Assembly: GCA_963790205.1 (NCBI GenBank)
Contig: CAWBNQ010000003.1
Coordinates: 480,001 to 544,000, forward strand
Origin: Nitrospirota bacterium
GTDB lineage: Bacteria > Nitrospirota > UBA9217
Direction of reading: 5' to 3'
DNA length: 64,000 nt
The translations under genes were made by a program, and so were the position numbers. Positions 1-64,000 of the stretch are shown here, in pieces. Under the pieces are notes generated by a model. That model made no database searches, was not told the DNA's origin, and saw nothing but the letters and a program-made list of their open reading frames with translations. Within the stretch, counting starts at the first letter, position 1. Every line of letters begins with the position of its first letter.

Positions 1-1334
1 CCGAGCAGGTTGTAGCTGAAGTAAAAAAATCGGGCCTCCGCGGCAGGGGCGGCGCCGGGTTCCTGACCGGACTCAAGTGGGAACTTTGCGCGCGCGTTCA
101 GGGCGACGTCAAGTATATCCTGTGCAACGGCGACGAAGGCGACCCCGGGGCGTTCATGGACCGCAGCGTCATGGAAGCGGACCCCCATTCTGTGCTCGAG
201 GGCATGATCATTGCTGCCAAGGGGATTAACGCCCATTATGGCTATATATATGTAAGGGCCGAGTACCCCCTGGCCGTGCATCGTCTTCAACTCGCGATCG
301 AACAGGCCAAGGACCGGGGCCTTCTGGGCAAGGACATCCTGGGCACTGGTTTCGACCTTGATATCGAAATCTATCAGGGGGCAGGCGCCTTTGTGTGCGG
401 TGAAGAAACGGCGCTCATGGCGTCGATCGAGGGCAAGCGCGGCATGCCGCGGCCCAAGCCGCCGTTTCCTGCGGTCAAGGGCCTTTGGATGAGGCCGTCG
501 GTGCTGAACAACGTCGAGACCTTCGCGAACGTGCCACCGATCATCCTGAACGGTGCAGACTGGTTCTCGAGCCTCGGTACGGAGAAGAGCAAGGGGACGA
601 AGGTGTTCGCGCTGTCCGGCGCTCTCAACAACATCGGCCTCGTCGAAGTGCCCATGGGCATCCCGCTCAAGACCATTATCTTCGACATCGGCGGCGGCAT
701 CAAGGGGGGCAGAAAGTTCAAGGCCGTGCAGATGGGCGGTCCTTCCGGCGGCTGCATCCCCAATTCGCTCATCGACACGCCCGTAGATTTCGAGAATATC
801 AACAAGACCGGCGCCATCATGGGGTCCGGCGGCATGGTGGTGATGGACGAGACCACCTGCATGCCGGCCATGGCCAAGTTCTTCCTCGAGTTCACCGAGG
901 ACGAGTCCTGCGGAAAGTGCGTGCCTTGCCGGATAGGGAACAAGACGCTCCTCTCGATCCTCACCAGGATCACGAACGGCGAAGGCCGCGAGGGAGACAT
1001 CGAGTTGCTCCTCGCACTTTCCCAGCAGATCAAGGACACTTCGCTCTGCGGACTGGGCCAGACTTCGCCCAACCCGGTACTCACGACGATCAAGTATTTC
1101 AGGGACGAATATGAGGCGCACATCAAGGAGCATCGCTGCCCAGCCCGGGTCTGCACGCCGCTCGTCAAGTTCGTGGTGGACGAGAGTAAATGCAAGAAGT
1201 GCGGCCTGTGCTTCAAAAACTGTCCCGTGGGCGCCATTACGTGGGAAAAAGGCAAGGTCGCTTACATCGACCCGGAGAAATGCACGAAGTGCAAGACCTG
1301 CATCAAGAACTGCAGGTTCTGGGCGATCGATTAG
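1..1334 (+). CDS. nuoF: NADH-quinone oxidoreductase subunit F (HydB-like, with C-terminal 2x[4Fe-4S]); 5'-truncated by the window edge
   Basis: Frame is open from nt 3 ([11 protein letters not shown]...[14 protein letters not shown]). [23 protein letters not shown] and SLCGLG motifs, then two ferredoxin CxxCxxCxxxC motifs. Confidence 0.92.
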
Positions 1335-1440
1335 AGAATTTTCGGTTTAAACTGTTCAAGCGGTTTAAACCGTTTAAACGGCTTAAACAGCGTGACCTGA
1401 TTTTGCGGTAAATCCGCGTTGAGCACCAAAGGTAAAAACT

Positions 1441-3612
1441 ATGCCAAACATTACAGTAACGGTTGACGGGAAAAAAGTTGAAGTGGCCATGGGCGCGACT
1501 ATCCTCGATGCGACCAAGGCCGCGGGCGCGCGGGTGCCGACCTTGTGTCATGACAACAAGCTCCATCCCTTCGGCGCGTGCCGCGTCTGTCTCGTTGAAG
1601 TGGAGGGGACGCCCCGCAAGTTCACGCCGTCGTGTACGACGCCGGCGACGGACAATATGGTGGTGAAGACCATGACGCCGTCCTTGATCGAAGCGCGGAG
1701 GATGGTCCTCGAACTCCTTCTGATCAAACACCCGCTCGATTGCCCGGTCTGCGATAAGGCGGGCGCCTGCCAGCTCCAGGACCTCGTTCACGAGTACGGG
1801 CTCGGCCAGAGTCGTTTCGACGCTGAGAAAGGCTATCTTCCCCCGGATCTGGAGAGCGCGGTCATCGAACGCAACATCAGCCGCTGCATCCTCTGCGGCA
1901 AGTGCGTCCGGATCTGCGACGAACAGAACGCGGTGGGCGAGTGGGCCTTTACCCGGCGGGGCACGCGGGCGCGCATCAGCACCGACTTCGACCGGCCGCT
2001 GGACTGCGAGTTCTGCGGCGAGTGCGTCGAGATCTGTCCGGTGGGAGCGCTCACGACACGGCAGTTCAAGTACAAGGCGCGGTCATGGAACCTCGAAGAA
2101 ACCGCGTCGGTCTGCAACTATTGCGGCTGCGGCTGCGCCATAGCGTACGAGACCCGCGACGGCCGGATCATGCGGGTGAGCCCGGCAAAGGAGAACTACC
2201 TGTGCACCAAGGGCAGGTTCGGCTGGGACGCGGTGCATCACGGCGAGCGGCTCACCACCCCGAAGATGCGTGTCGGCAATGAGCTCGTGGACTGCACCTG
2301 GGACGAGGCGCTTTCCATGGTCGCGACCAATCTCAAGGTGATCAAGAACAAGCGCGGGGCGGAGAGCATCGGCGGCCTCGGCTCGGTCCGCACGACGAAC
2401 GAGGACGGCTATCTGTTCCAGAAGTTCATGCGCACCGTGGTCGAGACGAACAACGTTGACATGCTCGCCCGGCTTAAAGTCCCGAAGGGGATCGATGCGG
2501 CCTTCTTCTCCGGCGAGCTCGGTAAAATGAAAGACCATGAGGTCATCCTCGTGCTCGATAAGAACGTGGGTGAGATCAACCCGCTCACCGGCATCGAAAT
2601 AGTGCGCGCCGTTAACAAGAAGGAACGGAAACTGATCCTGGTGAGCGATGACTACACTAAGTTCAACAAACTCGCTTCGGTCGTGCTGGCGGAAAAAACC
2701 GAAGCGGCGCTCGCCGGGCTCCTCAAGGGCCTGTCCTCGGCCTCGGGCAGCGCAGACGTAAAAAAGGCGTCGGACCTCCTGAAAGCCGCCAAAAGCGTTG
2801 CGATCATCGTGCCCGCCCATATTTCCGATACCGAATACAGGCAGATTATGGAGCTTGCGGCACTGCTCAAGAGCGTGACCTTTTATCCGCTTGTCAGGCG
2901 GAGCAACTTCCAGGGTTCGCTCGACATGGGCGTCGTGCCTGAATATTATCCCGGCTACCGGAAGGTGGCAGCGGACACGACCGAGCTTTCCGCCGCATGG
3001 AACGCTATCCTGCCCGAAACCCCGGGCAAGAACGCCGTCGAAATGATCAACGGGATCAAGTCCGGCGTCATGGCCGCCCTCTATATCATGGGTGACGACC
3101 CGGTGGGGAGTGATCCGAACCTCAAGCAAACGCTCGGGAAGCTCGAGTTCCTGGTGGTACAGGACGTCTTTATGACCGAGACGGCCAAGCTTGCCCATGT
3201 GGTGCTTCCCGCTGCGGCCAGTGCTGAGAAATCCGGCACGTTTACCAACCTCGAGCGCAGGCTTCAGCAGCTCAACCGGGCCGAGGAGCCGGTCGGCGAG
3301 TCGAGACCCGACTGGGAGATCATCACGGAGCTCGCGAAAAAAATGGGCGGGTCCATGCCCTACGCGTCCGAGCGGGACATCATGAAGGAGATCAGGTCCG
3401 TCGTGCCTCTCTACGCGGACCTTGCGATCGGCGCATGCTGGGCGGCGGACAAATCGCCGCTGGTCAATACGAATGCCGACCTTTCGCTGGCATCGGACTC
3501 GATCATGAAGCAGGAAGTCATTACCGCCGAGCGGTTGCTGTTCTCGTCAGGCATGACGATAACCCGCTCGAAGGAAATTGGGACTATAAAGCACATTAAG
3601 ATCGAAGTGTAG
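1441..3612 (+). CDS. nuoG: NADH-quinone oxidoreductase subunit G / FdhF-like Fe-S protein
   Basis: N-terminal 2Fe-2S (GACRVC), HPLDCPVCDKAGAC, CILCGKCVRIC, CEFCGECVEICP and CNYCGCGC motifs; molybdopterin-oxidoreductase-like body; lies between nuoF and nuoH. Confidence 0.85.
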   Translation: MPNITVTVDGKKVEVAMGATILDATKAAGARVPTLCHDNKLHPFGACRVCLVEVEGTPRKFTPSCTTPATDNMVVKTMTPSLIEARRMVLELLLIKHPLDCPVCDKAGACQLQDLVHEYGLGQSRFDAEKGYLPPDLESAVIERNISRCILCGKCVRICDEQNAVGEWAFTRRGTRARISTDFDRPLDCEFCGECVEICPVGALTTRQFKYKARSWNLEETASVCNYCGCGCAIAYETRDGRIMRVSPAKENYLCTKGRFGWDAVHHGERLTTPKMRVGNELVDCTWDEALSMVATNLKVIKNKRGAESIGGLGSVRTTNEDGYLFQKFMRTVVETNNVDMLARLKVPKGIDAAFFSGELGKMKDHEVILVLDKNVGEINPLTGIEIVRAVNKKERKLILVSDDYTKFNKLASVVLAEKTEAALAGLLKGLSSASGSADVKKASDLLKAAKSVAIIVPAHISDTEYRQIMELAALLKSVTFYPLVRRSNFQGSLDMGVVPEYYPGYRKVAADTTELSAAWNAILPETPGKNAVEMINGIKSGVMAALYIMGDDPVGSDPNLKQTLGKLEFLVVQDVFMTETAKLAHVVLPAAASAEKSGTFTNLERRLQQLNRAEEPVGESRPDWEIITELAKKMGGSMPYASERDIMKEIRSVVPLYADLAIGACWAADKSPLVNTNADLSLASDSIMKQEVITAERLLFSSGMTITRSKEIGTIKHIKIEV

Positions 3613-3621
3613 GAGCGGACC

Positions 3622-4710
3622 ATGCCCGATATGCATCTGATAATGAATATTATCTATACCCTCGTGATCCCGGCAGCAGCAATGGTGGCCTTCATCCTGG
3701 CCAACGCCATGTACCTGCAGTTGATGGAGCGCAAGGTCCTGGCGCACATGCAGGGCCGTCTCGGGCCGATGCGGACGGGTTGGCACGGGATCCTTCAGCC
3801 CATCGCGGACGCCGTCAAGTTCATCATGAAAGAGGACATCATTCCGGCCAAGGCCGACAAATGGGTCTTCAGTATCGCTCCGATCCTTATGCTCGCCATG
3901 GCCTTCGGCGCCTTCGTCGCCCTTCCCTTCGGTCCGCCGACGAACTTCTACGGGCTCCTCCCCCACAAGGCGCCGCTCTGGGTGGCGAACCTCAACATCG
4001 GCATCCTGTATATCCTGGGTCTGTCGAGCATCGGGACCTACGGCGTGATCATGGCAGGGTGGGCCTCGAACAACAAGTATTCCCTCATGGGCGGGTTCCG
4101 TTCGGCGGCGCAGATGATCAGCTATGAAATTCCCATGGCCTTTGCCATCGTCATCGTCGTGCTTATGGCCGGGTCGCTGAACCTGTCGGACATCGTGAAC
4201 GCCCAGTCGCAGCGGTGGTTCATCATTGCGCTGCCCGTCGGGCCGGTCGCCTTCTTCCTCTACCTGATCTCGGCGGTGGCTGAAACGAACCGCGTGCCCT
4301 TCGATCTGCCCGAGGCGGAGAGCGAGCTCGTGGCCGGTTATTTTACGGAGTACAGCGGCATCCGCTTCGGCATGTTCTACATGGCGGAGTATATAAACAT
4401 GATGGTCGTGTCGCTCCTGGTGAGCATCATGTTTCTGGGCGGCTGGCTGCCGGTCCAGATACTTCCCAACACGGCCATCGGGCATTTTGCTCCGATAGCC
4501 TTGCTCAACAGGGCGCTGGCGGCCCTGCCGGCGCCGCTCTGGCTCCTCGCAAAGCTCTACTTCTTTATCTTTTTCTATATGTGGATCCGGGCCACGCTGC
4601 CCCGGTACCGTTATGACCAGCTTATGGCGATCTCCTGGAAGTTTCTCCTGCCACTTTCGCTCGGGACGTTGCTGGTGGCGGCGTTCATGAAACAGGCGGG
4701 ATGGCTGTAA
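3622..4710 (+). CDS. nuoH: NADH-quinone oxidoreductase subunit H
   Basis: ERKVLAHMQGRLGP, AETNRVPFDLPEAESELVAGY and PRYRYDQLM motifs. Confidence 0.97.
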   Translation: MPDMHLIMNIIYTLVIPAAAMVAFILANAMYLQLMERKVLAHMQGRLGPMRTGWHGILQPIADAVKFIMKEDIIPAKADKWVFSIAPILMLAMAFGAFVALPFGPPTNFYGLLPHKAPLWVANLNIGILYILGLSSIGTYGVIMAGWASNNKYSLMGGFRSAAQMISYEIPMAFAIVIVVLMAGSLNLSDIVNAQSQRWFIIALPVGPVAFFLYLISAVAETNRVPFDLPEAESELVAGYFTEYSGIRFGMFYMAEYINMMVVSLLVSIMFLGGWLPVQILPNTAIGHFAPIALLNRALAALPAPLWLLAKLYFFIFFYMWIRATLPRYRYDQLMAISWKFLLPLSLGTLLVAAFMKQAGWL

Positions 4711-4754
4711 GGAAAGTGAGAAGTAGGAAGTAAGAAGTAAAGGAGTCAACTAAG

Positions 4755-5225
4755 ATGAACAAAATGAAAAAGCTGATCAAGACGGTCTTTCTGGTCGAAA
4801 TAGCGCAGGGGATGTGGGTGACGCTCAAGACCATGCTGACCCCCGCGGTCACCCGGCAGTACCCGAAGTTCAAGCGCAAGCCCTTCGCCGGGTCGCGCGG
4901 CCTCCATGCCATGCGGCGTGACGACACGGGCCTGAAGGAGCGGTGCATCGGGTGCGGTCTGTGCGAGGCGGTCTGCCCGTCCAAGGCCATCACCGTGGTC
5001 ACCTCCGAGGGCCCCGAACATGAGAAGCTGGTGAACTCCTATGAGCTCGACCTGCTCCGGTGCGTGTTCTGCGGGTTCTGCATCGACGCGTGCCCGGTGT
5101 CCGCTATCGTGATGACGCCTGAATTCGAACTGGCCTGCTACTCGAGAAAGGACGCGTTCTATACCAAGGAACGGCTTGTTGAGGTAGGCGACCGGTATAT
5201 GGGCGGGAAGGCGGTAAAAAAGTAA
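4755..5225 (+). CDS. nuoI: NADH-quinone oxidoreductase subunit I
   Basis: CIGCGLCEAVCP and CVFCGFCIDACP; operon position. Confidence 0.96.
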   Translation: MNKMKKLIKTVFLVEIAQGMWVTLKTMLTPAVTRQYPKFKRKPFAGSRGLHAMRRDDTGLKERCIGCGLCEAVCPSKAITVVTSEGPEHEKLVNSYELDLLRCVFCGFCIDACPVSAIVMTPEFELACYSRKDAFYTKERLVEVGDRYMGGKAVKK

Positions 5226-5761
5226 TGGTGAACAAGCTGATCTTTCTCTATTTTGCCGTGGTCATTCTGGTGTCGGCGGCGCTCATGATCACCCGCCGGA
5301 ACCCCATCCACAGCGTGATGTTCATGCTGCTCCTGTTCTTCCACGTCGCGGGGGTGTTCGTGCTTTTGAACGCCGAGTTCCTCGCTGCCGTGCAGCTCAT
5401 CGTGTACGCGGGGGCCATCCTCATCCTCTATCTTTTCGTGGTGATGCTCCTGAACGTCGGCAAAGAGAGCAACGCCGTGCGGGCGAACCGCTTCTGGCCC
5501 TGGATGACGGCATTCGGCGCGCTCATTGCGGCCGAGATCGTGCTCCTGGTGTCGCGCGGCGTCTTTTCCGCGGGGGCCGACCGGCCCATGCGGTTTGCCG
5601 GCGGCGCCGGAGTCAGGGAACTGGGCGAGGCGCTGTACCAGAAATACCTCGTACCCTTCGAGATTGCGTCCGTCATTCTGCTCGTGGGGCTGATCGGGGC
5701 GGTCATGCTGGCGAAAAAAGAAGTAACGAGTAAGCAAGAGGCAGTAAACAGTAAGGAGTAA
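5225..5761 (+). CDS. nuoJ: NADH-quinone oxidoreductase subunit J
   Basis: AEFLAAVQLIVYAGAI and PFEIASVILL motifs. Confidence 0.96.
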   Translation: MVNKLIFLYFAVVILVSAALMITRRNPIHSVMFMLLLFFHVAGVFVLLNAEFLAAVQLIVYAGAILILYLFVVMLLNVGKESNAVRANRFWPWMTAFGALIAAEIVLLVSRGVFSAGADRPMRFAGGAGVRELGEALYQKYLVPFEIASVILLVGLIGAVMLAKKEVTSKQEAVNSKE

Positions 5762-5818
5762 GCAGTTCGCTTCTTCCTGCCTACTCCATACTGCCTACAT
5801 TTATCTTAGGGAGGAACT

Positions 5819-6121
5819 ATGATTCCCCTGTCCTGGTATATCATGCTGAGCGCGGCGCTGTTCACCATCGGCGTGATCGGCGTTCTCACGCGCCGCAATG
5901 TATTCATCATCCTGATGTCCATCGAGCTCATGCTGAACGCGGCGAACATCAACTTTATCGCCTTTTCCCACTACCTGCAGTCGCTCACGGGCCAGGTCTT
6001 CGTGATCTTCGTCATTACCGTGGCCGCCGCCGAGGCGGCGGTGGCGCTTGCGATCATCATCCTTCTGGCGCGGAACCGCGGGAGCGTGTACGTGGATGAG
6101 TTCAATATCATGAAAGGCTGA
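5819..6121 (+). CDS. nuoK: NADH-quinone oxidoreductase subunit K
   Basis: [12 protein letters not shown] and [11 protein letters not shown] motifs; GGAGG RBS. Confidence 0.97.
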
Positions 6122-6211
6122 AAATACAGTCCGCAGTCGATGGTCGCCAGTCGACGGCCTTGCTGTCGGACTGATGACTTGAGAGACTGACGACTGACGA
6201 CTGGAGTTCAT

Positions 6212-8137
6212 ATGCTCAAATACGCACTGATACCGCTGTTACCGTTCACCGGCTTCCTGATCGCGGGACTGCTCGGCAAATATTTGAAGGAAAAGTCGGC
6301 GTACGTTGCCATCGCCGGCGTGGCCGGCGCGTTCTTTCTCTCCGTCAGCGCGTTCATCGACGTGCTCGGCGGAACGATCGTCAATGAAAATCTCTACTCC
6401 TGGATCTCCGTCGGGACGTTCCCGGCGAACGTCGGCTTCCAGATCGACCAGCTGACGGCGGTGATGCTCCTCGTGGTGACCACCCTCAGCTCCCTCATTC
6501 ATATCTATTCCGTCGGCTACATGCACGGCGACAAGGGCTATGCCCGGTTCTTCGCGTACCTGAACCTTTTTACGTTCTTCATGCTCGTCCTCGTCATGGC
6601 CAACAACTTTCTGCTCATGTTCGTGGGCTGGGAAGGCGTCGGCCTCTGCTCCTACCTCCTGATCGGGTTCTGGTATGAAAAGAAATCCGCGTCCGACGCC
6701 GGGGTCAAGGCCTTTGTCGTGAACCGCGTGGGAGACTTCGGGTTCGTGCTCGCGATGCTGCTCATATTCCTTACGTTCGGCACCCTGCATTTCGCCGATG
6801 TCTTCAAGGCTGTCGCGACCCCGGCCGCGAACCACAGCTATAGTCTCTTCGGAGGGGAGATCAGCGTTATCACCCTGATCGCGCTCCTCCTGTTCCTGGG
6901 GGCCACGGGCAAATCCGCGCAGCTTCCGCTCTATGTCTGGCTACCGGACGCCATGGAAGGTCCCACGCCGGTCAGCGCCCTCATCCACGCGGCGACGATG
7001 GTCACGGCGGGCGTATTCATGGTCGCCCGCTGCGCGCCGATCTTCTCGCTCTCACCGGTTGCCATGAATACCGTGGCGATCGTCGGGGGGCTCACCGCGG
7101 TCTTTGCCGCGACCATCGGCCTGGTACAGAACGACATCAAACGCGTGATTGCCTATTCGACGATCAGCCAGCTCGGGTATATGTTCCTGGCGCTTGGGGT
7201 GGGGGCGTTCTCCGCGGGTATCTTTCACCTCACTACGCATGCGTTCTTCAAGGGACTTCTGTTCCTGGCATCGGGCAGCGTGATCCACGCGCTCTCGGGC
7301 GAGCAGGACATGCGCAAGATGGGAGCGCTTAAGTCCAAGATCAAGATCACCTGGGCGGTGTTCATTATCGGAACGTTAGCGCTGTCCGGCATCCCACCCT
7401 TCGCTGGCTTCTTCAGCAAGGATGAAATTCTCTGGAGCGCTTATAACGCACCCACCATAGGACCAGCACTTTGGTTTCTCGGACTTGTCGGCGCTTTCAT
7501 GACGGCCTTCTATTCCTTCCGGCTGATCTATCTCACTTTTTATGGCAAGTCACGTTTAGACCACGAGGTTGCACATCATGTGCACGAGTCGCCGAAGGTG
7601 ATGACTGTGCCGCTTATGATTCTTGCTTTTTTTTCAATCACCATTGGATTCATCGGCATGCCCGTCATCCAGCATGCAAACCTCTTTGGAGAATTTCTGG
7701 CCCCGCTCTTTCCCCATGTAGAACATGCGGCGGAAGCTGAGAGGCATACAGCCGAGATTGGAGCGATGATCATATCGGTCATAATTGCTGTGGCAGGTTG
7801 GCGGTTGGCGAGTAGCTTCTATAAGACGGGTAGTATCTGGCCGGACAAGATCGCTGAAAAATTCAAGGGCACCTACACCCTGCTGCTCAATAAATACCGG
7901 GTTGATGAGCTCTACAACTACATCTTTGTCGACGGGCTGGTGCACAGGCTCGCGAAGGTCCTCTATACCGTGGGAGATGTAAAGATCATCGACGGCTTCA
8001 TCAACTGGTCTACCGCTGCCATCGGCAGGACGAGCGAGCGGGGCAGGAAGCTCCAGACCGGCTACGTGCAGCAGTACGCCTTTACCATGGGCCTCGGCCT
8101 CGTGGTGCTGGTGGGGCTTTATTACGTACTAAGATAA
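6212..8137 (+). CDS. nuoL: NADH-quinone oxidoreductase subunit L
   Basis: GKSAQLPLYVWLPDAMEGPTPVSALIHAATMV and HAFFKGLLFL motifs. Confidence 0.97.
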   Translation: MLKYALIPLLPFTGFLIAGLLGKYLKEKSAYVAIAGVAGAFFLSVSAFIDVLGGTIVNENLYSWISVGTFPANVGFQIDQLTAVMLLVVTTLSSLIHIYSVGYMHGDKGYARFFAYLNLFTFFMLVLVMANNFLLMFVGWEGVGLCSYLLIGFWYEKKSASDAGVKAFVVNRVGDFGFVLAMLLIFLTFGTLHFADVFKAVATPAANHSYSLFGGEISVITLIALLLFLGATGKSAQLPLYVWLPDAMEGPTPVSALIHAATMVTAGVFMVARCAPIFSLSPVAMNTVAIVGGLTAVFAATIGLVQNDIKRVIAYSTISQLGYMFLALGVGAFSAGIFHLTTHAFFKGLLFLASGSVIHALSGEQDMRKMGALKSKIKITWAVFIIGTLALSGIPPFAGFFSKDEILWSAYNAPTIGPALWFLGLVGAFMTAFYSFRLIYLTFYGKSRLDHEVAHHVHESPKVMTVPLMILAFFSITIGFIGMPVIQHANLFGEFLAPLFPHVEHAAEAERHTAEIGAMIISVIIAVAGWRLASSFYKTGSIWPDKIAEKFKGTYTLLLNKYRVDELYNYIFVDGLVHRLAKVLYTVGDVKIIDGFINWSTAAIGRTSERGRKLQTGYVQQYAFTMGLGLVVLVGLYYVLR

Positions 8138-8213
8138 AAGTTCAAAGTGTAAGGTTCAAGGTCAATACGCCGAACTCCGAACACTGAACTAAAGAACTGA
8201 TAGGAGTTTATTC

Positions 8214-9741
8214 ATGCTCGATTATATGCATATCCACATGCTGAGCTTTTTGATCCTGCTGCCGCTGGCCGGCGCGTTCATCCTGCTGTTCATCCGCGAT
8301 GCCGATGCCGTGCGCAGGATCGCCATGGTCTTTTCGCTGGCGGAGCTGGCGCTCTGCGTACCGCTCGTCGCGAATTTCGACACAACAACCGCCGCCATGC
8401 AGTTTGCAGAGAACCATGAGTGGATCAAGGCATGGGACATCAATTACAAACTCGGCGTCGACGGTATCAGTGTCCTGTTTGTGGCGCTGACCGCGCTGCT
8501 CACGGTTATTTCGATCATGGTGTCCTGGAAGGCTATCCAGGACCGGGTGCGGGAGTTCATGATCGCCATGCTGGTCCTCGAGGCCGCAATGATCGGCGTG
8601 TTCACGGCCCTCGACCTTTTCCTCTTCTACATCTTCTGGGAGGCCATGCTGATCCCGATGTATCTCCTGATCGGCGTCTGGGGCGGCCCCAACCGGCTTT
8701 ACGCCGCGATCAAGTTCTTTTTGTACACCCTCGTCGGCAGCGTGCTCATGCTGATCGCGATCATCGCCGTTTATCTGGCCGCTGGCCACACCTTCGACGT
8801 GCTCGCGATCATGAATTATAAATTCAGTCTACACATTCCAGATGTGGGCCTTCGCCGCGTTCTTCGCGGCCTTCGCGGTCAAGGTGCCGATGTTTCCGGT
8901 CCATACCTGGCTGCCCGACGCGCACGTGGAGGCGCCGACCGCCGGCAGTATCATCCTTGCCGGGATCCTCATCAAGATGGGCGCCTACGGGTTCCTGCGG
9001 TTCTCGCTGCCGTTCTTCCCCGACGCGGCGCTTGCCTGGACGCCTGCCATCATGATCCTGTCCGTGATCGCCATCATCTACGGCGCGTACATGGCCTTTG
9101 CCCAGACGGACTTCAAAAAGCTGATCGCCTATTCGAGCGTGAGCCACATGGGTTTCGTCACTCTCGGCATCTTCGCGTTGAACCTCCAGGGCATGGAGGG
9201 CGGCATTCTCCAGATGCTGAACCACGGCGTCTCGACCGGCGCTCTCTTCCTTGCCGTGGGCGTGATCTACGAACGGACGCACACGCGCCTGATCGCCGAC
9301 TACGGCGGTATCGCGGCCAGGGTGCCGGTGTATGCCACGTTCCTGCTGATCATCACGCTCTCGTCCATCGGTCTTCCCGGCACGAACGGGTTCATCGGCG
9401 AGTTCACGATACTTTTGGGCGCGTTCCTGCATCAGAAAATTTATGCCGTGATCGCCTCCCTCGGGATCATCCTGGGCGCCGGCTACATGCTCTGGCTTTA
9501 CCAACGGGTCGCCTTCGGCAAGATCACGAACCCGCATAACGAACACCTGGCGGACATGAATATGCGAGAGGTGGTCGCGGCGCTCCCGCTCGTGGCGCTG
9601 GTGTTCATCATCGGCCTCTACCCGAACGCGGTCTTCGGCATCATGCACGTTTCCGTGGCAAACCTCATCCAGCACGTGAATGCCAAGATGCAGACCGCGC
9701 CGGAAATGACGCAGATGCTCAGCACGGTCATAGGAAAATAA
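8214..9741 (+). CDS. nuoM: NADH-quinone oxidoreductase subunit M, split by a +1 frameshift near 8829
   Basis: ORF 8214 gives the N-half (FYIFWEAMLIPMY); ORF 8842 gives the C-half (KVPMFPVHTWLPDAHVEAP). Removing one base in AGTCTAC restores KFSYTFQMWA. Confidence 0.93.
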
Positions 9742-9756
9742 GGTAAGGAGAACACG

Positions 9757-11217
9757 ATGTCCATCTTGCTGCAGCAATTCATGCAATCCCTCATACCGAT
9801 ATACCCGGAAGCCGTGGTCATCACGGTGGCGCTCATGGTGCTGATCCTGGACTTTTTCATTGATAAAGAGAGCAAAGCGTTCCTCGGATGGTTCAGCCTG
9901 GCGGGCATCGGCGTCGCGGCCTTTGCGACCTTCCGGCTCATGAGCGTGGGCGCGAGCGGGACGTTCTTTTCCGGCACGTTCAACCTGGACCCCTTCTCCA
10001 TCTTCTTTAAGTTCGTCTTCTTCATCGCCTGCGGGCTCGGCATCCTGGTGTCCATCAACTATCTGAAGAGCCAGGACATCCAGCGCGGGGAATACTATAG
10101 TCTCATGCTCTTCGCCACGAGCGGCATGATGCTCATGGCCTCGGCCGCGGACCTCATCACCCTGTACCTCGGGCTCGAACTCATGGCCATGTCCATTTAT
10201 ATTCTCGCGGGCTTCTTGCGGCACGACAACCGGTCCAACGAGGCCGCGATCAAGTACCTGCTTCTGGGTGCGTTCTCGTCGGGCATCATGCTCTACGGCA
10301 TGTCGCTCCTGTACGGCGTCACGGGCACGACGAACCTGGCGGAGATTCTGACATTCCTGCGCACCGCTGATCTGAACAATCCGGTCATTTACCTGGCCAT
10401 GATCATGCTCGTCGTGAGCTTCGGCTTCAAGGTGGCGGCCGTTCCGTTCCACATGTGGGTGCCTGATGTGTACGAAGGCGCGCCCACACCGGTCACGGCC
10501 TTCATGTCCGCGGGTCCCAAGGTCGCCGGGTTCGCCGTTCTGCTCCGGGTCTTCCTGTACTCGCTGGAACCCCTGCACGCGGATTCCACGGCGATCATCT
10601 CCGGCCTGGCCCTTTTGACCATGGCCGGGGGAAACATCCTGGCCCTGTCCCAGACGAACATCAAGCGCATGCTGGCGTATTCCTCGATCGCCCATGCGGG
10701 CTACGCGCTCGTCGGCCTGGCAGCGGGAGGCCCCGAGGGCGCGGCAAGCGTCATGCTCTACGTCTGCATCTACGCCCTCATGAATATGGGCGCTTTCGGC
10801 GTGGTGATCATGCTTAGAAAGGCGGGGGAGCGGGGCGAGGAGATCTCGGATTTCGCGGGACTCGGAAAGACCAACAAGACCGCGGCGTTCCTCATGCTCA
10901 TTTTCATGTTCTCACTCACCGGCATTCCGCCGACGGCCGGTTTCATAGGCAAGTTCTACATCTTCAAGTCCGCGGTGCAGTCCGGCCTTGTGTGGCTGGC
11001 CGTGGCCGGCGTGCTGTTTTCGTCCATCAGCGCCTACTTTTACCTTCGGGTCATCATGGTCATGTACATGAAGGAGCCCAAGGAAAGCATCGAGCTGACG
11101 ACGTCGCCGTCCCTCGCGCTTGCCCTCGCGATATCGGTGACCGCCGTGATCTACATCGGCGTCCTTCCCTCCCAACTGTTGGATTATGCGCGCGCTTCGA
11201 TAGCAGGGATCATGTAA
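9757..11217 (+). CDS. nuoN: NADH-quinone oxidoreductase subunit N
   Basis: EAAIKYLLLGA, FKVAAVPFHMWVPDVYEGAP and KRMLAYSSIAHAGY motifs. Confidence 0.97.
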   Translation: MSILLQQFMQSLIPIYPEAVVITVALMVLILDFFIDKESKAFLGWFSLAGIGVAAFATFRLMSVGASGTFFSGTFNLDPFSIFFKFVFFIACGLGILVSINYLKSQDIQRGEYYSLMLFATSGMMLMASAADLITLYLGLELMAMSIYILAGFLRHDNRSNEAAIKYLLLGAFSSGIMLYGMSLLYGVTGTTNLAEILTFLRTADLNNPVIYLAMIMLVVSFGFKVAAVPFHMWVPDVYEGAPTPVTAFMSAGPKVAGFAVLLRVFLYSLEPLHADSTAIISGLALLTMAGGNILALSQTNIKRMLAYSSIAHAGYALVGLAAGGPEGAASVMLYVCIYALMNMGAFGVVIMLRKAGERGEEISDFAGLGKTNKTAAFLMLIFMFSLTGIPPTAGFIGKFYIFKSAVQSGLVWLAVAGVLFSSISAYFYLRVIMVMYMKEPKESIELTTSPSLALALAISVTAVIYIGVLPSQLLDYARASIAGIM

Positions 11218-11276
11218 AGGGGCCATTTCCCTCATGCACGAAGCCCAATGCTTCGAATAAAATAAAAACTATAGAG

Positions 11277-11303
11277 AGGTCAGGCCGGAAGCCTGGCCTT
11301 TTC
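11277..11303 (+). terminator. Intrinsic terminator after the nuo operon
   Basis: AGGTCAGGC-cggaa-GCCTGGCCT hairpin followed by Ts. Confidence 0.65.
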
Positions 11304-11498
11304 TTAATTTCATAATTTGTACAGTTCGCGGGATGTCAGTCCTGCGTTCCGGTCCAGTGGCGATATGCATTATATTTTTAATCTGATTGGTAGGACATAC
11401 CGCAAAAGCGGAGGGGAATATATAAACGAGTCAGGCGTGTGCCTCTTATGAGCCCATGTGCGCTCAGAGAAAATAGTGAGCATTGGAGGTAACAGAAA

Positions 11499-12218
11499 AT
11501 GCAGAACAAGAGGCGGCATCTGAGATTCAGATTAGATGTAATGGAAATAAATGGCAAGATGATCTTGGCCAACAAAGTGGAAATCCTTGACATTGGTCTC
11601 GGCGGACTTGCCCTGATAACAGACAGGAGGCTTAATGTCGGCAAAGAATATTTGATCAAGTTGGGAGACAAGGGGAAAAGAATAGATTTGAAGGGCAGTA
11701 TCGTTCGCTGCGAATTAAGCAAAATTGAAGCAAGAGGCAACGGGGAAACGGTCCCCCTGTACACGGCAGGCATGATGTTTAAAGAGGTCTCACCGGACAA
11801 GATTGGCGATTTTCTTAATGTAATTGAACAACACAAAAAAGAGGAAGTGCCGGTGGTGGTCGATCGGAGACTCAATGTCAGGTTCTGTATCACCACTCCC
11901 TGGGAGAAGACCCTGAGCTTTCCTGCACAGTTCAAGGTAAAAAAAATCAGCCTCAGCGGCATGCTCATTCTGACCGAGCAGGCCCTGGTAATAGAAAGCC
12001 GGATCCCCATGGGACTCTCTCTCAAGGCTGACAACCCTGTCAATTTTGTCGGAAGAGTCGCCTCCTGTCGGATGATGGAAGATAAGGGGCATGCATACAA
12101 TGAAATAGGGGTGGAGTTTGCAGATTTGACGGATAAGGATAGAACGTTGCTCCAGACATTCATAGACTACCTGGCAGCGGTGGATGTTAATGCTGAGGGG
12201 AAAAAAACAGACGACTAG
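11499..12218 (+). CDS. Tandem PilZ-domain protein
   Basis: Two RxxxR motifs (KRRHLRF, DRRLNVRF), each followed by a D/KxxxxG-like motif (DIGLGG, KISLSG); GGAGG RBS. Confidence 0.8.
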   Translation: MQNKRRHLRFRLDVMEINGKMILANKVEILDIGLGGLALITDRRLNVGKEYLIKLGDKGKRIDLKGSIVRCELSKIEARGNGETVPLYTAGMMFKEVSPDKIGDFLNVIEQHKKEEVPVVVDRRLNVRFCITTPWEKTLSFPAQFKVKKISLSGMLILTEQALVIESRIPMGLSLKADNPVNFVGRVASCRMMEDKGHAYNEIGVEFADLTDKDRTLLQTFIDYLAAVDVNAEGKKTDD

Positions 12219-12509
12219 ATTGTCCGGTAGGCAGAACTGCACGGGCTTCATGAATTTTGCACGACCCGGAAAAACGATCCGAAGGACCTGAGCAGATCTT
12301 CCTGTCATTCGCAGCATTGCATTTATTCACTTGGAAACGCCGGGTACCGCGTTTAAATAAAAACGTCGGAAGCGATGATAAACAAGCTGCCGACGTCAAG
12401 GGAGGCTGATATATCGGGCCCGCGAGTACGGAGAGGCGGTCAACCTATAAAGTCTGAACCATTATCGCGGTTCAGGGCACTTTTTATATACTCAATCCCG
12501 AAGGCGATA

Positions 12510-12740
12510 CTAATGCGTCTCGATTGGCGTCTCCGGTACGATCTGACTTGTCTTGGGAAGTGCCCGACCGTTCTCACCTGATAGAGGATTAAAGTAAGAG
12601 GCTACAAGATAGTGCAGCAACTTTTGCCTGTTTGTTTGAGACATGTCCGGGTAGAGTGAACTGCCGATCAAAATATTAACGATCTCTTCTTCCTGTTCTC
12701 TGGTCACATTTGTTATTTTTTGTTCCTTCATAGGACTCAC
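12510..12740 (-). CDS. Small hypothetical protein
   Basis: 76-aa ORF with a sigma54-like promoter directly upstream; the start may be the ATG at 12731. Confidence 0.45.
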   Translation of the reverse strand: MSPMKEQKITNVTREQEEEIVNILIGSSLYPDMSQTNRQKLLHYLVASYFNPLSGENGRALPKTSQIVPETPIETH

Positions 12741-12770
12741 CGAACTTCATAGCTTTTAACTTATACATAT

Positions 12771-12786
12771 TGCATTCTCTGTGCCA
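12771..12786 (-). promoter_or_regulatory. Putative sigma54 (-24/-12) promoter
   Basis: Minus strand reads TGGCACAGAGAATGCA, with correct GG-to-GC spacing against the TGGCACGN4TTGC consensus. Confidence 0.55.
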
Positions 12787-13746
12787 GAGCTGCAATCCAC
12801 AGTACTTCAAAGGGTTGTGTGGTTTGAGCTTTTACGAGTAAGGCGCCTATCGGTGAACTCTCCACCTTAGATGGGTGAGATGACCCAAGAAGGCATGCTT
12901 ATCACTATTGGGCTTTCCCCGCGTTTCGCGCGACTCATCGGGAGAATGCGCGGACGATTTTGATGGTGTCGCGAAACCAGTTTGGTTCATAAAAACGAAT
13001 GAGCGGACGCCCCTGCGGATAGACCGCTCATCCGACCCATTTGGCGACCTGGAAATTATAGAGTGGAGCCTTTCCAGTAATAAAGCTTCAGGGATACCAG
13101 GGCTAAAAATGTCAATACGGCCGTCTGGCTTTTCCATAACCATAATTTTTTCGCTGCAAGACCTTTTTAACGGCCACTGCCACTGGTCTGCTCATGGGTT
13201 ACTTTGCTTCCATATCTCCACCTAGTGCCGCCGTAACCGGGGCAAGTTACCCTGCTGAATTGTAGTGGCTATCAAGCATACGAGCATATGCTTGATAGTG
13301 ATCCTCGATATGTTTATACCAGTCGTTTTGAGTATCATATATGGTCCACGGATCCATGTACCATATGGCTTACGCATTTTAATCGCCTCGCTTTCTTGAG
13401 TAAATGCCTTGTATCACTGCCCTTCCCGTTTTGTACTCCGGCTTGCTTTTAGGCAGTGCATTCGTGGCGTTCTCTCTATCCGCATTCAGACAAATTCACA
13501 GCATCAGGCTTGCCGGAATGAACGGCGATCTCGGTGGTATGCTTTTAAATTCTCTTAATTTGTATAGTTTAGACTAAGAAACCAAGTAAATTCTTTTACA
13601 TCGGTCATGGGTTTTCATCGGACGAGCATTCGATTTTCGTATTTGTTTCTCACGTTCCAGACGAACACGCTCACATACTATATCCCGTGGCACGGATATG
13701 ATTTTTCTCATATTGGTTTACTCCTGTCCCGTGATATACTTTTCAC

Positions 13747-14448
13747 ATGAGCACCGTCCCCAAAAACTATTTCCTGAAAGAATACGGCTCCTGGAGTGTT
13801 CTTATTATTGCCTTTCTCACGGGCCTGATCGCAAGCAGGGGTTTTACCTGGCAGACGGTCCCGGTCTTCCTTGCCCTTTGCTTGCTGATTAATTCCAAAC
13901 AGGCGCTTACCAAATGGATCCGCGAGAAAGGAAACAGGCCAGCCCTCATCTTTTTGGGGCAGCTTGCCGCAGCGACAATGGTACTCATCGCGGTTTTTGG
14001 TGGGGACATTCCTCAACTTCTGCCGCTGCTCGTATTTCCTGCGGCATACCTGCTGATGAGCAGGTTCGCGGGGGAGCACTTCATCCTTACCGAGGTCCTC
14101 GGTTTTGCCCTCATCAGCCTTGCCGCGGTCCTGGCAAAATTCACGGTCACGGGCGGAGTTGATGTCCGTCTCTTTGTCGCCGTCGCCTTCTATTCCACTG
14201 CCGGCGTATTCAAGGTCAAGACCCTTTTGCTTAAAAAAACGCGCGACCGGGTCCTTACGGTCCTGTACGTTGTTCTAGCTGCCTTCGTATACCGCGGTTT
14301 TCACGTTTCCCTCATCATTCTTTTGCCGCTCGTTGACAATCTCGCTGCAGCGGCCCTGCTCTATAAAGTAAAGCTCCGGACCACTGGATGGATCGAAGTT
14401 TCAAAGAGCATCCTCTTCCTCATCCTCATGTCAATTTTCTACTACTAA
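13747..14448 (+). CDS. YwiC-like membrane protein
   Basis: N-terminal KEYGSW resembles the YwiC-family xHGAW motif; multiple TM segments. Confidence 0.65.
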   Translation: MSTVPKNYFLKEYGSWSVLIIAFLTGLIASRGFTWQTVPVFLALCLLINSKQALTKWIREKGNRPALIFLGQLAAATMVLIAVFGGDIPQLLPLLVFPAAYLLMSRFAGEHFILTEVLGFALISLAAVLAKFTVTGGVDVRLFVAVAFYSTAGVFKVKTLLLKKTRDRVLTVLYVVLAAFVYRGFHVSLIILLPLVDNLAAAALLYKVKLRTTGWIEVSKSILFLILMSIFYY

Positions 14449-14540
14449 GGTTTTGTTCCATAAAGCCAATAAACACCTCGTCTGATTCCTCTTCGTCATT
14501 CAGTGGTAAAATATAGGTATGCCAAAAGGGGGCGATGTGA

Positions 14541-16298
14541 ATGGCGGTTAAAGCATCCGAATTAAATACAAAAATCAACCTGACTTCGAATGCCCTTGCA
14601 GTGCTCGAACGGCGGTATCTGAACAAGGACGAGCAGGGGAGAATAGTCGAGACTCCTGAGGAAATGTTCCGCAGGGTGGCGAACAACATAGCGCGGGCCG
14701 ACCTGCACTACGACGGCCACGCCGATGTTCGAAGGACCGAAGAAGAATTTTTTCACATCCTTTCAAGCCTCGAGTTCCTGCCCAATTCCCCGACCCTCAT
14801 GAACGCGGGGCGGGCGCTCCAGCAGCTTGCCGCCTGCTTTGTCCTGCCCATTGAAGATTCGCTCGAATCCATCTTCGAAAGTGTAAAGAACACGGCCCTG
14901 ATCCACCAGAGCGGCGGCGGGACCGGCTTTTCCTTCAGCCGCCTGCGGCCCAAGGACGACCCGGTGCGCACGACCGGGGGCGCGGCCAGCGGCCCGGTAT
15001 CGTTCATGCGCGTCTTCAACATGGCAACGGAAGTGATCAAACAGGGGGGTACCCGGCGGGGCGCGAACATGGGCGTCATGAGAGTGGACCATCCGGACAT
15101 TCTCGAGTTCATCTCCGCGAAGGCGGACAACAAGGAACTGAAGAATTTCAACATCTCTGTCGCCGTGACCGAGGAGTTCATGCGAGCCGTGGAGAAGGAC
15201 GGGGACCTCTCGCTCGTCAATCCTTCGACGAGGAAGGTCGTACGCACGGTCAAGGCCCGGGAGGTCTTCGATAAGATCGTGGAGATGGCCTGGAAGACCG
15301 GGGACCCCGGCGTCATCTTCCTCGACCGCATAAACCGCGACAACCCCACGCCGCAGTTGGGCGACATGGAGAGCACCAACCCCTGCGGCGAGCAGCCGCT
15401 TCTTCCTTACGAACCCTGCAACCTCGGCTCCATTAACCTCTCGCGCATGCTGAAAGAAGAGAACGGCGGTTACGAGCTAGACTGGGACAAGCTGGAGCGC
15501 GTTGTGCGTACGGGCGTCCACTTTCTCGACAACGTGATCGACATGGGCCGCTACCCCCTTGACCAGACCGACCGCATGGCAAAGGGCAACCGCAAGATCG
15601 GGCTCGGAGTCATGGGGTTCGCGGACCTCCTGGTTCGGCTCAACGTTCCCTATGACTCGGATGAAGCGCTCCAGATCGGCGAGCGGGTCATGGCCTTTGT
15701 CAGGGAAAAGGGCTGGGACAGATCCGAAGAGCTTGCCCGCACGCGAGGCGTGTTCCCGAACTTCCGCGGGAGCAGGTACGACCAGGAGGGGGGCCCCCGG
15801 CTCAGGAACGCGACAGTCACTACCGTGGCACCCACCGGCACGCTGTCGATCATTGCGGGCTGCTCGAGCGGAATCGAACCGCTCTATGCCCTTTCCTACG
15901 TTCGCCATATCCTGGGCGACGTGGACCTCCCGGAGGTCTACGACTTCTTCATCGAGACGGCGAGAAGACGCGGATTCCTGACGCACGAGCTGCTCATCCA
16001 CGTCACGGCCGGCAACTCTATCCAAAAGCGGAGCGATGTGCCGGAGGACGTGAAACGCGTTTTCGCCACGGCCTTCGATATAGCGCCGGAGTGGCACGTG
16101 CGCATGCAGGCCGCGTTCCAGCGCCATACGGACAACGCGGTGTCCAAGACCATCAACTTCCCGCAAAAGGCCTCTCGGGAAGATGTCCGCCTCGCCTTCT
16201 TCCTGGCATACCGGGAAGGGGTAAAGGGCATTACCATCTTTCGGAGCGGCAGCAAGAGCGAGCAGGTGCTCACCTGCGCGGACCCGCTGTACTGCTGA
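14541..16298 (+). CDS. nrdJ: Adenosylcobalamin-dependent (class II) ribonucleotide reductase
   Basis: PNSPTLMNAG, QLAACFV, TNPCGEQPL, PCNLGSINL and APTGTLS motifs; C-terminal CADPLYC cysteine pair. Confidence 0.93.
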   Translation: MAVKASELNTKINLTSNALAVLERRYLNKDEQGRIVETPEEMFRRVANNIARADLHYDGHADVRRTEEEFFHILSSLEFLPNSPTLMNAGRALQQLAACFVLPIEDSLESIFESVKNTALIHQSGGGTGFSFSRLRPKDDPVRTTGGAASGPVSFMRVFNMATEVIKQGGTRRGANMGVMRVDHPDILEFISAKADNKELKNFNISVAVTEEFMRAVEKDGDLSLVNPSTRKVVRTVKAREVFDKIVEMAWKTGDPGVIFLDRINRDNPTPQLGDMESTNPCGEQPLLPYEPCNLGSINLSRMLKEENGGYELDWDKLERVVRTGVHFLDNVIDMGRYPLDQTDRMAKGNRKIGLGVMGFADLLVRLNVPYDSDEALQIGERVMAFVREKGWDRSEELARTRGVFPNFRGSRYDQEGGPRLRNATVTTVAPTGTLSIIAGCSSGIEPLYALSYVRHILGDVDLPEVYDFFIETARRRGFLTHELLIHVTAGNSIQKRSDVPEDVKRVFATAFDIAPEWHVRMQAAFQRHTDNAVSKTINFPQKASREDVRLAFFLAYREGVKGITIFRSGSKSEQVLTCADPLYC

Positions 16299-16361
16299 CT
16301 TGAAGTGATATTATCGCTGCCTGTACTTCGCGGTCATTCCATCACAAAAGTAGTCAGAAAC

Positions 16362-16434
16362 CCGGTCGGAATTACTGTTTTCTAAATCCGGGTCCATCTG
16401 TGAAATCTGCGGATAGATTGGTTTTTCGCGTCTT
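16362..16434. repeat. Partial copy of the ATCTGCG-type palindromic repeat (IS110 target family)
   Basis: GGAATTAC...ATCTGTGAAATCTGCGGATAGATTGGTTTTTCGCGTCTT matches the flanks of IS copy 2 and the reverse complement of 41535-41560. Confidence 0.7.
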
Positions 16435-16561
16435 CTGATGATTACTCATGCCTAGTCGTTACCTTCGATGTTGAAACTATTATGAAACTGTTGATATTTC
16501 GTATGCATTCAGACCATTCTCACATTGACAAACTTCATGCTTCCGCATAAGATGTTTCTCA

Positions 16562-17188
16562 ATGAATCAGAACGACTTCCTCAAGTCTTTCCCCACCTTC
16601 GGCCGCTCTCCCGTCGCCATGATAAAAGAGCTCGTGTCCAGCGGCACGGTCCTGAACTTCCCGGCGGGCAGGCAGATCTATTCGGAAGGCGATGCCTGCG
16701 CCGCGATCGCCTTTGTGCTGGACGGCGAGGTCCGGGTATACAGGACCGGCCAGAGCGGGAGAGAAATCACGCTCTACGAAATCGGGCCCGGCGAGACCTG
16801 CATCTTGAACGCGTCGTGCCTTCTCTCGGGGACGTCCTATCCCGCCAACGCCGTGACCTCGTCGGCAGGAAGCATGCTGCTCGTACCGGCGGCTGATTTC
16901 CGACGCATGATGGCGGCGCACGAGGAGATGAGGGATTTCGTCTTCACGCTCCTGAGCAGGCGGCTGTCGCTGGTCATGGAACTGGTCGAGGAGGTGGCCT
17001 TCGGCAGGATGGACCAGCGGCTCATGGATTACCTGGTGGAAAAATCAGCTGACAACAGACTTGAAGCCACCCATCAGAAGATCGCCAACGACCTCGGCAC
17101 CTCCCGCGAAGTGGTGAGCCGCCTTTTGAAGGATTTCGAACGCAAGAACCAGGTCAGCCTTTCCCGGAATTTGATCACCCTGTTGTAG
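16562..17188 (+). CDS. Crp/Fnr-family transcriptional regulator
   Basis: cNMP-binding domain (GREITLY) and C-terminal HTH THQKIANDLGTSREVVSRLLK. Confidence 0.92.
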   Translation: MNQNDFLKSFPTFGRSPVAMIKELVSSGTVLNFPAGRQIYSEGDACAAIAFVLDGEVRVYRTGQSGREITLYEIGPGETCILNASCLLSGTSYPANAVTSSAGSMLLVPAADFRRMMAAHEEMRDFVFTLLSRRLSLVMELVEEVAFGRMDQRLMDYLVEKSADNRLEATHQKIANDLGTSREVVSRLLKDFERKNQVSLSRNLITLL

Positions 17189-17290
17189 GCATGAAGTTGG
17201 GAAGCTGAGAAGATAAGAAGTTCTGACGCGCCTTTCGCCCACCGTCCAAATATTCCGATCATCACAACTTCCTATTTTCCCGCCTTTCTT

Positions 17291-17305
17291 TGTGACTTAG
17301 TCACA
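17291..17305. promoter_or_regulatory. Palindromic operator TGTGAC-N3-GTCACA
   Basis: Perfect palindrome between the Crp/Fnr gene and the DUF2892 gene. Confidence 0.6.
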
Positions 17306-17391
17306 GACGTCCGTCCTCCCTTCCGGTATGATGTTGATCAGGAACGGCCCCTTCGGCGGCCGCCATCATCTCATATCAGGAGGACAGGATC

Positions 17392-17583
17392 ATGAAAAAG
17401 AACATCGGTTCAGCAGAAAGAGTCATCAGGATCGTCGCGGGCATTGCCATTCTCTCCCTCGCTTTTGCGGGGCCCAGATCCCCCTGGGCTTACCTTGGGA
17501 TCGTCCCTCTCGCGACCGGCTTGATCGGCTGGTGCCCGCCCTACGCACTCTTTGGCTTTTCGACCTGCAAAAGCTGCAAGTAG
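17392..17583 (+). CDS. DUF2892 (YgaP-like) membrane protein
   Basis: MKKNIGxxERxIR start and GWCPPYALFGFSTC end; AGGAGG RBS. Confidence 0.88.
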   Translation: MKKNIGSAERVIRIVAGIAILSLAFAGPRSPWAYLGIVPLATGLIGWCPPYALFGFSTCKSCK

Positions 17584-17783
17584 TTCCGTCCCGTCGGGGC
17601 GCATCAAGAGCGAGCAGCTGCTCACCCGGCAAAGCATGGCTTCCCTTCCATAAAAAGGGCGCTTCATCGTTATGATGGAGCGCCCGCTTCAATCGAGACC
17701 GTGAAATTCCTGAAACTTTCGGCTTGACAGGAGAGCGTAACAGGGTGTATTTTACCTGAGCTTTGTCATGGTCTTGCCGTGTC

Positions 17784-17811
17784 AAGCCCCTTCTAAAAAG
17801 GGGCTTTTTTT
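17784..17811 (+). terminator. Intrinsic terminator
   Basis: AAGCCCCTT-ctaa-AAGGGGCTT followed by a T-run. Confidence 0.65.
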
Positions 17812-18016
17812 ACCACTGCTTAAAACTTATACAGGGTCGTTTGTGAGCGAACAAGGGTTTTCCCACCCGGAAACAAAGACCCCGATTTTGAAAAGCGCCA
17901 AATCCGAAGCGCCAATAACAATTTAGCGCGCCAGGCCAAATTCCAAATTCGAAACTTGGTCCTTGAACATCGGTGATTTGGATCCTGGAATTTGAGATTT
18001 CTTGAGGAGTAATTCT

Positions 18017-19126
18017 ATGTGCCGTTTGAGCGCCATTACATCGAGCGACTATATCTCTCCCATGGAGAATATCCACGCGCTTGAGACCATGAAGGAAGGC
18101 CATGACGGCTCGGGCCTGGGGCTCATGCTCAAGGACCTGGGCGGTCCGTTCGCCGATTTTAAACAGCATCCCACCCTGTCGGCCATCTGCTCGAACAAGG
18201 GCCTTGCCATGCTCGAAGAGTACATGAAGACCCAGGGCTTCACGGAGAAGTTATCCTGGGAGCCCCCGATCACGAACGTCGCGGGTGTGGAGCGGAGGGA
18301 TCACTACATCGCGAAGGTCTATGACTATCCCGCTCCGTACAAGGACAAGCCGAAGAAGGAGCGGGAAGACCTGCTCATGAACACGCGGCTTGCGCTCAGG
18401 TGCATGGGCGAACCGGACGGGTCGCTCTTTGTCTTTTCGTTTTACCCCGACGTCCTGACGCTCAAGGAAGTAGGGGACCCGCTCCAGCTCGGCGAGTTCT
18501 TCGGCCTCGAGAAGTCGGGCCTCAAGGCGAAGATCGTCCTGGCCCAGGGCAGGCAGAACACGAACTACGCCATCTACCTCTACGCGTGCCATCCCTTCTT
18601 CATCCAGGGCTACGCCACGATGACGAACGGAGAGAACACGGCGTTCGTGCCGATCCGCGAGTTCCTCATGGGCCGGGGAAACCCGGGATACATGGGCTAC
18701 AATTCCGACTCCGAGGTCTTCACTCACATCCTGCACTACACGAACAGGACCCTGGGCTATCCGCTTCGTTATTACAAGGACATCATCACGCCGATGAAGG
18801 ACGCGGAGCTTGAGAAACGCTCTGACGGGGCCGCGCTCGGGCTCCTCAAAAAATCGCTCCGCCCGCTCTGCATCGACGGCCCGAACTGCGTTATCGGGTT
18901 CACGCCCGACGGCTCGGTCTTCATGGTGCACGACTCGAAGAAGCTCCGCCCCGGCGCCGTCGGAGGCAAGCCAGGAAAGTACGCGCTCATGTCCGAGGTC
19001 TGCGGCGTGGACAGCGCTATCCCGGGCCGGGACAAAACAACGGATATTTTCCCCATGAAGTACGATATGGTGGTCATCGCGCCCGGCGCGCGGGAGGTTA
19101 CGGTATGGAACCAGCTACACGGTTAG
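18017..19126 (+). CDS. Glutamate synthase, glutamine amidotransferase subunit (GltB1-like)
   Basis: Begins MCRL (Ntn-hydrolase Cys1) after GAGGAG; GHDGSG, NGE and SDSEV motifs; first gene of the glt cluster. Confidence 0.85.
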   Translation: MCRLSAITSSDYISPMENIHALETMKEGHDGSGLGLMLKDLGGPFADFKQHPTLSAICSNKGLAMLEEYMKTQGFTEKLSWEPPITNVAGVERRDHYIAKVYDYPAPYKDKPKKEREDLLMNTRLALRCMGEPDGSLFVFSFYPDVLTLKEVGDPLQLGEFFGLEKSGLKAKIVLAQGRQNTNYAIYLYACHPFFIQGYATMTNGENTAFVPIREFLMGRGNPGYMGYNSDSEVFTHILHYTNRTLGYPLRYYKDIITPMKDAELEKRSDGAALGLLKKSLRPLCIDGPNCVIGFTPDGSVFMVHDSKKLRPGAVGGKPGKYALMSEVCGVDSAIPGRDKTTDIFPMKYDMVVIAPGAREVTVWNQLHG

Positions 19127-20760
19127 ACCAGAATCATCAGCTCTCGATAAAAGAGCTTCCCTATATTATCCAGTGGCGCGAGGACCGCTGCACGCGCTGC
19201 GGCCGTTGCACGGCCGTCTGTCCCATGAAGTCCATCGAGGCCGCGGTCTATACCCAGCGGGTGGTAACGTCCGAGGGCGCTAGCCCGGAGCCCAAGGTCG
19301 CGCGCAGGCTGACCCACGTGGTGCGCCAGGTCACGGAGATCGATCGGTACTGCATCGGCTGCGGCACCTGCTCGCTTGTCTGCCCCACGGACGCCATTTT
19401 CCCGGAGTACAACTTCCAGCACAAGCTTTACCACTTCAGGAACAAAGGCGGCATCCCCTTCATGCGCGGCGGACGGCGGAACGACCCGTCAACGTCGACC
19501 CTGGACAAGCTCAAGTTCACGCGCATCTCGATGTTGACCGACCCGGCCCTGGACGCCGGCAGGCATGAGTTCCGCATCAGGACCCTTCTGGGCAGGAACC
19601 TTCCCGCAGAGCAGCTTCCGATCAAGATCGAAGGCGATAAGCTTGTCGCGACCCACGGTTCCTTTGTCCCGCCGGTGCGCGAGATCTACCCCATCCGTAT
19701 CGGCAGCATGTCCATCGGCGCGCTTTCTCCCCACATGTGGGAAGGCCTTGCCATGGGCATCACCTATTTGAATGAGGTGGAAGGCCTGCCCGTGGTCATG
19801 TGTTCGGGCGAAGGCGGCATGCCGCCCTCGATCCTGAAATCACGCTACATGAAATACTTCATTCTCCAGATCGCCTCCGGTTACTTCGGCTGGGACGAGA
19901 TCATCCGGGCGCTCCCCGACATGATCGAAGACCCCGCGGCCATCGAGATCAAGTACGGACAGGGTGCGAAGCCCGGCGACGGCGGGCTGCTTCAGGCCTA
20001 CAAGGTGCTGGGGCTCATCGCCAAGATCCGCGGCGTTCCGCAGTTCGTGGATCTGGCGTCGCCGCCAACGCACCAGACGAAATACTCGATCGAAGAGGCG
20101 GTCGCGAAGATGATCCAGTCCATGTCCATGGCCTGGGGCTTCCGCGTGCCGGTGTATCCGAAAATATCCGGGACCAAAACCGCCCGCGCGGTATTGAACA
20201 ACCTTGCGCGCAATCCCTACGCCGCGGCGCTCTGCATCGACGGCGAGGACGGCGGCACGGGCGCGGCGTATAACGTGTCCATGGACAAGATGGGCCATCC
20301 CATCGCATCGAACATCCGCGACTGCTACCTCGATCTCGTGAAGCAGGGCAAGCAGAACGAGCTTCCGCTCATCGCAGCGGGCGGCGTGGGCAAGGGCGGC
20401 AACCTCGCGGCGAACGCGGCGGCCCTGATCATGCTCGGCGCGTCGGCCGTGGACATGGGCAAGTACATCATGCAGGCTGCCGCGGGCTGCTTCGGCGACG
20501 AGTACAACCGCTGCAATGTCTGCAACCTGGGCAAGTGCCCGCGCGGCATCACGACCCAGGACCCGAAGCTCTACCGCAGGCTCGATCCCGACAAAGTGGC
20601 CGAGCGCGTGGTCGAGGTGTTCAAGGCAGCGGACGTGGAACTCAAGAAGATCTTCGCGCCGCTCGGCAGGAGCACCGAGCTCCCGATCGGCATGTCGGAC
20701 GCGCTTGGCGTGAACGACAAGGAGATCGCGGACCGGCTCCAGATCAGCTACGTATGTTAG
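19105..20760 (+). CDS. Glutamate synthase FMN-binding subunit with N-terminal 2x[4Fe-4S] (GltB2-like)
   Basis: SMSIGALS, SGEGG, QIASGYFG, EIKYGQGAKPGDGG and CxxCxxGxCP motifs. Confidence 0.92.
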   Translation: MEPATRLDQNHQLSIKELPYIIQWREDRCTRCGRCTAVCPMKSIEAAVYTQRVVTSEGASPEPKVARRLTHVVRQVTEIDRYCIGCGTCSLVCPTDAIFPEYNFQHKLYHFRNKGGIPFMRGGRRNDPSTSTLDKLKFTRISMLTDPALDAGRHEFRIRTLLGRNLPAEQLPIKIEGDKLVATHGSFVPPVREIYPIRIGSMSIGALSPHMWEGLAMGITYLNEVEGLPVVMCSGEGGMPPSILKSRYMKYFILQIASGYFGWDEIIRALPDMIEDPAAIEIKYGQGAKPGDGGLLQAYKVLGLIAKIRGVPQFVDLASPPTHQTKYSIEEAVAKMIQSMSMAWGFRVPVYPKISGTKTARAVLNNLARNPYAAALCIDGEDGGTGAAYNVSMDKMGHPIASNIRDCYLDLVKQGKQNELPLIAAGGVGKGGNLAANAAALIMLGASAVDMGKYIMQAAAGCFGDEYNRCNVCNLGKCPRGITTQDPKLYRRLDPDKVAERVVEVFKAADVELKKIFAPLGRSTELPIGMSDALGVNDKEIADRLQISYVC

Positions 20761-20874
20761 AAAAGCAGTAGACGGTAGACGGTAGGCGGCATACAGGGAG
20801 AAGCAAAGTTGTGGTCATTTTCCCCCTGTTTACTGTCTACTGTTTACTACCTACTATCTTTTTTTGAGGGAATA

Positions 20875-23203
20875 ATGATAATCAAGGGCAATATCGACGG
20901 AAAACGTGTCTCTTCGAAAAACCTCGAAGAGCAGATCCAGAAGGCCATCAAGGACGGCGCCAGGGATGTCACCGTTGTTGCAGACGGTCAGCACGGCATC
21001 GGCGGACGCATCTGGCCGCAATACGGCAAGGTGAAGATCACCATCGAGGGCACGTCGGGACAGCGCGTGGGCAGCATGGGCATGGACAACACCGAGATCG
21101 TGGTCAAGGGTTCGACGTCCGACGACACGGGCTGGCTCAACTGCGGCACGACGATCACCGTGCTCGGCGACGTGGCGAACGGCGCACATAACGCGGGGGC
21201 CCAGGGCAAGCTCTACGTCCAGGGCGGCGGCGGCGCGCGGTGCGACACCATGACCAAGAAGAACCCCCGGTTCCCGGACCTCCAGTCCTGGTACTTCCGC
21301 GGCGTGGGCGATTCCTTTGCCGAGTTCAAGGCCGGCGGCATTGCCGTGGTCTGCGGCGTGGATCCCCGGGACCCCGAGAACATCCTGGGCTACCGTCCCT
21401 GCGTGGGCATGGTCGGCGGCACGATCTATTTCCGCGGCCCGATCAAGGAATACAGCAAGGCGGACGTAAGGCTCGTGGACCTGACGGAGCAGGACTGGGA
21501 ATGGCTCACCACGAACATGAAGCCCTATCTTGACGGCCATCGACCGCGTGTCCCATTACGAAGAGCTCACGAAGGACATCAATGCCTGGAAGAAGCTCAT
21601 CGCCTTCACGCCGGCCGAAAAGGCCAAGGCAAAGGGCAAGCTCAAGATGGGACTCACCGAGTTCCGCTTGAACGTCTGGGAAAAGGAAGTGGGCAAGGGC
21701 GGCATGTTCGGCGCCTACCTTACCCACGACCGCTCCGTGCTCCCTTATATCACCACCGGCGAGGAGCGGCGCTGGAAGCCGGTCTGGAAGAACGACCAGT
21801 ATCTTCCTCCCTGCGCCTATGCATGCCCGTCGCGGATCCCGTCACACAAGCGCGCGTCCTTGATCAGGCAGGGGAGGACCGCCGAGGCGCTTGCCCTCGT
21901 GCTCCAGTACAGTCCGCTTCCCGCAACGGTCTGCGGCACGGTCTGTCCGAACCTCTGCATGACGGACTGCACCCGCGGCAGGGTTGACGAACCCTTGAAC
22001 ATCAAAGAATACGGCGCGGCCGCTTTGAACTTGAAAGCCCCGAAGAAGGCAAAATCAACGGGCCACAGCATCGCCGTCATCGGCGGCGGGCCGGGCGGCC
22101 TCTCAACAGCATGGCAGCTGGGGCTCAAGGGCCATACCGTCGATCTCTTCGAAGCCTCGGACAAGATCGGCGGAAAGCTCGAGATGTGCATCCCGCGCGA
22201 GCGCCTGCCGAAGAAGATCCTGGACAAGGAGCTCTCCCGCTTTGCCGAGCTCGGCGTGAACGTCCATACCGGAGTCAACGTGGACAGGAAGAAGTTCGAG
22301 AACATTTATAAGCACCATGACGTGGTGGTCATCGCCGTGGGCGCGCACGAAGGCCGTGTGATCCCGTTCCCGGGGCATGAGGACGTGGTCAAGGGCATCG
22401 ACTATCTCAAGGAGATAAACTTCGGCAAACCGAAGAACCTTAAGGGCAAGAAGGTCGTGGTGATCGGAGCGGGCAACGTGGGCATGGATATCGCGTGCCA
22501 GGCCTATGATCACGGCGCTTCGCTGGTCACCTGCGTGGACATCCAGAAGCCGGCGTCCTTCGGCAAAGAACAGCAGATGGCAAAGGAAAAAGGCACGCAG
22601 ATCCTGTTCCCGAAGGTGACCGAGAAATATGTTGCCCGGGAAAAGAAGCTCTACTTCAAGGACGGCACAAGCATCGATGCCGACCTGGTGATCATCTCCA
22701 TCGGCGAGAAACCGGTGATCGATTTTCTGCCCGCGGAGATCCACACCGAGCGCGGGTATATCACGGTGAACGATCTGGGACAGACCTCGGACGTGAAGGT
22801 CTTCGCCATCGGCGACGCGACCAAGCCGGGCCTGGTGACCCATGCCATCGGAGCAGGCAAGGTTGCCGCGGACAAGATCCATTCCCTTCTCATGAACACC
22901 GACTACGTGCCCGAAGAACGGCGCGTAATCCCCTATGAGCGGGTCAAGACCCAGTACTACGAGGCATGCCGCTTAAACGACGTCAAATTCTCGCCGAAGA
23001 GGGAAGCCGACCGCTGCATGAGCTGCGGCTCCTGCCGCGACTGCGGCATGTGCGAGCAGTCGTGCTACTATGGCGCCATCACGCGCAGGAAGCTGCCGAA
23101 CAGGTCCTTCGAATACGCGGTGGATGAAAGCAAGTGCATCGGCTGCGGCTTCTGCGCCGGCATCTGCCCCTGCGGGGTTTGGGAAATGGTGGAGAACGTA
23201 TAG
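20875..23203 (+). CDS. GltB3 (GXGXG domain)-GltD-like FAD/Fe-S fusion, split by a +1 frameshift near 21530
   Basis: GXGXG beta-helix repeats in ORF 20809; ORF 21530 has CAYACP, IAVIGGGPGG, VVIGAGNVG and a C-terminal ferredoxin. One-base removal at TATCTTGACGGCC joins them. Confidence 0.85.
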
Positions 23204-23210
23204 ATTATAA

Positions 23211-23248
23211 TCCCCCGTCGCCCTTTCGGGGAGAGGGCTGGGTGAGGG
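23211..23248. repeat. REP-like CCC...GGGGAGAGGGCTGGGTGAGGG element
   Basis: GC-rich extragenic palindrome-type motif right after the glt operon. Confidence 0.45.
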
Positions 23249-23288
23249 AACCTTCTCTCGAATCCCTGTTTTGAAATAACGCAAAAAG

Positions 23289-23323
23289 AACGCCTGTCAG
23301 TAGTGAACCTGCCAGGCGTTTTT
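23289..23323. terminator. Bidirectional terminator
   Basis: AACGCCTG...CAGGCGTT hairpin flanked by A- and T-runs, between convergent genes. Confidence 0.65.
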
Positions 23324-23360
23324 ATTATCGCGCAGCCGCTAACGGCTTGTGGAGTGCGAA

Positions 23361-23558
23361 TCAGCCCCTTCTCGAAAGCTGGTAGGCGCCGAGGGCCGTG
23401 CAGATCCCTCCTGCTATAAGGACCGTCACCGTTTTATCCGTTGGCGATCCCGTAAAGGCACGCGATATCCTTGAAGAGAACGACCCGGACATGCTTATGC
23501 CCCAGATCAACAGGGCCACGCCGGCTACAAGCAGGATAAGACCGATCTGTTTATTCAT
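23361..23558 (-). CDS. DUF3185-like small membrane protein
   Basis: Two TM helices around SxxSRxFTGSPTDK; GGAGG RBS. Confidence 0.8.
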   Translation of the reverse strand: MNKQIGLILLVAGVALLIWGISMSGSFSSRISRAFTGSPTDKTVTVLIAGGICTALGAYQLSRRG

Positions 23559-23879
23559 GGTACCTCCTTGAGTTCATTGTTGGACAGTTTAAGGGCTTTG
23601 AAAAAAAATGTCAATGAGATTTGGCTTGCCGATGTTATGGTCAACAAGTCCTTCTTCTTCACAGTCGCACCGGCATCGCCGGTTTTGCGCAGCCCGAACC
23701 TCATGAACTGGCCTGCATCCGCACCCGATCCATGTTTAATCTTTCATCGGAATAAAATCCGCTGCCCATATGACGGCCAGTGGTTCACATTCCGGACAGC
23801 GTGGAATGGGTTTAGGTTATAATATGGTCAAAGTGCCGCGGAAAGAGAGCGTGATGGTCCGGGGAAAAGAGGCCGAACG

Positions 23880-25034
23880 ATGAGTGACGAGATCAAGACG
23901 GGCAGGGACTTTAAGGACGACATCCTGCGGGAACAGGTCCGCCTTGCCATGAAGCAGCTTCCCACGATGCAAATAACCTCATTCATCGTTGCCCTCGTTC
24001 TTTCCTATACTGTCAGCGATATCGTTCCTCACGTGAACATTGTTCGATGGGACCTCATGGTTCTGGCGATCGTCGTCAGCAGGATCGTCCTCTACTCCAA
24101 GTTTTTGAAAGTACGGGAACAGCCGTTCTCAGGAGAGCGCTGGAAAAAAGCCTACCTGCTCCTTGCCTTCATCTCCGGCGTGATCTGGGGGGCCTCCGCT
24201 TTTATTATTTTCCCGTCGGGCAATCCCGCGCTCATAGCTCTTTTTGTTCTGGTGATAGCAAGTTTGTCGGCGGCCACCACCGTGTCCCATTCCGCGTTGA
24301 GACTGGGGCCGACGGCATGGGCGGCGCCGGCAATGCTGCTCTATGCCGTTCGCTGCTATCGGGAAGGGTTCGAAACCTATACCATAGGCCTTCTTATCAT
24401 CGTTTATTTCTATACGGTTTTAAATTATTCATTCAAGCACAACAACACCATTGCCTCCTTTGTCTCGCTTAAATTCGAGAACCTGGAACTTCTCGAAGAA
24501 CTGCGTAAGGCAAATGATGTTCTTCGGCACGCCTCGGCAATAGACGGGCTCACTGGGCTTGCGAATCGCCGGCAGTTCGACGAAATCATGGACAAGGAAT
24601 GGCGCCGTGCCATACGGGAACAAAAGTCGATTTCCCTCATTATGCTGGATATCGACCATTTCAAGGCTTACAATGATAATTACGGGCATCAGGAAGGAGA
24701 CGACTGCCTCAAAAAAGTGGCTGCGGTCATCGCCGAGTTGGTGAAACGCCCGGCTGATCTTGCGGCACGGTACGGCGGCGAGGAGTTTATGGTGGTACTG
24801 CCGGGCAGTGACATTCGGGGGGCGATCGAACTGGGTGAAAAGCTGAGGATAGCAGTCGAGGTGCTGGACGTGCCGCACGCTCATTCTTCTGCGGCGAGTG
24901 TTGTGACCATAAGCGTGGGGGCGTCGTCGCTGGTCCCTGAACGCGGAGAGGAACCCTCCCGCCTGATCAAGCTGGTGGATACGGCGCTGTACGCGGCCAA
25001 GCGCGGCGGACGCAACCGGGTAAAAGCCGCATGA
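23880..25034 (+). CDS. Membrane-bound diguanylate cyclase
   Basis: Multiple TM segments, DGLTGLANRR, DIDHFK, and RPAD I-site followed by RYGGEEF. Confidence 0.93.
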   Translation: MSDEIKTGRDFKDDILREQVRLAMKQLPTMQITSFIVALVLSYTVSDIVPHVNIVRWDLMVLAIVVSRIVLYSKFLKVREQPFSGERWKKAYLLLAFISGVIWGASAFIIFPSGNPALIALFVLVIASLSAATTVSHSALRLGPTAWAAPAMLLYAVRCYREGFETYTIGLLIIVYFYTVLNYSFKHNNTIASFVSLKFENLELLEELRKANDVLRHASAIDGLTGLANRRQFDEIMDKEWRRAIREQKSISLIMLDIDHFKAYNDNYGHQEGDDCLKKVAAVIAELVKRPADLAARYGGEEFMVVLPGSDIRGAIELGEKLRIAVEVLDVPHAHSSAASVVTISVGASSLVPERGEEPSRLIKLVDTALYAAKRGGRNRVKAA

Positions 25035-25270
25035 GGAAGCGTCGGATCAGGCCTGAGTTCCGGATATCCCGCGCGATGCAGCCGGACGGCATGCGATTCA
25101 GGATTGTTCACGAGACACTTGTCCGCGTGCGTCGCCTGGTCAATGAAGGGCTTTCCTTTTCTTGACTCATATCCTTCTTTCGGATACACTCCCCGTGTCG
25201 TTGTACACTCGTCGTACTCGCGGGATCTGATTCCGGTTCCTTGAAAAAAACATGAATGGAGGGACCCAGC

Positions 25271-25690
25271 ATGATAAGAACACCCTCGTGGTTCATACCT
25301 GCGGTCATGGCCTTGATCCTCTGGGGCGTGTGGGGGGTTCTTCAAAAACTTGCCACAAGCCACATGTCGCCGCGGAACGTCTATCTCGTCTCGGCCCTGG
25401 GCGCGATCGCGGTCGTCCTGGTAATAGTGTCAACGAGCAAATTTCCGCTCCACATGAGCGTCGACGGAACGCTCTTTGCCCTCATCGCCGGAATATGCAG
25501 CGCCCTCGGCGGCCTTCTGTTCCTCCATGCCGTGAGCAAGGGGGAGGCCTCGGTCGTTATCACTTTCACCGCCCTCTATCCCGTCGTTTCGATCATGCTG
25601 TCCTTTGTCCTGTTCAGAGAAGCGATCACCCTGAAGCAGGGGATCGGCATTGTCATGGCCCTTTTTTCGATGGCGCTGCTTGCAGGATAG
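25271..25690 (+). CDS. EamA/DMT-family membrane protein
   Basis: About 5 TM segments; WGVWG, GEASVV and LFREAIT motifs. Confidence 0.82.
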   Translation: MIRTPSWFIPAVMALILWGVWGVLQKLATSHMSPRNVYLVSALGAIAVVLVIVSTSKFPLHMSVDGTLFALIAGICSALGGLLFLHAVSKGEASVVITFTALYPVVSIMLSFVLFREAITLKQGIGIVMALFSMALLAG

Positions 25691-25810
25691 TTGTCCGCCG
25701 TGAGCGAGTGAAACGTCGCCGCGTGCCGTCCGAAAAGAGGGGACACCATCACGCCTCGCGGCTGCCGCATCAATCCTTCCGTGAACTGGCGCCTGTCGAT
25801 TCATGCCGGT

Positions 25811-26000
25811 CTATTTTACGAAATACTGAACGATATAGTTAAGCGCGAGGGACAGGATCATGATTCCCAGCACGAGCTTGATGATTCTTTTGGGACGTAT
25901 TTCCGGAGCCGCGCGCCGGAGGTGAAGGTGGAGACGACGAGCGCCGCGGCGGAAGAAACCCCGCGTTTTAACACTGGATACGGGAAACAGGGCGTACAGA
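25811..26000 (-). pseudogene. Internally deleted TauE/SafE-like membrane protein remnant
   Basis: Minus strand gives FPVSSVKT...ALVVSTFTS fused directly to GARLRKYVP / RIIKLVLGIMILSLALNYIVQYF across frameshifts. Confidence 0.45.
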
Positions 26001-26143
26001 GCTTCCAGGGGGATTGAGTATAGCACAAAAAAAGTGGAGTTTGAACACGAAAAACGGGGCGCTACGGCCAAAAGGGTCGATTCCCATGCGAATGGAAACA
26101 AGGTTTCCAATCGCATTATTCCATCTACATTTAAAATTAGTGT

Positions 26144-26171
26144 TTGACGCAGTTTTTGTTTTTGATATAAT
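26144..26171 (+). promoter_or_regulatory. sigma70 promoter for the sigma-factor gene
   Basis: TTGACG-N16-TATAAT with an extended -10 TG, about 35 nt before the ATG. Confidence 0.7.
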
Positions 26172-26204
26172 TGAATCAGGAACGAAATAAGAAAGGCAGG
26201 AAGC

Positions 26205-27563
26205 ATGAGTAAGACGGCATTATCTGAAGAAAAGAACAACGGCGGGTATCCCGAAGTGCCCGAGGACGTGCTGGAAAATCTGGCGGGAGATCTCGCCGAT
26301 GAGGAAGAAGAGGAAGAGCCGTCTTCCATCGAAGTTGCCGAGGCCGTTGAAGAAGTCGGCGGGGCAGACCTGGTAGATACCTATCTGAAGTCCGCAGGCA
26401 AGTTCCCCATGCTCAAGATCGAGGAAGAGCAGGAATATGTCCGCATCCTTGAAAAGGGCAAGGGAGAGCTCAAGAAGCTCGCCCTGAGCTCGCCGCTGGC
26501 CATCCCGCGCGTGCTGGCCTTGGGCACCAATATAAAACTGGGACTCGTGAAGGCCCCGGACGTCCTCCGGTTTCCCGGAGAATGGAAGGACACCTTTGAA
26601 GTGGAATTCATGCGCCTGTATAACCGGCTCAAACGGCAGGTGGCGCGCCGGGACATGGAACGGGCCACGGACACGCTCAACGAGATGAGCCTCTCGTTCC
26701 GCGAGATCGAGAAGATGCTGAAGCGCATCCTGTTTATCGGCAAGCAGGTGGAGCGCGGCATTACCGCGGACATGGAAAAGATCGGGCTTGACGAGGCGAC
26801 GCTCATAGACATGGTGGCCCGCATCGAGCAGGCGGATGTAAGCGTAAAGATCGCCAAGGACGAACTGATCAAGGCCAACCTCCGCCTTGTCGTCTCAATT
26901 GCCAAGAAGTACGTGAATCGCGGCCTTACGCTGCTCGATCTGATCCAGGAAGGCAATATCGGCCTCATGAAAGCCGCGGACCGGTACGAGTCCGGCAAGG
27001 GGACGAAGTTCAGCACCTATTCGACCTGGTGGATCAGGCAGCGGATCACCCGCGCCATTCTCGACCAGGCGCGCACCATCCGGCTCCCCGTACACCTGAT
27101 AGAAGAGAGTACGCGCATCAGCCGTATCTATGCCAAATTCATGCGGGAAAAAGGGCGCGAGGCCTCGCCGGAAGAGATCGCGAAGATCATGGGCCTTTCC
27201 GTGACGCGGGTGACCGAGATCCTCCGCGCCATCCAGGAGCCGGTGTCCCTCGAGACGCCGATCCTTTCGGAAGAGAAGGAGCTCAAGGACGTTATCGTGG
27301 ACGAGAAGTCAATCTCGCCTTTCAAGACCCTTGAGAACAACGAGGCGGCGCACCGTATCGAAGAGGTGCTCTCGTCGCTCACCGAACGGGAGGAGAAGAT
27401 CATCCGGATGAGGTTCGGCATCGGCATCGGGACCGAACATACCCTTGAAGAGGTGGGCAAATACTTCAATCTTACGAGGGAGCGGATCCGGCAGATAGAG
27501 ATCAAGGCGCTCAAGAAACTGCGCCACCCCGCCCGGAGCAAGATGCTGCGGGAGTACGTGTAA
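26205..27563 (+). CDS. RpoD/SigA-like sigma70 factor
   Basis: ANLRLVVSIAKKY, DLIQEGNIGLMKA, KFSTYSTWWIRQ and TRERIRQIE motifs. Confidence 0.93.
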   Translation: MSKTALSEEKNNGGYPEVPEDVLENLAGDLADEEEEEEPSSIEVAEAVEEVGGADLVDTYLKSAGKFPMLKIEEEQEYVRILEKGKGELKKLALSSPLAIPRVLALGTNIKLGLVKAPDVLRFPGEWKDTFEVEFMRLYNRLKRQVARRDMERATDTLNEMSLSFREIEKMLKRILFIGKQVERGITADMEKIGLDEATLIDMVARIEQADVSVKIAKDELIKANLRLVVSIAKKYVNRGLTLLDLIQEGNIGLMKAADRYESGKGTKFSTYSTWWIRQRITRAILDQARTIRLPVHLIEESTRISRIYAKFMREKGREASPEEIAKIMGLSVTRVTEILRAIQEPVSLETPILSEEKELKDVIVDEKSISPFKTLENNEAAHRIEEVLSSLTEREEKIIRMRFGIGIGTEHTLEEVGKYFNLTRERIRQIEIKALKKLRHPARSKMLREYV

Positions 27564-27894
27564 GGAAAGAGGGGACGAGTGGCGATCGTTGGAGAGACTG
27601 ACACTGGTATCCGGACGGAAGGAGATGGTTTATCTCCTTCCCTTTTTTTGCACCTGGCAGGGCGCGCGGAACGAAAGCGCCACAGGGGTCCGCGCGCCTT
27701 ATCATGGACATATACAGAGGGATGGCTGGTCGGGACGGTGCTTCCGGGATGAATCAATTGTGGTAACTTCGTAGAATTGAAGATTTTCATTGAAACATGC
27801 AGAGCGTGATTTTTCCTGGATATTGCACCTACGATATGATGAACCTTGGTGCATGTTTCATATCGAATATACTGAATCTGCTGCTCATAAGAGT

Positions 27895-28197
27895 ATGATG
27901 AGATTTAAAATGTTCAATTCAAGCTTGAAGTTCTGTACAAGCATTCATCTAGCACTGTTCTTTGCTGCTATTGTCTGGCTCATGCCACCGGGGTCTGTTG
28001 CCCGGGTGATTGACCAATTAAACGAAACATTTGAATTTATATTTAGTCCAGTTCCTTTTGAAAATTATTACATGCTCAAGGATGCAGCCGCTGAGACTAT
28101 TGCAGTACAATTAATCGTGATGTTTTTTGTTACCGCTGTACCCAGCTATATTATCGGTTACCTTCTGTTCTTGCGATATTTCAATAAACAGCTATAA
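27895..28197 (+). CDS. Hypothetical membrane protein
   Basis: AT-rich ORF with two hydrophobic segments. Confidence 0.45.
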   Translation: MMRFKMFNSSLKFCTSIHLALFFAAIVWLMPPGSVARVIDQLNETFEFIFSPVPFENYYMLKDAAAETIAVQLIVMFFVTAVPSYIIGYLLFLRYFNKQL

Positions 28198-28380
28198 TGA
28201 ATCAATGTTCCTTATGAGAATCGCAAGCAGATGAGAGGAAAGCGGCAAGTTCAAATGGTTTCAGCCGCTGATTCCGAAAAAACACCACATCGCGCTCAAT
28301 ACCTCGCTATCTAAAGCTTGTAGGTGTCCAACCATTAAGTCCTTGTGCAAACGGTGATCTCGGCTGTGGGGGAGCTGAAC

Positions 28381-29148
28381 TTGTCAGAGCAGAAAAAAGA
28401 TGGTGCGTCAAGCCTCGATGATCGGAAAGAACTGTACATTTTAGTCGCGGACAGGGACCTCAATAACCAGTTTTTCATGTCTATGCTTCTTCGAAGGTTC
28501 GATTACAATATCCGTCCGTCCGCGACTGGGGGCGAAGCCCTGAAGATAGCTAAGGCCGCTATTCCCTCCCTCGTAATTACCGGCACGGACCTCAAAGATA
28601 TGAGCGGTATTGAGCTTATGCAGCAGATTAAGACGTACCCGGGAACAACAGATGTTCCCTTCATAGCTGTTCTCATGAAAGACGACTTCCTCGCCGAGAA
28701 GCGCTGCATTGAAGCCGGCATGGCCGATTGCCTCTCTAAGCCGGTCTCAGCCGAGGATCTCTATCGGGCGGTCCAAGCAGCTGTAGAGACGGTGCCGCGC
28801 ACGAACATTCGCATAAAAACTCATTTGACGGTAACGGTGGACAGTAAGCCGCTCGTTTGTCTCGAAGACGCGTGTATGTCGGTGCTTTCGGAAGGCGGGA
28901 TATTCATACCTACGAAGCATCCGAGAGCAATTAATACGCGGCTTCCCCTTCAGATCCATCTGCATGAACAAATTATTGACATTGAAGCTGAAGTAGTCTA
29001 CAGCTACCGGACAAACGAGGGACCAAACCATAAGCCAGGAATGGGGCTAAGGTTCGTTCGGATTGCATCGAAAGACGCTCAGCAGCTTCGGGTGTTTGTC
29101 AAGAGTGAAGTAATGCGAGGTTTCTACCCCCTCAACGACGTGCAATAA
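28381..29148 (+). CDS. Response-regulator receiver plus PilZ-domain protein
   Basis: REC fold (ILVAD...MSGIEL...LSKP) lacking the canonical phospho-Asp; C-terminal RxxxR (RTNIR), SEGG and GMGLRF. Confidence 0.8.
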   Translation: MSEQKKDGASSLDDRKELYILVADRDLNNQFFMSMLLRRFDYNIRPSATGGEALKIAKAAIPSLVITGTDLKDMSGIELMQQIKTYPGTTDVPFIAVLMKDDFLAEKRCIEAGMADCLSKPVSAEDLYRAVQAAVETVPRTNIRIKTHLTVTVDSKPLVCLEDACMSVLSEGGIFIPTKHPRAINTRLPLQIHLHEQIIDIEAEVVYSYRTNEGPNHKPGMGLRFVRIASKDAQQLRVFVKSEVMRGFYPLNDVQ

Positions 29149-29403
29149 CCAATACAGATATTGCCCCTGCGACGGCACAGAATGGCTGTAGCACCTTGCT
29201 CTGGCGCAACGTCTATAGCTTCCTGTAGTCTTTGTAGTTGCCATTCTTATAAATTCATAAAGTTTCATATAAAATTCGTTAGCGTCTACCCCCAAAACAC
29301 CCATCCGTTCGTGGCAGCCGTGGTGTATAATACTATAAATGGTTTCCATACCCTAGTTTCTGCTCTCCAATTGGGTAAAGCAAATGAATTAAAGGAATTT
29401 ATA

Positions 29404-30909
29404 ATGAAAGATACCACTAAAATAAAAAAACGGATCATAAACGAGAAACAAAAAGCTGATGATAAGCTTTATGAAGCAGAACAGTTCTGTCGTATTGTAT
29501 TCGTGCAATCGCCTGATGGTATTTTAGTTATAGATACGAATGGAAATTTCATTGAATTCAATGAAGCTGCCCATCGCCAGCTCGGCTACTCAAGAGAAGA
29601 ATTTGAGAGGCTTCATCTCTCCGACATTGATCCAATTCAGAGTCCTGAAGAAATACAAGCCAGGATTAAGGAAGTCTCAGATAAGGGACGCGCTGAATTT
29701 GAAGTGCAGCATAGAACAAAAGAGGGAGAAGTCAGGGATGTTCATGTCATTACTCAGGTGATGGTCTTGTCCGGCCGCACATTTTTTCATACCATATGGC
29801 GAGATGTCACTGAGTACAGACATGCGGAAGAGGAAATACGGTTCCTTGCGTCGATTATAGAAAACCTTCCTAATGCGGTATGCGCTATTGATACGAATGG
29901 TGCAACGATGGCGTGGAACCACGGAGCAGAGAAGATGCTGGGATACAAAGCCGATGAAATCATTGGAAAACCGATAACGACCATTATTCCTGAAGAGATC
30001 AGCCAGCAGGAACTTGAACACTGCCTGACGATTTTGAACAGGGAGGGGTTCTTCTCAGGATATGAATCGGTACGGCTTGCCAAGGATGGCAGAAGGATAC
30101 CGGTGGAACTGACAGCCGTGGCGATCAAGGACAAAGCGCAGAAAATCAAGAGCTATGCATCTATTATGGTGGACATTACTGACCGCAAAAAAGCGGAAGA
30201 AGAACGCTTGAAGAGTCACATGCTTGAGTCGATCGGGATACTCGCGGGCGGTATTGCCCATGATTTTAATAACCTGCTCAACATCATCAACGGCGATATC
30301 CAGGTTGCAAAAATGTTTGTTCAACCTGGCGATAAGGTATTCAACAGGCTGGACGATGCAGAACAGATCTGCGAAATAGCCGGTGATCTCAGCAAGCGCC
30401 TGATCACCTTTGCCACAGGCGGAGATCCTGTGAAAAAAAATATGTCGTTGTCAGGACTGCTTACGGAGACGGTTAACACCTTGCTTAAAGGCTCAAATAT
30501 CAATACGGTGTTTGATTTACCAGACGACCTCTATACTGTTGCTATAGATGAAGGTCAAATGAAACAGGCCATTAAAAATCTGGCCATCAATGCAAGAGAA
30601 GCAATGCCGAAAGGAGGAACTCTCGCTATTCGAGGAGAGAATGTTCGTATTTACGCACAGGACAATTTACCGATGCAAGCGGGCGATTACTTGAAGATAT
30701 CGTTCCGTGACGCAGGTGCCGGCATACCATCGGAAAATCTGGCGAAGATATTCGACCCATATTTTACAACCAAAAACACTTATTACCAGAAGGGCCTAGG
30801 ACTCGGCCTTGCGGTATGTTATTCCGTTATCAAGAGGCATAACGGCCTGATCACCGTCGAATCCGAAGTCGGTAAGGGGACGACCTTTATTATTTATCTC
30901 CCTGTATGA
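29404..30909 (+). CDS. PAS-PAS sensor histidine kinase
   Basis: Two PAS/PAC domains, H-box GGIAHDFNNLL, N-box NAREAM, FDPYFTTK and GLGLA. Confidence 0.93.
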   Translation: MKDTTKIKKRIINEKQKADDKLYEAEQFCRIVFVQSPDGILVIDTNGNFIEFNEAAHRQLGYSREEFERLHLSDIDPIQSPEEIQARIKEVSDKGRAEFEVQHRTKEGEVRDVHVITQVMVLSGRTFFHTIWRDVTEYRHAEEEIRFLASIIENLPNAVCAIDTNGATMAWNHGAEKMLGYKADEIIGKPITTIIPEEISQQELEHCLTILNREGFFSGYESVRLAKDGRRIPVELTAVAIKDKAQKIKSYASIMVDITDRKKAEEERLKSHMLESIGILAGGIAHDFNNLLNIINGDIQVAKMFVQPGDKVFNRLDDAEQICEIAGDLSKRLITFATGGDPVKKNMSLSGLLTETVNTLLKGSNINTVFDLPDDLYTVAIDEGQMKQAIKNLAINAREAMPKGGTLAIRGENVRIYAQDNLPMQAGDYLKISFRDAGAGIPSENLAKIFDPYFTTKNTYYQKGLGLGLAVCYSVIKRHNGLITVESEVGKGTTFIIYLPV

Positions 30910-31126
30910 GCTTCGCCAAGACTGATTCTTCGGGAGGTTGTCGATCTTTTCTAAGTCGGGCGAGACTTTCTTCCCGAAACATTGGAGTATCCATTCTCAT
31001 AAACAGAGTTATCTAACCCTTGGTGAAATACTTTCAGCAGCCTCTACAACAGAATCTATCTGAGGGAATAGGGAGTCAGCAATAACTCTCTTCCATTTTA
31101 CAACGTGGCAGCTCACTGACAAAGAT

Positions 31127-31630
31127 GTGGGTAAGATATTGGACGTTTCCTGGGCCACCTCGAATTATTGGAAACAAAAGCTGACCAAAGGCTGGGTACC
31201 TTCAATTGCTCCGTTGCCTAATAACGTGGTTGTGAATGGTGTCGATTTGTCGCAGCTTAATGAACTGCTCAGCCACATGAAGTATGCTTCCGAACTGTTG
31301 AAAGAATATGTGTTTGATGAAATCAGATCAAATGAATACCCACTCAAGCCTAGCCGTCGAAAGTGCATGTTTACATTTTCTGCCACGCATAATCCAGATG
31401 AGTACGCAAAACATCTTGGTTTTGACCGTACGCGATATCAATTTTTAACTCTTCGTGTTCTTCCGGAGACGCGTCTTCACAGTGGTGACATGGGATACTT
31501 AAACACTAACCTGTCTGACTATCAAGGCTACGTCGATGCAGCACGGCATTATTGGTCTGGCGCTGATGACGGCTTGCCACTTTCGGAAGTATTGCTTGAA
31601 GGGCCCGTTGAATTAATACGTCTTGATTGA
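31127..31630 (+). CDS. Hypothetical protein, DUF2441-like
   Basis: EYVFDEIRSNEYPLKPSRRKCMF, YW and EVLLEG resemble DUF2441; AT-rich. Start uncertain. Confidence 0.5.
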   Translation: MGKILDVSWATSNYWKQKLTKGWVPSIAPLPNNVVVNGVDLSQLNELLSHMKYASELLKEYVFDEIRSNEYPLKPSRRKCMFTFSATHNPDEYAKHLGFDRTRYQFLTLRVLPETRLHSGDMGYLNTNLSDYQGYVDAARHYWSGADDGLPLSEVLLEGPVELIRLD

Positions 31631-31655
31631 CAAGCCTGCTTACATTGCAGAGCAT

Positions 31656-31714
31656 AATTAACAAGTCGTTCGAGTTCCGCGCTCTAAAGCGCGAGGCTCG
31701 ACTCGTTGTTCCAA
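31656..31714 (+). other. Degenerate attC-like hairpin
   Basis: TAAC AAGTCGTTCGAG...CGCGC-tctaaa-GCGCG...CTCGACTCGTT GTT, 25 nt after the ORF stop; the R' box (GTTCCAA) is imperfect. Confidence 0.4.
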
Positions 31715-31821
31715 TATTACAACTGGTAATTTACAGAATTTATATTTGATCCTGTTAACAAGTTGTAGGTGTTCCTCGCAGACAACATTGACAAATCCAC
31801 ATCTCTGTGCTTTATTAAAAT

Positions 31822-31906
31822 AGTTCTTGATAAAGCCAAGCCCTTCGCGAGAAGGGAGCGGAAAGCGACGGATCTTAAAAGACGAAGACGGCCGAGCTGC
31901 CGAAGG
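31822..31906 (+). ncRNA. c-di-GMP-I (GEMM-I) riboswitch
   Basis: AGCCAAG-CCCTTC-GCGA-GAAGGG-AGCGGAAAG-CGACGGATCT...AGACGGCCGAGCTGCCG follows the GEMM-I layout; TTGACA at 31788 upstream. Confidence 0.82.
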
Positions 31907-31940
31907 ATGAGTCCTTTCGGCATGTTCTGCTTTTTTGTTT
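31898..31940 (+). terminator. Riboswitch expression-platform terminator
   Basis: TGCCGAAGGA-tgag-TCCTTTCGGCA hairpin overlapping the aptamer 3' end, followed by a T-rich tract. Confidence 0.65.
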
Positions 31941-32189
31941 TAGTCAGTACTGTAGATACAGAAACCGTGTGACGTGGGAAGCTCTTTAGGTGTTGTTTGG
32001 ATGAGCGCAGTGCATTGATGGAGGCTACATCATCGCCAAGGAGGTCAGTTAAGGGATTGTTTGTAAAATAACAGAACAAGTCATGATAGGATTGAGGCTG
32101 ATCGAGTTCTACGGCTTGTGCTTGCAGGGCTATAAGGAAGACAGTATGAGTTTTTTGACCATACGTAATCAAAAAAGGAGGACAGTGCT

Positions 32190-32513
32190 ATGAAGGTACA
32201 GAACGTTTTAAAGATAGTTGCAGTTGTTGCAGTCCTTGCGCTCGTATCATGCGCGTCTGCGGGAAAGCAGTTCGACACCACACACGTCAACGATATCAAG
32301 AAAGGATCCCAGGACAAAGACCAGATCCGCGCCTGGTTCGGCGAGCCGTACCGCATGCAGGCGATTTCGGGCAGCCCGCTCGGATGCGTAGAGCGGTGGA
32401 CCTACACTCACGCATTCTCATCTTTTGGCGGAACTAAAACGAAAACCGAAACCCTAGTGGTGGACTTCAACAAGAGCGGGAAGGTGTGCGACAACGCATA
32501 CTTGGAACAATGA
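32190..32513 (+). CDS. Lipoprotein, BamE/SmpA-like
   Basis: Lipobox LVSC; IKKG...IRAWFGEP...WTY pattern; AGGAGG RBS. Confidence 0.7.
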   Translation: MKVQNVLKIVAVVAVLALVSCASAGKQFDTTHVNDIKKGSQDKDQIRAWFGEPYRMQAISGSPLGCVERWTYTHAFSSFGGTKTKTETLVVDFNKSGKVCDNAYLEQ

Positions 32514-32788
32514 TATACGAAGTCACGTGACTTATTTCCTATGTTTTAGCTAGCTGCGCTTATGATGCCCTGGATTTATCGGTCGCCGGTGCTTGATTGT
32601 ATGTGAGGGTTCGGAGGGTCAGAATTGGCAAGAGAATGAATAATTCCGTTTGAAGCTTTTAGTCAACGTTACTTACTGTATTCGTTATAGTTTAAATTCA
32701 TTGCAACATTTAAAGTTTCTACCAGAAGCCTGTTTATTTATAGTCGACGAGAATTGCAGAAGATCCTAACGCGCCAAAGAGGTCGGCA

Positions 32789-33766
32789 ATGAAGTATTGG
32801 TTTCTGAAGGTCTTGCTTGTTACGATGGTTGTGTTTCTTTTTACCGGATGCGCCATAAAGTTTTCGATTAAGGACCCGGTTGTATCCAATCTCAAGTACG
32901 ACAAAGGCTCGAAAAAGTCAGTTGTCCTGCAGGTCATTGATCGGCGATCCAGCATGGTGTTCCATGAAAGACTCGGCGCCTTAAGCCATGGGAATATTGA
33001 ACTGGACAACATCACAGACCCCGTTGCTTGGCTCTCTCAAGCGCTGGAGAAGGAATTTTCGGCGCGCAATATCCCCGTACAGGTTGTCTATGGGAACACG
33101 AACAAGCCGGCGGATATCGTACTGACGGTAAAAAAATTTCAGGTCGTCAGCCGCAGAGCATTGGGCTCAGAGTATAATCCCTGGGAGACCTACCATTCCT
33201 TCAGAGGTGAAGTGACAACAGGTCGTAAGACCGCTGATATCCGCGCTTATTTCTTCAATGGGAAAGTGCCGTGGACCTGGAAGGAGGTCGAAGAGACGTG
33301 TTTCAATATGCCTCTGTCGCTACTCGTGAAGGAGATAGCATCGAAGATTAATACTATCGCCCTGCACTACTCTGCGGGCGATGAAATGATCAGAGACAGC
33401 AGTGCCCGGGCAGCTGAACAAGCAAAAAATAAAGACGACTATGCCTGCTTCACCCTTTTTGAGTTGGGCGGGTCGAATAACCCCGGCGCCTTGAAAGCCC
33501 TGTACACCTTTGCCGATAACGATGATCGCTTTATCCGGGCGTGTGCTCTGTCTGCGATAGGGACGCTGGGCGTGAAGAATCAATTCGAATTTCTGCAGAA
33601 AAAATATATACAATATGACGAGATTGATAAGTACATGGCCCTGAAGTCTATCGGCGATGCCGGCACGCCGCAGGCACTGGAATTTGTCAGGAAATCGATG
33701 GACGATGCCCTGTATACGAAGGAGATGGCATTTAAATATTGCGCTGATCTCTATCTTGAAAAATAG
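32789..33766 (+). CDS. Lipoprotein with C-terminal HEAT-like repeats
   Basis: Lipobox FTGC; IRACALSAIG and MALKSIG helical repeats. Confidence 0.7.
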   Translation: MKYWFLKVLLVTMVVFLFTGCAIKFSIKDPVVSNLKYDKGSKKSVVLQVIDRRSSMVFHERLGALSHGNIELDNITDPVAWLSQALEKEFSARNIPVQVVYGNTNKPADIVLTVKKFQVVSRRALGSEYNPWETYHSFRGEVTTGRKTADIRAYFFNGKVPWTWKEVEETCFNMPLSLLVKEIASKINTIALHYSAGDEMIRDSSARAAEQAKNKDDYACFTLFELGGSNNPGALKALYTFADNDDRFIRACALSAIGTLGVKNQFEFLQKKYIQYDEIDKYMALKSIGDAGTPQALEFVRKSMDDALYTKEMAFKYCADLYLEK

Positions 33767-34124
33767 GAATGTGAGGAAATCACCAGTCGCGTCAGGTTGT
33801 TTTTCGTTTCGCAAGCCCGGATAGATCGTGACTTTACCCCCCAAAAACTGTACCACCCAGAGAGTTGGATTTATGGTAGCATAAAGTCGAAAGAAGAACA
33901 ACCATGGGCGGCAAAAAGGATTTACTTCCGATCAAATTGTGCTCGGCAAATACCTCAATGTTAGGTGCATGCTTCAACAAGAATTCCGCACCCATTATCA
34001 TCGACCACGACTGCAAGCTTGAGGTAAAAGTGATATTTCGAGCAGTGGATACAATGCTAATTAACTGGTTGAAATCTGCGCCAGACGATTGCTTTGATCT
34101 CAAGAAATTTCCTGGGTGGAAGAT

Positions 34125-34209
34125 TTTCCGGAAGCACTGGTAGGTAATGAATCGGAATGGCTGGCAGGTTTCAATCGGAATGCCCGGCAGATATCCTTTG
34201 GAATCTGCA
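34125..34209. mobile_element. Orphan IS21-family-like terminus
   Basis: About 23-bp periodic CGGAAT...GGCAG repeats ending GGAATCTGCA (reverse complement TGCAGATTCC); no intact istA/istB nearby. Confidence 0.5.
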
Positions 34210-34380
34210 TACCCTAAAGGTTTTCATACGTGGGGAAACTTATCAATTCACAACGCATTGATTTAACTAACTGACGAGTAAATTCTTACGGTTTTCTCCC
34301 CCTATAAGTCTTATCTGCACCCCTGTTATTTCGGCCGTTCCCTGGGCTTCCCGCAGCCTTGTTCGCGCCTCCCGGTCCGG

Positions 34381-34827
34381 TCAGTCGTTCATGGAGGGGA
34401 TGAACTCGATGTCGGAAATAATGCCGGACACTTCTTCAAGATAGGGATGGTCGTGCTCGGGGTCGCTGACATAGGCGGCCATAAGCGCCCGGGTCTTGTC
34501 CACGAGAAACCAGATCCTCCAGTGCATCGGTTCTTCCTTGTGCTGATAGCTGTAGTCCAGGGTGGCTATCCCCAGACCTCCCTGCTCTTCCACTTTAACG
34601 GCTTCGCGCGGAAAAGGAATATCGCGTTCCTCCAGGGTGTCTTCGAGGAGTATCTTCGCGGCCGCAGCGGGCGCGGTCTTGGTTTCGTCCCGCTCGATGA
34701 ACGAGAGCTGCACCATGCCCGGCCACCCCTCTTTCTCCAGCAGGACAAATCCCATCTCCTCGCGCTCGTTCCAGCCGTCGGGCAGGAAAAGATTGATCCA
34801 GCGCTCGTAGGTCACTTTTTTACCCAT
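34381..34827 (-). CDS. Hypothetical protein
   Basis: 148-aa ORF with host-like codon usage. Confidence 0.7.
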   Translation of the reverse strand: MGKKVTYERWINLFLPDGWNEREEMGFVLLEKEGWPGMVQLSFIERDETKTAPAAAAKILLEDTLEERDIPFPREAVKVEEQGGLGIATLDYSYQHKEEPMHWRIWFLVDKTRALMAAYVSDPEHDHPYLEEVSGIISDIEFIPSMND

Positions 34828-34894
34828 GCGGCGATTGTAACGGAGGAACGTACGGCAGTCAAATGAGTTTCATAAATAGGGGAAAAAGAACTGT

Positions 34895-35422
34895 TTATAT
34901 GTACAGCAGCTGGTTTAGCTTATCTAAAACCAGAACAACCCCTGTTTCGGGCGGCGCCTGCCCGTCGAGGGTCAGGTCAGGCTTCATCGGCGGCTCATAG
35001 ACCGCCTGGAGGCCGGGCACGGTTGTTGCTTTGTTAAGCGCCGCCCGTGCGTAAATGCCCTTGGGATCCCGCTTTGCGCAGACCTCGAGAGGGCACGTGA
35101 CATATACTTCGATGAATCTCTTGATGAGCCTCCGGGCCTGGTCGCGGTACTCCCGCTTGTTCGCCGTAGCGTCAAAGATCACGTTGGTCCCGCTGCGGGT
35201 GATCAGTTCGCCGATCAAGGCCAGTGCGCGGTAAAAACGGTCGCGTTCTTCTTCGCTGTACGCCGGCTCGGGCGTGAGGATCTTTCTCATGGCGTCCGAT
35301 TCGAGCACCACCGCGGTCACCCCGCGGGCCTGTAATTGTTTCACCAGTTCCCGGGTGAGGGAGCTCTTGCCCGAGGCCGGGAGGCCGGTCAGCCATACGG
35401 CAAAGCCCTGTTGTTCGCTCAT
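34895..35422 (-). CDS. cysC: Adenylyl-sulfate kinase-like P-loop kinase
   Basis: WLTGLPASGKS, RDPKGIY and YEPP motifs; ATGA overlap with the upstream gene. Confidence 0.8.
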   Translation of the reverse strand: MSEQQGFAVWLTGLPASGKSSLTRELVKQLQARGVTAVVLESDAMRKILTPEPAYSEEERDRFYRALALIGELITRSGTNVIFDATANKREYRDQARRLIKRFIEVYVTCPLEVCAKRDPKGIYARAALNKATTVPGLQAVYEPPMKPDLTLDGQAPPETGVVLVLDKLNQLLYI

Positions 35423-36504
35423 GTGAGGTACCTGTTCATGTCCCCCGGATCGAACCGGTCTTCTCCGAGCACGTTCTCGATAAAATGAAAGATTGATCTG
35501 CGGATGGCGGTCGAAAGGTGCGGGTACCATGCCGGGCTCGCGATCACCAGACCCCGCAGGGCATAGAAAGGGGCAATGACCTCGAGCATCTCCCGGTCCC
35601 CGGTCTTCGCAAGATAATGGTCCCAGAACAGACGAAACATTTTTTCAAAATCGCCTTCGAGCCTGCCTGAACGCTGGAGCGAAAAGAACAGATAGTTGAT
35701 GGTCATGGTCGCCGTGTCGTCCGCGGGCTCGCCCCATTCGCCGCGTGAGCGGTCGAGCACGGTGAAGTCCGTGCTCTCGCGGAACAGGATGTTCCAGGGG
35801 TGGAAATCTCCATGGACCCGGCAAAGCCGGCGGCCGCGGTCTTTGATCCGCCAGCGCCATTCAACGCAGGCCGTTTCGATCCTTTTCAAAATCCGCCTGT
35901 CCATGAACTCGAATTTTTCCGGGTAATTATCGATAAGACCCATGATGCATTCGCCGTGGCCTACGAGGTCGCGGATGCGCCGGGTGTACAGCGCTGGCGC
36001 ATCGCGCTTCAACGCGTGGATCTCGATGAGGTAGTCCGAGAGCGCGGCAGCCCGCTCGAAATCCGCCTCCGCTGCCGTCGCTCCGTCCCTTATCCGTTCC
36101 AGGTCTTTGAAATATCCCGAGCCGTTCACGAATTCGCTCAGGAGGAAGAATTCCCGTGCCCTGCCCGTTGAGATGATCCTGCCGGAGTCGAGGAAGGCGC
36201 CGCTGTCGATGGAATGCACATGCCGCGGGAGGCTGTTGAACGCCGAGTGCTCCCAGAGAATGGCCTGGGCCCGGTCGGAGAAGTGGTCGTGTCCGTAGGA
36301 GGAAGGCGCCATGGTCTCGAGCACGGCCTTCCTCCGCTCGCTCCCCACCTCGTATTCAAGAAACAGGGGCGAACCGTACCCGAAGCCCTTCAGATTATCG
36401 CCCTCTTCCTGCGCTCCGCGTCCGGTCATGGAGAGCAGGCGCACCGGTTTCGCGTAGAGAGACTGGAGATATTCGGTGACGGCCTGAACGGTTATGTCTG
36501 GCAT
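35419..36504 (-). CDS. Aminoglycoside phosphotransferase / kinase-like protein
   Basis: HGDFHPWNILF and LDRSRGEWGEPADD motifs. Confidence 0.82.
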   Translation of the reverse strand: MPDITVQAVTEYLQSLYAKPVRLLSMTGRGAQEEGDNLKGFGYGSPLFLEYEVGSERRKAVLETMAPSSYGHDHFSDRAQAILWEHSAFNSLPRHVHSIDSGAFLDSGRIISTGRAREFFLLSEFVNGSGYFKDLERIRDGATAAEADFERAAALSDYLIEIHALKRDAPALYTRRIRDLVGHGECIMGLIDNYPEKFEFMDRRILKRIETACVEWRWRIKDRGRRLCRVHGDFHPWNILFRESTDFTVLDRSRGEWGEPADDTATMTINYLFFSLQRSGRLEGDFEKMFRLFWDHYLAKTGDREMLEVIAPFYALRGLVIASPAWYPHLSTAIRRSIFHFIENVLGEDRFDPGDMNRYLT

Positions 36505-36627
36505 GGTTGCCTCGTGGCAGCGCGGCGCGCAATCGGTCAAGAAAACAATCCCTGCTTGCTATTTTATCATGGTTTGACGGGCGTTGAGAGGCCAAAGAGG
36601 AGATCAGGGGACAGGGAGAAGGGATAT

Positions 36628-36814
36628 TAACTACTCAGGCTGACCGCTTCGTTTCGGCGCAAGGTGCGCCAGTATGATTTTGCAGCGTATCGCCTGTGTA
36701 CTGATACCCGCAACGCTTTCGCTTCGCACGCGTTGTTTTGGCCGATCCGGCACAATGTTGTTTATTACGGGCGCACTTTTTGCGCCTGTGCTCAGCGGCC
36801 AGCCTGAGTAATTA
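36628..36814. mobile_element. MITE, 187 bp
   Basis: 21-bp terminal inverted repeats TAACTACTCAGGCTGACCGCT / AGCGGCCAGCCTGAGTAATTA (19/21); no ORF. Confidence 0.7.
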
Positions 36815-36851
36815 TGGTTATTGACTATTTGAGCTTAAGACAATCTAGAAT

Positions 36852-37854
36852 TTATGCATCCGCGCCCAGGCGCCGCAGGCGTGAAGCATTGATCGGGAGC
36901 GGTTCCCCGGGGTTGAAGACCTCATTGCCGTACTGGATGCAATACGTCTGGCCGGGGACCTGCTTGCTGTAGGTGATGATGAGCCGGCCGATGGTCTGTT
37001 TTATGTCCTGCGTAGGTTCGCCGTTCAGCAGGGCAACGGGGCCGGGGAAGCCGTGGGGGGTAAACAGGTGAAAGCCGCGGGGCGCCAGCGACATCAACAG
37101 GTTATTTTCCTTGTTGTCGCGGCCTACCACGATCTTGACTGCCCGCGTCGAGCCGGTAGTGGCGGCCGACGGTGAGCAGCCTGACGTCGTCGGGGGTCAC
37201 GGCCTGCTTGTCGTCAAAGAGATCGCGCAGCTTCTCCGAAAAGTTCTTGTCCGTAAGCAGGCAGCCGCCGGCAGGCGTGGAGTAGCCCCTGATCCCGTAG
37301 CGTTCGGCAAGCTGGAGCTGGACGGCCCTCGACCGGCCGCTGATGCCCAGGAGCTTGTCGCGCTGGATCAGGCCGTCCAGCTCGGCCCGGGTCGGCGGCA
37401 GGAGCGCAGCCGAAAGAGGGCGCAGGATCATGCCCTTCAGGTCCGCGTCGCGCTCGATGAGGTCCAGGGTGTCCCGGCGCTGGGACATGGGCCGCTGGCC
37501 CAGCACTTCTCCCGTTACGACGAAGGGCGCCTTTACTTCCCGCATCACCTCTTTGGACTTCCTGAGCATGAAGATCTTGCAGTCTATGCAGGGATTGATG
37601 TTCTTGCCGTAGCCATGTACCGGATTGCGGACAAGGTCGATGTACTCCTGGCCCATGTCCATCACCCGGAGGTCGATGCCGATGGCCTTGGAGACCCGCA
37701 CAGCGTGAGTGTCGTGCTCCTGGCCGTAGCTTTTGGAAAAGGGGGAGGTGAAATAGAGCCCCACAACTTTGAAGCCTTCCTCCAGGACCACCTTCGCGGC
37801 CAGCACGCTGTCAAGCCCGCCTGATATGAGGGCAACTGCTTTTCTAGGCGCCAA
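36852..37854 (-). CDS. ThiI/MnmA-like tRNA sulfur-modification protein (PP-loop), split by a +1 frameshift near 37140
   Basis: SGGLDS, NPCIDCK, TGEVLGQRPMSQ and PAGGCLLTD motifs; removing one A gives ...LDAGVKIVVGRDNKEN. Start placed at the TTG after GGAGGA. Confidence 0.82.
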
Positions 37855-38008
37855 AATACTCCTCCGTTCCCGAATGAACGCCATATTATAAATCTCTCGA
37901 AGCGGTTTTAGCAATAGAGAAGAGAGTTTGATATACTTTTTATTAGAGGTCTCCGGATGCGTGTACTTCGTGTAAAATAGTTACAAGAGGAGCAGCGGAG
38001 GAGGAAAT

Positions 38009-38542
38009 ATGGCCAAATGGATCATTGATTCCGATCATTCCTGCGCGGCCTTTGCCATCAGGCACATGGCGCTTGCGCACGTGCGGGGCCAGTTCAGCAA
38101 GATGAAAGGCGCCATCCATTTCGACCCTGTCGACAGATTGAGGACGTCCGTCGATGTTGAGATAGAGGTGGCGAGTGTGAATACGGGGATCAAGCAGCGG
38201 GACGATCACCTTCTGAGTATGGATTTTTTCGATCAGGCGAACCATCCCACGATCACCTTTAAGAGCACGAAGGTTGAATTTCTTGAAGGAAGCCGCTGCA
38301 GGGTGAGCGGCAACCTGTCCATTCACGGCATAACGCGGCCGGTCACCTTCGAAGGGGAATATGCCGGGCCGCGGGGAAATCCTTATGGCGATGAAACGTC
38401 CGTGGGTTTTTCCGGCTCCATCACGGTGAACCGTGAGGATTTCGGCATGATGTGGGGGAGCGAACTCATGGAAGGCGGGGGGCTGGTGGCCGGGAAAGAG
38501 GTCCAGATCTTTCTCGACGTGGAAGCGGATCTGGCGGAATAA
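38009..38542 (+). CDS. YceI-family protein
   Basis: WIIDSDHS, RDDHL, GNLSIHGITRPV and NREDFG motifs. Confidence 0.92.
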   Translation: MAKWIIDSDHSCAAFAIRHMALAHVRGQFSKMKGAIHFDPVDRLRTSVDVEIEVASVNTGIKQRDDHLLSMDFFDQANHPTITFKSTKVEFLEGSRCRVSGNLSIHGITRPVTFEGEYAGPRGNPYGDETSVGFSGSITVNREDFGMMWGSELMEGGGLVAGKEVQIFLDVEADLAE

Positions 38543-38564
38543 CGGAAAAAATACAAGCCTTGTC

Positions 38565-38671
38565 TCTCGCAAAGCTCGCAAAGGTCGCAAAGAAAAGCTT
38601 ATAAGCTTTGAATTAAACCAATGTCATCTTTTGTTTTTGTAGTTCTTTGCGATCTTTGCGCCTTCGTGAGA
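38565..38671. repeat. Palindromic repeat built of 9-nt CGCAAAG / CTTTGCG units
   Basis: CGCAAAGCT-CGCAAAGGT-CGCAAAG...CTTTGCGAT-CTTTGCGCC. Confidence 0.7.
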
Positions 38672-38726
38672 AATCGCTTTGCACTGGTTCCAGTTTGCAG
38701 CGGCTTTTTTTTTGCGAGGAGAACCC

Positions 38727-39272
38727 ATGCGTCAAGCCAAAAAAGAGATCAAAGACCGGGAGGTCGTCATCGGCTTGCTGAAGACCTGTGAGGTCGGCAG
38801 GCTCGGGACCATCGGCAGGGACGGCTATCCCATGGTCAAACCGCTCAATTTCGCTTATAAAGACGGGAAGATATACTTTCATTCGGCGCTGGAAGGCGAA
38901 AAGATCGACGATATCAAGCGGGACTGTCGCGTTTGCTTTGAAGCGGACCTGCCGATCGCGCTCGTGAAAAGCACGGGGAACCCCTGCAGGGCGGAGTATC
39001 TTTACCGGAGCGTTATCATCAAAGGCAGGGCCTATCCGGTCGAGGACCCATCAGAAAGGCTGTACGGTCTTGAGTTACTCATGGGGAAGTATCAGCCCGA
39101 AGGAGGATACGGCGAGTTTCCCGAAGAGAAGCTGAAGCTAACGTGCGTGGTGAGGATCGATATCGAGGAAATGACCGGCAAAGAGGACCTCGGGAAGGAG
39201 CAGTTGAAAGAAGCCGCTCTTAAGGCGCTTGAGGGTAAGGCGGCGCTGCCGATAGTTCTTGCGCGAGAATGA
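38727..39272 (+). CDS. Pyridoxamine 5'-phosphate oxidase-like flavin-binding protein (NimA-like)
   Basis: GRLG...YPMVKPLNF...IYFHSALEGEK...YRSVI...MTGK. Confidence 0.88.
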   Translation: MRQAKKEIKDREVVIGLLKTCEVGRLGTIGRDGYPMVKPLNFAYKDGKIYFHSALEGEKIDDIKRDCRVCFEADLPIALVKSTGNPCRAEYLYRSVIIKGRAYPVEDPSERLYGLELLMGKYQPEGGYGEFPEEKLKLTCVVRIDIEEMTGKEDLGKEQLKEAALKALEGKAALPIVLARE

Positions 39273-39384
39273 AAGCTGAAAGCGATCAGTCCGCATAGGG
39301 CCGCAGATTTAAAAACCAATAATTTCTGTCTGGCTTGATCTGTGAAATTTGCGTAATCTTCTATGTTAAAAAGCAAGTCTTTCT

Positions 39385-39625
39385 TTTGGCATAAACGCAT
39401 CTCTTTTATTAAGGAGCGATTTATAGCGAACGCAATCTTCAAACCCAATCTTCTATGAGCAGACAGTCTTCGTTGATGAAGAAAACGCTGCATTGCCTTG
39501 ATTAATTATGAAGGCGTGGGTTCGTAGTCTGTGGAAGCACAGACGGCATCTTTCGATCCGCTGTAGATTACGCAAGACGATACCCACGGTGAAACACGGG
39601 TTTAAGATCGGCTATAAATATCGGT
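39385..39625 (-). ncRNA. Predicted bridge/seek RNA region of IS110 copy 1 (exact ends unknown)
   Basis: Stem - internal loop - stem with a GAAA tetraloop at 39515-39588; loop strands match both target flanks. Confidence 0.8.
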
Positions 39626-39628
39626 TTT

Positions 39629-40699
39629 TTATTGAACAACCGCCGTAGTGTATTCTTGTTGGTTCTTTAAAACGTACCGGACGCGGTTTAACAGCTTCCG
39701 GGCGATCCGAACGATAGCTTTGGTCTTTGTCATGTGTTTGCACAGCTCATTGAACGCCATCATTAGGGCAGGGTCTTTTCGCACCGCCGTCCAAGCGCTT
39801 TCGATCAAGACGAAGCGAAGCTGGGCGTTCCGCCTGCCGGTCATGCCGGTTTTAAGGTCCTTTTCCCCGCTGGAATCGGTATCGGGGATAAGGCCAACGT
39901 AGCTGCAGAGTTTGTCGAGCGTCTTGAAACGATTGATGTCATACAGCTCCGTCAAGAGCATCATCGCGGTCAAGGTACTGATTCCCGGCACGGTCTTAAG
40001 TATCCGGACATTGTTCCGATAGTCGTCCGAATTGGCCAGGGCGCGGATCGCCCGGTTCATCTCGGCAATGATATGCCGAAGATGCTTAAGCTCGTCTAAG
40101 TGTATCTTGAGTGATAGGTTGCCGCTGGCCCGCTCCATTTGTACGGACTCGATCCAATTGATGAAGCGTTTGGACCAGTAACCGTTGATGAAATCGTCCG
40201 GTATGTCGATACCGTAAAAGCTCAGGATCGACTTGATCTGGTTCTTGCAGCGAGTTTGTTTCCTTACCATGCTATTTCGAGTACGAAGGAGGCTGCGGTC
40301 CTCGACTTTTGGTCGCGTAGGGACATAGATCCCTTCGATGTCGCCGTTTCTGAGGCTCCGGGCTAGCTTGCGGCAGTCCACCCGGTCGGTCTTGCCTGCG
40401 CGCTCTTTGTCTTTTGTGGGCACATCCGCCGGATTGACCACGAGACATTGTATGCCTCGCTCCTGAAGCCGGTCATGTATCCAGAAACCGGAGTAACCGG
40501 CCTCATAGACCGACTTATAGGCTGCACCCGGAAAATTGCGTTTGAGATAGTTTACCAGCACCCCGACCTCCGGAGGTTGTGAAAAGGTCTTATGCTCGAA
40601 CTGATCGGTAAAAATACTGATGCTCCAACTTTTCTTATGAATGTCCATACCGACATAAATTTGTTGACCAGTGAAATCGAGTCTGCTAACGTTATTCAT
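39629..40699 (-). CDS. IS110-family DEDD recombinase/transposase
   Basis: GMDIHK, YEAG and KTDRVD (DEDD), VPGIS, and DSSG with the conserved Ser; AGGAG RBS. Confidence 0.95.
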   Translation of the reverse strand: MNNVSRLDFTGQQIYVGMDIHKKSWSISIFTDQFEHKTFSQPPEVGVLVNYLKRNFPGAAYKSVYEAGYSGFWIHDRLQERGIQCLVVNPADVPTKDKERAGKTDRVDCRKLARSLRNGDIEGIYVPTRPKVEDRSLLRTRNSMVRKQTRCKNQIKSILSFYGIDIPDDFINGYWSKRFINWIESVQMERASGNLSLKIHLDELKHLRHIIAEMNRAIRALANSDDYRNNVRILKTVPGISTLTAMMLLTELYDINRFKTLDKLCSYVGLIPDTDSSGEKDLKTGMTGRRNAQLRFVLIESAWTAVRKDPALMMAFNELCKHMTKTKAIVRIARKLLNRVRYVLKNQQEYTTAVVQ

Positions 40700-40821
40700 G
40701 GCAAGTCTCCTTTTGGTGTATTTTGGTCCGGGATAGACCTAATATACCTTAAGTCAGACTTGCCTTTTTAATCATAAGGTCTGTGGATAAAAAAGACCTG
40801 AGGAGTTGCAGTCGTATGTTT

Positions 40822-41484
40822 TTACGATGGAGCACCTGATCTCAATTTTCTCGACAGCATGTCCGCGCACCTGAGCGGCTCCGGTATCCGGTATTTGCCA
40901 GTGCAGTTAAGCATGATGCGGATCGTGCTGTCGAGGTCGATCTTATGGCCCGGCGATACGAACAGGGGCCTGACACTGTCCTTTGTCCGCACTACCGCGC
41001 CGACGGTCCTGCTCTCATACGTGAGCTCGGACCAGCTTCCTTTTCGTCTGCCCGGTTCCTCGAATTCTCCGACAAGCCTTGTTTTTGCGCAACCGATCGC
41101 GGGGATGTTGAGCAGAATCCCGAGATGCGAAGCGATCCCGATCCCCCTCGGGTGCGCAATGCCCTGCCCGTCGACGAGAATGACATCGGGCGTTGTCGTC
41201 AGTTGCTTGACTGCCGCGATGATGGCAGGGCCTTCCCGGAATGAGAGAAAACCGGGAATGTAGGGGAATCTCAGTTTTTCAATGGCGGTCGCCTGTTCCA
41301 GAGGCGTGAGCTCGGGATAACGGTAGAGGCAGGCAGCTGCATACACCTGGTTTTCCGAGAACGCAGCGTCCACTCCTCCCACGTATCGCGGTTCACCTCT
41401 GAGAGGAACGATCTGCACCCGCTTTCTCAGAATTTCCCGCAGCTCTCGCGCCTGTTCTATCGAGATCGTTTTCGGCCATTTCAT
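40822..41484 (-). CDS. nfi: Endonuclease V
   Basis: PYIPGFLSFRE, DGQGIAHPR, GCAK, SPGH and YRIPEP motifs. Confidence 0.95.
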   Translation of the reverse strand: MKWPKTISIEQARELREILRKRVQIVPLRGEPRYVGGVDAAFSENQVYAAACLYRYPELTPLEQATAIEKLRFPYIPGFLSFREGPAIIAAVKQLTTTPDVILVDGQGIAHPRGIGIASHLGILLNIPAIGCAKTRLVGEFEEPGRRKGSWSELTYESRTVGAVVRTKDSVRPLFVSPGHKIDLDSTIRIMLNCTGKYRIPEPLRCADMLSRKLRSGAPS

Positions 41485-41534
41485 GCAAATACCACCCGTG
41501 CGCTTCAGATATAATTATACTATGTTTGATTCCA

Positions 41535-41648
41535 AAGACGCGAAACCAATCTGTCCGCAGATGTCGCAGATGGCCGCAGATTTTAAAACCAATAATTCCG
41601 GACGTTTTTTCTGTGAAATCTGCGTAATATGTGGATAAAAAAGACTTG
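41535..41648. repeat. Uninterrupted copy of the IS110-targeted palindromic repeat
   Basis: AACCAATCTGTCCGCAGAT...GGCCGCAGATTTTAAAACCAATAATT...CTGTGAAATCTGCGTAATATGTGGATAAAAAAGAC equals the joined flanks of IS copy 1. Confidence 0.85.
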
Positions 41649-41685
41649 AGTCGTGTTCATCCGTGGCTAAGAAAGGGGTGATTCC

Positions 41686-42150
41686 ATGTTTCTCTATCTC
41701 GTACAGCACGGTGAGGCGAAGAGGGAAGAGGAAGACCCTGCACGGGGGCTTACGGACAAAGGATCCAAGGAGGTTGCCAGGACCGCGATCTATGCGCAGA
41801 AGCTCGGTCTCAAGGTGAGTGTCATTCATCACAGCGGAAAGACCCGCGCCCTGCGGACCGCGCAGATATTGGCCGATTACCTCAAGCCGGGGAAGGACTT
41901 GTCCCCGGCAGAGGCCCTCGCGCCCCTGGATGATCCCGCCGTATGGGCCGGACGCATCGTTGGAATGAATGAGGATTTAATGCTCGTCGGACATCTCCCC
42001 TATATGGCAAAGCTCGCCGGCCTCCTTCTCTGCGGGGACAAGGAGAAGATGCCCATCGACTTCAAGATGGGAGGGATCGCCTGTCTCAGGAGGTTCGATG
42101 ATGGCCGCTGGGCCGTGGAGTGGATGATCGTGCCGGAGATGGCTGGATAA
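41686..42150 (+). CDS. sixA: Phosphohistidine phosphatase SixA
   Basis: LYLVQHGEA, HSGKTRA and LVGHLP motifs. Confidence 0.88.
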   Translation: MFLYLVQHGEAKREEEDPARGLTDKGSKEVARTAIYAQKLGLKVSVIHHSGKTRALRTAQILADYLKPGKDLSPAEALAPLDDPAVWAGRIVGMNEDLMLVGHLPYMAKLAGLLLCGDKEKMPIDFKMGGIACLRRFDDGRWAVEWMIVPEMAG

Positions 42151-42273
42151 GAACCTTTTCAGTCCCGCCCCGATGAGCAAGTCTTTTGCCTCTCTCTTGA
42201 CTTTGGTTGGGATCATTAGTAGCGGCTTTTTGCGCTGCTCTATCCGGACTGCGAAACCGCCTCACCCTGCCGG

Positions 42274-42918
42274 CTACTGCCCGGATTTTTTTTCGTTCTT
42301 TCTGATCAGCAGTCCTGTTGTCGAAACCATTACCCTTAATTCTTCCGCGCTGTTCGAGTTGATGAAGGTGGCGGACCCGTACTCGGCATCCAGCAGGGGA
42401 TTAAGGATCGCGAACCTGCGCCGGAGATCGAACATGTCCAGGGGCCTGTTGCTGGACAATGAATACACCGTATGGGCCTTTGTCGTTTCATCGCTCAGGA
42501 CCGCATAGCGGCCTGCCACGCGATCGAGCTCATAGGAGGTGTGCAGCCCGAATATGTTTGCCAGCGGTTTCCATTTGAGAATGTGGGCGTCAACATACAG
42601 CTGGTCACCGGCAAGAAGGAATACTTTTTCGCCGCCATCGGGCAGGGAAAACCAGGCCGTGAACTTCTGCTTCCCCGTCGGCACGATGTTCACGATCGCG
42701 GCAAGTTCTTCTCTGGTCAATGCGCGATACCCCTGAATGGCGATGCTTATGGTGCCGAACAGGGTGGACAGGGAGATCATCAGCAACGCGATCACGAAGA
42801 TCACGGCCGTGCCGAACAGCTTTCTCTTCTTCAGGGCTGCAATGGTCATGATAAGAAAGAGAAGGCCGAGAAGAGCAAAAAGTACAGCAATGATGTTCAG
42901 AGGGTTCGACAGCATCAT
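42274..42918 (-). CDS. Hypothetical membrane-anchored protein
   Basis: Two N-terminal TM segments and a soluble domain; AAGGA RBS. Confidence 0.75.
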   Translation of the reverse strand: MMLSNPLNIIAVLFALLGLLFLIMTIAALKKRKLFGTAVIFVIALLMISLSTLFGTISIAIQGYRALTREELAAIVNIVPTGKQKFTAWFSLPDGGEKVFLLAGDQLYVDAHILKWKPLANIFGLHTSYELDRVAGRYAVLSDETTKAHTVYSLSSNRPLDMFDLRRRFAILNPLLDAEYGSATFINSNSAEELRVMVSTTGLLIRKNEKKSGQ

Positions 42919-43030
42919 GTTTTTCCTTTCTCAGCGTACCTCTCGGCGTGGTTGGGATCATTGTATTGGGTTTCGCTCTGCTCTACCTACAGAACTGGTT
43001 ATATGAGTTATATTTCAATGGTTCTTATGT

Positions 43031-43255
43031 CTATTTCGATATAAATACTGACAAAAGAACAAATGAAAAAAGCAGTAGTCCAAAAATAAGAAGAACTACG
43101 AGCATAGTTCGATCTGGCTTTTTTACCATTTTCTTAAATTCTTTACGCTGCATCTGCGGGCGTTCAATCCCTGCATCTTTTAGTATGTCACCAGCATGAT
43201 CAACGCAAGGGACATTGGGATCATGATATGAGCCGTACAAGGGGCAGAAACTCAT
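43031..43255 (-). CDS. Small hypothetical protein, putative integron gene cassette
   Basis: AT-rich 74-aa ORF bracketed on the minus strand by ATTATATG (43294-43301) and CATATAAC (42998-43005). Confidence 0.5.
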   Translation of the reverse strand: MSFCPLYGSYHDPNVPCVDHAGDILKDAGIERPQMQRKEFKKMVKKPDRTMLVVLLIFGLLLFSFVLLSVFISK

Positions 43256-43293
43256 GATTGGACCACTCGAAAAATACTACTTTTTATTTATTG

Positions 43294-43349
43294 CATATAA
43301 TGTTAAGGCTTCTTTCTGAACGCTTTATTCAGAAAGAAGCTGGTTGGAC
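43294..43349 (-). other. attC-like site
   Basis: Minus strand: GTCCAAC (RYYYAAC), 13-bp perfect hairpin GCTTCTTTCTGAA/TTCAGAAAGAAGC, then ATTATAT (degenerate R'). Confidence 0.55.
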
Positions 43350-43607
43350 TAAGCCGTTGCGCGCCACGTCGCTATGGGATTTCAAATGATTTGTCAGCTT
43401 AAAACGAAGTCCGCGGAGACAGCATTGGCAGGGGCGTGAGACTTGTTCGGGTGAAAAGCGGCGATTCCGGACTGCTCCGCAAGCCCCTTTCGTAAAAGAC
43501 TATACAGGAAAAAGGGCTTTTGGGCAATAGGGTATCGTTGCGAAAGACGTGACTTTTTTCGGGGATGGATGTCGGAGTCGGGTTGTTCATTTCAGTGCTT
43601 GTGGTAA

Positions 43608-44802
43608 TCATATTCGCGGCGGTCCTTTGCAGCGCGCGGGCTGCATGATCTCGATTGTGCGCATTCTGCGTTCGCCGCAGGCAGGGCATTTGGCCAGCGT
43701 CAATGCCGGCGATCCTGAGCAAAGCTTCCTGCCACGTCTCAGTCTTCTGCTCCGCCTCGTTCTGATCAACGCAGGCCAGAAGCTCTCTGCATTGGTCGAG
43801 TTTCTTTCTGCGGCATCTGTTTCCCAACAGACCGTAATGCCTGATTTTGACAAACCGGTCGGGCAGGACATGAAGCAGGAACCGCCGGATGAACTCATCG
43901 GCGTCCACGGTCATGATCTTGCTTTTGTTGCTGTCCGCGTAGTCGCGCCACCGGAAGGAGATCTTGTCGTCCATCATCTTCACGAGCCGGTGATTGCTGA
44001 TCGCGATACGGTGGGTGTATCTGCCGAGATACTCAAGAACGCCTTTTGTTCCGTCGAACGGCGGCTTACAATAGACGACCCACTGCTTCTTGTACAAATC
44101 GGCGATGAAGGCCTTGAAAACTCCCGGCGACGCAAGATGGCTTACGACGCCGGGGTAGACAAGTTTGTTCTCGGCACGGAGTTTTTTCAGATAAGCGAGA
44201 AACTTCCCCCGAAAGAGTTTCGACATGACCTTGACGGGAAGGAAAAAGCCATTCTTGCATGATTTCCATTTCCGTCCGCCCTTGGACAATCCGCCGCCGG
44301 TGACGATGTTGTGGAGATGCGGATGATCCATAAGGTTCTGTCCCCAGGTGTGCAGGATCGAGATAAAACCGATTTCCGCGCCCAAGTGTTTCTGCGTATT
44401 CGAGAGTTCCGTCAGGGTTTCCGAAACGGCCTTGAACAGGATCCCGTAGAGGGCCTCCTGGTTCCGGAGCACAAGGGGATTGAGTTTATCGGGGATGGTA
44501 AAAACGACATGGAAGTAAGGAATGGGAAGCAGGTCTTCTTCCCGGGCCTCGATCCACTGCTCTTTTTTAAGGAACTGGCACTTGGGGCAATGCCGGTTTC
44601 TGCAGGAGTTGTACGAGATCACTTTTGTCCCGCAGTGCTCGCATTCGTCCACGTGACCGCCTTGGTCGGCGGTGCGGCAGGTCTCGATCGCCCGCATGGC
44701 GCGAAGACGATTCAAGGGCATGGGATGAGCGTTCCGGTAAAGAGGACCGTACCGGCGAAAGATGTCCGCGACTTCGATCTGTAGGCTATCTCGCGTGTAC
44801 AC
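43608..44802 (-). CDS. IS91-family (HUH, Y2) transposase; +1 frameshift near 43697
   Basis: SCRNRHCPKCQ zinc domain, LHTWG, HPHLH, YLGRY and IRHYG motifs; the typical C-terminal CPACG...KGPP lies in the alternative frame ending at 43608. Confidence 0.9.
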
Positions 44803-44823
44803 CGCGGGTGTCGCGTGTGCAGG

Positions 44824-45681
44824 CTACGAGGTTTGTGGAGGATTTAAGAAGGGGCCTAAGTCCAGAGGGCTCACGATCTTTGAGAGGTTCTTTTTGCTCA
44901 CGTGGAGATAAATAGTGGTCGTTCTCACCGACGCATGGCCGAGCAGAAGCTGAATATAGTGCAGATCAGCTCCCGACTCCAGCAGGTGTGTGGCGAAGCT
45001 ATGCCGAAGCGTGTGACAACTTGCCGGCTTCGTGATGCCGGCTTTTTTCTTCGCGCGTTTGAACGCCTCTTGGACGGTGCTAATGGAAATGTAGTTTTCA
45101 GGCTTTTCTCCCGGAAAGAGCCAATGCGTCGGTCTATATTCTTTCCAGTATTCCCGAAGCGCTTCCAGCGCTACCTGGGATAAAAGGGTATACCGGTCTT
45201 TTTTGCCTTTGCCCTGGTCCACGCGTATCAGCATACGGCTGCTGTCGATGTCCGTGATCTTGAGCCGGGCGGTCTCGCTCGCCCGGAGCCCTGCCGAGTA
45301 GGTCACCATCAGCATCACGCGCTGCTTCAGGCTGGGAGTGGCTTCGAACATGGCCTGTACCTCCTCCCGTTCGAGAACGATAGGAAGTGTCTTGGTCGTC
45401 TTCGGATAGGGAATCTTGTCCATCACCCAACCTTTGCCCAGCGTCGTTTCATAGAGGAACCGCAGCGCGCTGTAAGTTATCTTCAGGGTGGATAGCGATA
45501 CCTTCTTATCCCGGACGAGGTAAAGCAGATACGCTTTGACATCGCCGTCTTCCAAAAGGTCGGGCGGTTTTTTAAAATGGCGTTCCATATCGCGCGCCGC
45601 CCGGTGATACAATGATTGCGTCTTCGGGGCTAATCCTCGAAGCACCATGTCGCCCTGCATCTGTTCTTTGAACGTTTCCAT
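44824..45681 (-). CDS. Tyrosine recombinase / integrase
   Basis: YSAGLRASE, GKGKKDR, HTLRHSFATH, LLGH and TTIY; N-terminal SAM-like domain. Confidence 0.95.
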   Translation of the reverse strand: METFKEQMQGDMVLRGLAPKTQSLYHRAARDMERHFKKPPDLLEDGDVKAYLLYLVRDKKVSLSTLKITYSALRFLYETTLGKGWVMDKIPYPKTTKTLPIVLEREEVQAMFEATPSLKQRVMLMVTYSAGLRASETARLKITDIDSSRMLIRVDQGKGKKDRYTLLSQVALEALREYWKEYRPTHWLFPGEKPENYISISTVQEAFKRAKKKAGITKPASCHTLRHSFATHLLESGADLHYIQLLLGHASVRTTTIYLHVSKKNLSKIVSPLDLGPFLNPPQTS

Positions 45682-46158
45682 TGCATAATCTCCTTCCGTT
45701 GAATCGAAATTCCAACGGCATGACGCCGATGGTGATGCGAAAGAAGATTGTAGAACGGTCAGGATTATGAAGCAAGGAGCGAGACGAAGAAAATCTATCG
45801 AGATATGCGGGGATGAATTGTAGAGAGACTTATTGGAATGCGAATAACACCGCCGCGCAGCGGCTTAGTTCAACAAGGAATTGTGTAGCCCCCTCTATAA
45901 TTCTGGATTTCCGGAATTATAGAGTTTAGCAAAATACATGCCGTTTTGAGACCGCTGCATACATTTGCTTTTATTATGTTTCAAGTTCATCTCATACAAA
46001 AATTGTAAAATATCCGTGGTTTTTCCGCTAACAGGGGGAGTATATTTTATGCCTATATGCATGTCAAGGTAATAAAATAATTGACCATTCAGTGGAATTC
46101 GATAAAATATGCCGGAATTTGGGTGCTCTATGCGAAAGCGAGGTTTACTCACTATCCT

Positions 46159-46458
46159 ATGGAACCTATCCCGAAAGATCTTCTCGTCCAATTTGACGAC
46201 ATTCTCAAGCAGCGGAATGTTCCCCAAACACATGTTTAGGATGCGCTGTATGAAGCAGTCAGAAAAGCCAGGCTCACGAAACGCGCCATCCCTCACATCT
46301 TCCGTCATTGTTATGCAACGAATCTGCTTCAGACGGGCTATGACCTTTGCACGATCCAGACGCTCCTCGGCCACGCAGACATCAGGACGAAGATGATCTA
46401 CACTCACTGCGTACCGTCAAGGACGCTGAAAGAGATGAAGAGTCCCCTTGATTTTTGA
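46159..46458 (+). pseudogene. Internally deleted integron-integrase (IntI-like) remnant
   Basis: MEPIPKDLLVQFDDILKQRNVP joined in frame to [59 protein letters not shown]...KSPLDF; TAG at 46237. Confidence 0.75.
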
Positions 46459-46541
46459 TCCCGCGCGCGGTACTATCTAAAATCTCGTTAATCTTGTCCA
46501 GCCTTCTCTTTCCCGCTCGATGAGAATTCGGATCTTAAACG

Positions 46542-47675
46542 ATGAATAAAAAAACATCATCCGACGTTTCTATCGTAAAGTGCGCTGATTACGACCGCGA
46601 TCGGGTTCTGGGCGCGGTGCGCAGGGCCGTTGACCTGCTCGGAGGCATGGGCGCGTTCGTGAAGCCCGGCGACCGGGTGCTCATCAAGCCCAACCTGCTC
46701 AAGGCGGCCCCTCCCGACGACGCGGTCGTTACGCACCCCGAGGTCCTGCGCGCGGTCATACGCCTCGTGCGCGAGGCCGGGGCGAAGGCGCTGGTGGGCG
46801 ACAGCCCCGGCTTCGGAGAGCTCCGGCGCGTGTGCGAGAAATCGGGCGTCATGGACGTGATCGAGGAAGAAGGGGCCGCGCTCGCGGAGATGAACGAGGC
46901 CGTGCAGGTAAAGAACAGCGGGCAGTTCCATAGGTTCGAGGTCGCCCGGGCCGTGCTCGAAGCCGACGCAATCATCAACGTCCCGAAGTTCAAGACCCAC
47001 GGCATGATGACGCTCACGGGCGCGGTGAAGAACCTCTTCGGCTGTATTCCCGGCAGGAGAAAGGTGCAGTGGCATTTTAACGCGGGCGTCAACCGCGATG
47101 CTTTTGCGAGGATGCTCGTCGAGCTGTGCGCGCTGATCAAGCCTCGTTTGACCGTCATGGATGCAATCGTGGGCATGGAAGGGAACGGGCCGGGAAGCGG
47201 CGATCCGCGCGAGCTCGGCCTTGTGCTTGCCGGGGCGGACCCGGTCGCGATCGACGTGGTTTGCGGAGCGCTCGTCAGGGCCGAGCCTGCGCGTCTTCCT
47301 GTCATACGGGCCGCCGCCACGGCCGGGATCGGCGAGACCAGGCTCGGCCGGATACGGGTCCTTGGGGAGGCGTTGGGGGAGGTGGCCGTAAAAGGGTTCC
47401 GGCTGCCGCCCCAAGAGCATCCCGAGTGGCGCCTGCCCGAGTGGGCGCGCCGGCTCCTCAAGGACGCCCTGACCACGCGGCCGATGATCGACCCCGCGCG
47501 CTGTATCCGCTGCGGCATCTGCCAGGGCCACTGCCCGCAGGGCGCTATCGACGACGCGGGGAAAAAACTCGAGATCCGGCACCGCGACTGCATCCGCTGT
47601 TTCTGCTGCCAGGAGTTTTGTCCCCAGGGCGCGATAACCGTGGGCAGGGGATGGGCGCTGAAGATGGTGAGATGA
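46542..47675 (+). CDS. DUF362-domain protein with C-terminal 2x[4Fe-4S]
   Basis: VLIKPNLL, THPEV, PKFKTH and GAVKNLFG motifs; two CxxCxxCxxxCP motifs. Confidence 0.9.
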   Translation: MNKKTSSDVSIVKCADYDRDRVLGAVRRAVDLLGGMGAFVKPGDRVLIKPNLLKAAPPDDAVVTHPEVLRAVIRLVREAGAKALVGDSPGFGELRRVCEKSGVMDVIEEEGAALAEMNEAVQVKNSGQFHRFEVARAVLEADAIINVPKFKTHGMMTLTGAVKNLFGCIPGRRKVQWHFNAGVNRDAFARMLVELCALIKPRLTVMDAIVGMEGNGPGSGDPRELGLVLAGADPVAIDVVCGALVRAEPARLPVIRAAATAGIGETRLGRIRVLGEALGEVAVKGFRLPPQEHPEWRLPEWARRLLKDALTTRPMIDPARCIRCGICQGHCPQGAIDDAGKKLEIRHRDCIRCFCCQEFCPQGAITVGRGWALKMVR

Positions 47676-47681
47676 TTTGTT

Positions 47682-47760
47682 TCATTCCCGCGAAAGCCGG
47701 AATCCAGTTACGGGTAAAAAGCCAAAGACGCTGGATTCCCGATGGGGTCTTTCGGGAATG
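47682..47760. repeat. REP-like palindrome ATTCCCGCGAAAGCCGGAATCCAG...CTGGATTCCCG
   Basis: Same family as the core of the element at 57480-57547. Confidence 0.7.
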
Positions 47761-47791
47761 GCGACTTATATTATAATTCGATGGCAACCAA

Positions 47792-47885
47792 GCAGGTCTT
47801 TTTTTATCCACAGATTACGCAGATTTCACAGATGAAACAAAGCCGGAATTACCGGTCTTAAAATCTGCGGCCGTCTGCGTAATCT
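47792..47885. repeat. IS110-targeted repeat, reverse orientation, interrupted by IS copy 2 (continues at 49309-49325)
   Basis: Reverse complement of the 41535-41648 copy. Confidence 0.85.
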
Positions 47886-47910
47886 TCTATGTTAAAAAGC
47901 AAGTCTTTCT

Positions 47911-48151
47911 TTTGGCATAAACGCATCTCTTTTATTAAGGAGCGATTTATAGCGAACGCAATCTTCAAACCCAATCTTCTATGAGCAGACAGTCTTCGTT
48001 GATGAAGAAAACGCTGCATTGCCTTGATTAATTATGAAGGCGTGGGTTCGTAGTCTGTGGAAGCACAGACGGCATCTTTCGATCCGCTGTAGATTACGCA
48101 AGACGATACCCACGGTGAAACACGGGTTTAAGATCGGCTATAAATATCGGT
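47911..48151 (-). ncRNA. Predicted bridge/seek RNA region of IS110 copy 2
   Basis: Same sequence as in copy 1; guide segments at 48054-48061 and 48091-48100. Confidence 0.8.
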
Positions 48152-48154
48152 TTT

Positions 48155-49225
48155 TTATTGAACAACCGCCGTAGTGTATTCTTGTTGGTTCTTTAAAACG
48201 TACCGGACGCGGTTTAACAGCTTCCGGGCGATCCGAACGATAGCTTTGGTCTTTGTCATGTGTTTGCACAGCTCATTGAACGCCATCATTAGGGCAGGGT
48301 CTTTTCGCACCGCCGTCCAAGCGCTTTCGATCAAGACGAAGCGAAGCTGGGCGTTCCGCCTGCCGGTCATGCCGGTTTTAAGGTCCTTTTCCCCGCTGGA
48401 ATCGGTATCGGGGATAAGGCCAACGTAGCTGCAGAGTTTGTCGAGCGTCTTGAAACGATTGATGTCATACAGCTCCGTCAAGAGCATCATCGCGGTCAAG
48501 GTACTGATTCCCGGCACGGTCTTAAGTATCCGGACATTGTTCCGATAGTCGTCCGAATTGGCCAGGGCGCGGATCGCCCGGTTCATCTCGGCAATGATAT
48601 GCCGAAGATGCTTAAGCTCGTCTAAGTGTATCTTGAGTGATAGGTTGCCGCTGGCCCGCTCCATTTGTACGGACTCGATCCAATTGATGAAGCGTTTGGA
48701 CCAGTAACCGTTGATGAAATCGTCCGGTATGTCGATACCGTAAAAGCTCAGGATCGACTTGATCTGGTTCTTGCAGCGAGTTTGTTTCCTTACCATGCTA
48801 TTTCGAGTACGAAGGAGGCTGCGGTCCTCGACTTTTGGTCGCGTAGGGACATAGATCCCTTCGATGTCGCCGTTTCTGAGGCTCCGGGCTAGCTTGCGGC
48901 AGTCCACCCGGTCGGTCTTGCCTGCGCGCTCTTTGTCTTTTGTGGGCACATCCGCCGGATTGACCACGAGACATTGTATGCCTCGCTCCTGAAGCCGGTC
49001 ATGTATCCAGAAACCGGAGTAACCGGCCTCATAGACCGACTTATAGGCTGCACCCGGAAAATTGCGTTTGAGATAGTTTACCAGCACCCCGACCTCCGGA
49101 GGTTGTGAAAAGGTCTTATGCTCGAACTGATCGGTAAAAATACTGATGCTCCAACTTTTCTTATGAATGTCCATACCGACATAAATTTGTTGACCAGTGA
49201 AATCGAGTCTGCTAACGTTATTCAT
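48155..49225 (-). CDS. IS110-family DEDD recombinase/transposase
   Basis: Translation identical to 39629-40699. Confidence 0.95.
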   Translation of the reverse strand: MNNVSRLDFTGQQIYVGMDIHKKSWSISIFTDQFEHKTFSQPPEVGVLVNYLKRNFPGAAYKSVYEAGYSGFWIHDRLQERGIQCLVVNPADVPTKDKERAGKTDRVDCRKLARSLRNGDIEGIYVPTRPKVEDRSLLRTRNSMVRKQTRCKNQIKSILSFYGIDIPDDFINGYWSKRFINWIESVQMERASGNLSLKIHLDELKHLRHIIAEMNRAIRALANSDDYRNNVRILKTVPGISTLTAMMLLTELYDINRFKTLDKLCSYVGLIPDTDSSGEKDLKTGMTGRRNAQLRFVLIESAWTAVRKDPALMMAFNELCKHMTKTKAIVRIARKLLNRVRYVLKNQQEYTTAVVQ

Positions 49226-49352
49226 GGCAAGTCTCCTTTTGGTGTATTTTGGTCCGGGATAGACCTAATATACCTTAAGTCAGACTTGCCTTTTTAATCA
49301 TAAGGTCTGCGGATAGATTGGTTTATCTTGTCATCTGAAGGTCAGTCGAGGC

Positions 49353-50252
49353 TTAGTCAATTTCCTCGTCAGGCGGGCTCTCTTCGTCCTCATCAAAAAG
49401 TTCAGGCATCGTTCCTTCCTCTTCGAGTTCCCTCATTTCCTCTTCATTGATCTCGAAAACCTTCTCAGCCAGGCCCTGGTCCGGGTTCTTCCCCCGCTTC
49501 ACAAGCTCCCGGTGAACGAAGGGCTTTATCGTTATGGGCAACGAAGGGTCCGCATAGAGCTCCCTCACGTCAAGGAGTTTCATATTCTGAAGAAAAGGGA
49601 CGGACAGCGACAGGGGGGTGTGCGTGTTTCGTACGAGCGAGAAGCGTACCAGGGAGCGGGTGGACCAGTTCGTATGGCCGGCGATCATCATGATGGTCTC
49701 AACAGGGGTGTCCTCGCGGCTTATGATCTTGAAGAGATGGCCTTCCACCATGTTCGGATTATTGAGGCAGAGCCGCACTACTTCGGGGTCACGGTCCAGG
49801 AGCAATTTGAGCAGGACGTTGCCCGCGGCCTTCTTGGCAAGCGTTTTCTTGTTCCCCAGGGGCATGGTCGGGACCCGTTCGATGATAAGGGACTCGACCT
49901 TATGCCTGAAGACCAGGGGAATGAAACGGCTGCGTGTTATCTCCTCCAGGTCGAAGAGGCGGAGAAACCGCGCGATCGGAAGAGAGACGGACAGCGGCGC
50001 TTTTGGGTTCCTCGCGAGCGCGAGGCGGACGGGATAACTCTCGGACCAGCGCTTGTCCCTGGCGATGCTCTCGAGGATGTCGGCAGGGACGTTCTTTCTG
50101 TTCGCGACGATCAGGATGTCCTCTTCAATCAGGCGCCGGTTCCCGAGCAGCGCCCTGATGACCTTGGGGGACGGGTCCTGGACATAGTGGGCTATTTCCT
50201 CCGCGCTCGCCGCTGCCGCCAGCTCCATTCTTTTGTCCTCTGTGTCCGGCAC
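49353..50252 (-). CDS. Hypothetical helical-repeat protein with acidic tail
   Basis: Repeated L-x-x-N-P helical motifs; host-like codon usage. Confidence 0.75.
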   Translation of the reverse strand: MPDTEDKRMELAAAASAEEIAHYVQDPSPKVIRALLGNRRLIEEDILIVANRKNVPADILESIARDKRWSESYPVRLALARNPKAPLSVSLPIARFLRLFDLEEITRSRFIPLVFRHKVESLIIERVPTMPLGNKKTLAKKAAGNVLLKLLLDRDPEVVRLCLNNPNMVEGHLFKIISREDTPVETIMMIAGHTNWSTRSLVRFSLVRNTHTPLSLSVPFLQNMKLLDVRELYADPSLPITIKPFVHRELVKRGKNPDQGLAEKVFEINEEEMRELEEEGTMPELFDEDEESPPDEEID

Positions 50253-50385
50253 GAATTCATTATACGGGTTTTCAAACCTATTGACAAATCCTAAAGTTTT
50301 ATGTATTTTGTTAATCTAACAACATGAATTGTCGGCGGTTTTCGTTTTACGGGGACAAGGTTTCTGGCATTCTTCGAGGGATGCG

Positions 50386-50922
50386 ATGGAACGGACGCTG
50401 CTCCTGAATGCGACATTTGAGCCGTTAAAGATCATTTCCTGGCAGAGGGCGATCACCCTGCTCACCCAGGGCAAGGTCGAAGTGATCGACTTTTACGACC
50501 GGGACGTCCGGAGTGTGTCCATCACCTTCAAGCTGCCCTCCATTTTGCGCCTCCTGAAGCTCGTCAAGGTGCGCCGCGCCAGCAGGGAAGTGCGGTTCTC
50601 GCGGGCCAACATCTACCAGCGCGACAAATACGCCTGCCAGTACTGCGGCATCAAGTATCCGGCGGAAGACCTCACCTTCGACCACGTTATCCCGCAGGTG
50701 CAGGGCGGTGAGGCCACCTGGGAAAACATCGTCACTGCCTGTCTTTCCTGCAACAACAGGAAGGGCGGCAGGACCCCGCAGGAGGCCGGGATGCGGCTGA
50801 TCAGGCCGCCGGCAAAGCCGCGGTGGATGCCGGTCGTCACGCTGACCTTCGGCATCAAGAACGCGCCCTTGAGCTGGCGGGACTATCTCTACTGGAACAT
50901 CGAGCTGAATAAAGAAGGTTGA
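50386..50922 (+). CDS. HNH endonuclease (McrA-like)
   Basis: RDKYACQYCG, TFDHVIP and WENIVTACLSCNNRKG motifs. Confidence 0.92.
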   Translation: MERTLLLNATFEPLKIISWQRAITLLTQGKVEVIDFYDRDVRSVSITFKLPSILRLLKLVKVRRASREVRFSRANIYQRDKYACQYCGIKYPAEDLTFDHVIPQVQGGEATWENIVTACLSCNNRKGGRTPQEAGMRLIRPPAKPRWMPVVTLTFGIKNAPLSWRDYLYWNIELNKEG

Positions 50923-51171
50923 AGCAGCTGCCCGCGCTCCCGTACTCATCCTGGCGTTCGCGGCCCTTTTTGACTTTCGGAGTGAGCGCACTCCCGCGGA
51001 TGCCTGGACGAACCTTCATCTGCTGCAGGGAGCTTCACTCCCTCGAATACCTCCTCGATACGCGCGCAGACCCCGCCGCTCCGCAGCTCATTTTTTTTCT
51101 TGTCAAGGTTTTTGTTTGATGCTATAGTCCCAATCGCAAAACACAATTCACAGGAGACGGAGGCGAGGAAG

Positions 51172-51798
51172 ATGAAGAAAATCGTCGCGCTGTTTATCTT
51201 CACGGTGCTTACGGCGTCTGCGGGCCAGGCATCGGCATTCACCCATTTTACCCAAAACGAATTCATGACCGCCGAGAGCCTCGATCCCGGAATGACGCAA
51301 AGCGGCATCCACTTCACTCTCGGAGATCATTATGAGAACTATTATCCCGAGGTCCGCTACGGCCTCGGCGCCCTTCTGGAGGTCGGCGTAAAATTCGGCG
51401 TTACCTCGGCTGAAATCAATTCTGAAAACAAGCTCGGGGCGCTCGCCGGCGTCGACCTGAAATACCAGCTCATCAAGGAGACCGAGGGGATTCCTCTCGA
51501 CATGGCGGTGGACGTGGGGTTCGACAACGTGATCATCTCGAGAAAGAACTCAAGCGAATTGTCGTTCTCGACCGTTTTCAGCAAGAGTTTTCCGCTCACG
51601 GACCGGGGATACAAGTTCACTCCCTACGGCGGTCTCGAAATGGCCGCTCTCTACGGCTCAGCCGTTCCCAACAACGATACGTCGGTATATTGTTTCGGCG
51701 GCCTCGAATGGAAGCTCAGCCAGAAATTCATGGTTATGCTCGAGTTCAAGGGAGGCAAAAGCAACGTCGGCGGAGTCGGCATACGATTTGAGTATTAA
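51172..51798 (+). CDS. Exported, probable outer-membrane beta-barrel protein
   Basis: Signal peptide, alternating beta-strands, C-terminal aromatic residue (RFEY). Confidence 0.7.
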   Translation: MKKIVALFIFTVLTASAGQASAFTHFTQNEFMTAESLDPGMTQSGIHFTLGDHYENYYPEVRYGLGALLEVGVKFGVTSAEINSENKLGALAGVDLKYQLIKETEGIPLDMAVDVGFDNVIISRKNSSELSFSTVFSKSFPLTDRGYKFTPYGGLEMAALYGSAVPNNDTSVYCFGGLEWKLSQKFMVMLEFKGGKSNVGGVGIRFEY

Positions 51799-51865
51799 TG
51801 GCCCTGCGGCGGACACCCCGTTCAACGTACCCTGGTGATTGCGCAGGCAGTTCAGGACCGATATC

Positions 51866-52354
51866 ATGATGTCTTTTCCGTCTTCCGGGAATATTCGAGA
51901 GGCTCCTCTGCCGGTGGTCCTGCAGGAACTGCAGCAGGGCAAGGCCACCGGGGCTTTGATCGTCCGCCGCAGCGGCGTGGAGAAGTGCATCTACGTGAAG
52001 AACGGTCAGATCGTCTTCGCCACCTCCTCGGACGGCCGTGACCGGCTGGGAGAAATGCTGGTGAAGGCCGGCCTGCTCTCCCGCGAGCATCTCGACGCGG
52101 CGCTCAAGCTGTATCAGAAAAACGCAGGGTTCAAGAAGATCGGCGCGATCCTCGTCGAGAATGGTTTTGTTTCTCCCCGGGACCTGTTTGCAGGACTGAA
52201 GTCCCAGGTAAAGGACATTCTCACCAGTCTCTTCCTGTGGGACGACGCCGAGTACCGCTTCGAGGACCGCCTTCCCCCCGATGTCATTCAGCTCCAGTTC
52301 AATCTCCCGGAATTGATCGCCGAGATCATAGAGCGGATAAAGCGGGAAGTATAA
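51866..52354 (+). CDS. DUF4388-domain protein
   Basis: GNI...LPVVLQ...TGAL...GQIVFATS...RLGEMLV pattern. Confidence 0.8.
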   Translation: MMSFPSSGNIREAPLPVVLQELQQGKATGALIVRRSGVEKCIYVKNGQIVFATSSDGRDRLGEMLVKAGLLSREHLDAALKLYQKNAGFKKIGAILVENGFVSPRDLFAGLKSQVKDILTSLFLWDDAEYRFEDRLPPDVIQLQFNLPELIAEIIERIKREV

Positions 52355-52608
52355 CCGTTCACGCGCAGTTTCTCCCCATAGATTTTACAGGCAGACGATC
52401 AAACAGCACCGCCATTTTTTTTATTGTCCTTTCGGCCGGTTACGGGTATAATTTCTCCGAAATCTTCAGAAATCAAGGCGTCTCTCGCACCCTGCACTCG
52501 CGCCAGGCACGCCCTGCATTCGCGTAAACACTCATAAGCGCCGGGTGCAGGCTCGTAAAAGCCGGGCGCGGGCGAAGGCTCAAAAAAAACAGGAAGGACA
52601 TTGTCCTC

Positions 52609-52807
52609 TAACAGGTCGCTGAAAAAGTCTTTAGCCGTCTTTGCGAGAGGTCCCTCGCCGTCATTGCGAGCAAAGCGAAGCAATCTCGCTTTTTAATGGC
52701 TCAGGATAAACCCACGATCTCGCAGTTCGTAACCGATTGAAAAACGAGATTGCCGCGTCGCTCCGCTCCTCGCAATGACATTTCGAGGGTTTTTCAGCAA
52801 CCTGCTA
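52609..52807. mobile_element. MITE, 199 bp, containing a GTCATTGCGAG...GCAATCTC palindrome
   Basis: TIRs TAACAGGTCGCTGAAAAA / TTTTTCAGCAACCTGCTA (16/18); internal GTCATTGCGAG/CTCGCAATGAC and GCAATCTCG/CGAGATTGC pairs. Confidence 0.72.
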
Positions 52808-52918
52808 ACGAACCCTTTGAAGGCAAATGCTTTCTCAGCGTCTTAGTGCCTTTGTGGTGAAAATTTTCTTTTTATTTTGAGTAGAATTTGATTCTTTAGT
52901 TACTCCGTGGAGTGAACC

Positions 52919-53488
52919 GTGAAAGCCCTGGAGCATGCTTCATTTCCCGCCATAGCGGAGCGAGTCGGAGCTCTGTATAACGAAGAACAGGACGCCCTGC
53001 TCCTTGCCCTGCTCGGCCAGGAATACATCATCCGTCGTGACGGCATTTCACTCCGCGGGCAAAAGGCCCCCGACAGCCATGCGTCGGTGATCCTGGACTA
53101 TCTCTTCTCCTCCGGTACGGCGCTTACCCTCCTGCCCTGGCGCGCCATCGGCGATTTCCCCGGAGCACGGTGCGCCGATTTCAGAAAGAACGTGGAACTG
53201 CCGGTCGCGCAGCATGCGGCCGAGGTCATCACCCGGGCGCAGGCGATCCTCCCGATGTTCGACGGCACCGGTGTGCCGAGCCTCATCGGAAGCGACATGG
53301 CGATCACGATGAGGGCGCTGCCGAAGGTGTATCTGCGCGTGGAACTGTCCCAGGAGACACAGGATTTTCCCTCCGAGGCGTGGGTCCTGTTCTCGAACAA
53401 CGCCCACGAATTTCTGAACGCGGAGAACCTGCAGGCGCTCGGTGAAACCTTCAAGGACAGGCTGCTGAGCCTGATAAGGATCTATTGA
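52919..53488 (+). CDS. DUF3786-like protein
   Basis: ILDYL, ALPKV and DFPSEAWVLF pattern; upstream of pyrF. Confidence 0.7.
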   Translation: MKALEHASFPAIAERVGALYNEEQDALLLALLGQEYIIRRDGISLRGQKAPDSHASVILDYLFSSGTALTLLPWRAIGDFPGARCADFRKNVELPVAQHAAEVITRAQAILPMFDGTGVPSLIGSDMAITMRALPKVYLRVELSQETQDFPSEAWVLFSNNAHEFLNAENLQALGETFKDRLLSLIRIY

Positions 53489-53489
53489 A

Positions 53490-54269
53490 ATGCGGATTGC
53501 GGAACTGAGCCCGGCAGATCGCTTTGTCCTTGCCTTGGACCTGGATAACGATCAGGAAGCGCTCGGCATCGTTGAGGAACTCAAGGGAGTCGTAGGCGTA
53601 TTCAAGGTCGGTCATCAGCTCTTCACGGCCTACGGCCCGGACATCGTGCGCAGGATCATTGGCAGGGGCGGCAGGGTCTTTCTTGATCTCAAATACCACG
53701 ATATCCCGACCACCGTTGCCAAGGCTTCGGCTGAGGCGGTCAAGCTCGGCGCAAGCATGTTTAACGTCCATGCCCTCGGCGGGTTCGACATGATGAAGGC
53801 CGCCGCGGAATCGGCACGGGAGACGGCGGACAAGCTCGGCGTGCCCGCGCCGGTGGCGCTGGCGGTGACGGTCCTGACGAGCATGGACGAAAAAACACTG
53901 CGCAAAGAGCTCAAGATCATGCGCTCGCTCCAGCGGGAAGTGAGCCACCTGGCGCGCCTGGCCCGGCGCGCGGGCATGCACGGCGTGGTCGCGTCGCCGC
54001 AGGAGATCAAGATGCTCCGGAGGGCCGTGCGCGGCGGATTTGTCATTCTCACTCCCGGGGTGCGGCCGGCGTGGGCGGGCAAGGACGATCAGAAAAGGAC
54101 GATGACCCCCGCCGAGGCTGTTGCGGCCGGCGCGGACTATATCGTGATCGGCAGGCCGGTGCTTAAGGCGGCGGACCGGAACGAAGCGGTAGGGAAAATC
54201 ATAGCGGAAATCGAAGCGGGCGTATCGGGCACAGATACACGCGGGAAAAAGGATAAAAGACGGGAATGA
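53490..54269 (+). CDS. pyrF: Orotidine-5'-phosphate decarboxylase
   Basis: LALD, FLDLKYHDIPTTV, VTVLTS, TPGVRP and DDQKR motifs. Confidence 0.97.
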   Translation: MRIAELSPADRFVLALDLDNDQEALGIVEELKGVVGVFKVGHQLFTAYGPDIVRRIIGRGGRVFLDLKYHDIPTTVAKASAEAVKLGASMFNVHALGGFDMMKAAAESARETADKLGVPAPVALAVTVLTSMDEKTLRKELKIMRSLQREVSHLARLARRAGMHGVVASPQEIKMLRRAVRGGFVILTPGVRPAWAGKDDQKRTMTPAEAVAAGADYIVIGRPVLKAADRNEAVGKIIAEIEAGVSGTDTRGKKDKRRE

Positions 54270-54371
54270 TCAAGGGCGGCGTTCCGCATTCGTTCTTTCG
54301 CTTTCGATCCTGTTTCATCCGCGTTGATCTGCGAAACTACTTGCCTAACATGATAGAAGGAGCAATCGCGA

Positions 54372-54947
54372 ATGACTTCAGAAGAGGTATTGGACATTTA
54401 CAAGAAAACCGGCGCGCTCTTGACCGGCCACTTCCTGCTTTCCTCGGGCCTGCACAGCGAACAGTATCTCCAGTCCGCACTCGTACTGCAGCAACCGGAC
54501 ATCGCCAGCGCGCTGTGCGCCGCGCTGGCGGAACATTTCAGGAATTCCAGCATCGAAGCGGTCATCGCCCCGGCGCTCGGGGGCGTGTTCGTGTCCCACG
54601 AGACCGCGCGGGCGCTCAAGGTGCGGGCGCTGTTTGCCGAGCGCGTGAACGGCGAGCTCACGCTCCGGCGCGGCTTCACGATCAGGCCGGGCGAGCGCGT
54701 GCTCGTGGTCGAGGACGTGATCACGACCGGCAAGTCCACCAGGGAGACCATTGAGGTCGTAAAAAAGTCGGGGGGTACGGTTGTCGCCGCGGGTTCCCTG
54801 GTGGACCGTTCGGGCGGCAAAGCGGACCTCGGCGTGCCGTACAAGGCGCTCGTGACGCTGCACGTTCCCGCCTATCCCCCCGAGTCCTGTCCCCTCTGTA
54901 AGGCGGGCGGCAAACCAATCAAGCCGGGAAGCAGGGGATTGATTTAA
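54372..54947 (+). CDS. pyrE: Orotate phosphoribosyltransferase
   Basis: GHFLLSSGLHS and VEDVITTGKS PRPP motifs. Confidence 0.96.
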   Translation: MTSEEVLDIYKKTGALLTGHFLLSSGLHSEQYLQSALVLQQPDIASALCAALAEHFRNSSIEAVIAPALGGVFVSHETARALKVRALFAERVNGELTLRRGFTIRPGERVLVVEDVITTGKSTRETIEVVKKSGGTVVAAGSLVDRSGGKADLGVPYKALVTLHVPAYPPESCPLCKAGGKPIKPGSRGLI

Positions 54948-55040
54948 AGGGCCTGCTCTCCCCTCATAGTTGATGGGGATGCTTGTTATTGACGGCTCAT
55001 CGGATTGTTGTTTTTTCTGCACATCCCCTTCGCGGTCTGA

Positions 55041-55165
55041 ACGAAATTTTTGACCCGTCTAAGGCCGCGTCCGCTCGCCCGCGTAAACTCGGCCTGCGGC
55101 CTCAGACATGCGCGTTCGCCCGTGGGGACGCTTCCTTAGGCCAAGACGGGCGCCCAAAATTTCGT
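55041..55165. repeat. Long imperfect palindrome downstream of pyrE
   Basis: ACGAAATTTTTGACCCGTCT...AGACGGGCGCCCAAAATTTCGT, with nested GCGTCC/GGACGC and GGCC-TGC-GGCC. Confidence 0.55.
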
Positions 55166-55748
55166 AGGCCCGCTCCGGGGACGTGCGGGGGTTGGGTAAA
55201 GACTGAGAAGCAGTTCATTTGTGTCCTTGCTTTTCCAGAGGCCCCTGCATCCCGTGAACAGGGACGCGCTTTACATGCCCGGTAGAGAGCCCGGTGAACC
55301 ACAAATCATGCATGCGCGTGCGTAGCGTAAGCGCTCATGGATTGCCGCATTGACACGTAAAATAGAAGATATCCTGGCATGTCTGCGCGGAGCTGTGAGC
55401 GGCGGTGCAGAAAAAAGAAAAGGATCATGAACTTCCTGAAAGCGAGATCCGGCATCATTTCCCCGTCACCCTCTTCTTTTTTTTCAGATCAACAACGCTA
55501 TACAGATGGTAGGCGCAGTCAGGACCGACCAGCCTGCGGGCGGATTCGAGGGACAGCCTGATCTTCCCGCTCAGTATCAGGTTCCGGTACTGATACCGGA
55601 GCCGTATTTCGTCGCTCTTCCGGATCATGATTGCACCGATGCAGGACGAAAGAAAACGTCCACATTCCAGCGCTATCCCTTCTGAGATCCTCGGCCTCTA
55701 TTCTTTCTGATGCAATACCGGTGGTAGAGAACTTGTTCTCCAACGGGT

Positions 55749-57152
55749 TTACTTGCCGAATTGAGCTTCAAGGGTGGCCGTAAAGGCAAAGGTGGAATTC
55801 CTCCTGCCGTGCACATCTTTCGGCCAGGTGACCTCGGGGGAAAGCTCAAAGAATAGCCAGGACCGGTAAAAATTCCGGCGATAGAGCGATCCGATCCGGT
55901 AATCTTGAACAACCCAATCCGGATGGCTCACTCCCCACATGCTGGTATCGTAAGAAATGGCGCTCTTGGGCGTCAATTGACTGAAAAGACTGATCCCGGT
56001 ATTCCAGGTTACGCCGGCCGTGCCTTCAGAATAGGTTGCATAATTGCTCCACCGCAGGAGCGTAAAGGTGGTGATTTTCTTTTCAAGATCAAGCTCTGAC
56101 GTTTCAGTGAAACCTTCAATATATCGATCGAGAGCGGTTTCGTTGAAGCGTAAGAGGTAAGCCTTGCCAAGGGTCTTCGTGTACTGGTACCGCAGCCGGG
56201 CAAAAGGATCGAGGGGCCAGTGGGCCTTGATGCCCATGTCATAGCTGACCAGTGAACGGAGCAAGGTTAGAAAATCCGCCCGCACGCCAACGGTGGGACT
56301 TCTGGCGCCCGTTGCGGGGTCGAGTCCCGGATCGACGGCCTGACCGGGCTGAGTAGTGAATTTATCGGCAGTGGACCTTGATTCGACGACTAATCTCGCT
56401 TTTTTCAGGAGCCTGTCCAGGTTGGGCAAACGATACCGGAAAGAGAAATCGCGGAGATACGTAAAGCCCTGCCCCTCGGTCCACCGGGCGGAATTTCTCC
56501 ATCTGACGAAAGCGCCGGGCCGGACGTCTTCCAGCGTATGTTCCTGACCGAAGAAGCTGTCAAACCACACCGCCGGCTCACAGAGGTTCTTATCCACGAA
56601 GCCATGGATCTGATCAAGCCATGTTCTTCCTTCCACTTCGGCGGTCGCGCACAGGTCTATTTTCGGCCCGGGTTTCTCCGGCAGGGTATGCGTCGGCGCG
56701 CTCACGAGGTTGCCGGCCGTCGGGGTAGGTTTTGTTACCGGCTGTTCTCCCGCTGGCGAAGGTGAAGGCGTAATCTGCCGGGTATTCGTCGGCGCGCTCA
56801 GGGGATTGCCGGCCGTCGGGATCGGTTTTGTTACCGGCTGTTCTCCCGCCGGCGAAGGTGGAGGCGTAATCTGCAGGGTGTTCGTTGGCGCGCTTACGGG
56901 CTTACTGTCTGTCGCAGCCGGATTTATGGACGGCTGTCCCGGGGTTTGAGCGGTTGCTCCCTGAAAACCGGCCCCGACAAGGATGAGAACGGCGCATACC
57001 GTGATCGTGAAACAGCCGAGACGTCCCGGAACAATCTTTCTGCACTGTTCGGCTTTGATATAACCCCCCTTGCCTCGGCATCGCACTCGAAAGTTCTCTG
57101 TTTTATAATAGCATAAACGATGAGGAGGATAAAGCGCGAATAGAGGGAGCAT
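55749..57152 (-). CDS. Exported protein with a Pro/Thr-rich linker and probable beta-barrel; start uncertain (likely downstream of 57152)
   Basis: Hydrophobic signal-like segment, repeats, WFDSFFG, LYRRNFYRSWLFFELSPE, terminal F. Confidence 0.7.
   Translation of the reverse strand: MLPLFALYPPHRLCYYKTENFRVRCRGKGGYIKAEQCRKIVPGRLGCFTITVCAVLILVGAGFQGATAQTPGQPSINPAATDSKPVSAPTNTLQITPPPSPAGEQPVTKPIPTAGNPLSAPTNTRQITPSPSPAGEQPVTKPTPTAGNLVSAPTHTLPEKPGPKIDLCATAEVEGRTWLDQIHGFVDKNLCEPAVWFDSFFGQEHTLEDVRPGAFVRWRNSARWTEGQGFTYLRDFSFRYRLPNLDRLLKKARLVVESRSTADKFTTQPGQAVDPGLDPATGARSPTVGVRADFLTLLRSLVSYDMGIKAHWPLDPFARLRYQYTKTLGKAYLLRFNETALDRYIEGFTETSELDLEKKITTFTLLRWSNYATYSEGTAGVTWNTGISLFSQLTPKSAISYDTSMWGVSHPDWVVQDYRIGSLYRRNFYRSWLFFELSPEVTWPKDVHGRRNSTFAFTATLEAQFGK
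56691..56895 (-). repeat. Intragenic 96-bp (32-aa) tandem repeat, about 2.1 units
   Basis: CGTCGGCGCGCT recurs at 56691 and 56787, and with one mismatch at 56883; SAPTNTxQITPxPSPAGEQPVTKPxPTAGN occurs twice. Confidence 0.9.
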
Positions 57153-57442
57153 GGACCGCCGACGAACAGGGAGCGGTCATCGTGCTGCTTGCCATACCCG
57201 TTGTCACGAGGCATTTTTTACTATCCCGCTCAATAACCGCTCATCGCTTTTCCCGGGTCCCCGCTGAAACAGAGCTTCTCTTAAGCTATAATAAACATAG
57301 AGCAACAGGTGATGCGGTCCTCTCTTTGATGTCCCTGCGGGCGTCGAAAAGCCGTCCCGCATTTTAAAAGAGAGCTCTCCGCCGCAAAAGTCGCTTCTCG
57401 CAAGAATATGACGGCAGTTCACAGCGCGCAGTGTTGACTATT

Positions 57443-57577
57443 TAGAGCCTGTATTTTAATTGCCGCTTCACTTAAGACCGTCATTCCTGCGAAGGCAGGA
57501 ATCCAGTCTTTTCAGGAGACTCTGGATGCCGGATCAAGTCCGGCATGATGAAAAAGGACATTTAAATAGAGGCTCTA
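57443..57577. mobile_element. MITE, 135 bp, containing a GTCATTCC...GGAATCCAG REP
   Basis: TIRs TAGAGCCTGTATTTTAAT / ATTTAAATAGAGGCTCTA (16/18). Confidence 0.7.
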
Positions 57578-57598
57578 TTTATTCACGAGGGAACGATC

Positions 57599-58813
57599 AT
57601 GACCACGCGCATCGTAATCGTCGGCGGCGGTTTCGGCGGACTCGAGGCGGCCTTCTCCCTCAAGGGGCTCCTCAAGCGGCCTTTTGAGATCACCCTCATA
57701 GACCGGAGCGCCTATCATGCTTTTATCCCTTCGATCCATTTGATCGTATCAGGCAAAGTGAGCGCTGATAGTATCCGGATCCCCCTCAAGGCCGTGCTCG
57801 GGGCCGCGGGCATGATGTTCGTCCAGGACGAGGCGCTGACCGTGAACACGAAAAAGCGGGAAGTGACGACCGGCAACAGGACGCTCCCCTACGATTATCT
57901 CGTTATATCCAGCGGCGCGGAAAACAATTACTTCGGCGTGCCCGGCGCGGAGGAGTTTTCCTATCGCTTCCGCACGCCCGGGGACGCCGAACGCATCCGG
58001 GAGAAACTGGTGCAAATGCTCGCCACGGAGGCGGCTTGCCGCATCGTCCTGGCCGGGGGAGGCACCGAAGGGGTTGAAGTCATCGGAGAGGTGATCGATC
58101 TGATACGGGGCGAGGGGCGGGAAGAGGACCTGAAATCGGGCCGGATCGCGATCGACATGATCGAGGAAAAAACGCGTCTGCTTCCCAATTTCCCGATTGA
58201 GGTCCAGGACATCGTCGAAGAGTATTTGCGCGGGCAGGGCGTATCCTTGATCGCCGGCGACCGTATATCCGAAGTCGGAAAGGACGGCGTCGTGCTGGGC
58301 TCGGGACAGAACCGCGAGGCATCGATCCTCATCTGGTCAGGCGGCATCCAGCCCTCGAAGTTCATTCGCGAGCTGCCGCATTTAAAAGATCCCGGGGGAT
58401 GGCTCACGGTAACGGGCCTGCTCCACGCTCCAAAAGACGAACGGGTCTACGGGATCGGTGACGCGGTCGGCATTTCCAGCGATGACGGCCCGCTCGCGCT
58501 CCAGCGGCTCGCCTATCACGCCCAGGACCAGGCCCGCGTGGCGGCGCTCAACATCGCAGCGGACATCAGCGGCAGCGAAAAGGTGGCGTACAAACCCAGG
58601 ACCAGGCCGCAGCTTATCTCCATCGGCAGGGACATGGGGATCTTCACCCTCGAAGACCGGGTCTATTCCGGCCCCTGGGTGGTGACGCTCAAGAAGGCCG
58701 TGGAGAGAAAGCACCTCATGGCGTATCTCTCCAGGCCTGTTTCGTCGGCGATCTGGTCGCTGCTCCCGGGCGCGGGACTTGTCCGGCGCATGATGGCACG
58801 GATGTCCTCATAA
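57599..58813 (+). CDS. NDH-2-like NAD(P)/FAD-dependent oxidoreductase
   Basis: IVIVGGGFGG, YDYLVISSG, GGGTEGVE and VYGIGD motifs. Confidence 0.88.
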   Translation: MTTRIVIVGGGFGGLEAAFSLKGLLKRPFEITLIDRSAYHAFIPSIHLIVSGKVSADSIRIPLKAVLGAAGMMFVQDEALTVNTKKREVTTGNRTLPYDYLVISSGAENNYFGVPGAEEFSYRFRTPGDAERIREKLVQMLATEAACRIVLAGGGTEGVEVIGEVIDLIRGEGREEDLKSGRIAIDMIEEKTRLLPNFPIEVQDIVEEYLRGQGVSLIAGDRISEVGKDGVVLGSGQNREASILIWSGGIQPSKFIRELPHLKDPGGWLTVTGLLHAPKDERVYGIGDAVGISSDDGPLALQRLAYHAQDQARVAALNIAADISGSEKVAYKPRTRPQLISIGRDMGIFTLEDRVYSGPWVVTLKKAVERKHLMAYLSRPVSSAIWSLLPGAGLVRRMMARMSS

Positions 58814-58888
58814 GGCCGTTCGCGCGAATTGTTTCCGGACTCACCCTTGACAAGGGCTGTCCGCCGAAGCAGGCGCATGAAGCAAAAG

Positions 58889-58913
58889 AAAAGGGGCCCG
58901 AAGGCCCCTTTTT
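58889..58913. terminator. Bidirectional terminator
   Basis: AAAAGGGGCC-cgaa-GGCCCCTTTT between convergent genes. Confidence 0.8.
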
Positions 58914-58935
58914 CTATTTTTATGTCATTTCTCCG

Positions 58936-61900
58936 TTATGGGGCAGTAAAGAGCGGCGCCTCGATAGTGGCGCTGTTGCCGTTCAGATCATTAACGCCGA
59001 TTTGCCACTGATACGTCACCCCGGTCGAAAGGGCCGACTGCGAGGCGCTCCCGTCCACATTGTACAAGACCGAGGTCGTCGTCAGGGTCCCATTCTGCGG
59101 ATAGTTCCACACAAAGCCCCCGTTGTTCTGGCCCACGAAAATATTATAGGAGTTGAAATTCGTGGGCAACGGGCTCGGCGCCGTCCAGGTGAACGTGGGC
59201 GTGTCGACGTTCGTGGCGTTCAAGTTTGTCGCAAAGTTGTCGAGCACGGCGGTCACTGTCGCGTTCAGGGTTTCTGATGTCCCGTCCGAGTAGGCGACTG
59301 CGAAGGCATAGGAATCACCCACCGTCGGCCTGACCGAGCCGAGGTTGATATAGAGATAGCCCTGCTGCCCGGCCTCCAGATCCAGGGGGACCGGGGTATT
59401 CGGCCCTGAGGTGAGCGTTGCCGCTACCGGCAGCTTCACATTGCCGGAAACCTGAATTTGCTGCAAGCTGTAAGATTCATTGCTGTTGTAGTCCTTGAAG
59501 TGGCTGGTGCTTACATTGGCGAATGCGTTTGCGCCCGAGAGCGTTTGGTTCACTCCCGATAAATTGCCGCTTACGGTCACTGAACTATTATTGCCGTTCG
59601 TATTGCCGATGTCCCCGAGGTCTATCGCGCCGTCCCCGTTCATATCGATGACGGCAATGGGCGTGTAGGTGCCGTTCGGCACGCCCGCGATGCTGTATGA
59701 CGCCGGGCTGGTTGACGGAAGAGTAACAGGCGTGAAGAATATGTGTTCTGTGCCGTTTGTCTTGCTGTCGAGGATCACGTACATTGTCTTTCCTGTGGTA
59801 AGCGTGGACGACGGGAACGAGATCGTGCCTGAAACAGTGTTCAGGCCCGTTGTCGCGTTTATGGTCGTCGAAGTCGGTGAAGACAATACGCTTTCCTGTC
59901 CATTCAGCGACGCAGTAACCGCAAAGTTATACGTTGAAGCGTTCGTAAGCCCGGACACGAATACATGACCGCTGTTATCGCTGGTTGCCGGGACCGTCAA
60001 TTTGGAGCTTGATTTGCTGACCGTGCCGGTTGCGTAGTAGATGTTGTAATGGTCGGAGAACTGATTGCCGTTGGTGTCCACAGCCGGTTTCCATTTGATA
60101 AGCGCGGTGTTGCTGCCGCGGCCTGTCACTTTTACGCTCTGGGGCGCGGGAAGCGGGGATGTCGGCGTGGGATCGGAAATCACGATGTCCGGGCTTATCA
60201 CGTCCGCATTCGTAACGCTGAAGCCGGCTGTACCGCCCAGGGGAGACGCTGCGTTTATCACCCCGGTCTCCGGGCTGCTCGTGTCCATCCAGGCCGCGAG
60301 CGAGTAATCACCCGGAGGAACGCCGCGGATGGTAAACGTCGGCGATGAAGCGAGGTCCGGGATGCTCGTACCCAGACCGGTTGTTCCGCCGCCGTTCATT
60401 TGCAGGACCACATAGACCCTTCCCGTGGAGCCGGACGAAGAGCTCACAATCCCCGAGACGGTGTAGAAGACGTTGGCGCTGAAATTCTCGTTTATGCCTC
60501 CGTTGTTCACGGTCAGCAATATGCTCGCGGGATAGAACGCGGATTCCGCTCCCGCAAGGCTCGGGGTGAGCGTGTAGTTTCCATTCGGGATATTGGAGAT
60601 GGTGTAATTCCCGCTTACGTCCGTCATTGCGGTCACGGTCGGCGACGTGTCGAGCGACAGGAGCACGCCCGGGAGCCAGGTGCTGCCGCCGAAGGTGTTG
60701 AGATACACCGTCCCGGAAATGTTGTAGCCGGTCCCGGTGGCGGCAATGAAGTTGACGCCCGTGATGTCGGCGCTGAGGAACTGCGCGCTGGGCGAAGAGA
60801 AAGTGTAGCCCGTCTCGGAGGCGGTTATGGTATAGGTCTGCCCGCTCAGCAGGTTCGGGATCGCGTAATTGCCGTTTGCGTCGGTCGTTGTGATGCCTCC
60901 GGCGCCGCCGGTCGCCGTTACGGTGACGCCCGGGAAGCCGATGCCGTTGAAGGTCACTTGTCCCGAGATGCCGTACGTCGGGAGAGGCGAGCCCGTGAAG
61001 TTGTTGCCAATAGAGTCCGCACCGGAAATAGTGACCGGTATGCTCGTGGGGCTGAATGTGTAGGTTGCAAGAGACGCTACGACCGAATACGTTCCGTCCG
61101 CGATATTGGAGAAACTATACTGACCGCCGTTGGTCGTCGTCGTGCTGGTTACAAGGTCGCCGCTTAAATTCACCGTGACCCCATCCGCGATTGCGCCGCT
61201 CACGGTGCCTGAGATGTGGTATGTCGGGATGACCGATGCAGTGAAATCAAGGGCCGCAGGGTCCGTGCTCGTTATCGTGACGGGCTGACTTGTTCCCGTG
61301 CTGAAGGTGTACCCGTACTTCGACGGAGTGACGGTGTACGATCCCGGAGAGAGGTTCGTGAAGCTGTAGTGGCCTCCGTTGGTCGTCGTGGTGCTGGTCA
61401 CAAGGTCTCCGCTCAAATTCATCGTGACCCCGTCGGCGATCGCGCCGCCCACCGTGCCGGAGAGGGTGAAGATCGAACTTCCCGGCGTATAGAACGGCGC
61501 CTCCAGGGTGGCGGTGTTGTTGTTCGCATCGGCCACGCTGACCATCCAGCCGTACGCTGTCCCGCCCGCAAGGGACGCAGGATTGGCTTTCCCGTCCGTA
61601 TTGTATGTGACCGTGGTCTGCGAGAACACGCCGTCTTGCGGATACTCCCAGACCGTGCCGCCCATATCCTGGAACACCGAGAGGGAATAGGCGGCATTTG
61701 CAGGCGGCGAAACCGGCGCCGTCCAACTGAAGGTCGGCGTGCCGTCGTTCGGCACGGGTGTGACCGTAAGCGTTTGAGCGAAGCTGTCGAGCACCGCGGT
61801 GACCGCCGAGGCAAGAGTTTCCGAAGATGCGTCGGAATAGGAGACCGAGAAACTATAGTTGTCTCCCGGAGAGGGCCTGTCCGTACCGAAGTCGATAAAG

Positions 61901-64000
61901 AGCATCGAGCCGTTGGCCGTGGTGTCCAGGTCCGTGGGGCCCAGGACATTGGGCCCCGTAAGGGACGCCTGCACCGGGAGTTTCTCATTTCCAATGACGC
62001 CGATATTCCGCAGGCTGTACGATTCGCTTCCCGTACTGTCCTTGCTGTGGTTGGTGCTTAACCGGGGGGATGCGTTCGCCCCCGAGAGCGTCTGGTCCAC
62101 TCCGGCTGTCAGGGAACCGCCGGAGACAGTGACGAAGGCGTTGTTGGAATTCGTATTGCTGATGTCCCCGATGTCGTTCGTGTTGTCGTTGTTCATGTCG
62201 ATTACGGCAAAGGGCGTGTATGAGCCGTCAGGAATGCCGGCGATGCTGTAGGTTGCAGAAGTGCTTAAAAGGTTGGCAATCGGCGCGAAGAATACGCCGT
62301 TCGTGTCGCTGTAGACGCCAACGATCATGTTTTTCCCGTCTGCCGCAGCCGGGTAATAAACAGTACCCGAGATGCCGTTCAATCCCGCGGTCGCGCCGAT
62401 GGTCGCCGTGGCTTCGGAGGACAACGAGCTTTCGGCCCCGCCCAGGACCGCTGTTATGGCGAAGTGATACACTTGCGTGTTCGTGAGCGCGCTCACGATC
62501 GCCATGGCGTCCCCGGCGCCGTTTGCTGTTACGGTCATATGGGAGCTCAACGTAGTGACAGGGTTCGTGTCGTAATAGACGTTGAAATGATCGGCAAGCA
62601 GCTTGCCGTTATTGTCCATGGGCGGCTTCCACATGATAAAGGCGGTCGCATTCCCCGGAAATGCCTTGATGTTCGCCGGCGCGGACGGTGTCGGCAAAGA
62701 CACCGGATCGGCCATGGTAATGGTCTGGCCGGTGATGTCCGCATTGCTGATATTGACGGACGATATGCTGCCCGTGGGAGACGATACGAGCTGCGCGCCG
62801 GTTTCAGGACTGCTCGTGTCCATCCAGGCGGCAAGCGAATAATTCCCCGGAGGAACGCCGCGTATCGTGAATGTCTGTGATGAAACGATACTGGGCCACG
62901 GGATGCTCGTTCCGAGGCCGGTGGACCAGCCGCCGTTATTGCCCACGCTGACATAGACCCTGCCCGTTTGAGTGCCGGAGGGATAGCTTACGATCCCGGA
63001 CAGGGCGAACGTAACGCGCGCGCCGAAGTTCTGGTTCGGCTGGTCCGCATTGCTCATTGTCACCGGCAGACTCGTGGGATAGAACTTTGCGTTCGTTCCC
63101 GCGAAGCTCGGAGTAAGCGTGTATGTGGCGTCCGGAATATTGGAGAGAGAGAAATTTCCATTGCCGTCCGTAACGACGGTTGTTGTCGGCGAAGTATCGA
63201 GCGTCAGGAGCACGCCCTGAAGCCCCAGGCCTCCGCTGAGGCCGAGGACATTCACGGTCCCGGAAAGGGTATGGCCCGATCCGGCAGCGGTGGAGAAGTT
63301 GACGCCGATAATATCGGAGCCACCGATTGCTTGAACGCTATTTGCCGGAGTGAACGAATAGTTCGTTTTCGAGGTCGTTATGGTGTAGGTATACCCGCTC
63401 AGGAGGCCCGCTATGGTGTAATTACCATTGGCATCGGTAGTCGTCGAGCTGCCGAACGTGCCGGCCGCTGTTACGGTTACGCCCGGGAATCCTATGCCGC
63501 CAAACGTCACCTGGCCCGAGATTCTCTGCGTGATAAGCGGCGTTTCCGTGAAGTTAACGACAAGGTCCGTGTCCGTGATCGTGACCGGCTGGCTAACCGA
63601 CGGGCTGAATGTGTACGTTGCAAGAGAGGCGATCACCGAGTATGTGCCGGGGGCCTGATCGGGGAAGCTGTACAAGCCGCCACCGCTTGTGGTGGTCGTG
63701 GCCAATGTTACTATTCCGGCGCTGTCCATCAAATTCACCGTGACCCCGTCGGGGACTGCGCCGCTGATCGTGCCCGAGATGTTGAAGATTGCGCCTCCGG
63801 AAGTATAGGTCGTCTGATACGTCGCGCTGTTCCCGGCCGTATCATTCACGGTGATCTGCCAGTTATAGGCCGTATCGGGCGAAATGGTGGAAGTTGCCCT
63901 GCTGTCCACGTTGAATTGGACCGAGGTCTGAGAGCCCGGCATGTCCACGCCGCTGTTCGGATAGTTCCACAACTGGCCGGCGTTGTTCTGGTTTACCTGG
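58936..64000 (-). CDS. Giant repetitive surface/secreted protein (carboxypeptidase-regulatory-like and FN3-like beta-sandwich modules); 5' end beyond the window
   Basis: Frame is open from 63999; more than 1680 aa, Thr/Ser/Gly-rich; repeated ISGTV...TTDANGNY...GTYTV units and DxNxD loops. Confidence 0.88.
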   Translation of the reverse strand, partial: QVNQNNAGQLWNYPNSGVDMPGSQTSVQFNVDSRATSTISPDTAYNWQITVNDTAGNSATYQTTYTSGGAIFNISGTISGAVPDGVTVNLMDSAGIVTLATTTTSGGGLYSFPDQAPGTYSVIASLATYTFSPSVSQPVTITDTDLVVNFTETPLITQRISGQVTFGGIGFPGVTVTAAGTFGSSTTTDANGNYTIAGLLSGYTYTITTSKTNYSFTPANSVQAIGGSDIIGVNFSTAAGSGHTLSGTVNVLGLSGGLGLQGVLLTLDTSPTTTVVTDGNGNFSLSNIPDATYTLTPSFAGTNAKFYPTSLPVTMSNADQPNQNFGARVTFALSGIVSYPSGTQTGRVYVSVGNNGGWSTGLGTSIPWPSIVSSQTFTIRGVPPGNYSLAAWMDTSSPETGAQLVSSPTGSISSVNISNADITGQTITMADPVSLPTPSAPANIKAFPGNATAFIMWKPPMDNNGKLLADHFNVYYDTNPVTTLSSHMTVTANGAGDAMAIVSALTNTQVYHFAITAVLGGAESSLSSEATATIGATAGLNGISGTVYYPAAADGKNMIVGVYSDTNGVFFAPIANLLSTSATYSIAGIPDGSYTPFAVIDMNNDNTNDIGDISNTNSNNAFVTVSGGSLTAGVDQTLSGANASPRLSTNHSKDSTGSESYSLRNIGVIGNEKLPVQASLTGPNVLGPTDLDTTANGSMLFIDFGTDRPSPGDNYSFSVSYSDASSETLASAVTAVLDSFAQTLTVTPVPNDGTPTFSWTAPVSPPANAAYSLSVFQDMGGTVWEYPQDGVFSQTTVTYNTDGKANPASLAGGTAYGWMVSVADANNNTATLEAPFYTPGSSIFTLSGTVGGAIADGVTMNLSGDLVTSTTTTNGGHYSFTNLSPGSYTVTPSKYGYTFSTGTSQPVTITSTDPAALDFTASVIPTYHISGTVSGAIADGVTVNLSGDLVTSTTTTNGGQYSFSNIADGTYSVVASLATYTFSPTSIPVTISGADSIGNNFTGSPLPTYGISGQVTFNGIGFPGVTVTATGGAGGITTTDANGNYAIPNLLSGQTYTITASETGYTFSSPSAQFLSADITGVNFIAATGTGYNISGTVYLNTFGGSTWLPGVLLSLDTSPTVTAMTDVSGNYTISNIPNGNYTLTPSLAGAESAFYPASILLTVNNGGINENFSANVFYTVSGIVSSSSGSTGRVYVVLQMNGGGTTGLGTSIPDLASSPTFTIRGVPPGDYSLAAWMDTSSPETGVINAASPLGGTAGFSVTNADVISPDIVISDPTPTSPLPAPQSVKVTGRGSNTALIKWKPAVDTNGNQFSDHYNIYYATGTVSKSSSKLTVPATSDNSGHVFVSGLTNASTYNFAVTASLNGQESVLSSPTSTTINATTGLNTVSGTISFPSSTLTTGKTMYVILDSKTNGTEHIFFTPVTLPSTSPASYSIAGVPNGTYTPIAVIDMNGDGAIDLGDIGNTNGNNSSVTVSGNLSGVNQTLSGANAFANVSTSHFKDYNSNESYSLQQIQVSGNVKLPVAATLTSGPNTPVPLDLEAGQQGYLYINLGSVRPTVGDSYAFAVAYSDGTSETLNATVTAVLDNFATNLNATNVDTPTFTWTAPSPLPTNFNSYNIFVGQNNGGFVWNYPQNGTLTTTSVLYNVDGSASQSALSTGVTYQWQIGVNDLNGNSATIEAPLFTAP

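Follow-up and report, generated by a model that had tools for sequence, protein, structure and literature searches.

A predicted bridge RNA in the right end of an IS110-family insertion sequence from a Nitrospirota bacterium

The reference bridge RNA systems are the IS110-family elements IS621 and ISCro4 (Durrant et al. 2024, PMC11208160; Hiraizumi et al. 2024, PMC11208158; PMC13626964; PDB 8wt6, 9t56), and both the bridge RNA mechanism and the covariation argument used to recognize it were published in 2024 (PMC11208160, PMC11187229). A second described set, ISEc11, ISKpn4, ISPa11 and ISPst6 (Siddiquee et al. 2024, PMC11187229), is of the IS1111 type. According to that source, the seekRNAs of these elements are encoded in a non-coding region downstream of the gene, and the strict definition of the type includes near-perfect 11–13-bp subterminal inverted repeats with extensions of 7 (or 6) and 3 bp. 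Two further IS110-family elements, ISPpu10 (bioRxiv 10.64898/2026.03.19.712850) and ISPpu9 (PMC12288879), are reported from repeated intergenic palindromes.

The element of interest lies in a 64,000-nucleotide stretch of DNA from a Nitrospirota bacterium (hereafter, the window). Its mechanism is already known; the element is a fresh, clear example of it, and not a separate kind of system. Judged from sequence, it appears to work like IS621 and to be organized like the IS1111 elements, and it belongs to the IS110 family in the broad ISfinder sense (a DEDD RuvC domain and a Transposase_20 domain with the catalytic serine are present), the IS1111 type being assigned by organization. The best explanation of the evidence is an intact, recently active element of IS1111-type organization, whose recombination would be guided by a bridge RNA. 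The element and its gene are as follows.

39360–40780, minus strand: IS110-family insertion sequence, copy 1; 1421 bp between CT cores at 39358–39359 and 40781–40782.
47886–49306, minus strand: element copy 2, 100% identical to copy 1 (coding sequence 48155–49225; RNA model match 47954–48144).
39629–40699, minus strand: intact 356-aa DEDD recombinase (D19, E66, D105, D108, S277-G278; Pfam PF01548 and PF02371).

The ends of copy 1 were set by six full genomic copies with differing flanks, together with the conserved ends of homologues; the identical run of the two window copies spans 39350–40783 and 47876–49309. All six full copies in the source genome (G000; 4.34 Mb in 14 contigs) are 100% identical. 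Two partial copies (C3:1073730–1074430 and C11:1–729) overlap by 3 bases, and the C3 half continues into ordinary genes; the pair may be one broken insertion or an assembly fault. The guide-encoded target described below is the 14-bp GCGTAAT-CT-GTGGA. The six full copies share one orientation and a CT core, and their rebuilt 14-bp sites carry 0, 1, 1, 1, 1 and 2 mismatches to this target (the rebuilt site of the split pair carries one). In 6/6 full copies, insertion is specific for site and orientation, with a 2-bp core and nothing further duplicated. Empty paralogous repeats exist as well: CT-core sites still unoccupied in the genome number one exact match, four with one mismatch and 17 with two.

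Several other features of this genome were recorded. Two other IS110-family elements, 24–27% identical to the window protein, are present in two copies each (C1:496675, C1:230706, C2:81259, C5:26460), and neither is matched by the RNA model (R1) built here. Between the two IS110 copies are neighbouring genes for an IS91-like Y2 transposase and a tyrosine recombinase (43399–45681), and a c-di-GMP-I-GGC riboswitch is found at 31826–31905 (Rfam RF03167, 61.9 bits). Contigs of run X3 join 39277 to about 40820–40840, with neither the repeat nor the element (window 39277–40840); these contigs may come from another strain or organism.

The recombinase contains the Pfam domains DEDD_Tnp_IS110 (PF01548) and Transposase_20 (PF02371), and passes the NCBIfam equivalog NF033542, 'IS110 family RNA-guided transposase' (210 bits; cut-off 140). 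Its catalytic residues, placed by alignment to IS621/ISCro4, recur among 81 proteins as follows: D19, E66, D108 and G278 in 81/81, D105 in 72/81, and S277 in 76/81 (T in the other five). The DEDD plus S-G active site is common to IS621/ISCro4, and a GL-P----SG motif to the IS1111 seekRNA elements (PMC11187229). The branch is large: of 7151 candidates, 5548 proteins match at E up to 0.001, and identity is 77–100% in the best 120. Its nearer loci belong to Nitrospirota, Syntrophales and other deltaproteobacterial bins. Searches that included the best 30 plasmid records over full length gave no named relative above 34% identity. The best named match among the plasmid matches listed is ISHvo10 (28.6%, E 3e-31); ISSso6 and ISEc45 reach 27–28%, and similarity to IS621 and ISCro4 is weak (E 8e-7 and 5e-6). 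With 356 aa and only 21% identity to the IS4321-family proteins, the window protein also differs from those of the IS1111 seekRNA elements. A literature search combining IS110, bridge RNA and Nitrospir found no paper. On these comparisons the branch appears to be undescribed among named elements, and its protein to be far from the tested bridge recombinases. The branch may sit in a published dataset already, since the comparison took in part of the Durrant tree table and the 2025 orthologue screens lie outside it; in Supplementary Table 1 of PMC11208160, rows 147–149 (Bacteroidetes without an ISfinder name) show, by eye, motifs like those of this branch.

An earlier note, made from the letters of the window, had proposed that a hairpin downstream of the gene spells out the insertion target of the element in the two strands of an internal loop. 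The sequence that it quoted is present on the minus strand at 39515–39588, and again in copy 2. The parts of this hairpin, as we now define them, are given below.

39515–39588, minus strand: target-binding loop hairpin of 74 nt, equivalent to a short seekRNA; drawn from the alignment and pair counts.
39565–39573, minus strand: left target guide (9 nt), target positions 1–7 plus the CT core; exact in the window, covaries with homologue flanks.
39529–39535, minus strand: right target guide (7 nt), reverse complement of the core plus target positions 10–14.
39527–39528, minus strand: target-loop handshake dinucleotide AC, complementary to donor positions 6–7.

The geometry is a 14-bp target with a 2-bp CT core, read by a 9-nt left guide and a 7-nt right guide that is followed by a 2-nt handshake. 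IS621 has the same 14-bp target and donor, the same CT core at positions 8–9 and the same guide lengths (PMC11208160), and the supplement of that paper gives an IS621 template with the identical 14-mer geometry. The first loop strand (39574–39565) does equal the left flank plus core of both copies, as proposed. The second (39535–39528) is the reverse complement of the right junction, exactly in copy 1 and with one mismatch in copy 2, but its last base is not part of the guide: the A at 39528 is invariant in 53/53 aligned RNAs whatever their target, and is hence the first handshake base. The shared core had been given as TCT; it is CT, the third base varying among homologue flanks. The GAAA tetraloop is present in the window copy and in some relatives, but is not conserved in the alignment.

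The wider assignment, to the two-guide target loop of IS110/IS1111 bridge (seek) RNAs, is borne out by the recombinase family, the catalytic residues, the downstream position of the RNA and the order of the guides. The predicted RNA (39434–39609) indeed lies downstream of the 356-aa gene (39629–40699), as had been noted, in a non-coding region of 269 bp compared with an 81-bp left end, and the long region is on the same side in homologues; a downstream non-coding region is likewise reported for ISEc11, ISKpn4, ISPa11 and ISPst6 (PMC11187229). In gene orientation, the guide matching the top strand precedes (is 5' of) that matching the bottom strand, which is again the order reported for those four elements (PMC11187229). 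Two features set the element apart from IS621/ISCro4 as published: the RNA is in the right end here and in the left end there, and the orientation of insertion relative to the CT strand is opposite. Whereas the earlier note covered the target half only, the donor arm, the closing helix and the promoter predicted to form on circularization are additions of the present analysis.

If the loop strands are guides, they should change with the flanks of homologous elements, and this is what was found. Homologues were drawn from genome contigs (63 loci) and metagenome contigs (the best 80 of 200). Fixed patterns were applied to those loci that had sufficient flank and a protein identity of 50% or more, and 86 of these plus the window copy yielded a target loop; nine further full-length loci missed by the pattern stay outside the counts, and the covariance model finds the RNA in 9/9 of them. 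The permutation test used one locus per distinct guide, omitted the window and ran 5000 permutations. The left guide agrees with the reverse complement of the downstream flank at 6.28 of 7 non-core bases, compared with 3.37 when shuffled (50 distinct guides), and perfectly in 31/50; both figures leave the register free by one base, chosen per locus, which raises agreement. In the strict register, agreement is 4.44/7 against a null of 2.38. The right guide agrees with the upstream flank at 4.26/5, compared with 1.62 shuffled (39 guides). None of the 5000 permutations reached the observed agreement, and the crossed controls stand at their null (2.11 vs 2.10; 1.50 vs 1.41).

Kin share guides, and so the comparison was repeated on disjoint closest pairs. 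Only positions at which the two guides of a pair differ were counted. For the left guide, with the register chosen per locus, 104 positions follow the flank in 35 such pairs, three are swapped and 29 do neither; for the right guide, 64 follow, none is swapped and 30 are other (34 pairs). There are 64 distinct guide pairs among the 87 parsed loci, and the two guides have changed at least 47 and 44 times on the protein tree. Two target guides that match opposite strands and covary with the flanks are thus present, as expected of a bridge or seek RNA, and the contrary outcome named in the earlier note (the same loop with different flanks) was not encountered.

These results bear on the simplest alternative, namely that the matches arose by chance or as DNA relics, the right end having captured pieces of the repeat, and that targeting is protein-based. 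The genome is rich in these palindromic repeats, and the contigs of the runs examined show no discrete RNA (although such contigs are unable to show one). Yet the guide columns alone change with the flanks, in opposite orientations and in a fixed register, at least 44–47 times on the tree, and proteins that are 82–95% identical already carry different guides with matching flanks. On the strength of this covariation we consider the relic or chance reading refuted in silico, and give it next to no probability. That 39515–39588 is part of a bridge or seek RNA directing the insertion of the element is, in our assessment, very highly probable.

Two observations on the homologues concern where they insert. 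The guides of relatives L092, L094, L100, L101, L107, L109, L110, L117, L123 and L131 address palindromic repeats of other families (GTCATT-type and others), and it seems that the branch switches repeat families through changes of guide. At L014, L021, L086, L092, L094, L107, L117, L128, L131, L132, L135 and L137, the right junction is one base shorter than the guide and end predict, for which a shifted end or an altered resolution of the core is one reading that we offer. A proposal that the insertions of relatives lie in coding repeats whose frames they restore was dropped: only 1/44 rebuilt sites has an open frame of 180 or more codons.

The fold drawn in the earlier note, with outer and inner stems around open guides, is recovered by alignment; it is not the minimum of the single sequence. 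For the isolated 74 nt, the minimum is −28.2 kcal/mol and pairs both guides, compared with −24.6 for the open-loop form (3.6 kcal/mol above the minimum), and the right guide is paired at four or more of its seven positions in the minimum fold of 31/70 homologues. Single-sequence folding, whose minimum hides both guides, was consequently rejected as evidence of an open loop, and the alignment was used instead. RNAalifold on 53 RNA sequences (alignment A1) gives both stems with both guides open, and 25 pairs, 13 of which have changes on both sides. In the outer helix of the target hairpin 88.9% of cells are paired and 5/11 pairs are changed on both sides; in the inner helix, 91.5% and 7/10. Extension of the fold beyond the target hairpin gives the remaining parts of the RNA.

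39434–39609, minus strand: predicted bridge RNA of ~176 nt, made of a closing helix, the target hairpin and a donor arm; its ends are placed by the closing helix.
39496–39499, minus strand: short left donor guide, matching donor positions 3–6 only (4/8).
39459–39491, minus strand: inner hairpin of the donor arm, with an RCAG-C / G-U-CUGY neck as in the target hairpin; 100% paired.
39448–39456, minus strand: right donor guide (39450–39456) and handshake AT (39448–39449); the guide is exact in the window, the handshake complementary to target positions 6–7.

The units of 74 nt and 152–176 nt compare with 82–96 and 148–172 nt in the IS1111 seekRNA elements (PMC11187229), and with about 177 nt in IS621/ISCro4 as published. 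Over the fuller structure, 85.9% of cells are paired, against 79.6% when shuffled and 34–41% when slid. The closing helix (39598–39609 with 39434–39446) has changes on both sides in 11/12 pairs; it was drawn from the window's own fold, so that the slid control leans in its favour. A separate outer stem for the donor loop (70–72% paired) was rejected as weaker than this competing helix, which places the donor guides in a multiloop, unlike IS621 and in line with what Durrant et al. describe in many IS1111 orthologues (PMC11208160). A pairing of the 5' segment with the tail of the right donor guide was also rejected, showing no excess (107 of 500 shuffles).

Model R1 matches seven places in G000, all at copies of the element; unlike the case of ISPpu10 and ISPpu9, the genome contains no stand-alone RNA copies by this measure. 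It matches in 4/60 related genomes, and among distant relatives gives weak matches (E up to 1) at 8/21 loci, seven of them downstream of the gene. No Rfam family was found at the bridge RNA, the window's one Rfam match being the riboswitch elsewhere. Behind the RNA, the right end runs to 370–467 bp, compared with about 270, with extra palindromic sequence in L002–L004, L006–L010, L019, L093, L103 and L107–L109; in L005 and L081, other DNA follows the RNA.

The donor arm reveals two guides of unequal length. Firstly, the seven bases after the inner hairpin of the donor arm equal the right end of the element plus core, in the window and in 73/73 loci. This right donor guide falls into three sequence classes, and shows four parallel changes with the right end on the tree and no discordance in 67 loci. 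Secondly, the left donor guide agrees at 0.6 or more only at positions 3–7 over 30 distinct pairs, and its match reflects conservation, not covariation, because the donor positions are nearly invariant; it has 4 nt here compared with 8 in IS621. Donor guides that match the joined ends, a further feature of bridge and seek RNAs, are hence present with a covarying right guide and a left guide of 4/8 positions only.

The handshakes follow the pattern of IS621/ISCro4, in which each is complementary to positions 6–7 of the partner. The target-loop handshake is identical to the dinucleotide that opens the left end in 72/75 loci, including six with the rarer AT, and on the tree shows three changes with one discordant locus of 69. 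Across homologues, the first base of the donor-loop handshake tracks the target (0.54 vs 0.34), and the second base gives no signal (0.11 vs 0.11). Both handshakes of the window are exactly as the IS621 design rule gives, with two Watson–Crick pairs before strand exchange and four after, and therefore such as would favour insertion (PMC13626964).

The imbalance of the donor arm invites a second reading, in which the short target hairpin is the working RNA, the protein reads the ends through the subterminal repeats, and the downstream arm is part of a precursor or an accessory. For ISEc11, the 70–100-nt form is reported to be the more abundant and to be sufficient (PMC11187229); here the left donor guide is just 4 nt, the subterminal repeat is long, and the donor arm lacks a well-supported outer stem of its own (70–72% paired). 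Against this, the right donor guide and the right end undergo four parallel changes with no discordance in 67 loci, and conservation of the donor neck (100% paired, no pair being changed on both sides) equals that of the target neck. We regard this reading as rather unlikely, and retain the full bridge RNA as the preferred one.

The ends of the element contain the following features.

39362–39380: subterminal inverted repeat, right end; 19 bases pair with 40756–40776, with two 1-nt gaps.
40756–40776: subterminal inverted repeat, left end; contains the −10 hexamer at 40771–40776.
39371–39376, minus strand: −35 hexamer; on circularization, 17 bases would separate it from the −10 hexamer.
40700–40764, minus strand: left-end hairpin, in which 40756–40764 pairs 9/9 with 40700–40708, just before the start codon (49226–49290 in copy 2).

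The subterminal repeat pairs at 19/21 bases, is interrupted by two gaps and leaves an 8-bp spacer at the junction; in this it differs from the near-perfect 11–13-bp repeats with 7+3 extensions of IS1111 elements (PMC11187229). When the ends are joined in silico, a TTG-type hexamer falls 17 bases before a TATGAT-type hexamer, and a −35/−10 layout with 17–18 bases between is present in 66/68 loci with both ends (17 bases in 64), the pattern having been written after the window junction was seen. This predicted layout resembles the junction promoter of the IS1111 seekRNA elements (PMC11187229). A scan of the linear element for promoters and terminators gave nothing above shuffles.

The left-end hairpin has 7–9/9 pairs in 21/22 distinct arm pairs of relatives, with changes on both sides. 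By analogy with IS10 and IS50, where hairpins damp translation of read-through transcripts, it could cover the ribosome-binding region and have the same effect. No end-to-end circle joint is listed in the contigs of four runs. Only 6–7% of the words occur in two RNA runs; their contigs span the gene and, in X19, also the right end of relatives, a form of data from which neither a discrete RNA nor its strand or level can be read.

The account that we favour rests on the anatomy of the RNA, the covariation of guides with flanks and ends, the conserved fold, the intact active site and the identical copies; by analogy with IS621 and ISEc11 (PMC11208160, PMC11208158, PMC13626964, PMC11187229), we infer RNA production and the RNA ends, the circle, promoter activity, the RNA–protein complex and the chemistry. 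In this account, (i) rare excision would yield a circle, (ii) the joined ends would form a sigma-70-type promoter, (iii) a single transcript would comprise the recombinase gene and the downstream RNA, (iv) the target hairpin would pair with both strands of the 14-bp site GCGTAAT-CT-GTGGA and the donor arm with the circle junction, and (v) the DEDD/serine recombinase would swap strands at the CT core, the rise from two to four handshake pairs favouring insertion by the published rule. The guide would be tuned to one arm of a dispersed, ~90-bp palindromic intergenic repeat, members of which are found in the window.

47803–47885: palindromic repeat entered by copy 2; its other arm is the exact empty target at 47807–47820, minus strand.
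39298–39359: degenerate palindromic repeat entered by copy 1, continuing at 40783–40795.
41550–41640: empty member of the same palindromic repeat family, with the target at one mismatch.
16395–16420: further window member of the palindromic repeat family.

The sites are mostly arms of imperfect intergenic palindromes of ~90–110 bp, built of 9–10-bp subunits; the arm pattern has 29 matches in the genome and forms six inverted pairs. REP-like targets are likewise known for IS621/ISCro4 and, among the IS1111 elements, a REP for ISPa11 (PMC11187229), and ISPpu10 (bioRxiv 10.64898/2026.03.19.712850) and ISPpu9 (PMC12288879) resemble the window element in their use of repeated intergenic palindromes. 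Searches for genes linked to the repeat led to rejections: a RAYT link, as for REP/REPIN sequences, fails in that the arm pattern occurs within about 1.5 kb of 0/7 Y1_Tnp loci, and a link to GxxExxY or four-helix genes in that the pattern occurs at 1/12 loci examined (of 17 fetched). A literature search on GxxExxY and the repeat found nothing related.

The target may also need the DNA hairpin of the repeat, that is, sequence and structure together, as reported for ISPpu10 (bioRxiv 10.64898/2026.03.19.712850). In 5/6 rebuilt empty sites, a predicted stem takes in 12–14 of the 14 target bases, and three sites have hairpin z scores of −3.3 to −6.5; two others are weak (−1.1, −1.8), and the site at C1:804367 has no hairpin (+0.8). 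Most genomic near-matches lie in these palindromic repeats anyway, and the association with the repeat therefore needs no structural gate. We give such a gate a small but appreciable chance, and prefer recognition by the guides.

A sister branch in Bacteroidota departs from the single-loop plan. Five IS110 relatives (L033:2290–2530, L034:1515–1780, L035:1505–1770, L207 and L214), 37–38% identical to the window protein and from four genomes, have two complete target hairpins in tandem, with different guides, and one donor arm. L033, L034 and L035 (three genomes) were found among 18 distant full-length loci with enough downstream DNA, L207 and L214 being from the fourth genome. The loop that fits the flank is the first in L034 and L207, and the second in L035 (downstream flank); the left guide bases at the start of the first loop of L035 are those of the single loop in L040 and L042. 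The flanks carry GTT-type ends reminiscent of attC sites. A DNA search of 401 genomes for further tandem-loop elements returned the source only, a pattern scan of viral contigs gave nine matches, none with the transposase, and protein searches of 54 and 152 genomes added the fourth tandem-loop genome. Tandem target loops in one bridge RNA were not found in a literature search.

We tentatively suggest, with somewhat less than even confidence in the whole, that the branch reads its own ends with a minimal left donor guide of ~4 nt, the rest being read through the protein or the subterminal repeat, and that the Bacteroidota sister branch has a natural two-address bridge RNA, which would be a route to new guides. 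If true, a minimal left donor guide would relax donor design. Because the right donor guide covaries with the end and the left is nearly absent, the element is also a clean case for the question of bridge RNA versus seekRNA only in IS1111-type elements. On its sequence, it offers a compact, apparently active bridge recombinase, far from those tested, in which all guide positions are mapped, and the 64 distinct guide pairs of the 87 parsed loci form a natural library that makes direct testing and reprogramming possible.

Follow-up and report, generated by a model that had tools for sequence, protein, structure and literature searches.

Ends, targets and a proposed route of integration for an IS91-family element that carries its own tyrosine recombinase and stands at an integron attI site

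The locus described here raises the question of how an element that encodes both a tyrosine recombinase and an HUH transposase, and that stands at the recombination site of an integron, is moved. The window is the whole 64,000-nucleotide stretch of Nitrospirota DNA that was analyzed. An earlier interpretation of these letters, referred to below as the sequence-only reading, had placed a self-mobilising cassette at 43343..45874, in which a single-stranded circle made by the HUH enzyme folds into an attC-like substrate for the element's own recombinase. The two genes that it claimed are both present according to profile matches. The recombinase (44824..45681, minus strand, 285 aa) belongs to an integron-like subgroup and matches PF00589 and PF13495, and the IS91-family HUH-Y2 transposase (43608..44802, minus strand, 397 aa in intact copies) matches PF04986 and PF14319 and scores 457 bits with NF033538, against a cutoff of 125. 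The recombinase gene lies directly upstream of the transposase gene on the same strand in the window, in ISAzo26 and at 76/78 related transposase loci.

A search of the genome (4.34 Mb in 14 contigs) yields seven full copies that are near-identical, differing at two positions only. Their flanks diverge exactly at the ends of a unit that occupies 43301..45873 of the window (minus strand), which measures 2573 bp in the window and 2572 bp in each of the six remaining copies. The extent given by the sequence-only reading is therefore wrong at both sides: a further 42 bp past the subterminal repeat, including a hairpin, are common to 7/7 copies, so that the element ends at 43301 and not at 43343, and the G at 45874, counted there as an element base, belongs to the target, since A stands at this position in one copy. 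Annotations that stop at the inverted repeat miss the hairpin. Insertion occurs at R|TT in a fixed orientation in the seven copies, with neither duplication nor loss of target bases. One extra base near 43697 shifts the transposase frame of the window copy, in which the ORF runs to 43399 (467 aa); the base is absent from the other six copies and from contigs of four public runs, and reflects either an assembly error or a mutation private to this copy.

Purifying selection acts on both genes, with dN/dS of ∼0.05–0.15 for the recombinase and ∼0.09–0.15 for the transposase in five gap-free pairs of eight tried (the recombinases of L041, L047 and L059 were left out, as indels broke the ungapped register). 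The transposase has the HUH motif HPHLH and the motif YLGRY with its two catalytic tyrosines, and these motifs are intact in 61/64 relatives. In the recombinase the catalytic residues R133, K158, H223, R226, H249 and Y258 are all kept and are invariant in five aligned proteins. Its best match in the PDB is IntI4 (2a3v), but the protein is not an IntI proper: its score of 204.6 bits with the IntI model TIGR02249 falls under the cutoff of 265, and alignment with the host IntI leaves a gap of ∼41 aa, the IntI-specific insert that contains I2 being missing. The recombinases of IS91 elements have been described as an integron-like subgroup and as the closest homologues of IntI without the insert (Smyshlyaev et al., bioRxiv 542381, in the portion available). 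Relatives occur across many phyla, and 484 plasmid records match the transposase; among 52 metagenome loci with room for a transposase gene, 12 had none, all at ≤66% identity, and most of the distant ends were left unparsed.

In the window the element stands at an integron platform. The left half of its target is an attI core, AA followed by a 7-nt spacer that ends in G (45874..45882, minus strand), as defined by the left flanks and by element-free homologues, and the right half is TT (43299..43300, minus strand). The platform upstream of attI (45883..46158) contains a hairpin at 45893–45924 and has homologues in other genomes; a Pc-like promoter at 46067–46039, a consensus match only (11/12), points at attI. 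Divergent from the element lies an intI remnant (46159..46458, plus strand), which consists of 26 N-terminal codons, a stop and 72 C-terminal codons, with the middle deleted, and matches positions 245–313 of TIGR02249. The 5′ 125 bp of the remnant are 100% identical to the C6 intI, and the 3′ part is 83% identical. The GTTGAAC that the sequence-only reading had seen upstream of this remnant is confirmed at 285 bp from its start (46159). At the window locus, where intI is internally deleted, no attC follows the element; the genome has one intI with an unbroken frame of 463 aa.

Three of the genomic copies, including that of the window, sit at homologous attI platforms, and the C6 copy stands at the head of a genuine array of cassettes. 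In element-free homologues of attI from other genomes (L192, L196 and L206) ordinary cassettes begin at the same base, two of them with classical attC sites downstream. What comes behind attI in L206 is similar to the cassette behind the C1 copy and is counted as its homologue. Such elements can thus occupy the expressed first slot of integrons. The flanks of the three attI copies are identical for 60 bp and agree at 130/142, 115/143 and 117/143 positions over 140 bp. That the three copies arose as one co-transposed block appears less likely, because the elements, at 99.9% identity, are more alike than these flanks over 140 bp.

The ends of the element are asymmetric. The terminal arm of an inverted repeat (45854..45873, minus strand) opens with the element start TTGAAC and overlaps a conserved palindrome at 45852–45864, and the other arm (43343..43363, minus strand) ends in an R″-like triplet AAC (43343–43345). 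A match of 19/21 between 43343–43363 and 45854–45874 bears out the 21-bp inverted repeats of the sequence-only reading, except that one arm is subterminal and the repeats are thus not both terminal. Repeat pairs of this kind within 3 kb occur twice in the window versus none in five block-shuffled windows. Between the subterminal arm and the 3′ end lie an inner hairpin (43308..43340, minus strand; 13-bp stem and 7-nt loop in the window copy), with fold z-scores of −3.3 and −3.8 for the two strands, and a spacer of 7 nt from the stem to the end (43301..43307, minus strand), which equals the target spacer in length. About 70 bp inside the 3′ end is a conserved TTGAAAYCCCATAG motif (43372..43386, minus strand), a candidate rolling-circle origin, whose core CCATAR is found in 46/60 parsed ends, 15–26 nt before the triplet. 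This motif, downstream of the transposase gene, may resemble the oriIS consensus of IS91 and ISCR elements.

The hairpin had been read as attC-like, immediately after GTCCAAC. A hairpin is indeed present there, but it is the element's own: the possibility that it represents a neighboring host attC was rejected, as it lies inside all seven copies. A covariance model built from 15 host attC sites finds no match on it, even with filters off and E up to 10, and among the 23 sites that the model finds in 71 sources there is none on an element hairpin of this genome, nor does any lie within the window. This model and the heuristic attC finder cover the attC type of this host only, and the finder is strict, having missed a degenerate attC at L047 that the covariance model detected. 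An Rfam scan of 39000–49500 gives no matches. The fold is not a classical attC, given the absence of a match to the host model, its lopsided 2×6 internal loop and its perfect inner stem.

The same anatomy recurs among relatives. Ends were parsed at 57 (5′) and 60 (3′) of 78 loci, those of L076, L092, L096, L101, L105 and L111 being shifted one base by hand and L048, with an interrupted hairpin, being left out of the end counts; comparison of six multi-copy groups gave ends without recourse to any motif. The 3′ layout consists of the origin-like motif, the subterminal arm with its triplet, 2 nt, an 11-bp stem, 7 nt and the end, the inner hairpin having an 11-bp core stem with 9–87 nt between its arms. 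In an alignment of 31 short-loop loci and the window, both partners have changed in 8/11 stem pairs, and pairing holds in 94.6% of cells over 31 distinct sequences, far above shuffled and slid controls, in counts that are inflated by relatedness. Among 21 held-out metagenome loci whose recombinases are ≥70% identical, all 19 parsable starts are TTG(A/G)AC, and all 13 parsable ends have the triplet AAY, the stem, 7 nt and TT. Rhizobium members and ISAzo26 have the same layout, and the 3′ ends of Clostridium members are ambiguous. The check on end conservation that accompanied the earlier claim is thus answered positively, both by the parsed ends and by the held-out set. Both ends could be parsed in 40 elements, and in every one the subterminal triplet corresponds to the bases with which the element starts, a match that would need the two ends to pair.

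When the ends are joined in silico, the bottom strand forms a hairpin of ∼−32 kcal/mol, with an outer stem of ∼20 bp, the lopsided 2×6 loop and the inner stem; the crossover base in the window copy gives a T·G wobble, versus the C–G pair of integrons. Joined ends also occur in nature. A contig of public run X1, a run that is possibly related to the source of the window and is counted neither as fully independent nor as a habitat, contains a head-to-tail junction of 45871 to 43299 with two ambiguous bases. Contigs of relatives (L050, L054 and L142) contain the same kind of junction, L142 being a circular contig with a unit length of 2580. A further candidate, L117, was rejected as two separate copies. 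For the natural L054 junction, taken from a stretch that lacks some of the left arm, the predicted structure was not obtained (z −0.9). The junction contigs indicate that the ends are joined as DNA, and are equally compatible with a circle or a tandem dimer and with single or double strands.

On balance these features favor a mechanism in which the HUH transposase supplies a bottom-strand circle that the element's own recombinase then integrates by one strand exchange, a reading that we consider probable, if not strongly so. The element would leave as a bottom-strand single-stranded circle made by the HUH transposase, whose nick might lie either at the ends or within, at the origin-like motif. 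The joined bottom strand would fold through the outer stem of its two repeat arms, the 2×6 loop and the inner stem, and the folded junction would be bound as one recombination site by the element's own recombinase. Exchange with a double-stranded AA-N7-TT core, whether attI, attC or a look-alike, would involve one strand only, and replication would then resolve the product. A second exchange might be blocked by the mismatched inner arm and the bulged spacer, which would take the role that the I2 helix and extrahelical bases have in integrons. At the left junction the spacer is always that of the target and at the right junction that of the element, a pattern that would fit a single-strand exchange, as in this scheme.

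There are precedents for the component steps. The functional substrate of IS91 is a circle of the bottom strand (PMC13181058, in the part available), and attC sites recombine as folded bottom strands by one exchange, I2 blocking the second (PMC4792948, likewise in part). However, I2 is reported to be necessary for cassette capture and to confer single-strand recombination (PMC7790495, from a partial text), and this counts against the proposed mechanism because the recombinase of the element is without I2. The T·G wobble at the crossover, the AA missing from many TT-type flanks and the L054 junction without the predicted fold likewise weigh against it. The weakest steps are the inclusion of the hairpin in the circle, if the nick is internal, and the avoidance of a second exchange without I2. 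As for the folded-circle cassette of the sequence-only reading, the conserved ends, the potential for an attC-like fold and the insertion at the integron crossover base are upheld, but the hairpin is the element's own, the fold is non-classical and the targets are wider than it had supposed.

Alternatively, the recombinase might act on a double-stranded circle with unmatched spacers, in the strand-biased style of Tn916 or of SEs, the hairpins serving only as HUH origin and terminator. The recombinase without I2 would suit such a route, as would a 7-nt spacer that is readable on double-stranded DNA, and in the available part of PMC9345347 SEs form strand-biased circles by tyrosine recombinases with no attC-like fold. 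This alternative nevertheless seems quite improbable in view of the triplet that tracks the element start throughout, which needs the two ends to pair, and of the left arm beside the 7-nt spacer, which on double-stranded DNA is GC and not the AA of the targets.

The left flanks of the genome's own copies end in AA-N6-R in 5/5 distinct cases and the right flanks start with TT-R in 7/7. The AA at −9/−8, present in all five distinct own left flanks versus 7.3% of R-TT-R sites in the genome, is found in 13/28 TT-type flanks (and is missing in 15/28) and in 8/14 distinct held-out flanks read by eye. The base before TT is A in 8/28 TT-type flanks, and TT itself is present in 31/33 TT-type right flanks. 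In a test of dyad symmetry that left out L050 and L054, TT-type targets peak at spacers of 6–7 (45 and 46 of 92 arm positions) and NA-type targets at a spacer of 7 (50/92), with 15–40 at other spacers.

Classical IS91 chemistry would have the HUH enzyme cut and join both the ends and the target, using YAA on the bottom strand at the terminus as well as at the origin end, with the recombinase only steering the element to core sites or resolving dimers. The TT common to both ends fits this logic equally well: the TT(R) after the 3′ end repeats the bases with which the element begins, much as in the tetranucleotide rule of IS91 (PMC13181058, in part). The lack of target duplication and the intact HUH and two-tyrosine motifs noted above are as expected, and HUH transposons generally have terminal hairpins (PMC10288648, in part). 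The targets of such elements are one-sided tetranucleotides, however, whereas those described here have two arms and a spacer of 6–7 nt, with both arms changed in clade B; moreover, the origin-like motif lies ∼70 bp inside the end and the recombinase keeps all six catalytic residues. For these reasons classical chemistry is regarded as an unlikely account, and integration of a folded strand by the element's own recombinase is retained as the preferred one.

Specificity has changed in clade B. Elements with the triplet AAY start with TT (22/22) and those with the triplet TTC start with NA (18/18), and the right flanks follow the triplet type, with TT in 24/26 and NA in 20/23 elements. The left arm has T at −9 in 29/29 NA-type flanks versus 9/28 TT-type flanks. 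The ends in clade B were fixed motif-free by seven copies in one genome. In a quick recombinase tree, used for the A/B split (support 99) and not for IntI ancestry, the A-to-B switch is a single event and counts once. Sister clade B has made one switch to G|NA, seen on each arm of the target and in its own pairing triplet. Such a concerted change on both arms would be expected of a symmetric recombinase pair; the switch does not name the responsible enzyme, because the transposase is inherited with the recombinase.

A third account holds that the element is a cassette mimic integrated by the host IntI, its own recombinase being accessory or limited to excision. The three own copies at attI and the unbroken 463-aa intI frame of the genome are consistent with this, as are L047, L129 and L139, which lie, oriented as cassettes, directly against the G|TT of a classical attC, and IntI1 is reported to use GWT secondary sites (bioRxiv 2022.09.11.507474, in part). 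The hairpin, though, fails the host attC model. Within 3 kb downstream a classical attC is found at 5/25 TT-type sites versus 0/20 NA-type sites and 2/150 random windows, and a divergent intI upstream at 7/37 TT-type versus 0/25 NA-type sites, counts that speak against a strict att-site reading; clade B enters G|NA. Relatives on Rhizobium and Clostridium plasmids occupy palindromic sites with C or T before TT, again at odds with the host enzyme. Targeting is wider than attC and attI, most sites of relatives being without a detectable integron nearby, and integration by the host IntI is considered very improbable.

If the own recombinase integrates a folded single strand, rolling-circle insertion sequences and integrons, which have been treated separately, become joined, and the elements would offer an experimental handle on the origin of I2 and attC. 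How I2 and attC could have been selected before each other existed is stated as an open question in the available part of PMC4792948, and intermediates for their origin are said to be lacking in that of PMC7790495. More tentatively, these elements may be autonomous cassettes: the HUH enzyme would provide single-stranded DNA, an I2-less sister of IntI would recombine its folded attC-like junction, and the specificity could be re-coded from G|TT to G|NA. As such they could be living models, and possibly descendants, of a stage at which integrons had not yet separated recombinase and cassette. We hold this wider interpretation to be possible but doubtful. If it is true, folded-strand integration came first, which would resolve the chicken-and-egg problem of I2 and attC.

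The element is a member of the IS91 subgroup with an upstream tyrosine recombinase and does not differ in kind from ISAzo26 (Aromatoleum aromaticum EbN1, L119), which has the same two genes in the same order, a transposase 50% identical, and ends of the same anatomy (start TTGGAC, origin-like motif, AAC triplet, stem, 7 nt, TT). ISShvi3 and ISWz1 are named in papers as IS91-family elements with an upstream tyrosine recombinase, and ISShvi3 is reported beside an attC (PMC9229058, in part). Of this widespread subgroup no account of ends, targets or mechanism was found in the full-text papers open to searching, and the available portions of PMC3469429 and PMC5737581 contain nothing on it. The gene pair itself is already catalogued, in ISAzo26.

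Canonical IS91, IS801, IS1294 and IS1294b resemble the element in their HUH-Y2 transposase (NF033538), lack of target duplication and fixed orientation; they also form junction-bearing circles, which are proposed for the element. In the accessible part of PMC13181058 canonical members have no inverted repeats and a one-sided tetranucleotide target (CTTG, GTTC or GTCC). The element, by contrast, carries a recombinase gene and paired repeats of 21 bp, its target has two arms and its origin-like motif is internal. Instead of dissimilar, repeat-free ends it has the 19/21 repeat pair, although its ends are still asymmetric with one arm subterminal, and instead of a tetranucleotide its 3′ end abuts TT-purine or NA, with conservation reaching the far side of the target. 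Integron cassettes share the start TT-R-R, a hairpin at the end with an RYYYAAC-like box that pairs with the unit's own start, the crossover R|TT and the first position at attI. They differ in that the element has its own enzymes, including a recombinase without I2, pairs its ends over ∼20 bp (7 in cassettes), has a perfect inner stem and a 2×6 loop, fails the host attC model and in one clade uses G|NA.

CTXphi and the IMEXs combine a folded single-stranded circle, an I2-less tyrosine recombinase (XerC) and one strand exchange (PMC7790495, in part), a combination that for the element is a proposal. IMEXs are phage-like, borrow the host XerCD and use dif, whereas the element has a recombinase gene of its own and enters many core sites, its seven copies standing at five different left flanks. 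SEs likewise copy out via a single-strand circle with tyrosine recombinases, which is again proposed for the element; unlike it, they have no HUH enzyme and no attC-like repeats in the part of PMC9345347 available. Elements that parasitize attC, namely the IS1111-attC group and group IIC-attC introns, are alike in exploiting integron recombination sites. These have different enzymes and interrupt attC. The element, in contrast, inserts at the crossover base, with a hairpin of its own.

The intI remnant that diverges from the element (window 46159–46458) looks chimeric when its sequence is compared with the other integrase genes of this genome. The 5' part is identical to intI of contig C6, where an element copy heads a cassette array, and the 3' part has only 72–83% similarity to the genome's three other intI genes, two of which are broken into two frames. 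On the attI platform between the remnant and the element, a strong hairpin (window 45893–45924) lies immediately upstream of attI and is also present in element-free homologues of the platform.

The 8.5-kb region containing the element and the intI remnant is bracketed by two IS110-family elements at approximately 39350–40785 and 47876–49315 of the window, which share the same orientation and are 99.9% identical to each other; about six full and two partial copies of this IS110-family element occur genome-wide. The window also contains two types of short repeat between genes that look like REP sequences, at 42206–42250 and 42950–42995, and at 39292–39359, 41543–41642, and 47800–47885. Repeats with periods of ∼2540 and 249 bp, plus a tandem repeat of 2 × 96 bp, occupy window positions 59045–63991 and 56681–56872, and those with the two longer periods probably represent paralogous repeat-domain proteins.

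Elsewhere in the genome, 3'-end remnants of related elements are located on contigs C1 (331877–332217) and C5 (215456–215731), the former ∼140 bp upstream of an attI that is occupied by a full element copy. At locus L007 (7002, minus strand; contig C3 near 667000), the 3' end of a truncated relative is followed by 12 bases similar to those with which the element itself begins. A cassette array that includes classical attC sites comes next. This arrangement is possibly the scar of a tandem insertion or, alternatively, a cassette that originated from an element start.

In contigs from the public sequencing runs X3 and X4, window position 45877 is joined to 46349, placing the start of a related element beside sequence resembling the 3' part of intI. 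The junction, whose short side comprises 29 letters and which possibly originates from other organisms, suggests that a related element inserted in or next to an intI gene. Two further relatives (L051 and L101) have the same end layout as the element, in records titled as archaea (Bathyarchaeota and Nitrososphaerales). Distant members on Rhizobium plasmids (L122 and L123) and a Clostridium plasmid (L121), and at loci L110, L116, and L117, lie within palindromic sites, some having a 6-nt spacer. Core sites of other tyrosine recombinases may be targets of this element family, and the sites of the Rhizobium members are presumably similar to the ends of RIT elements.
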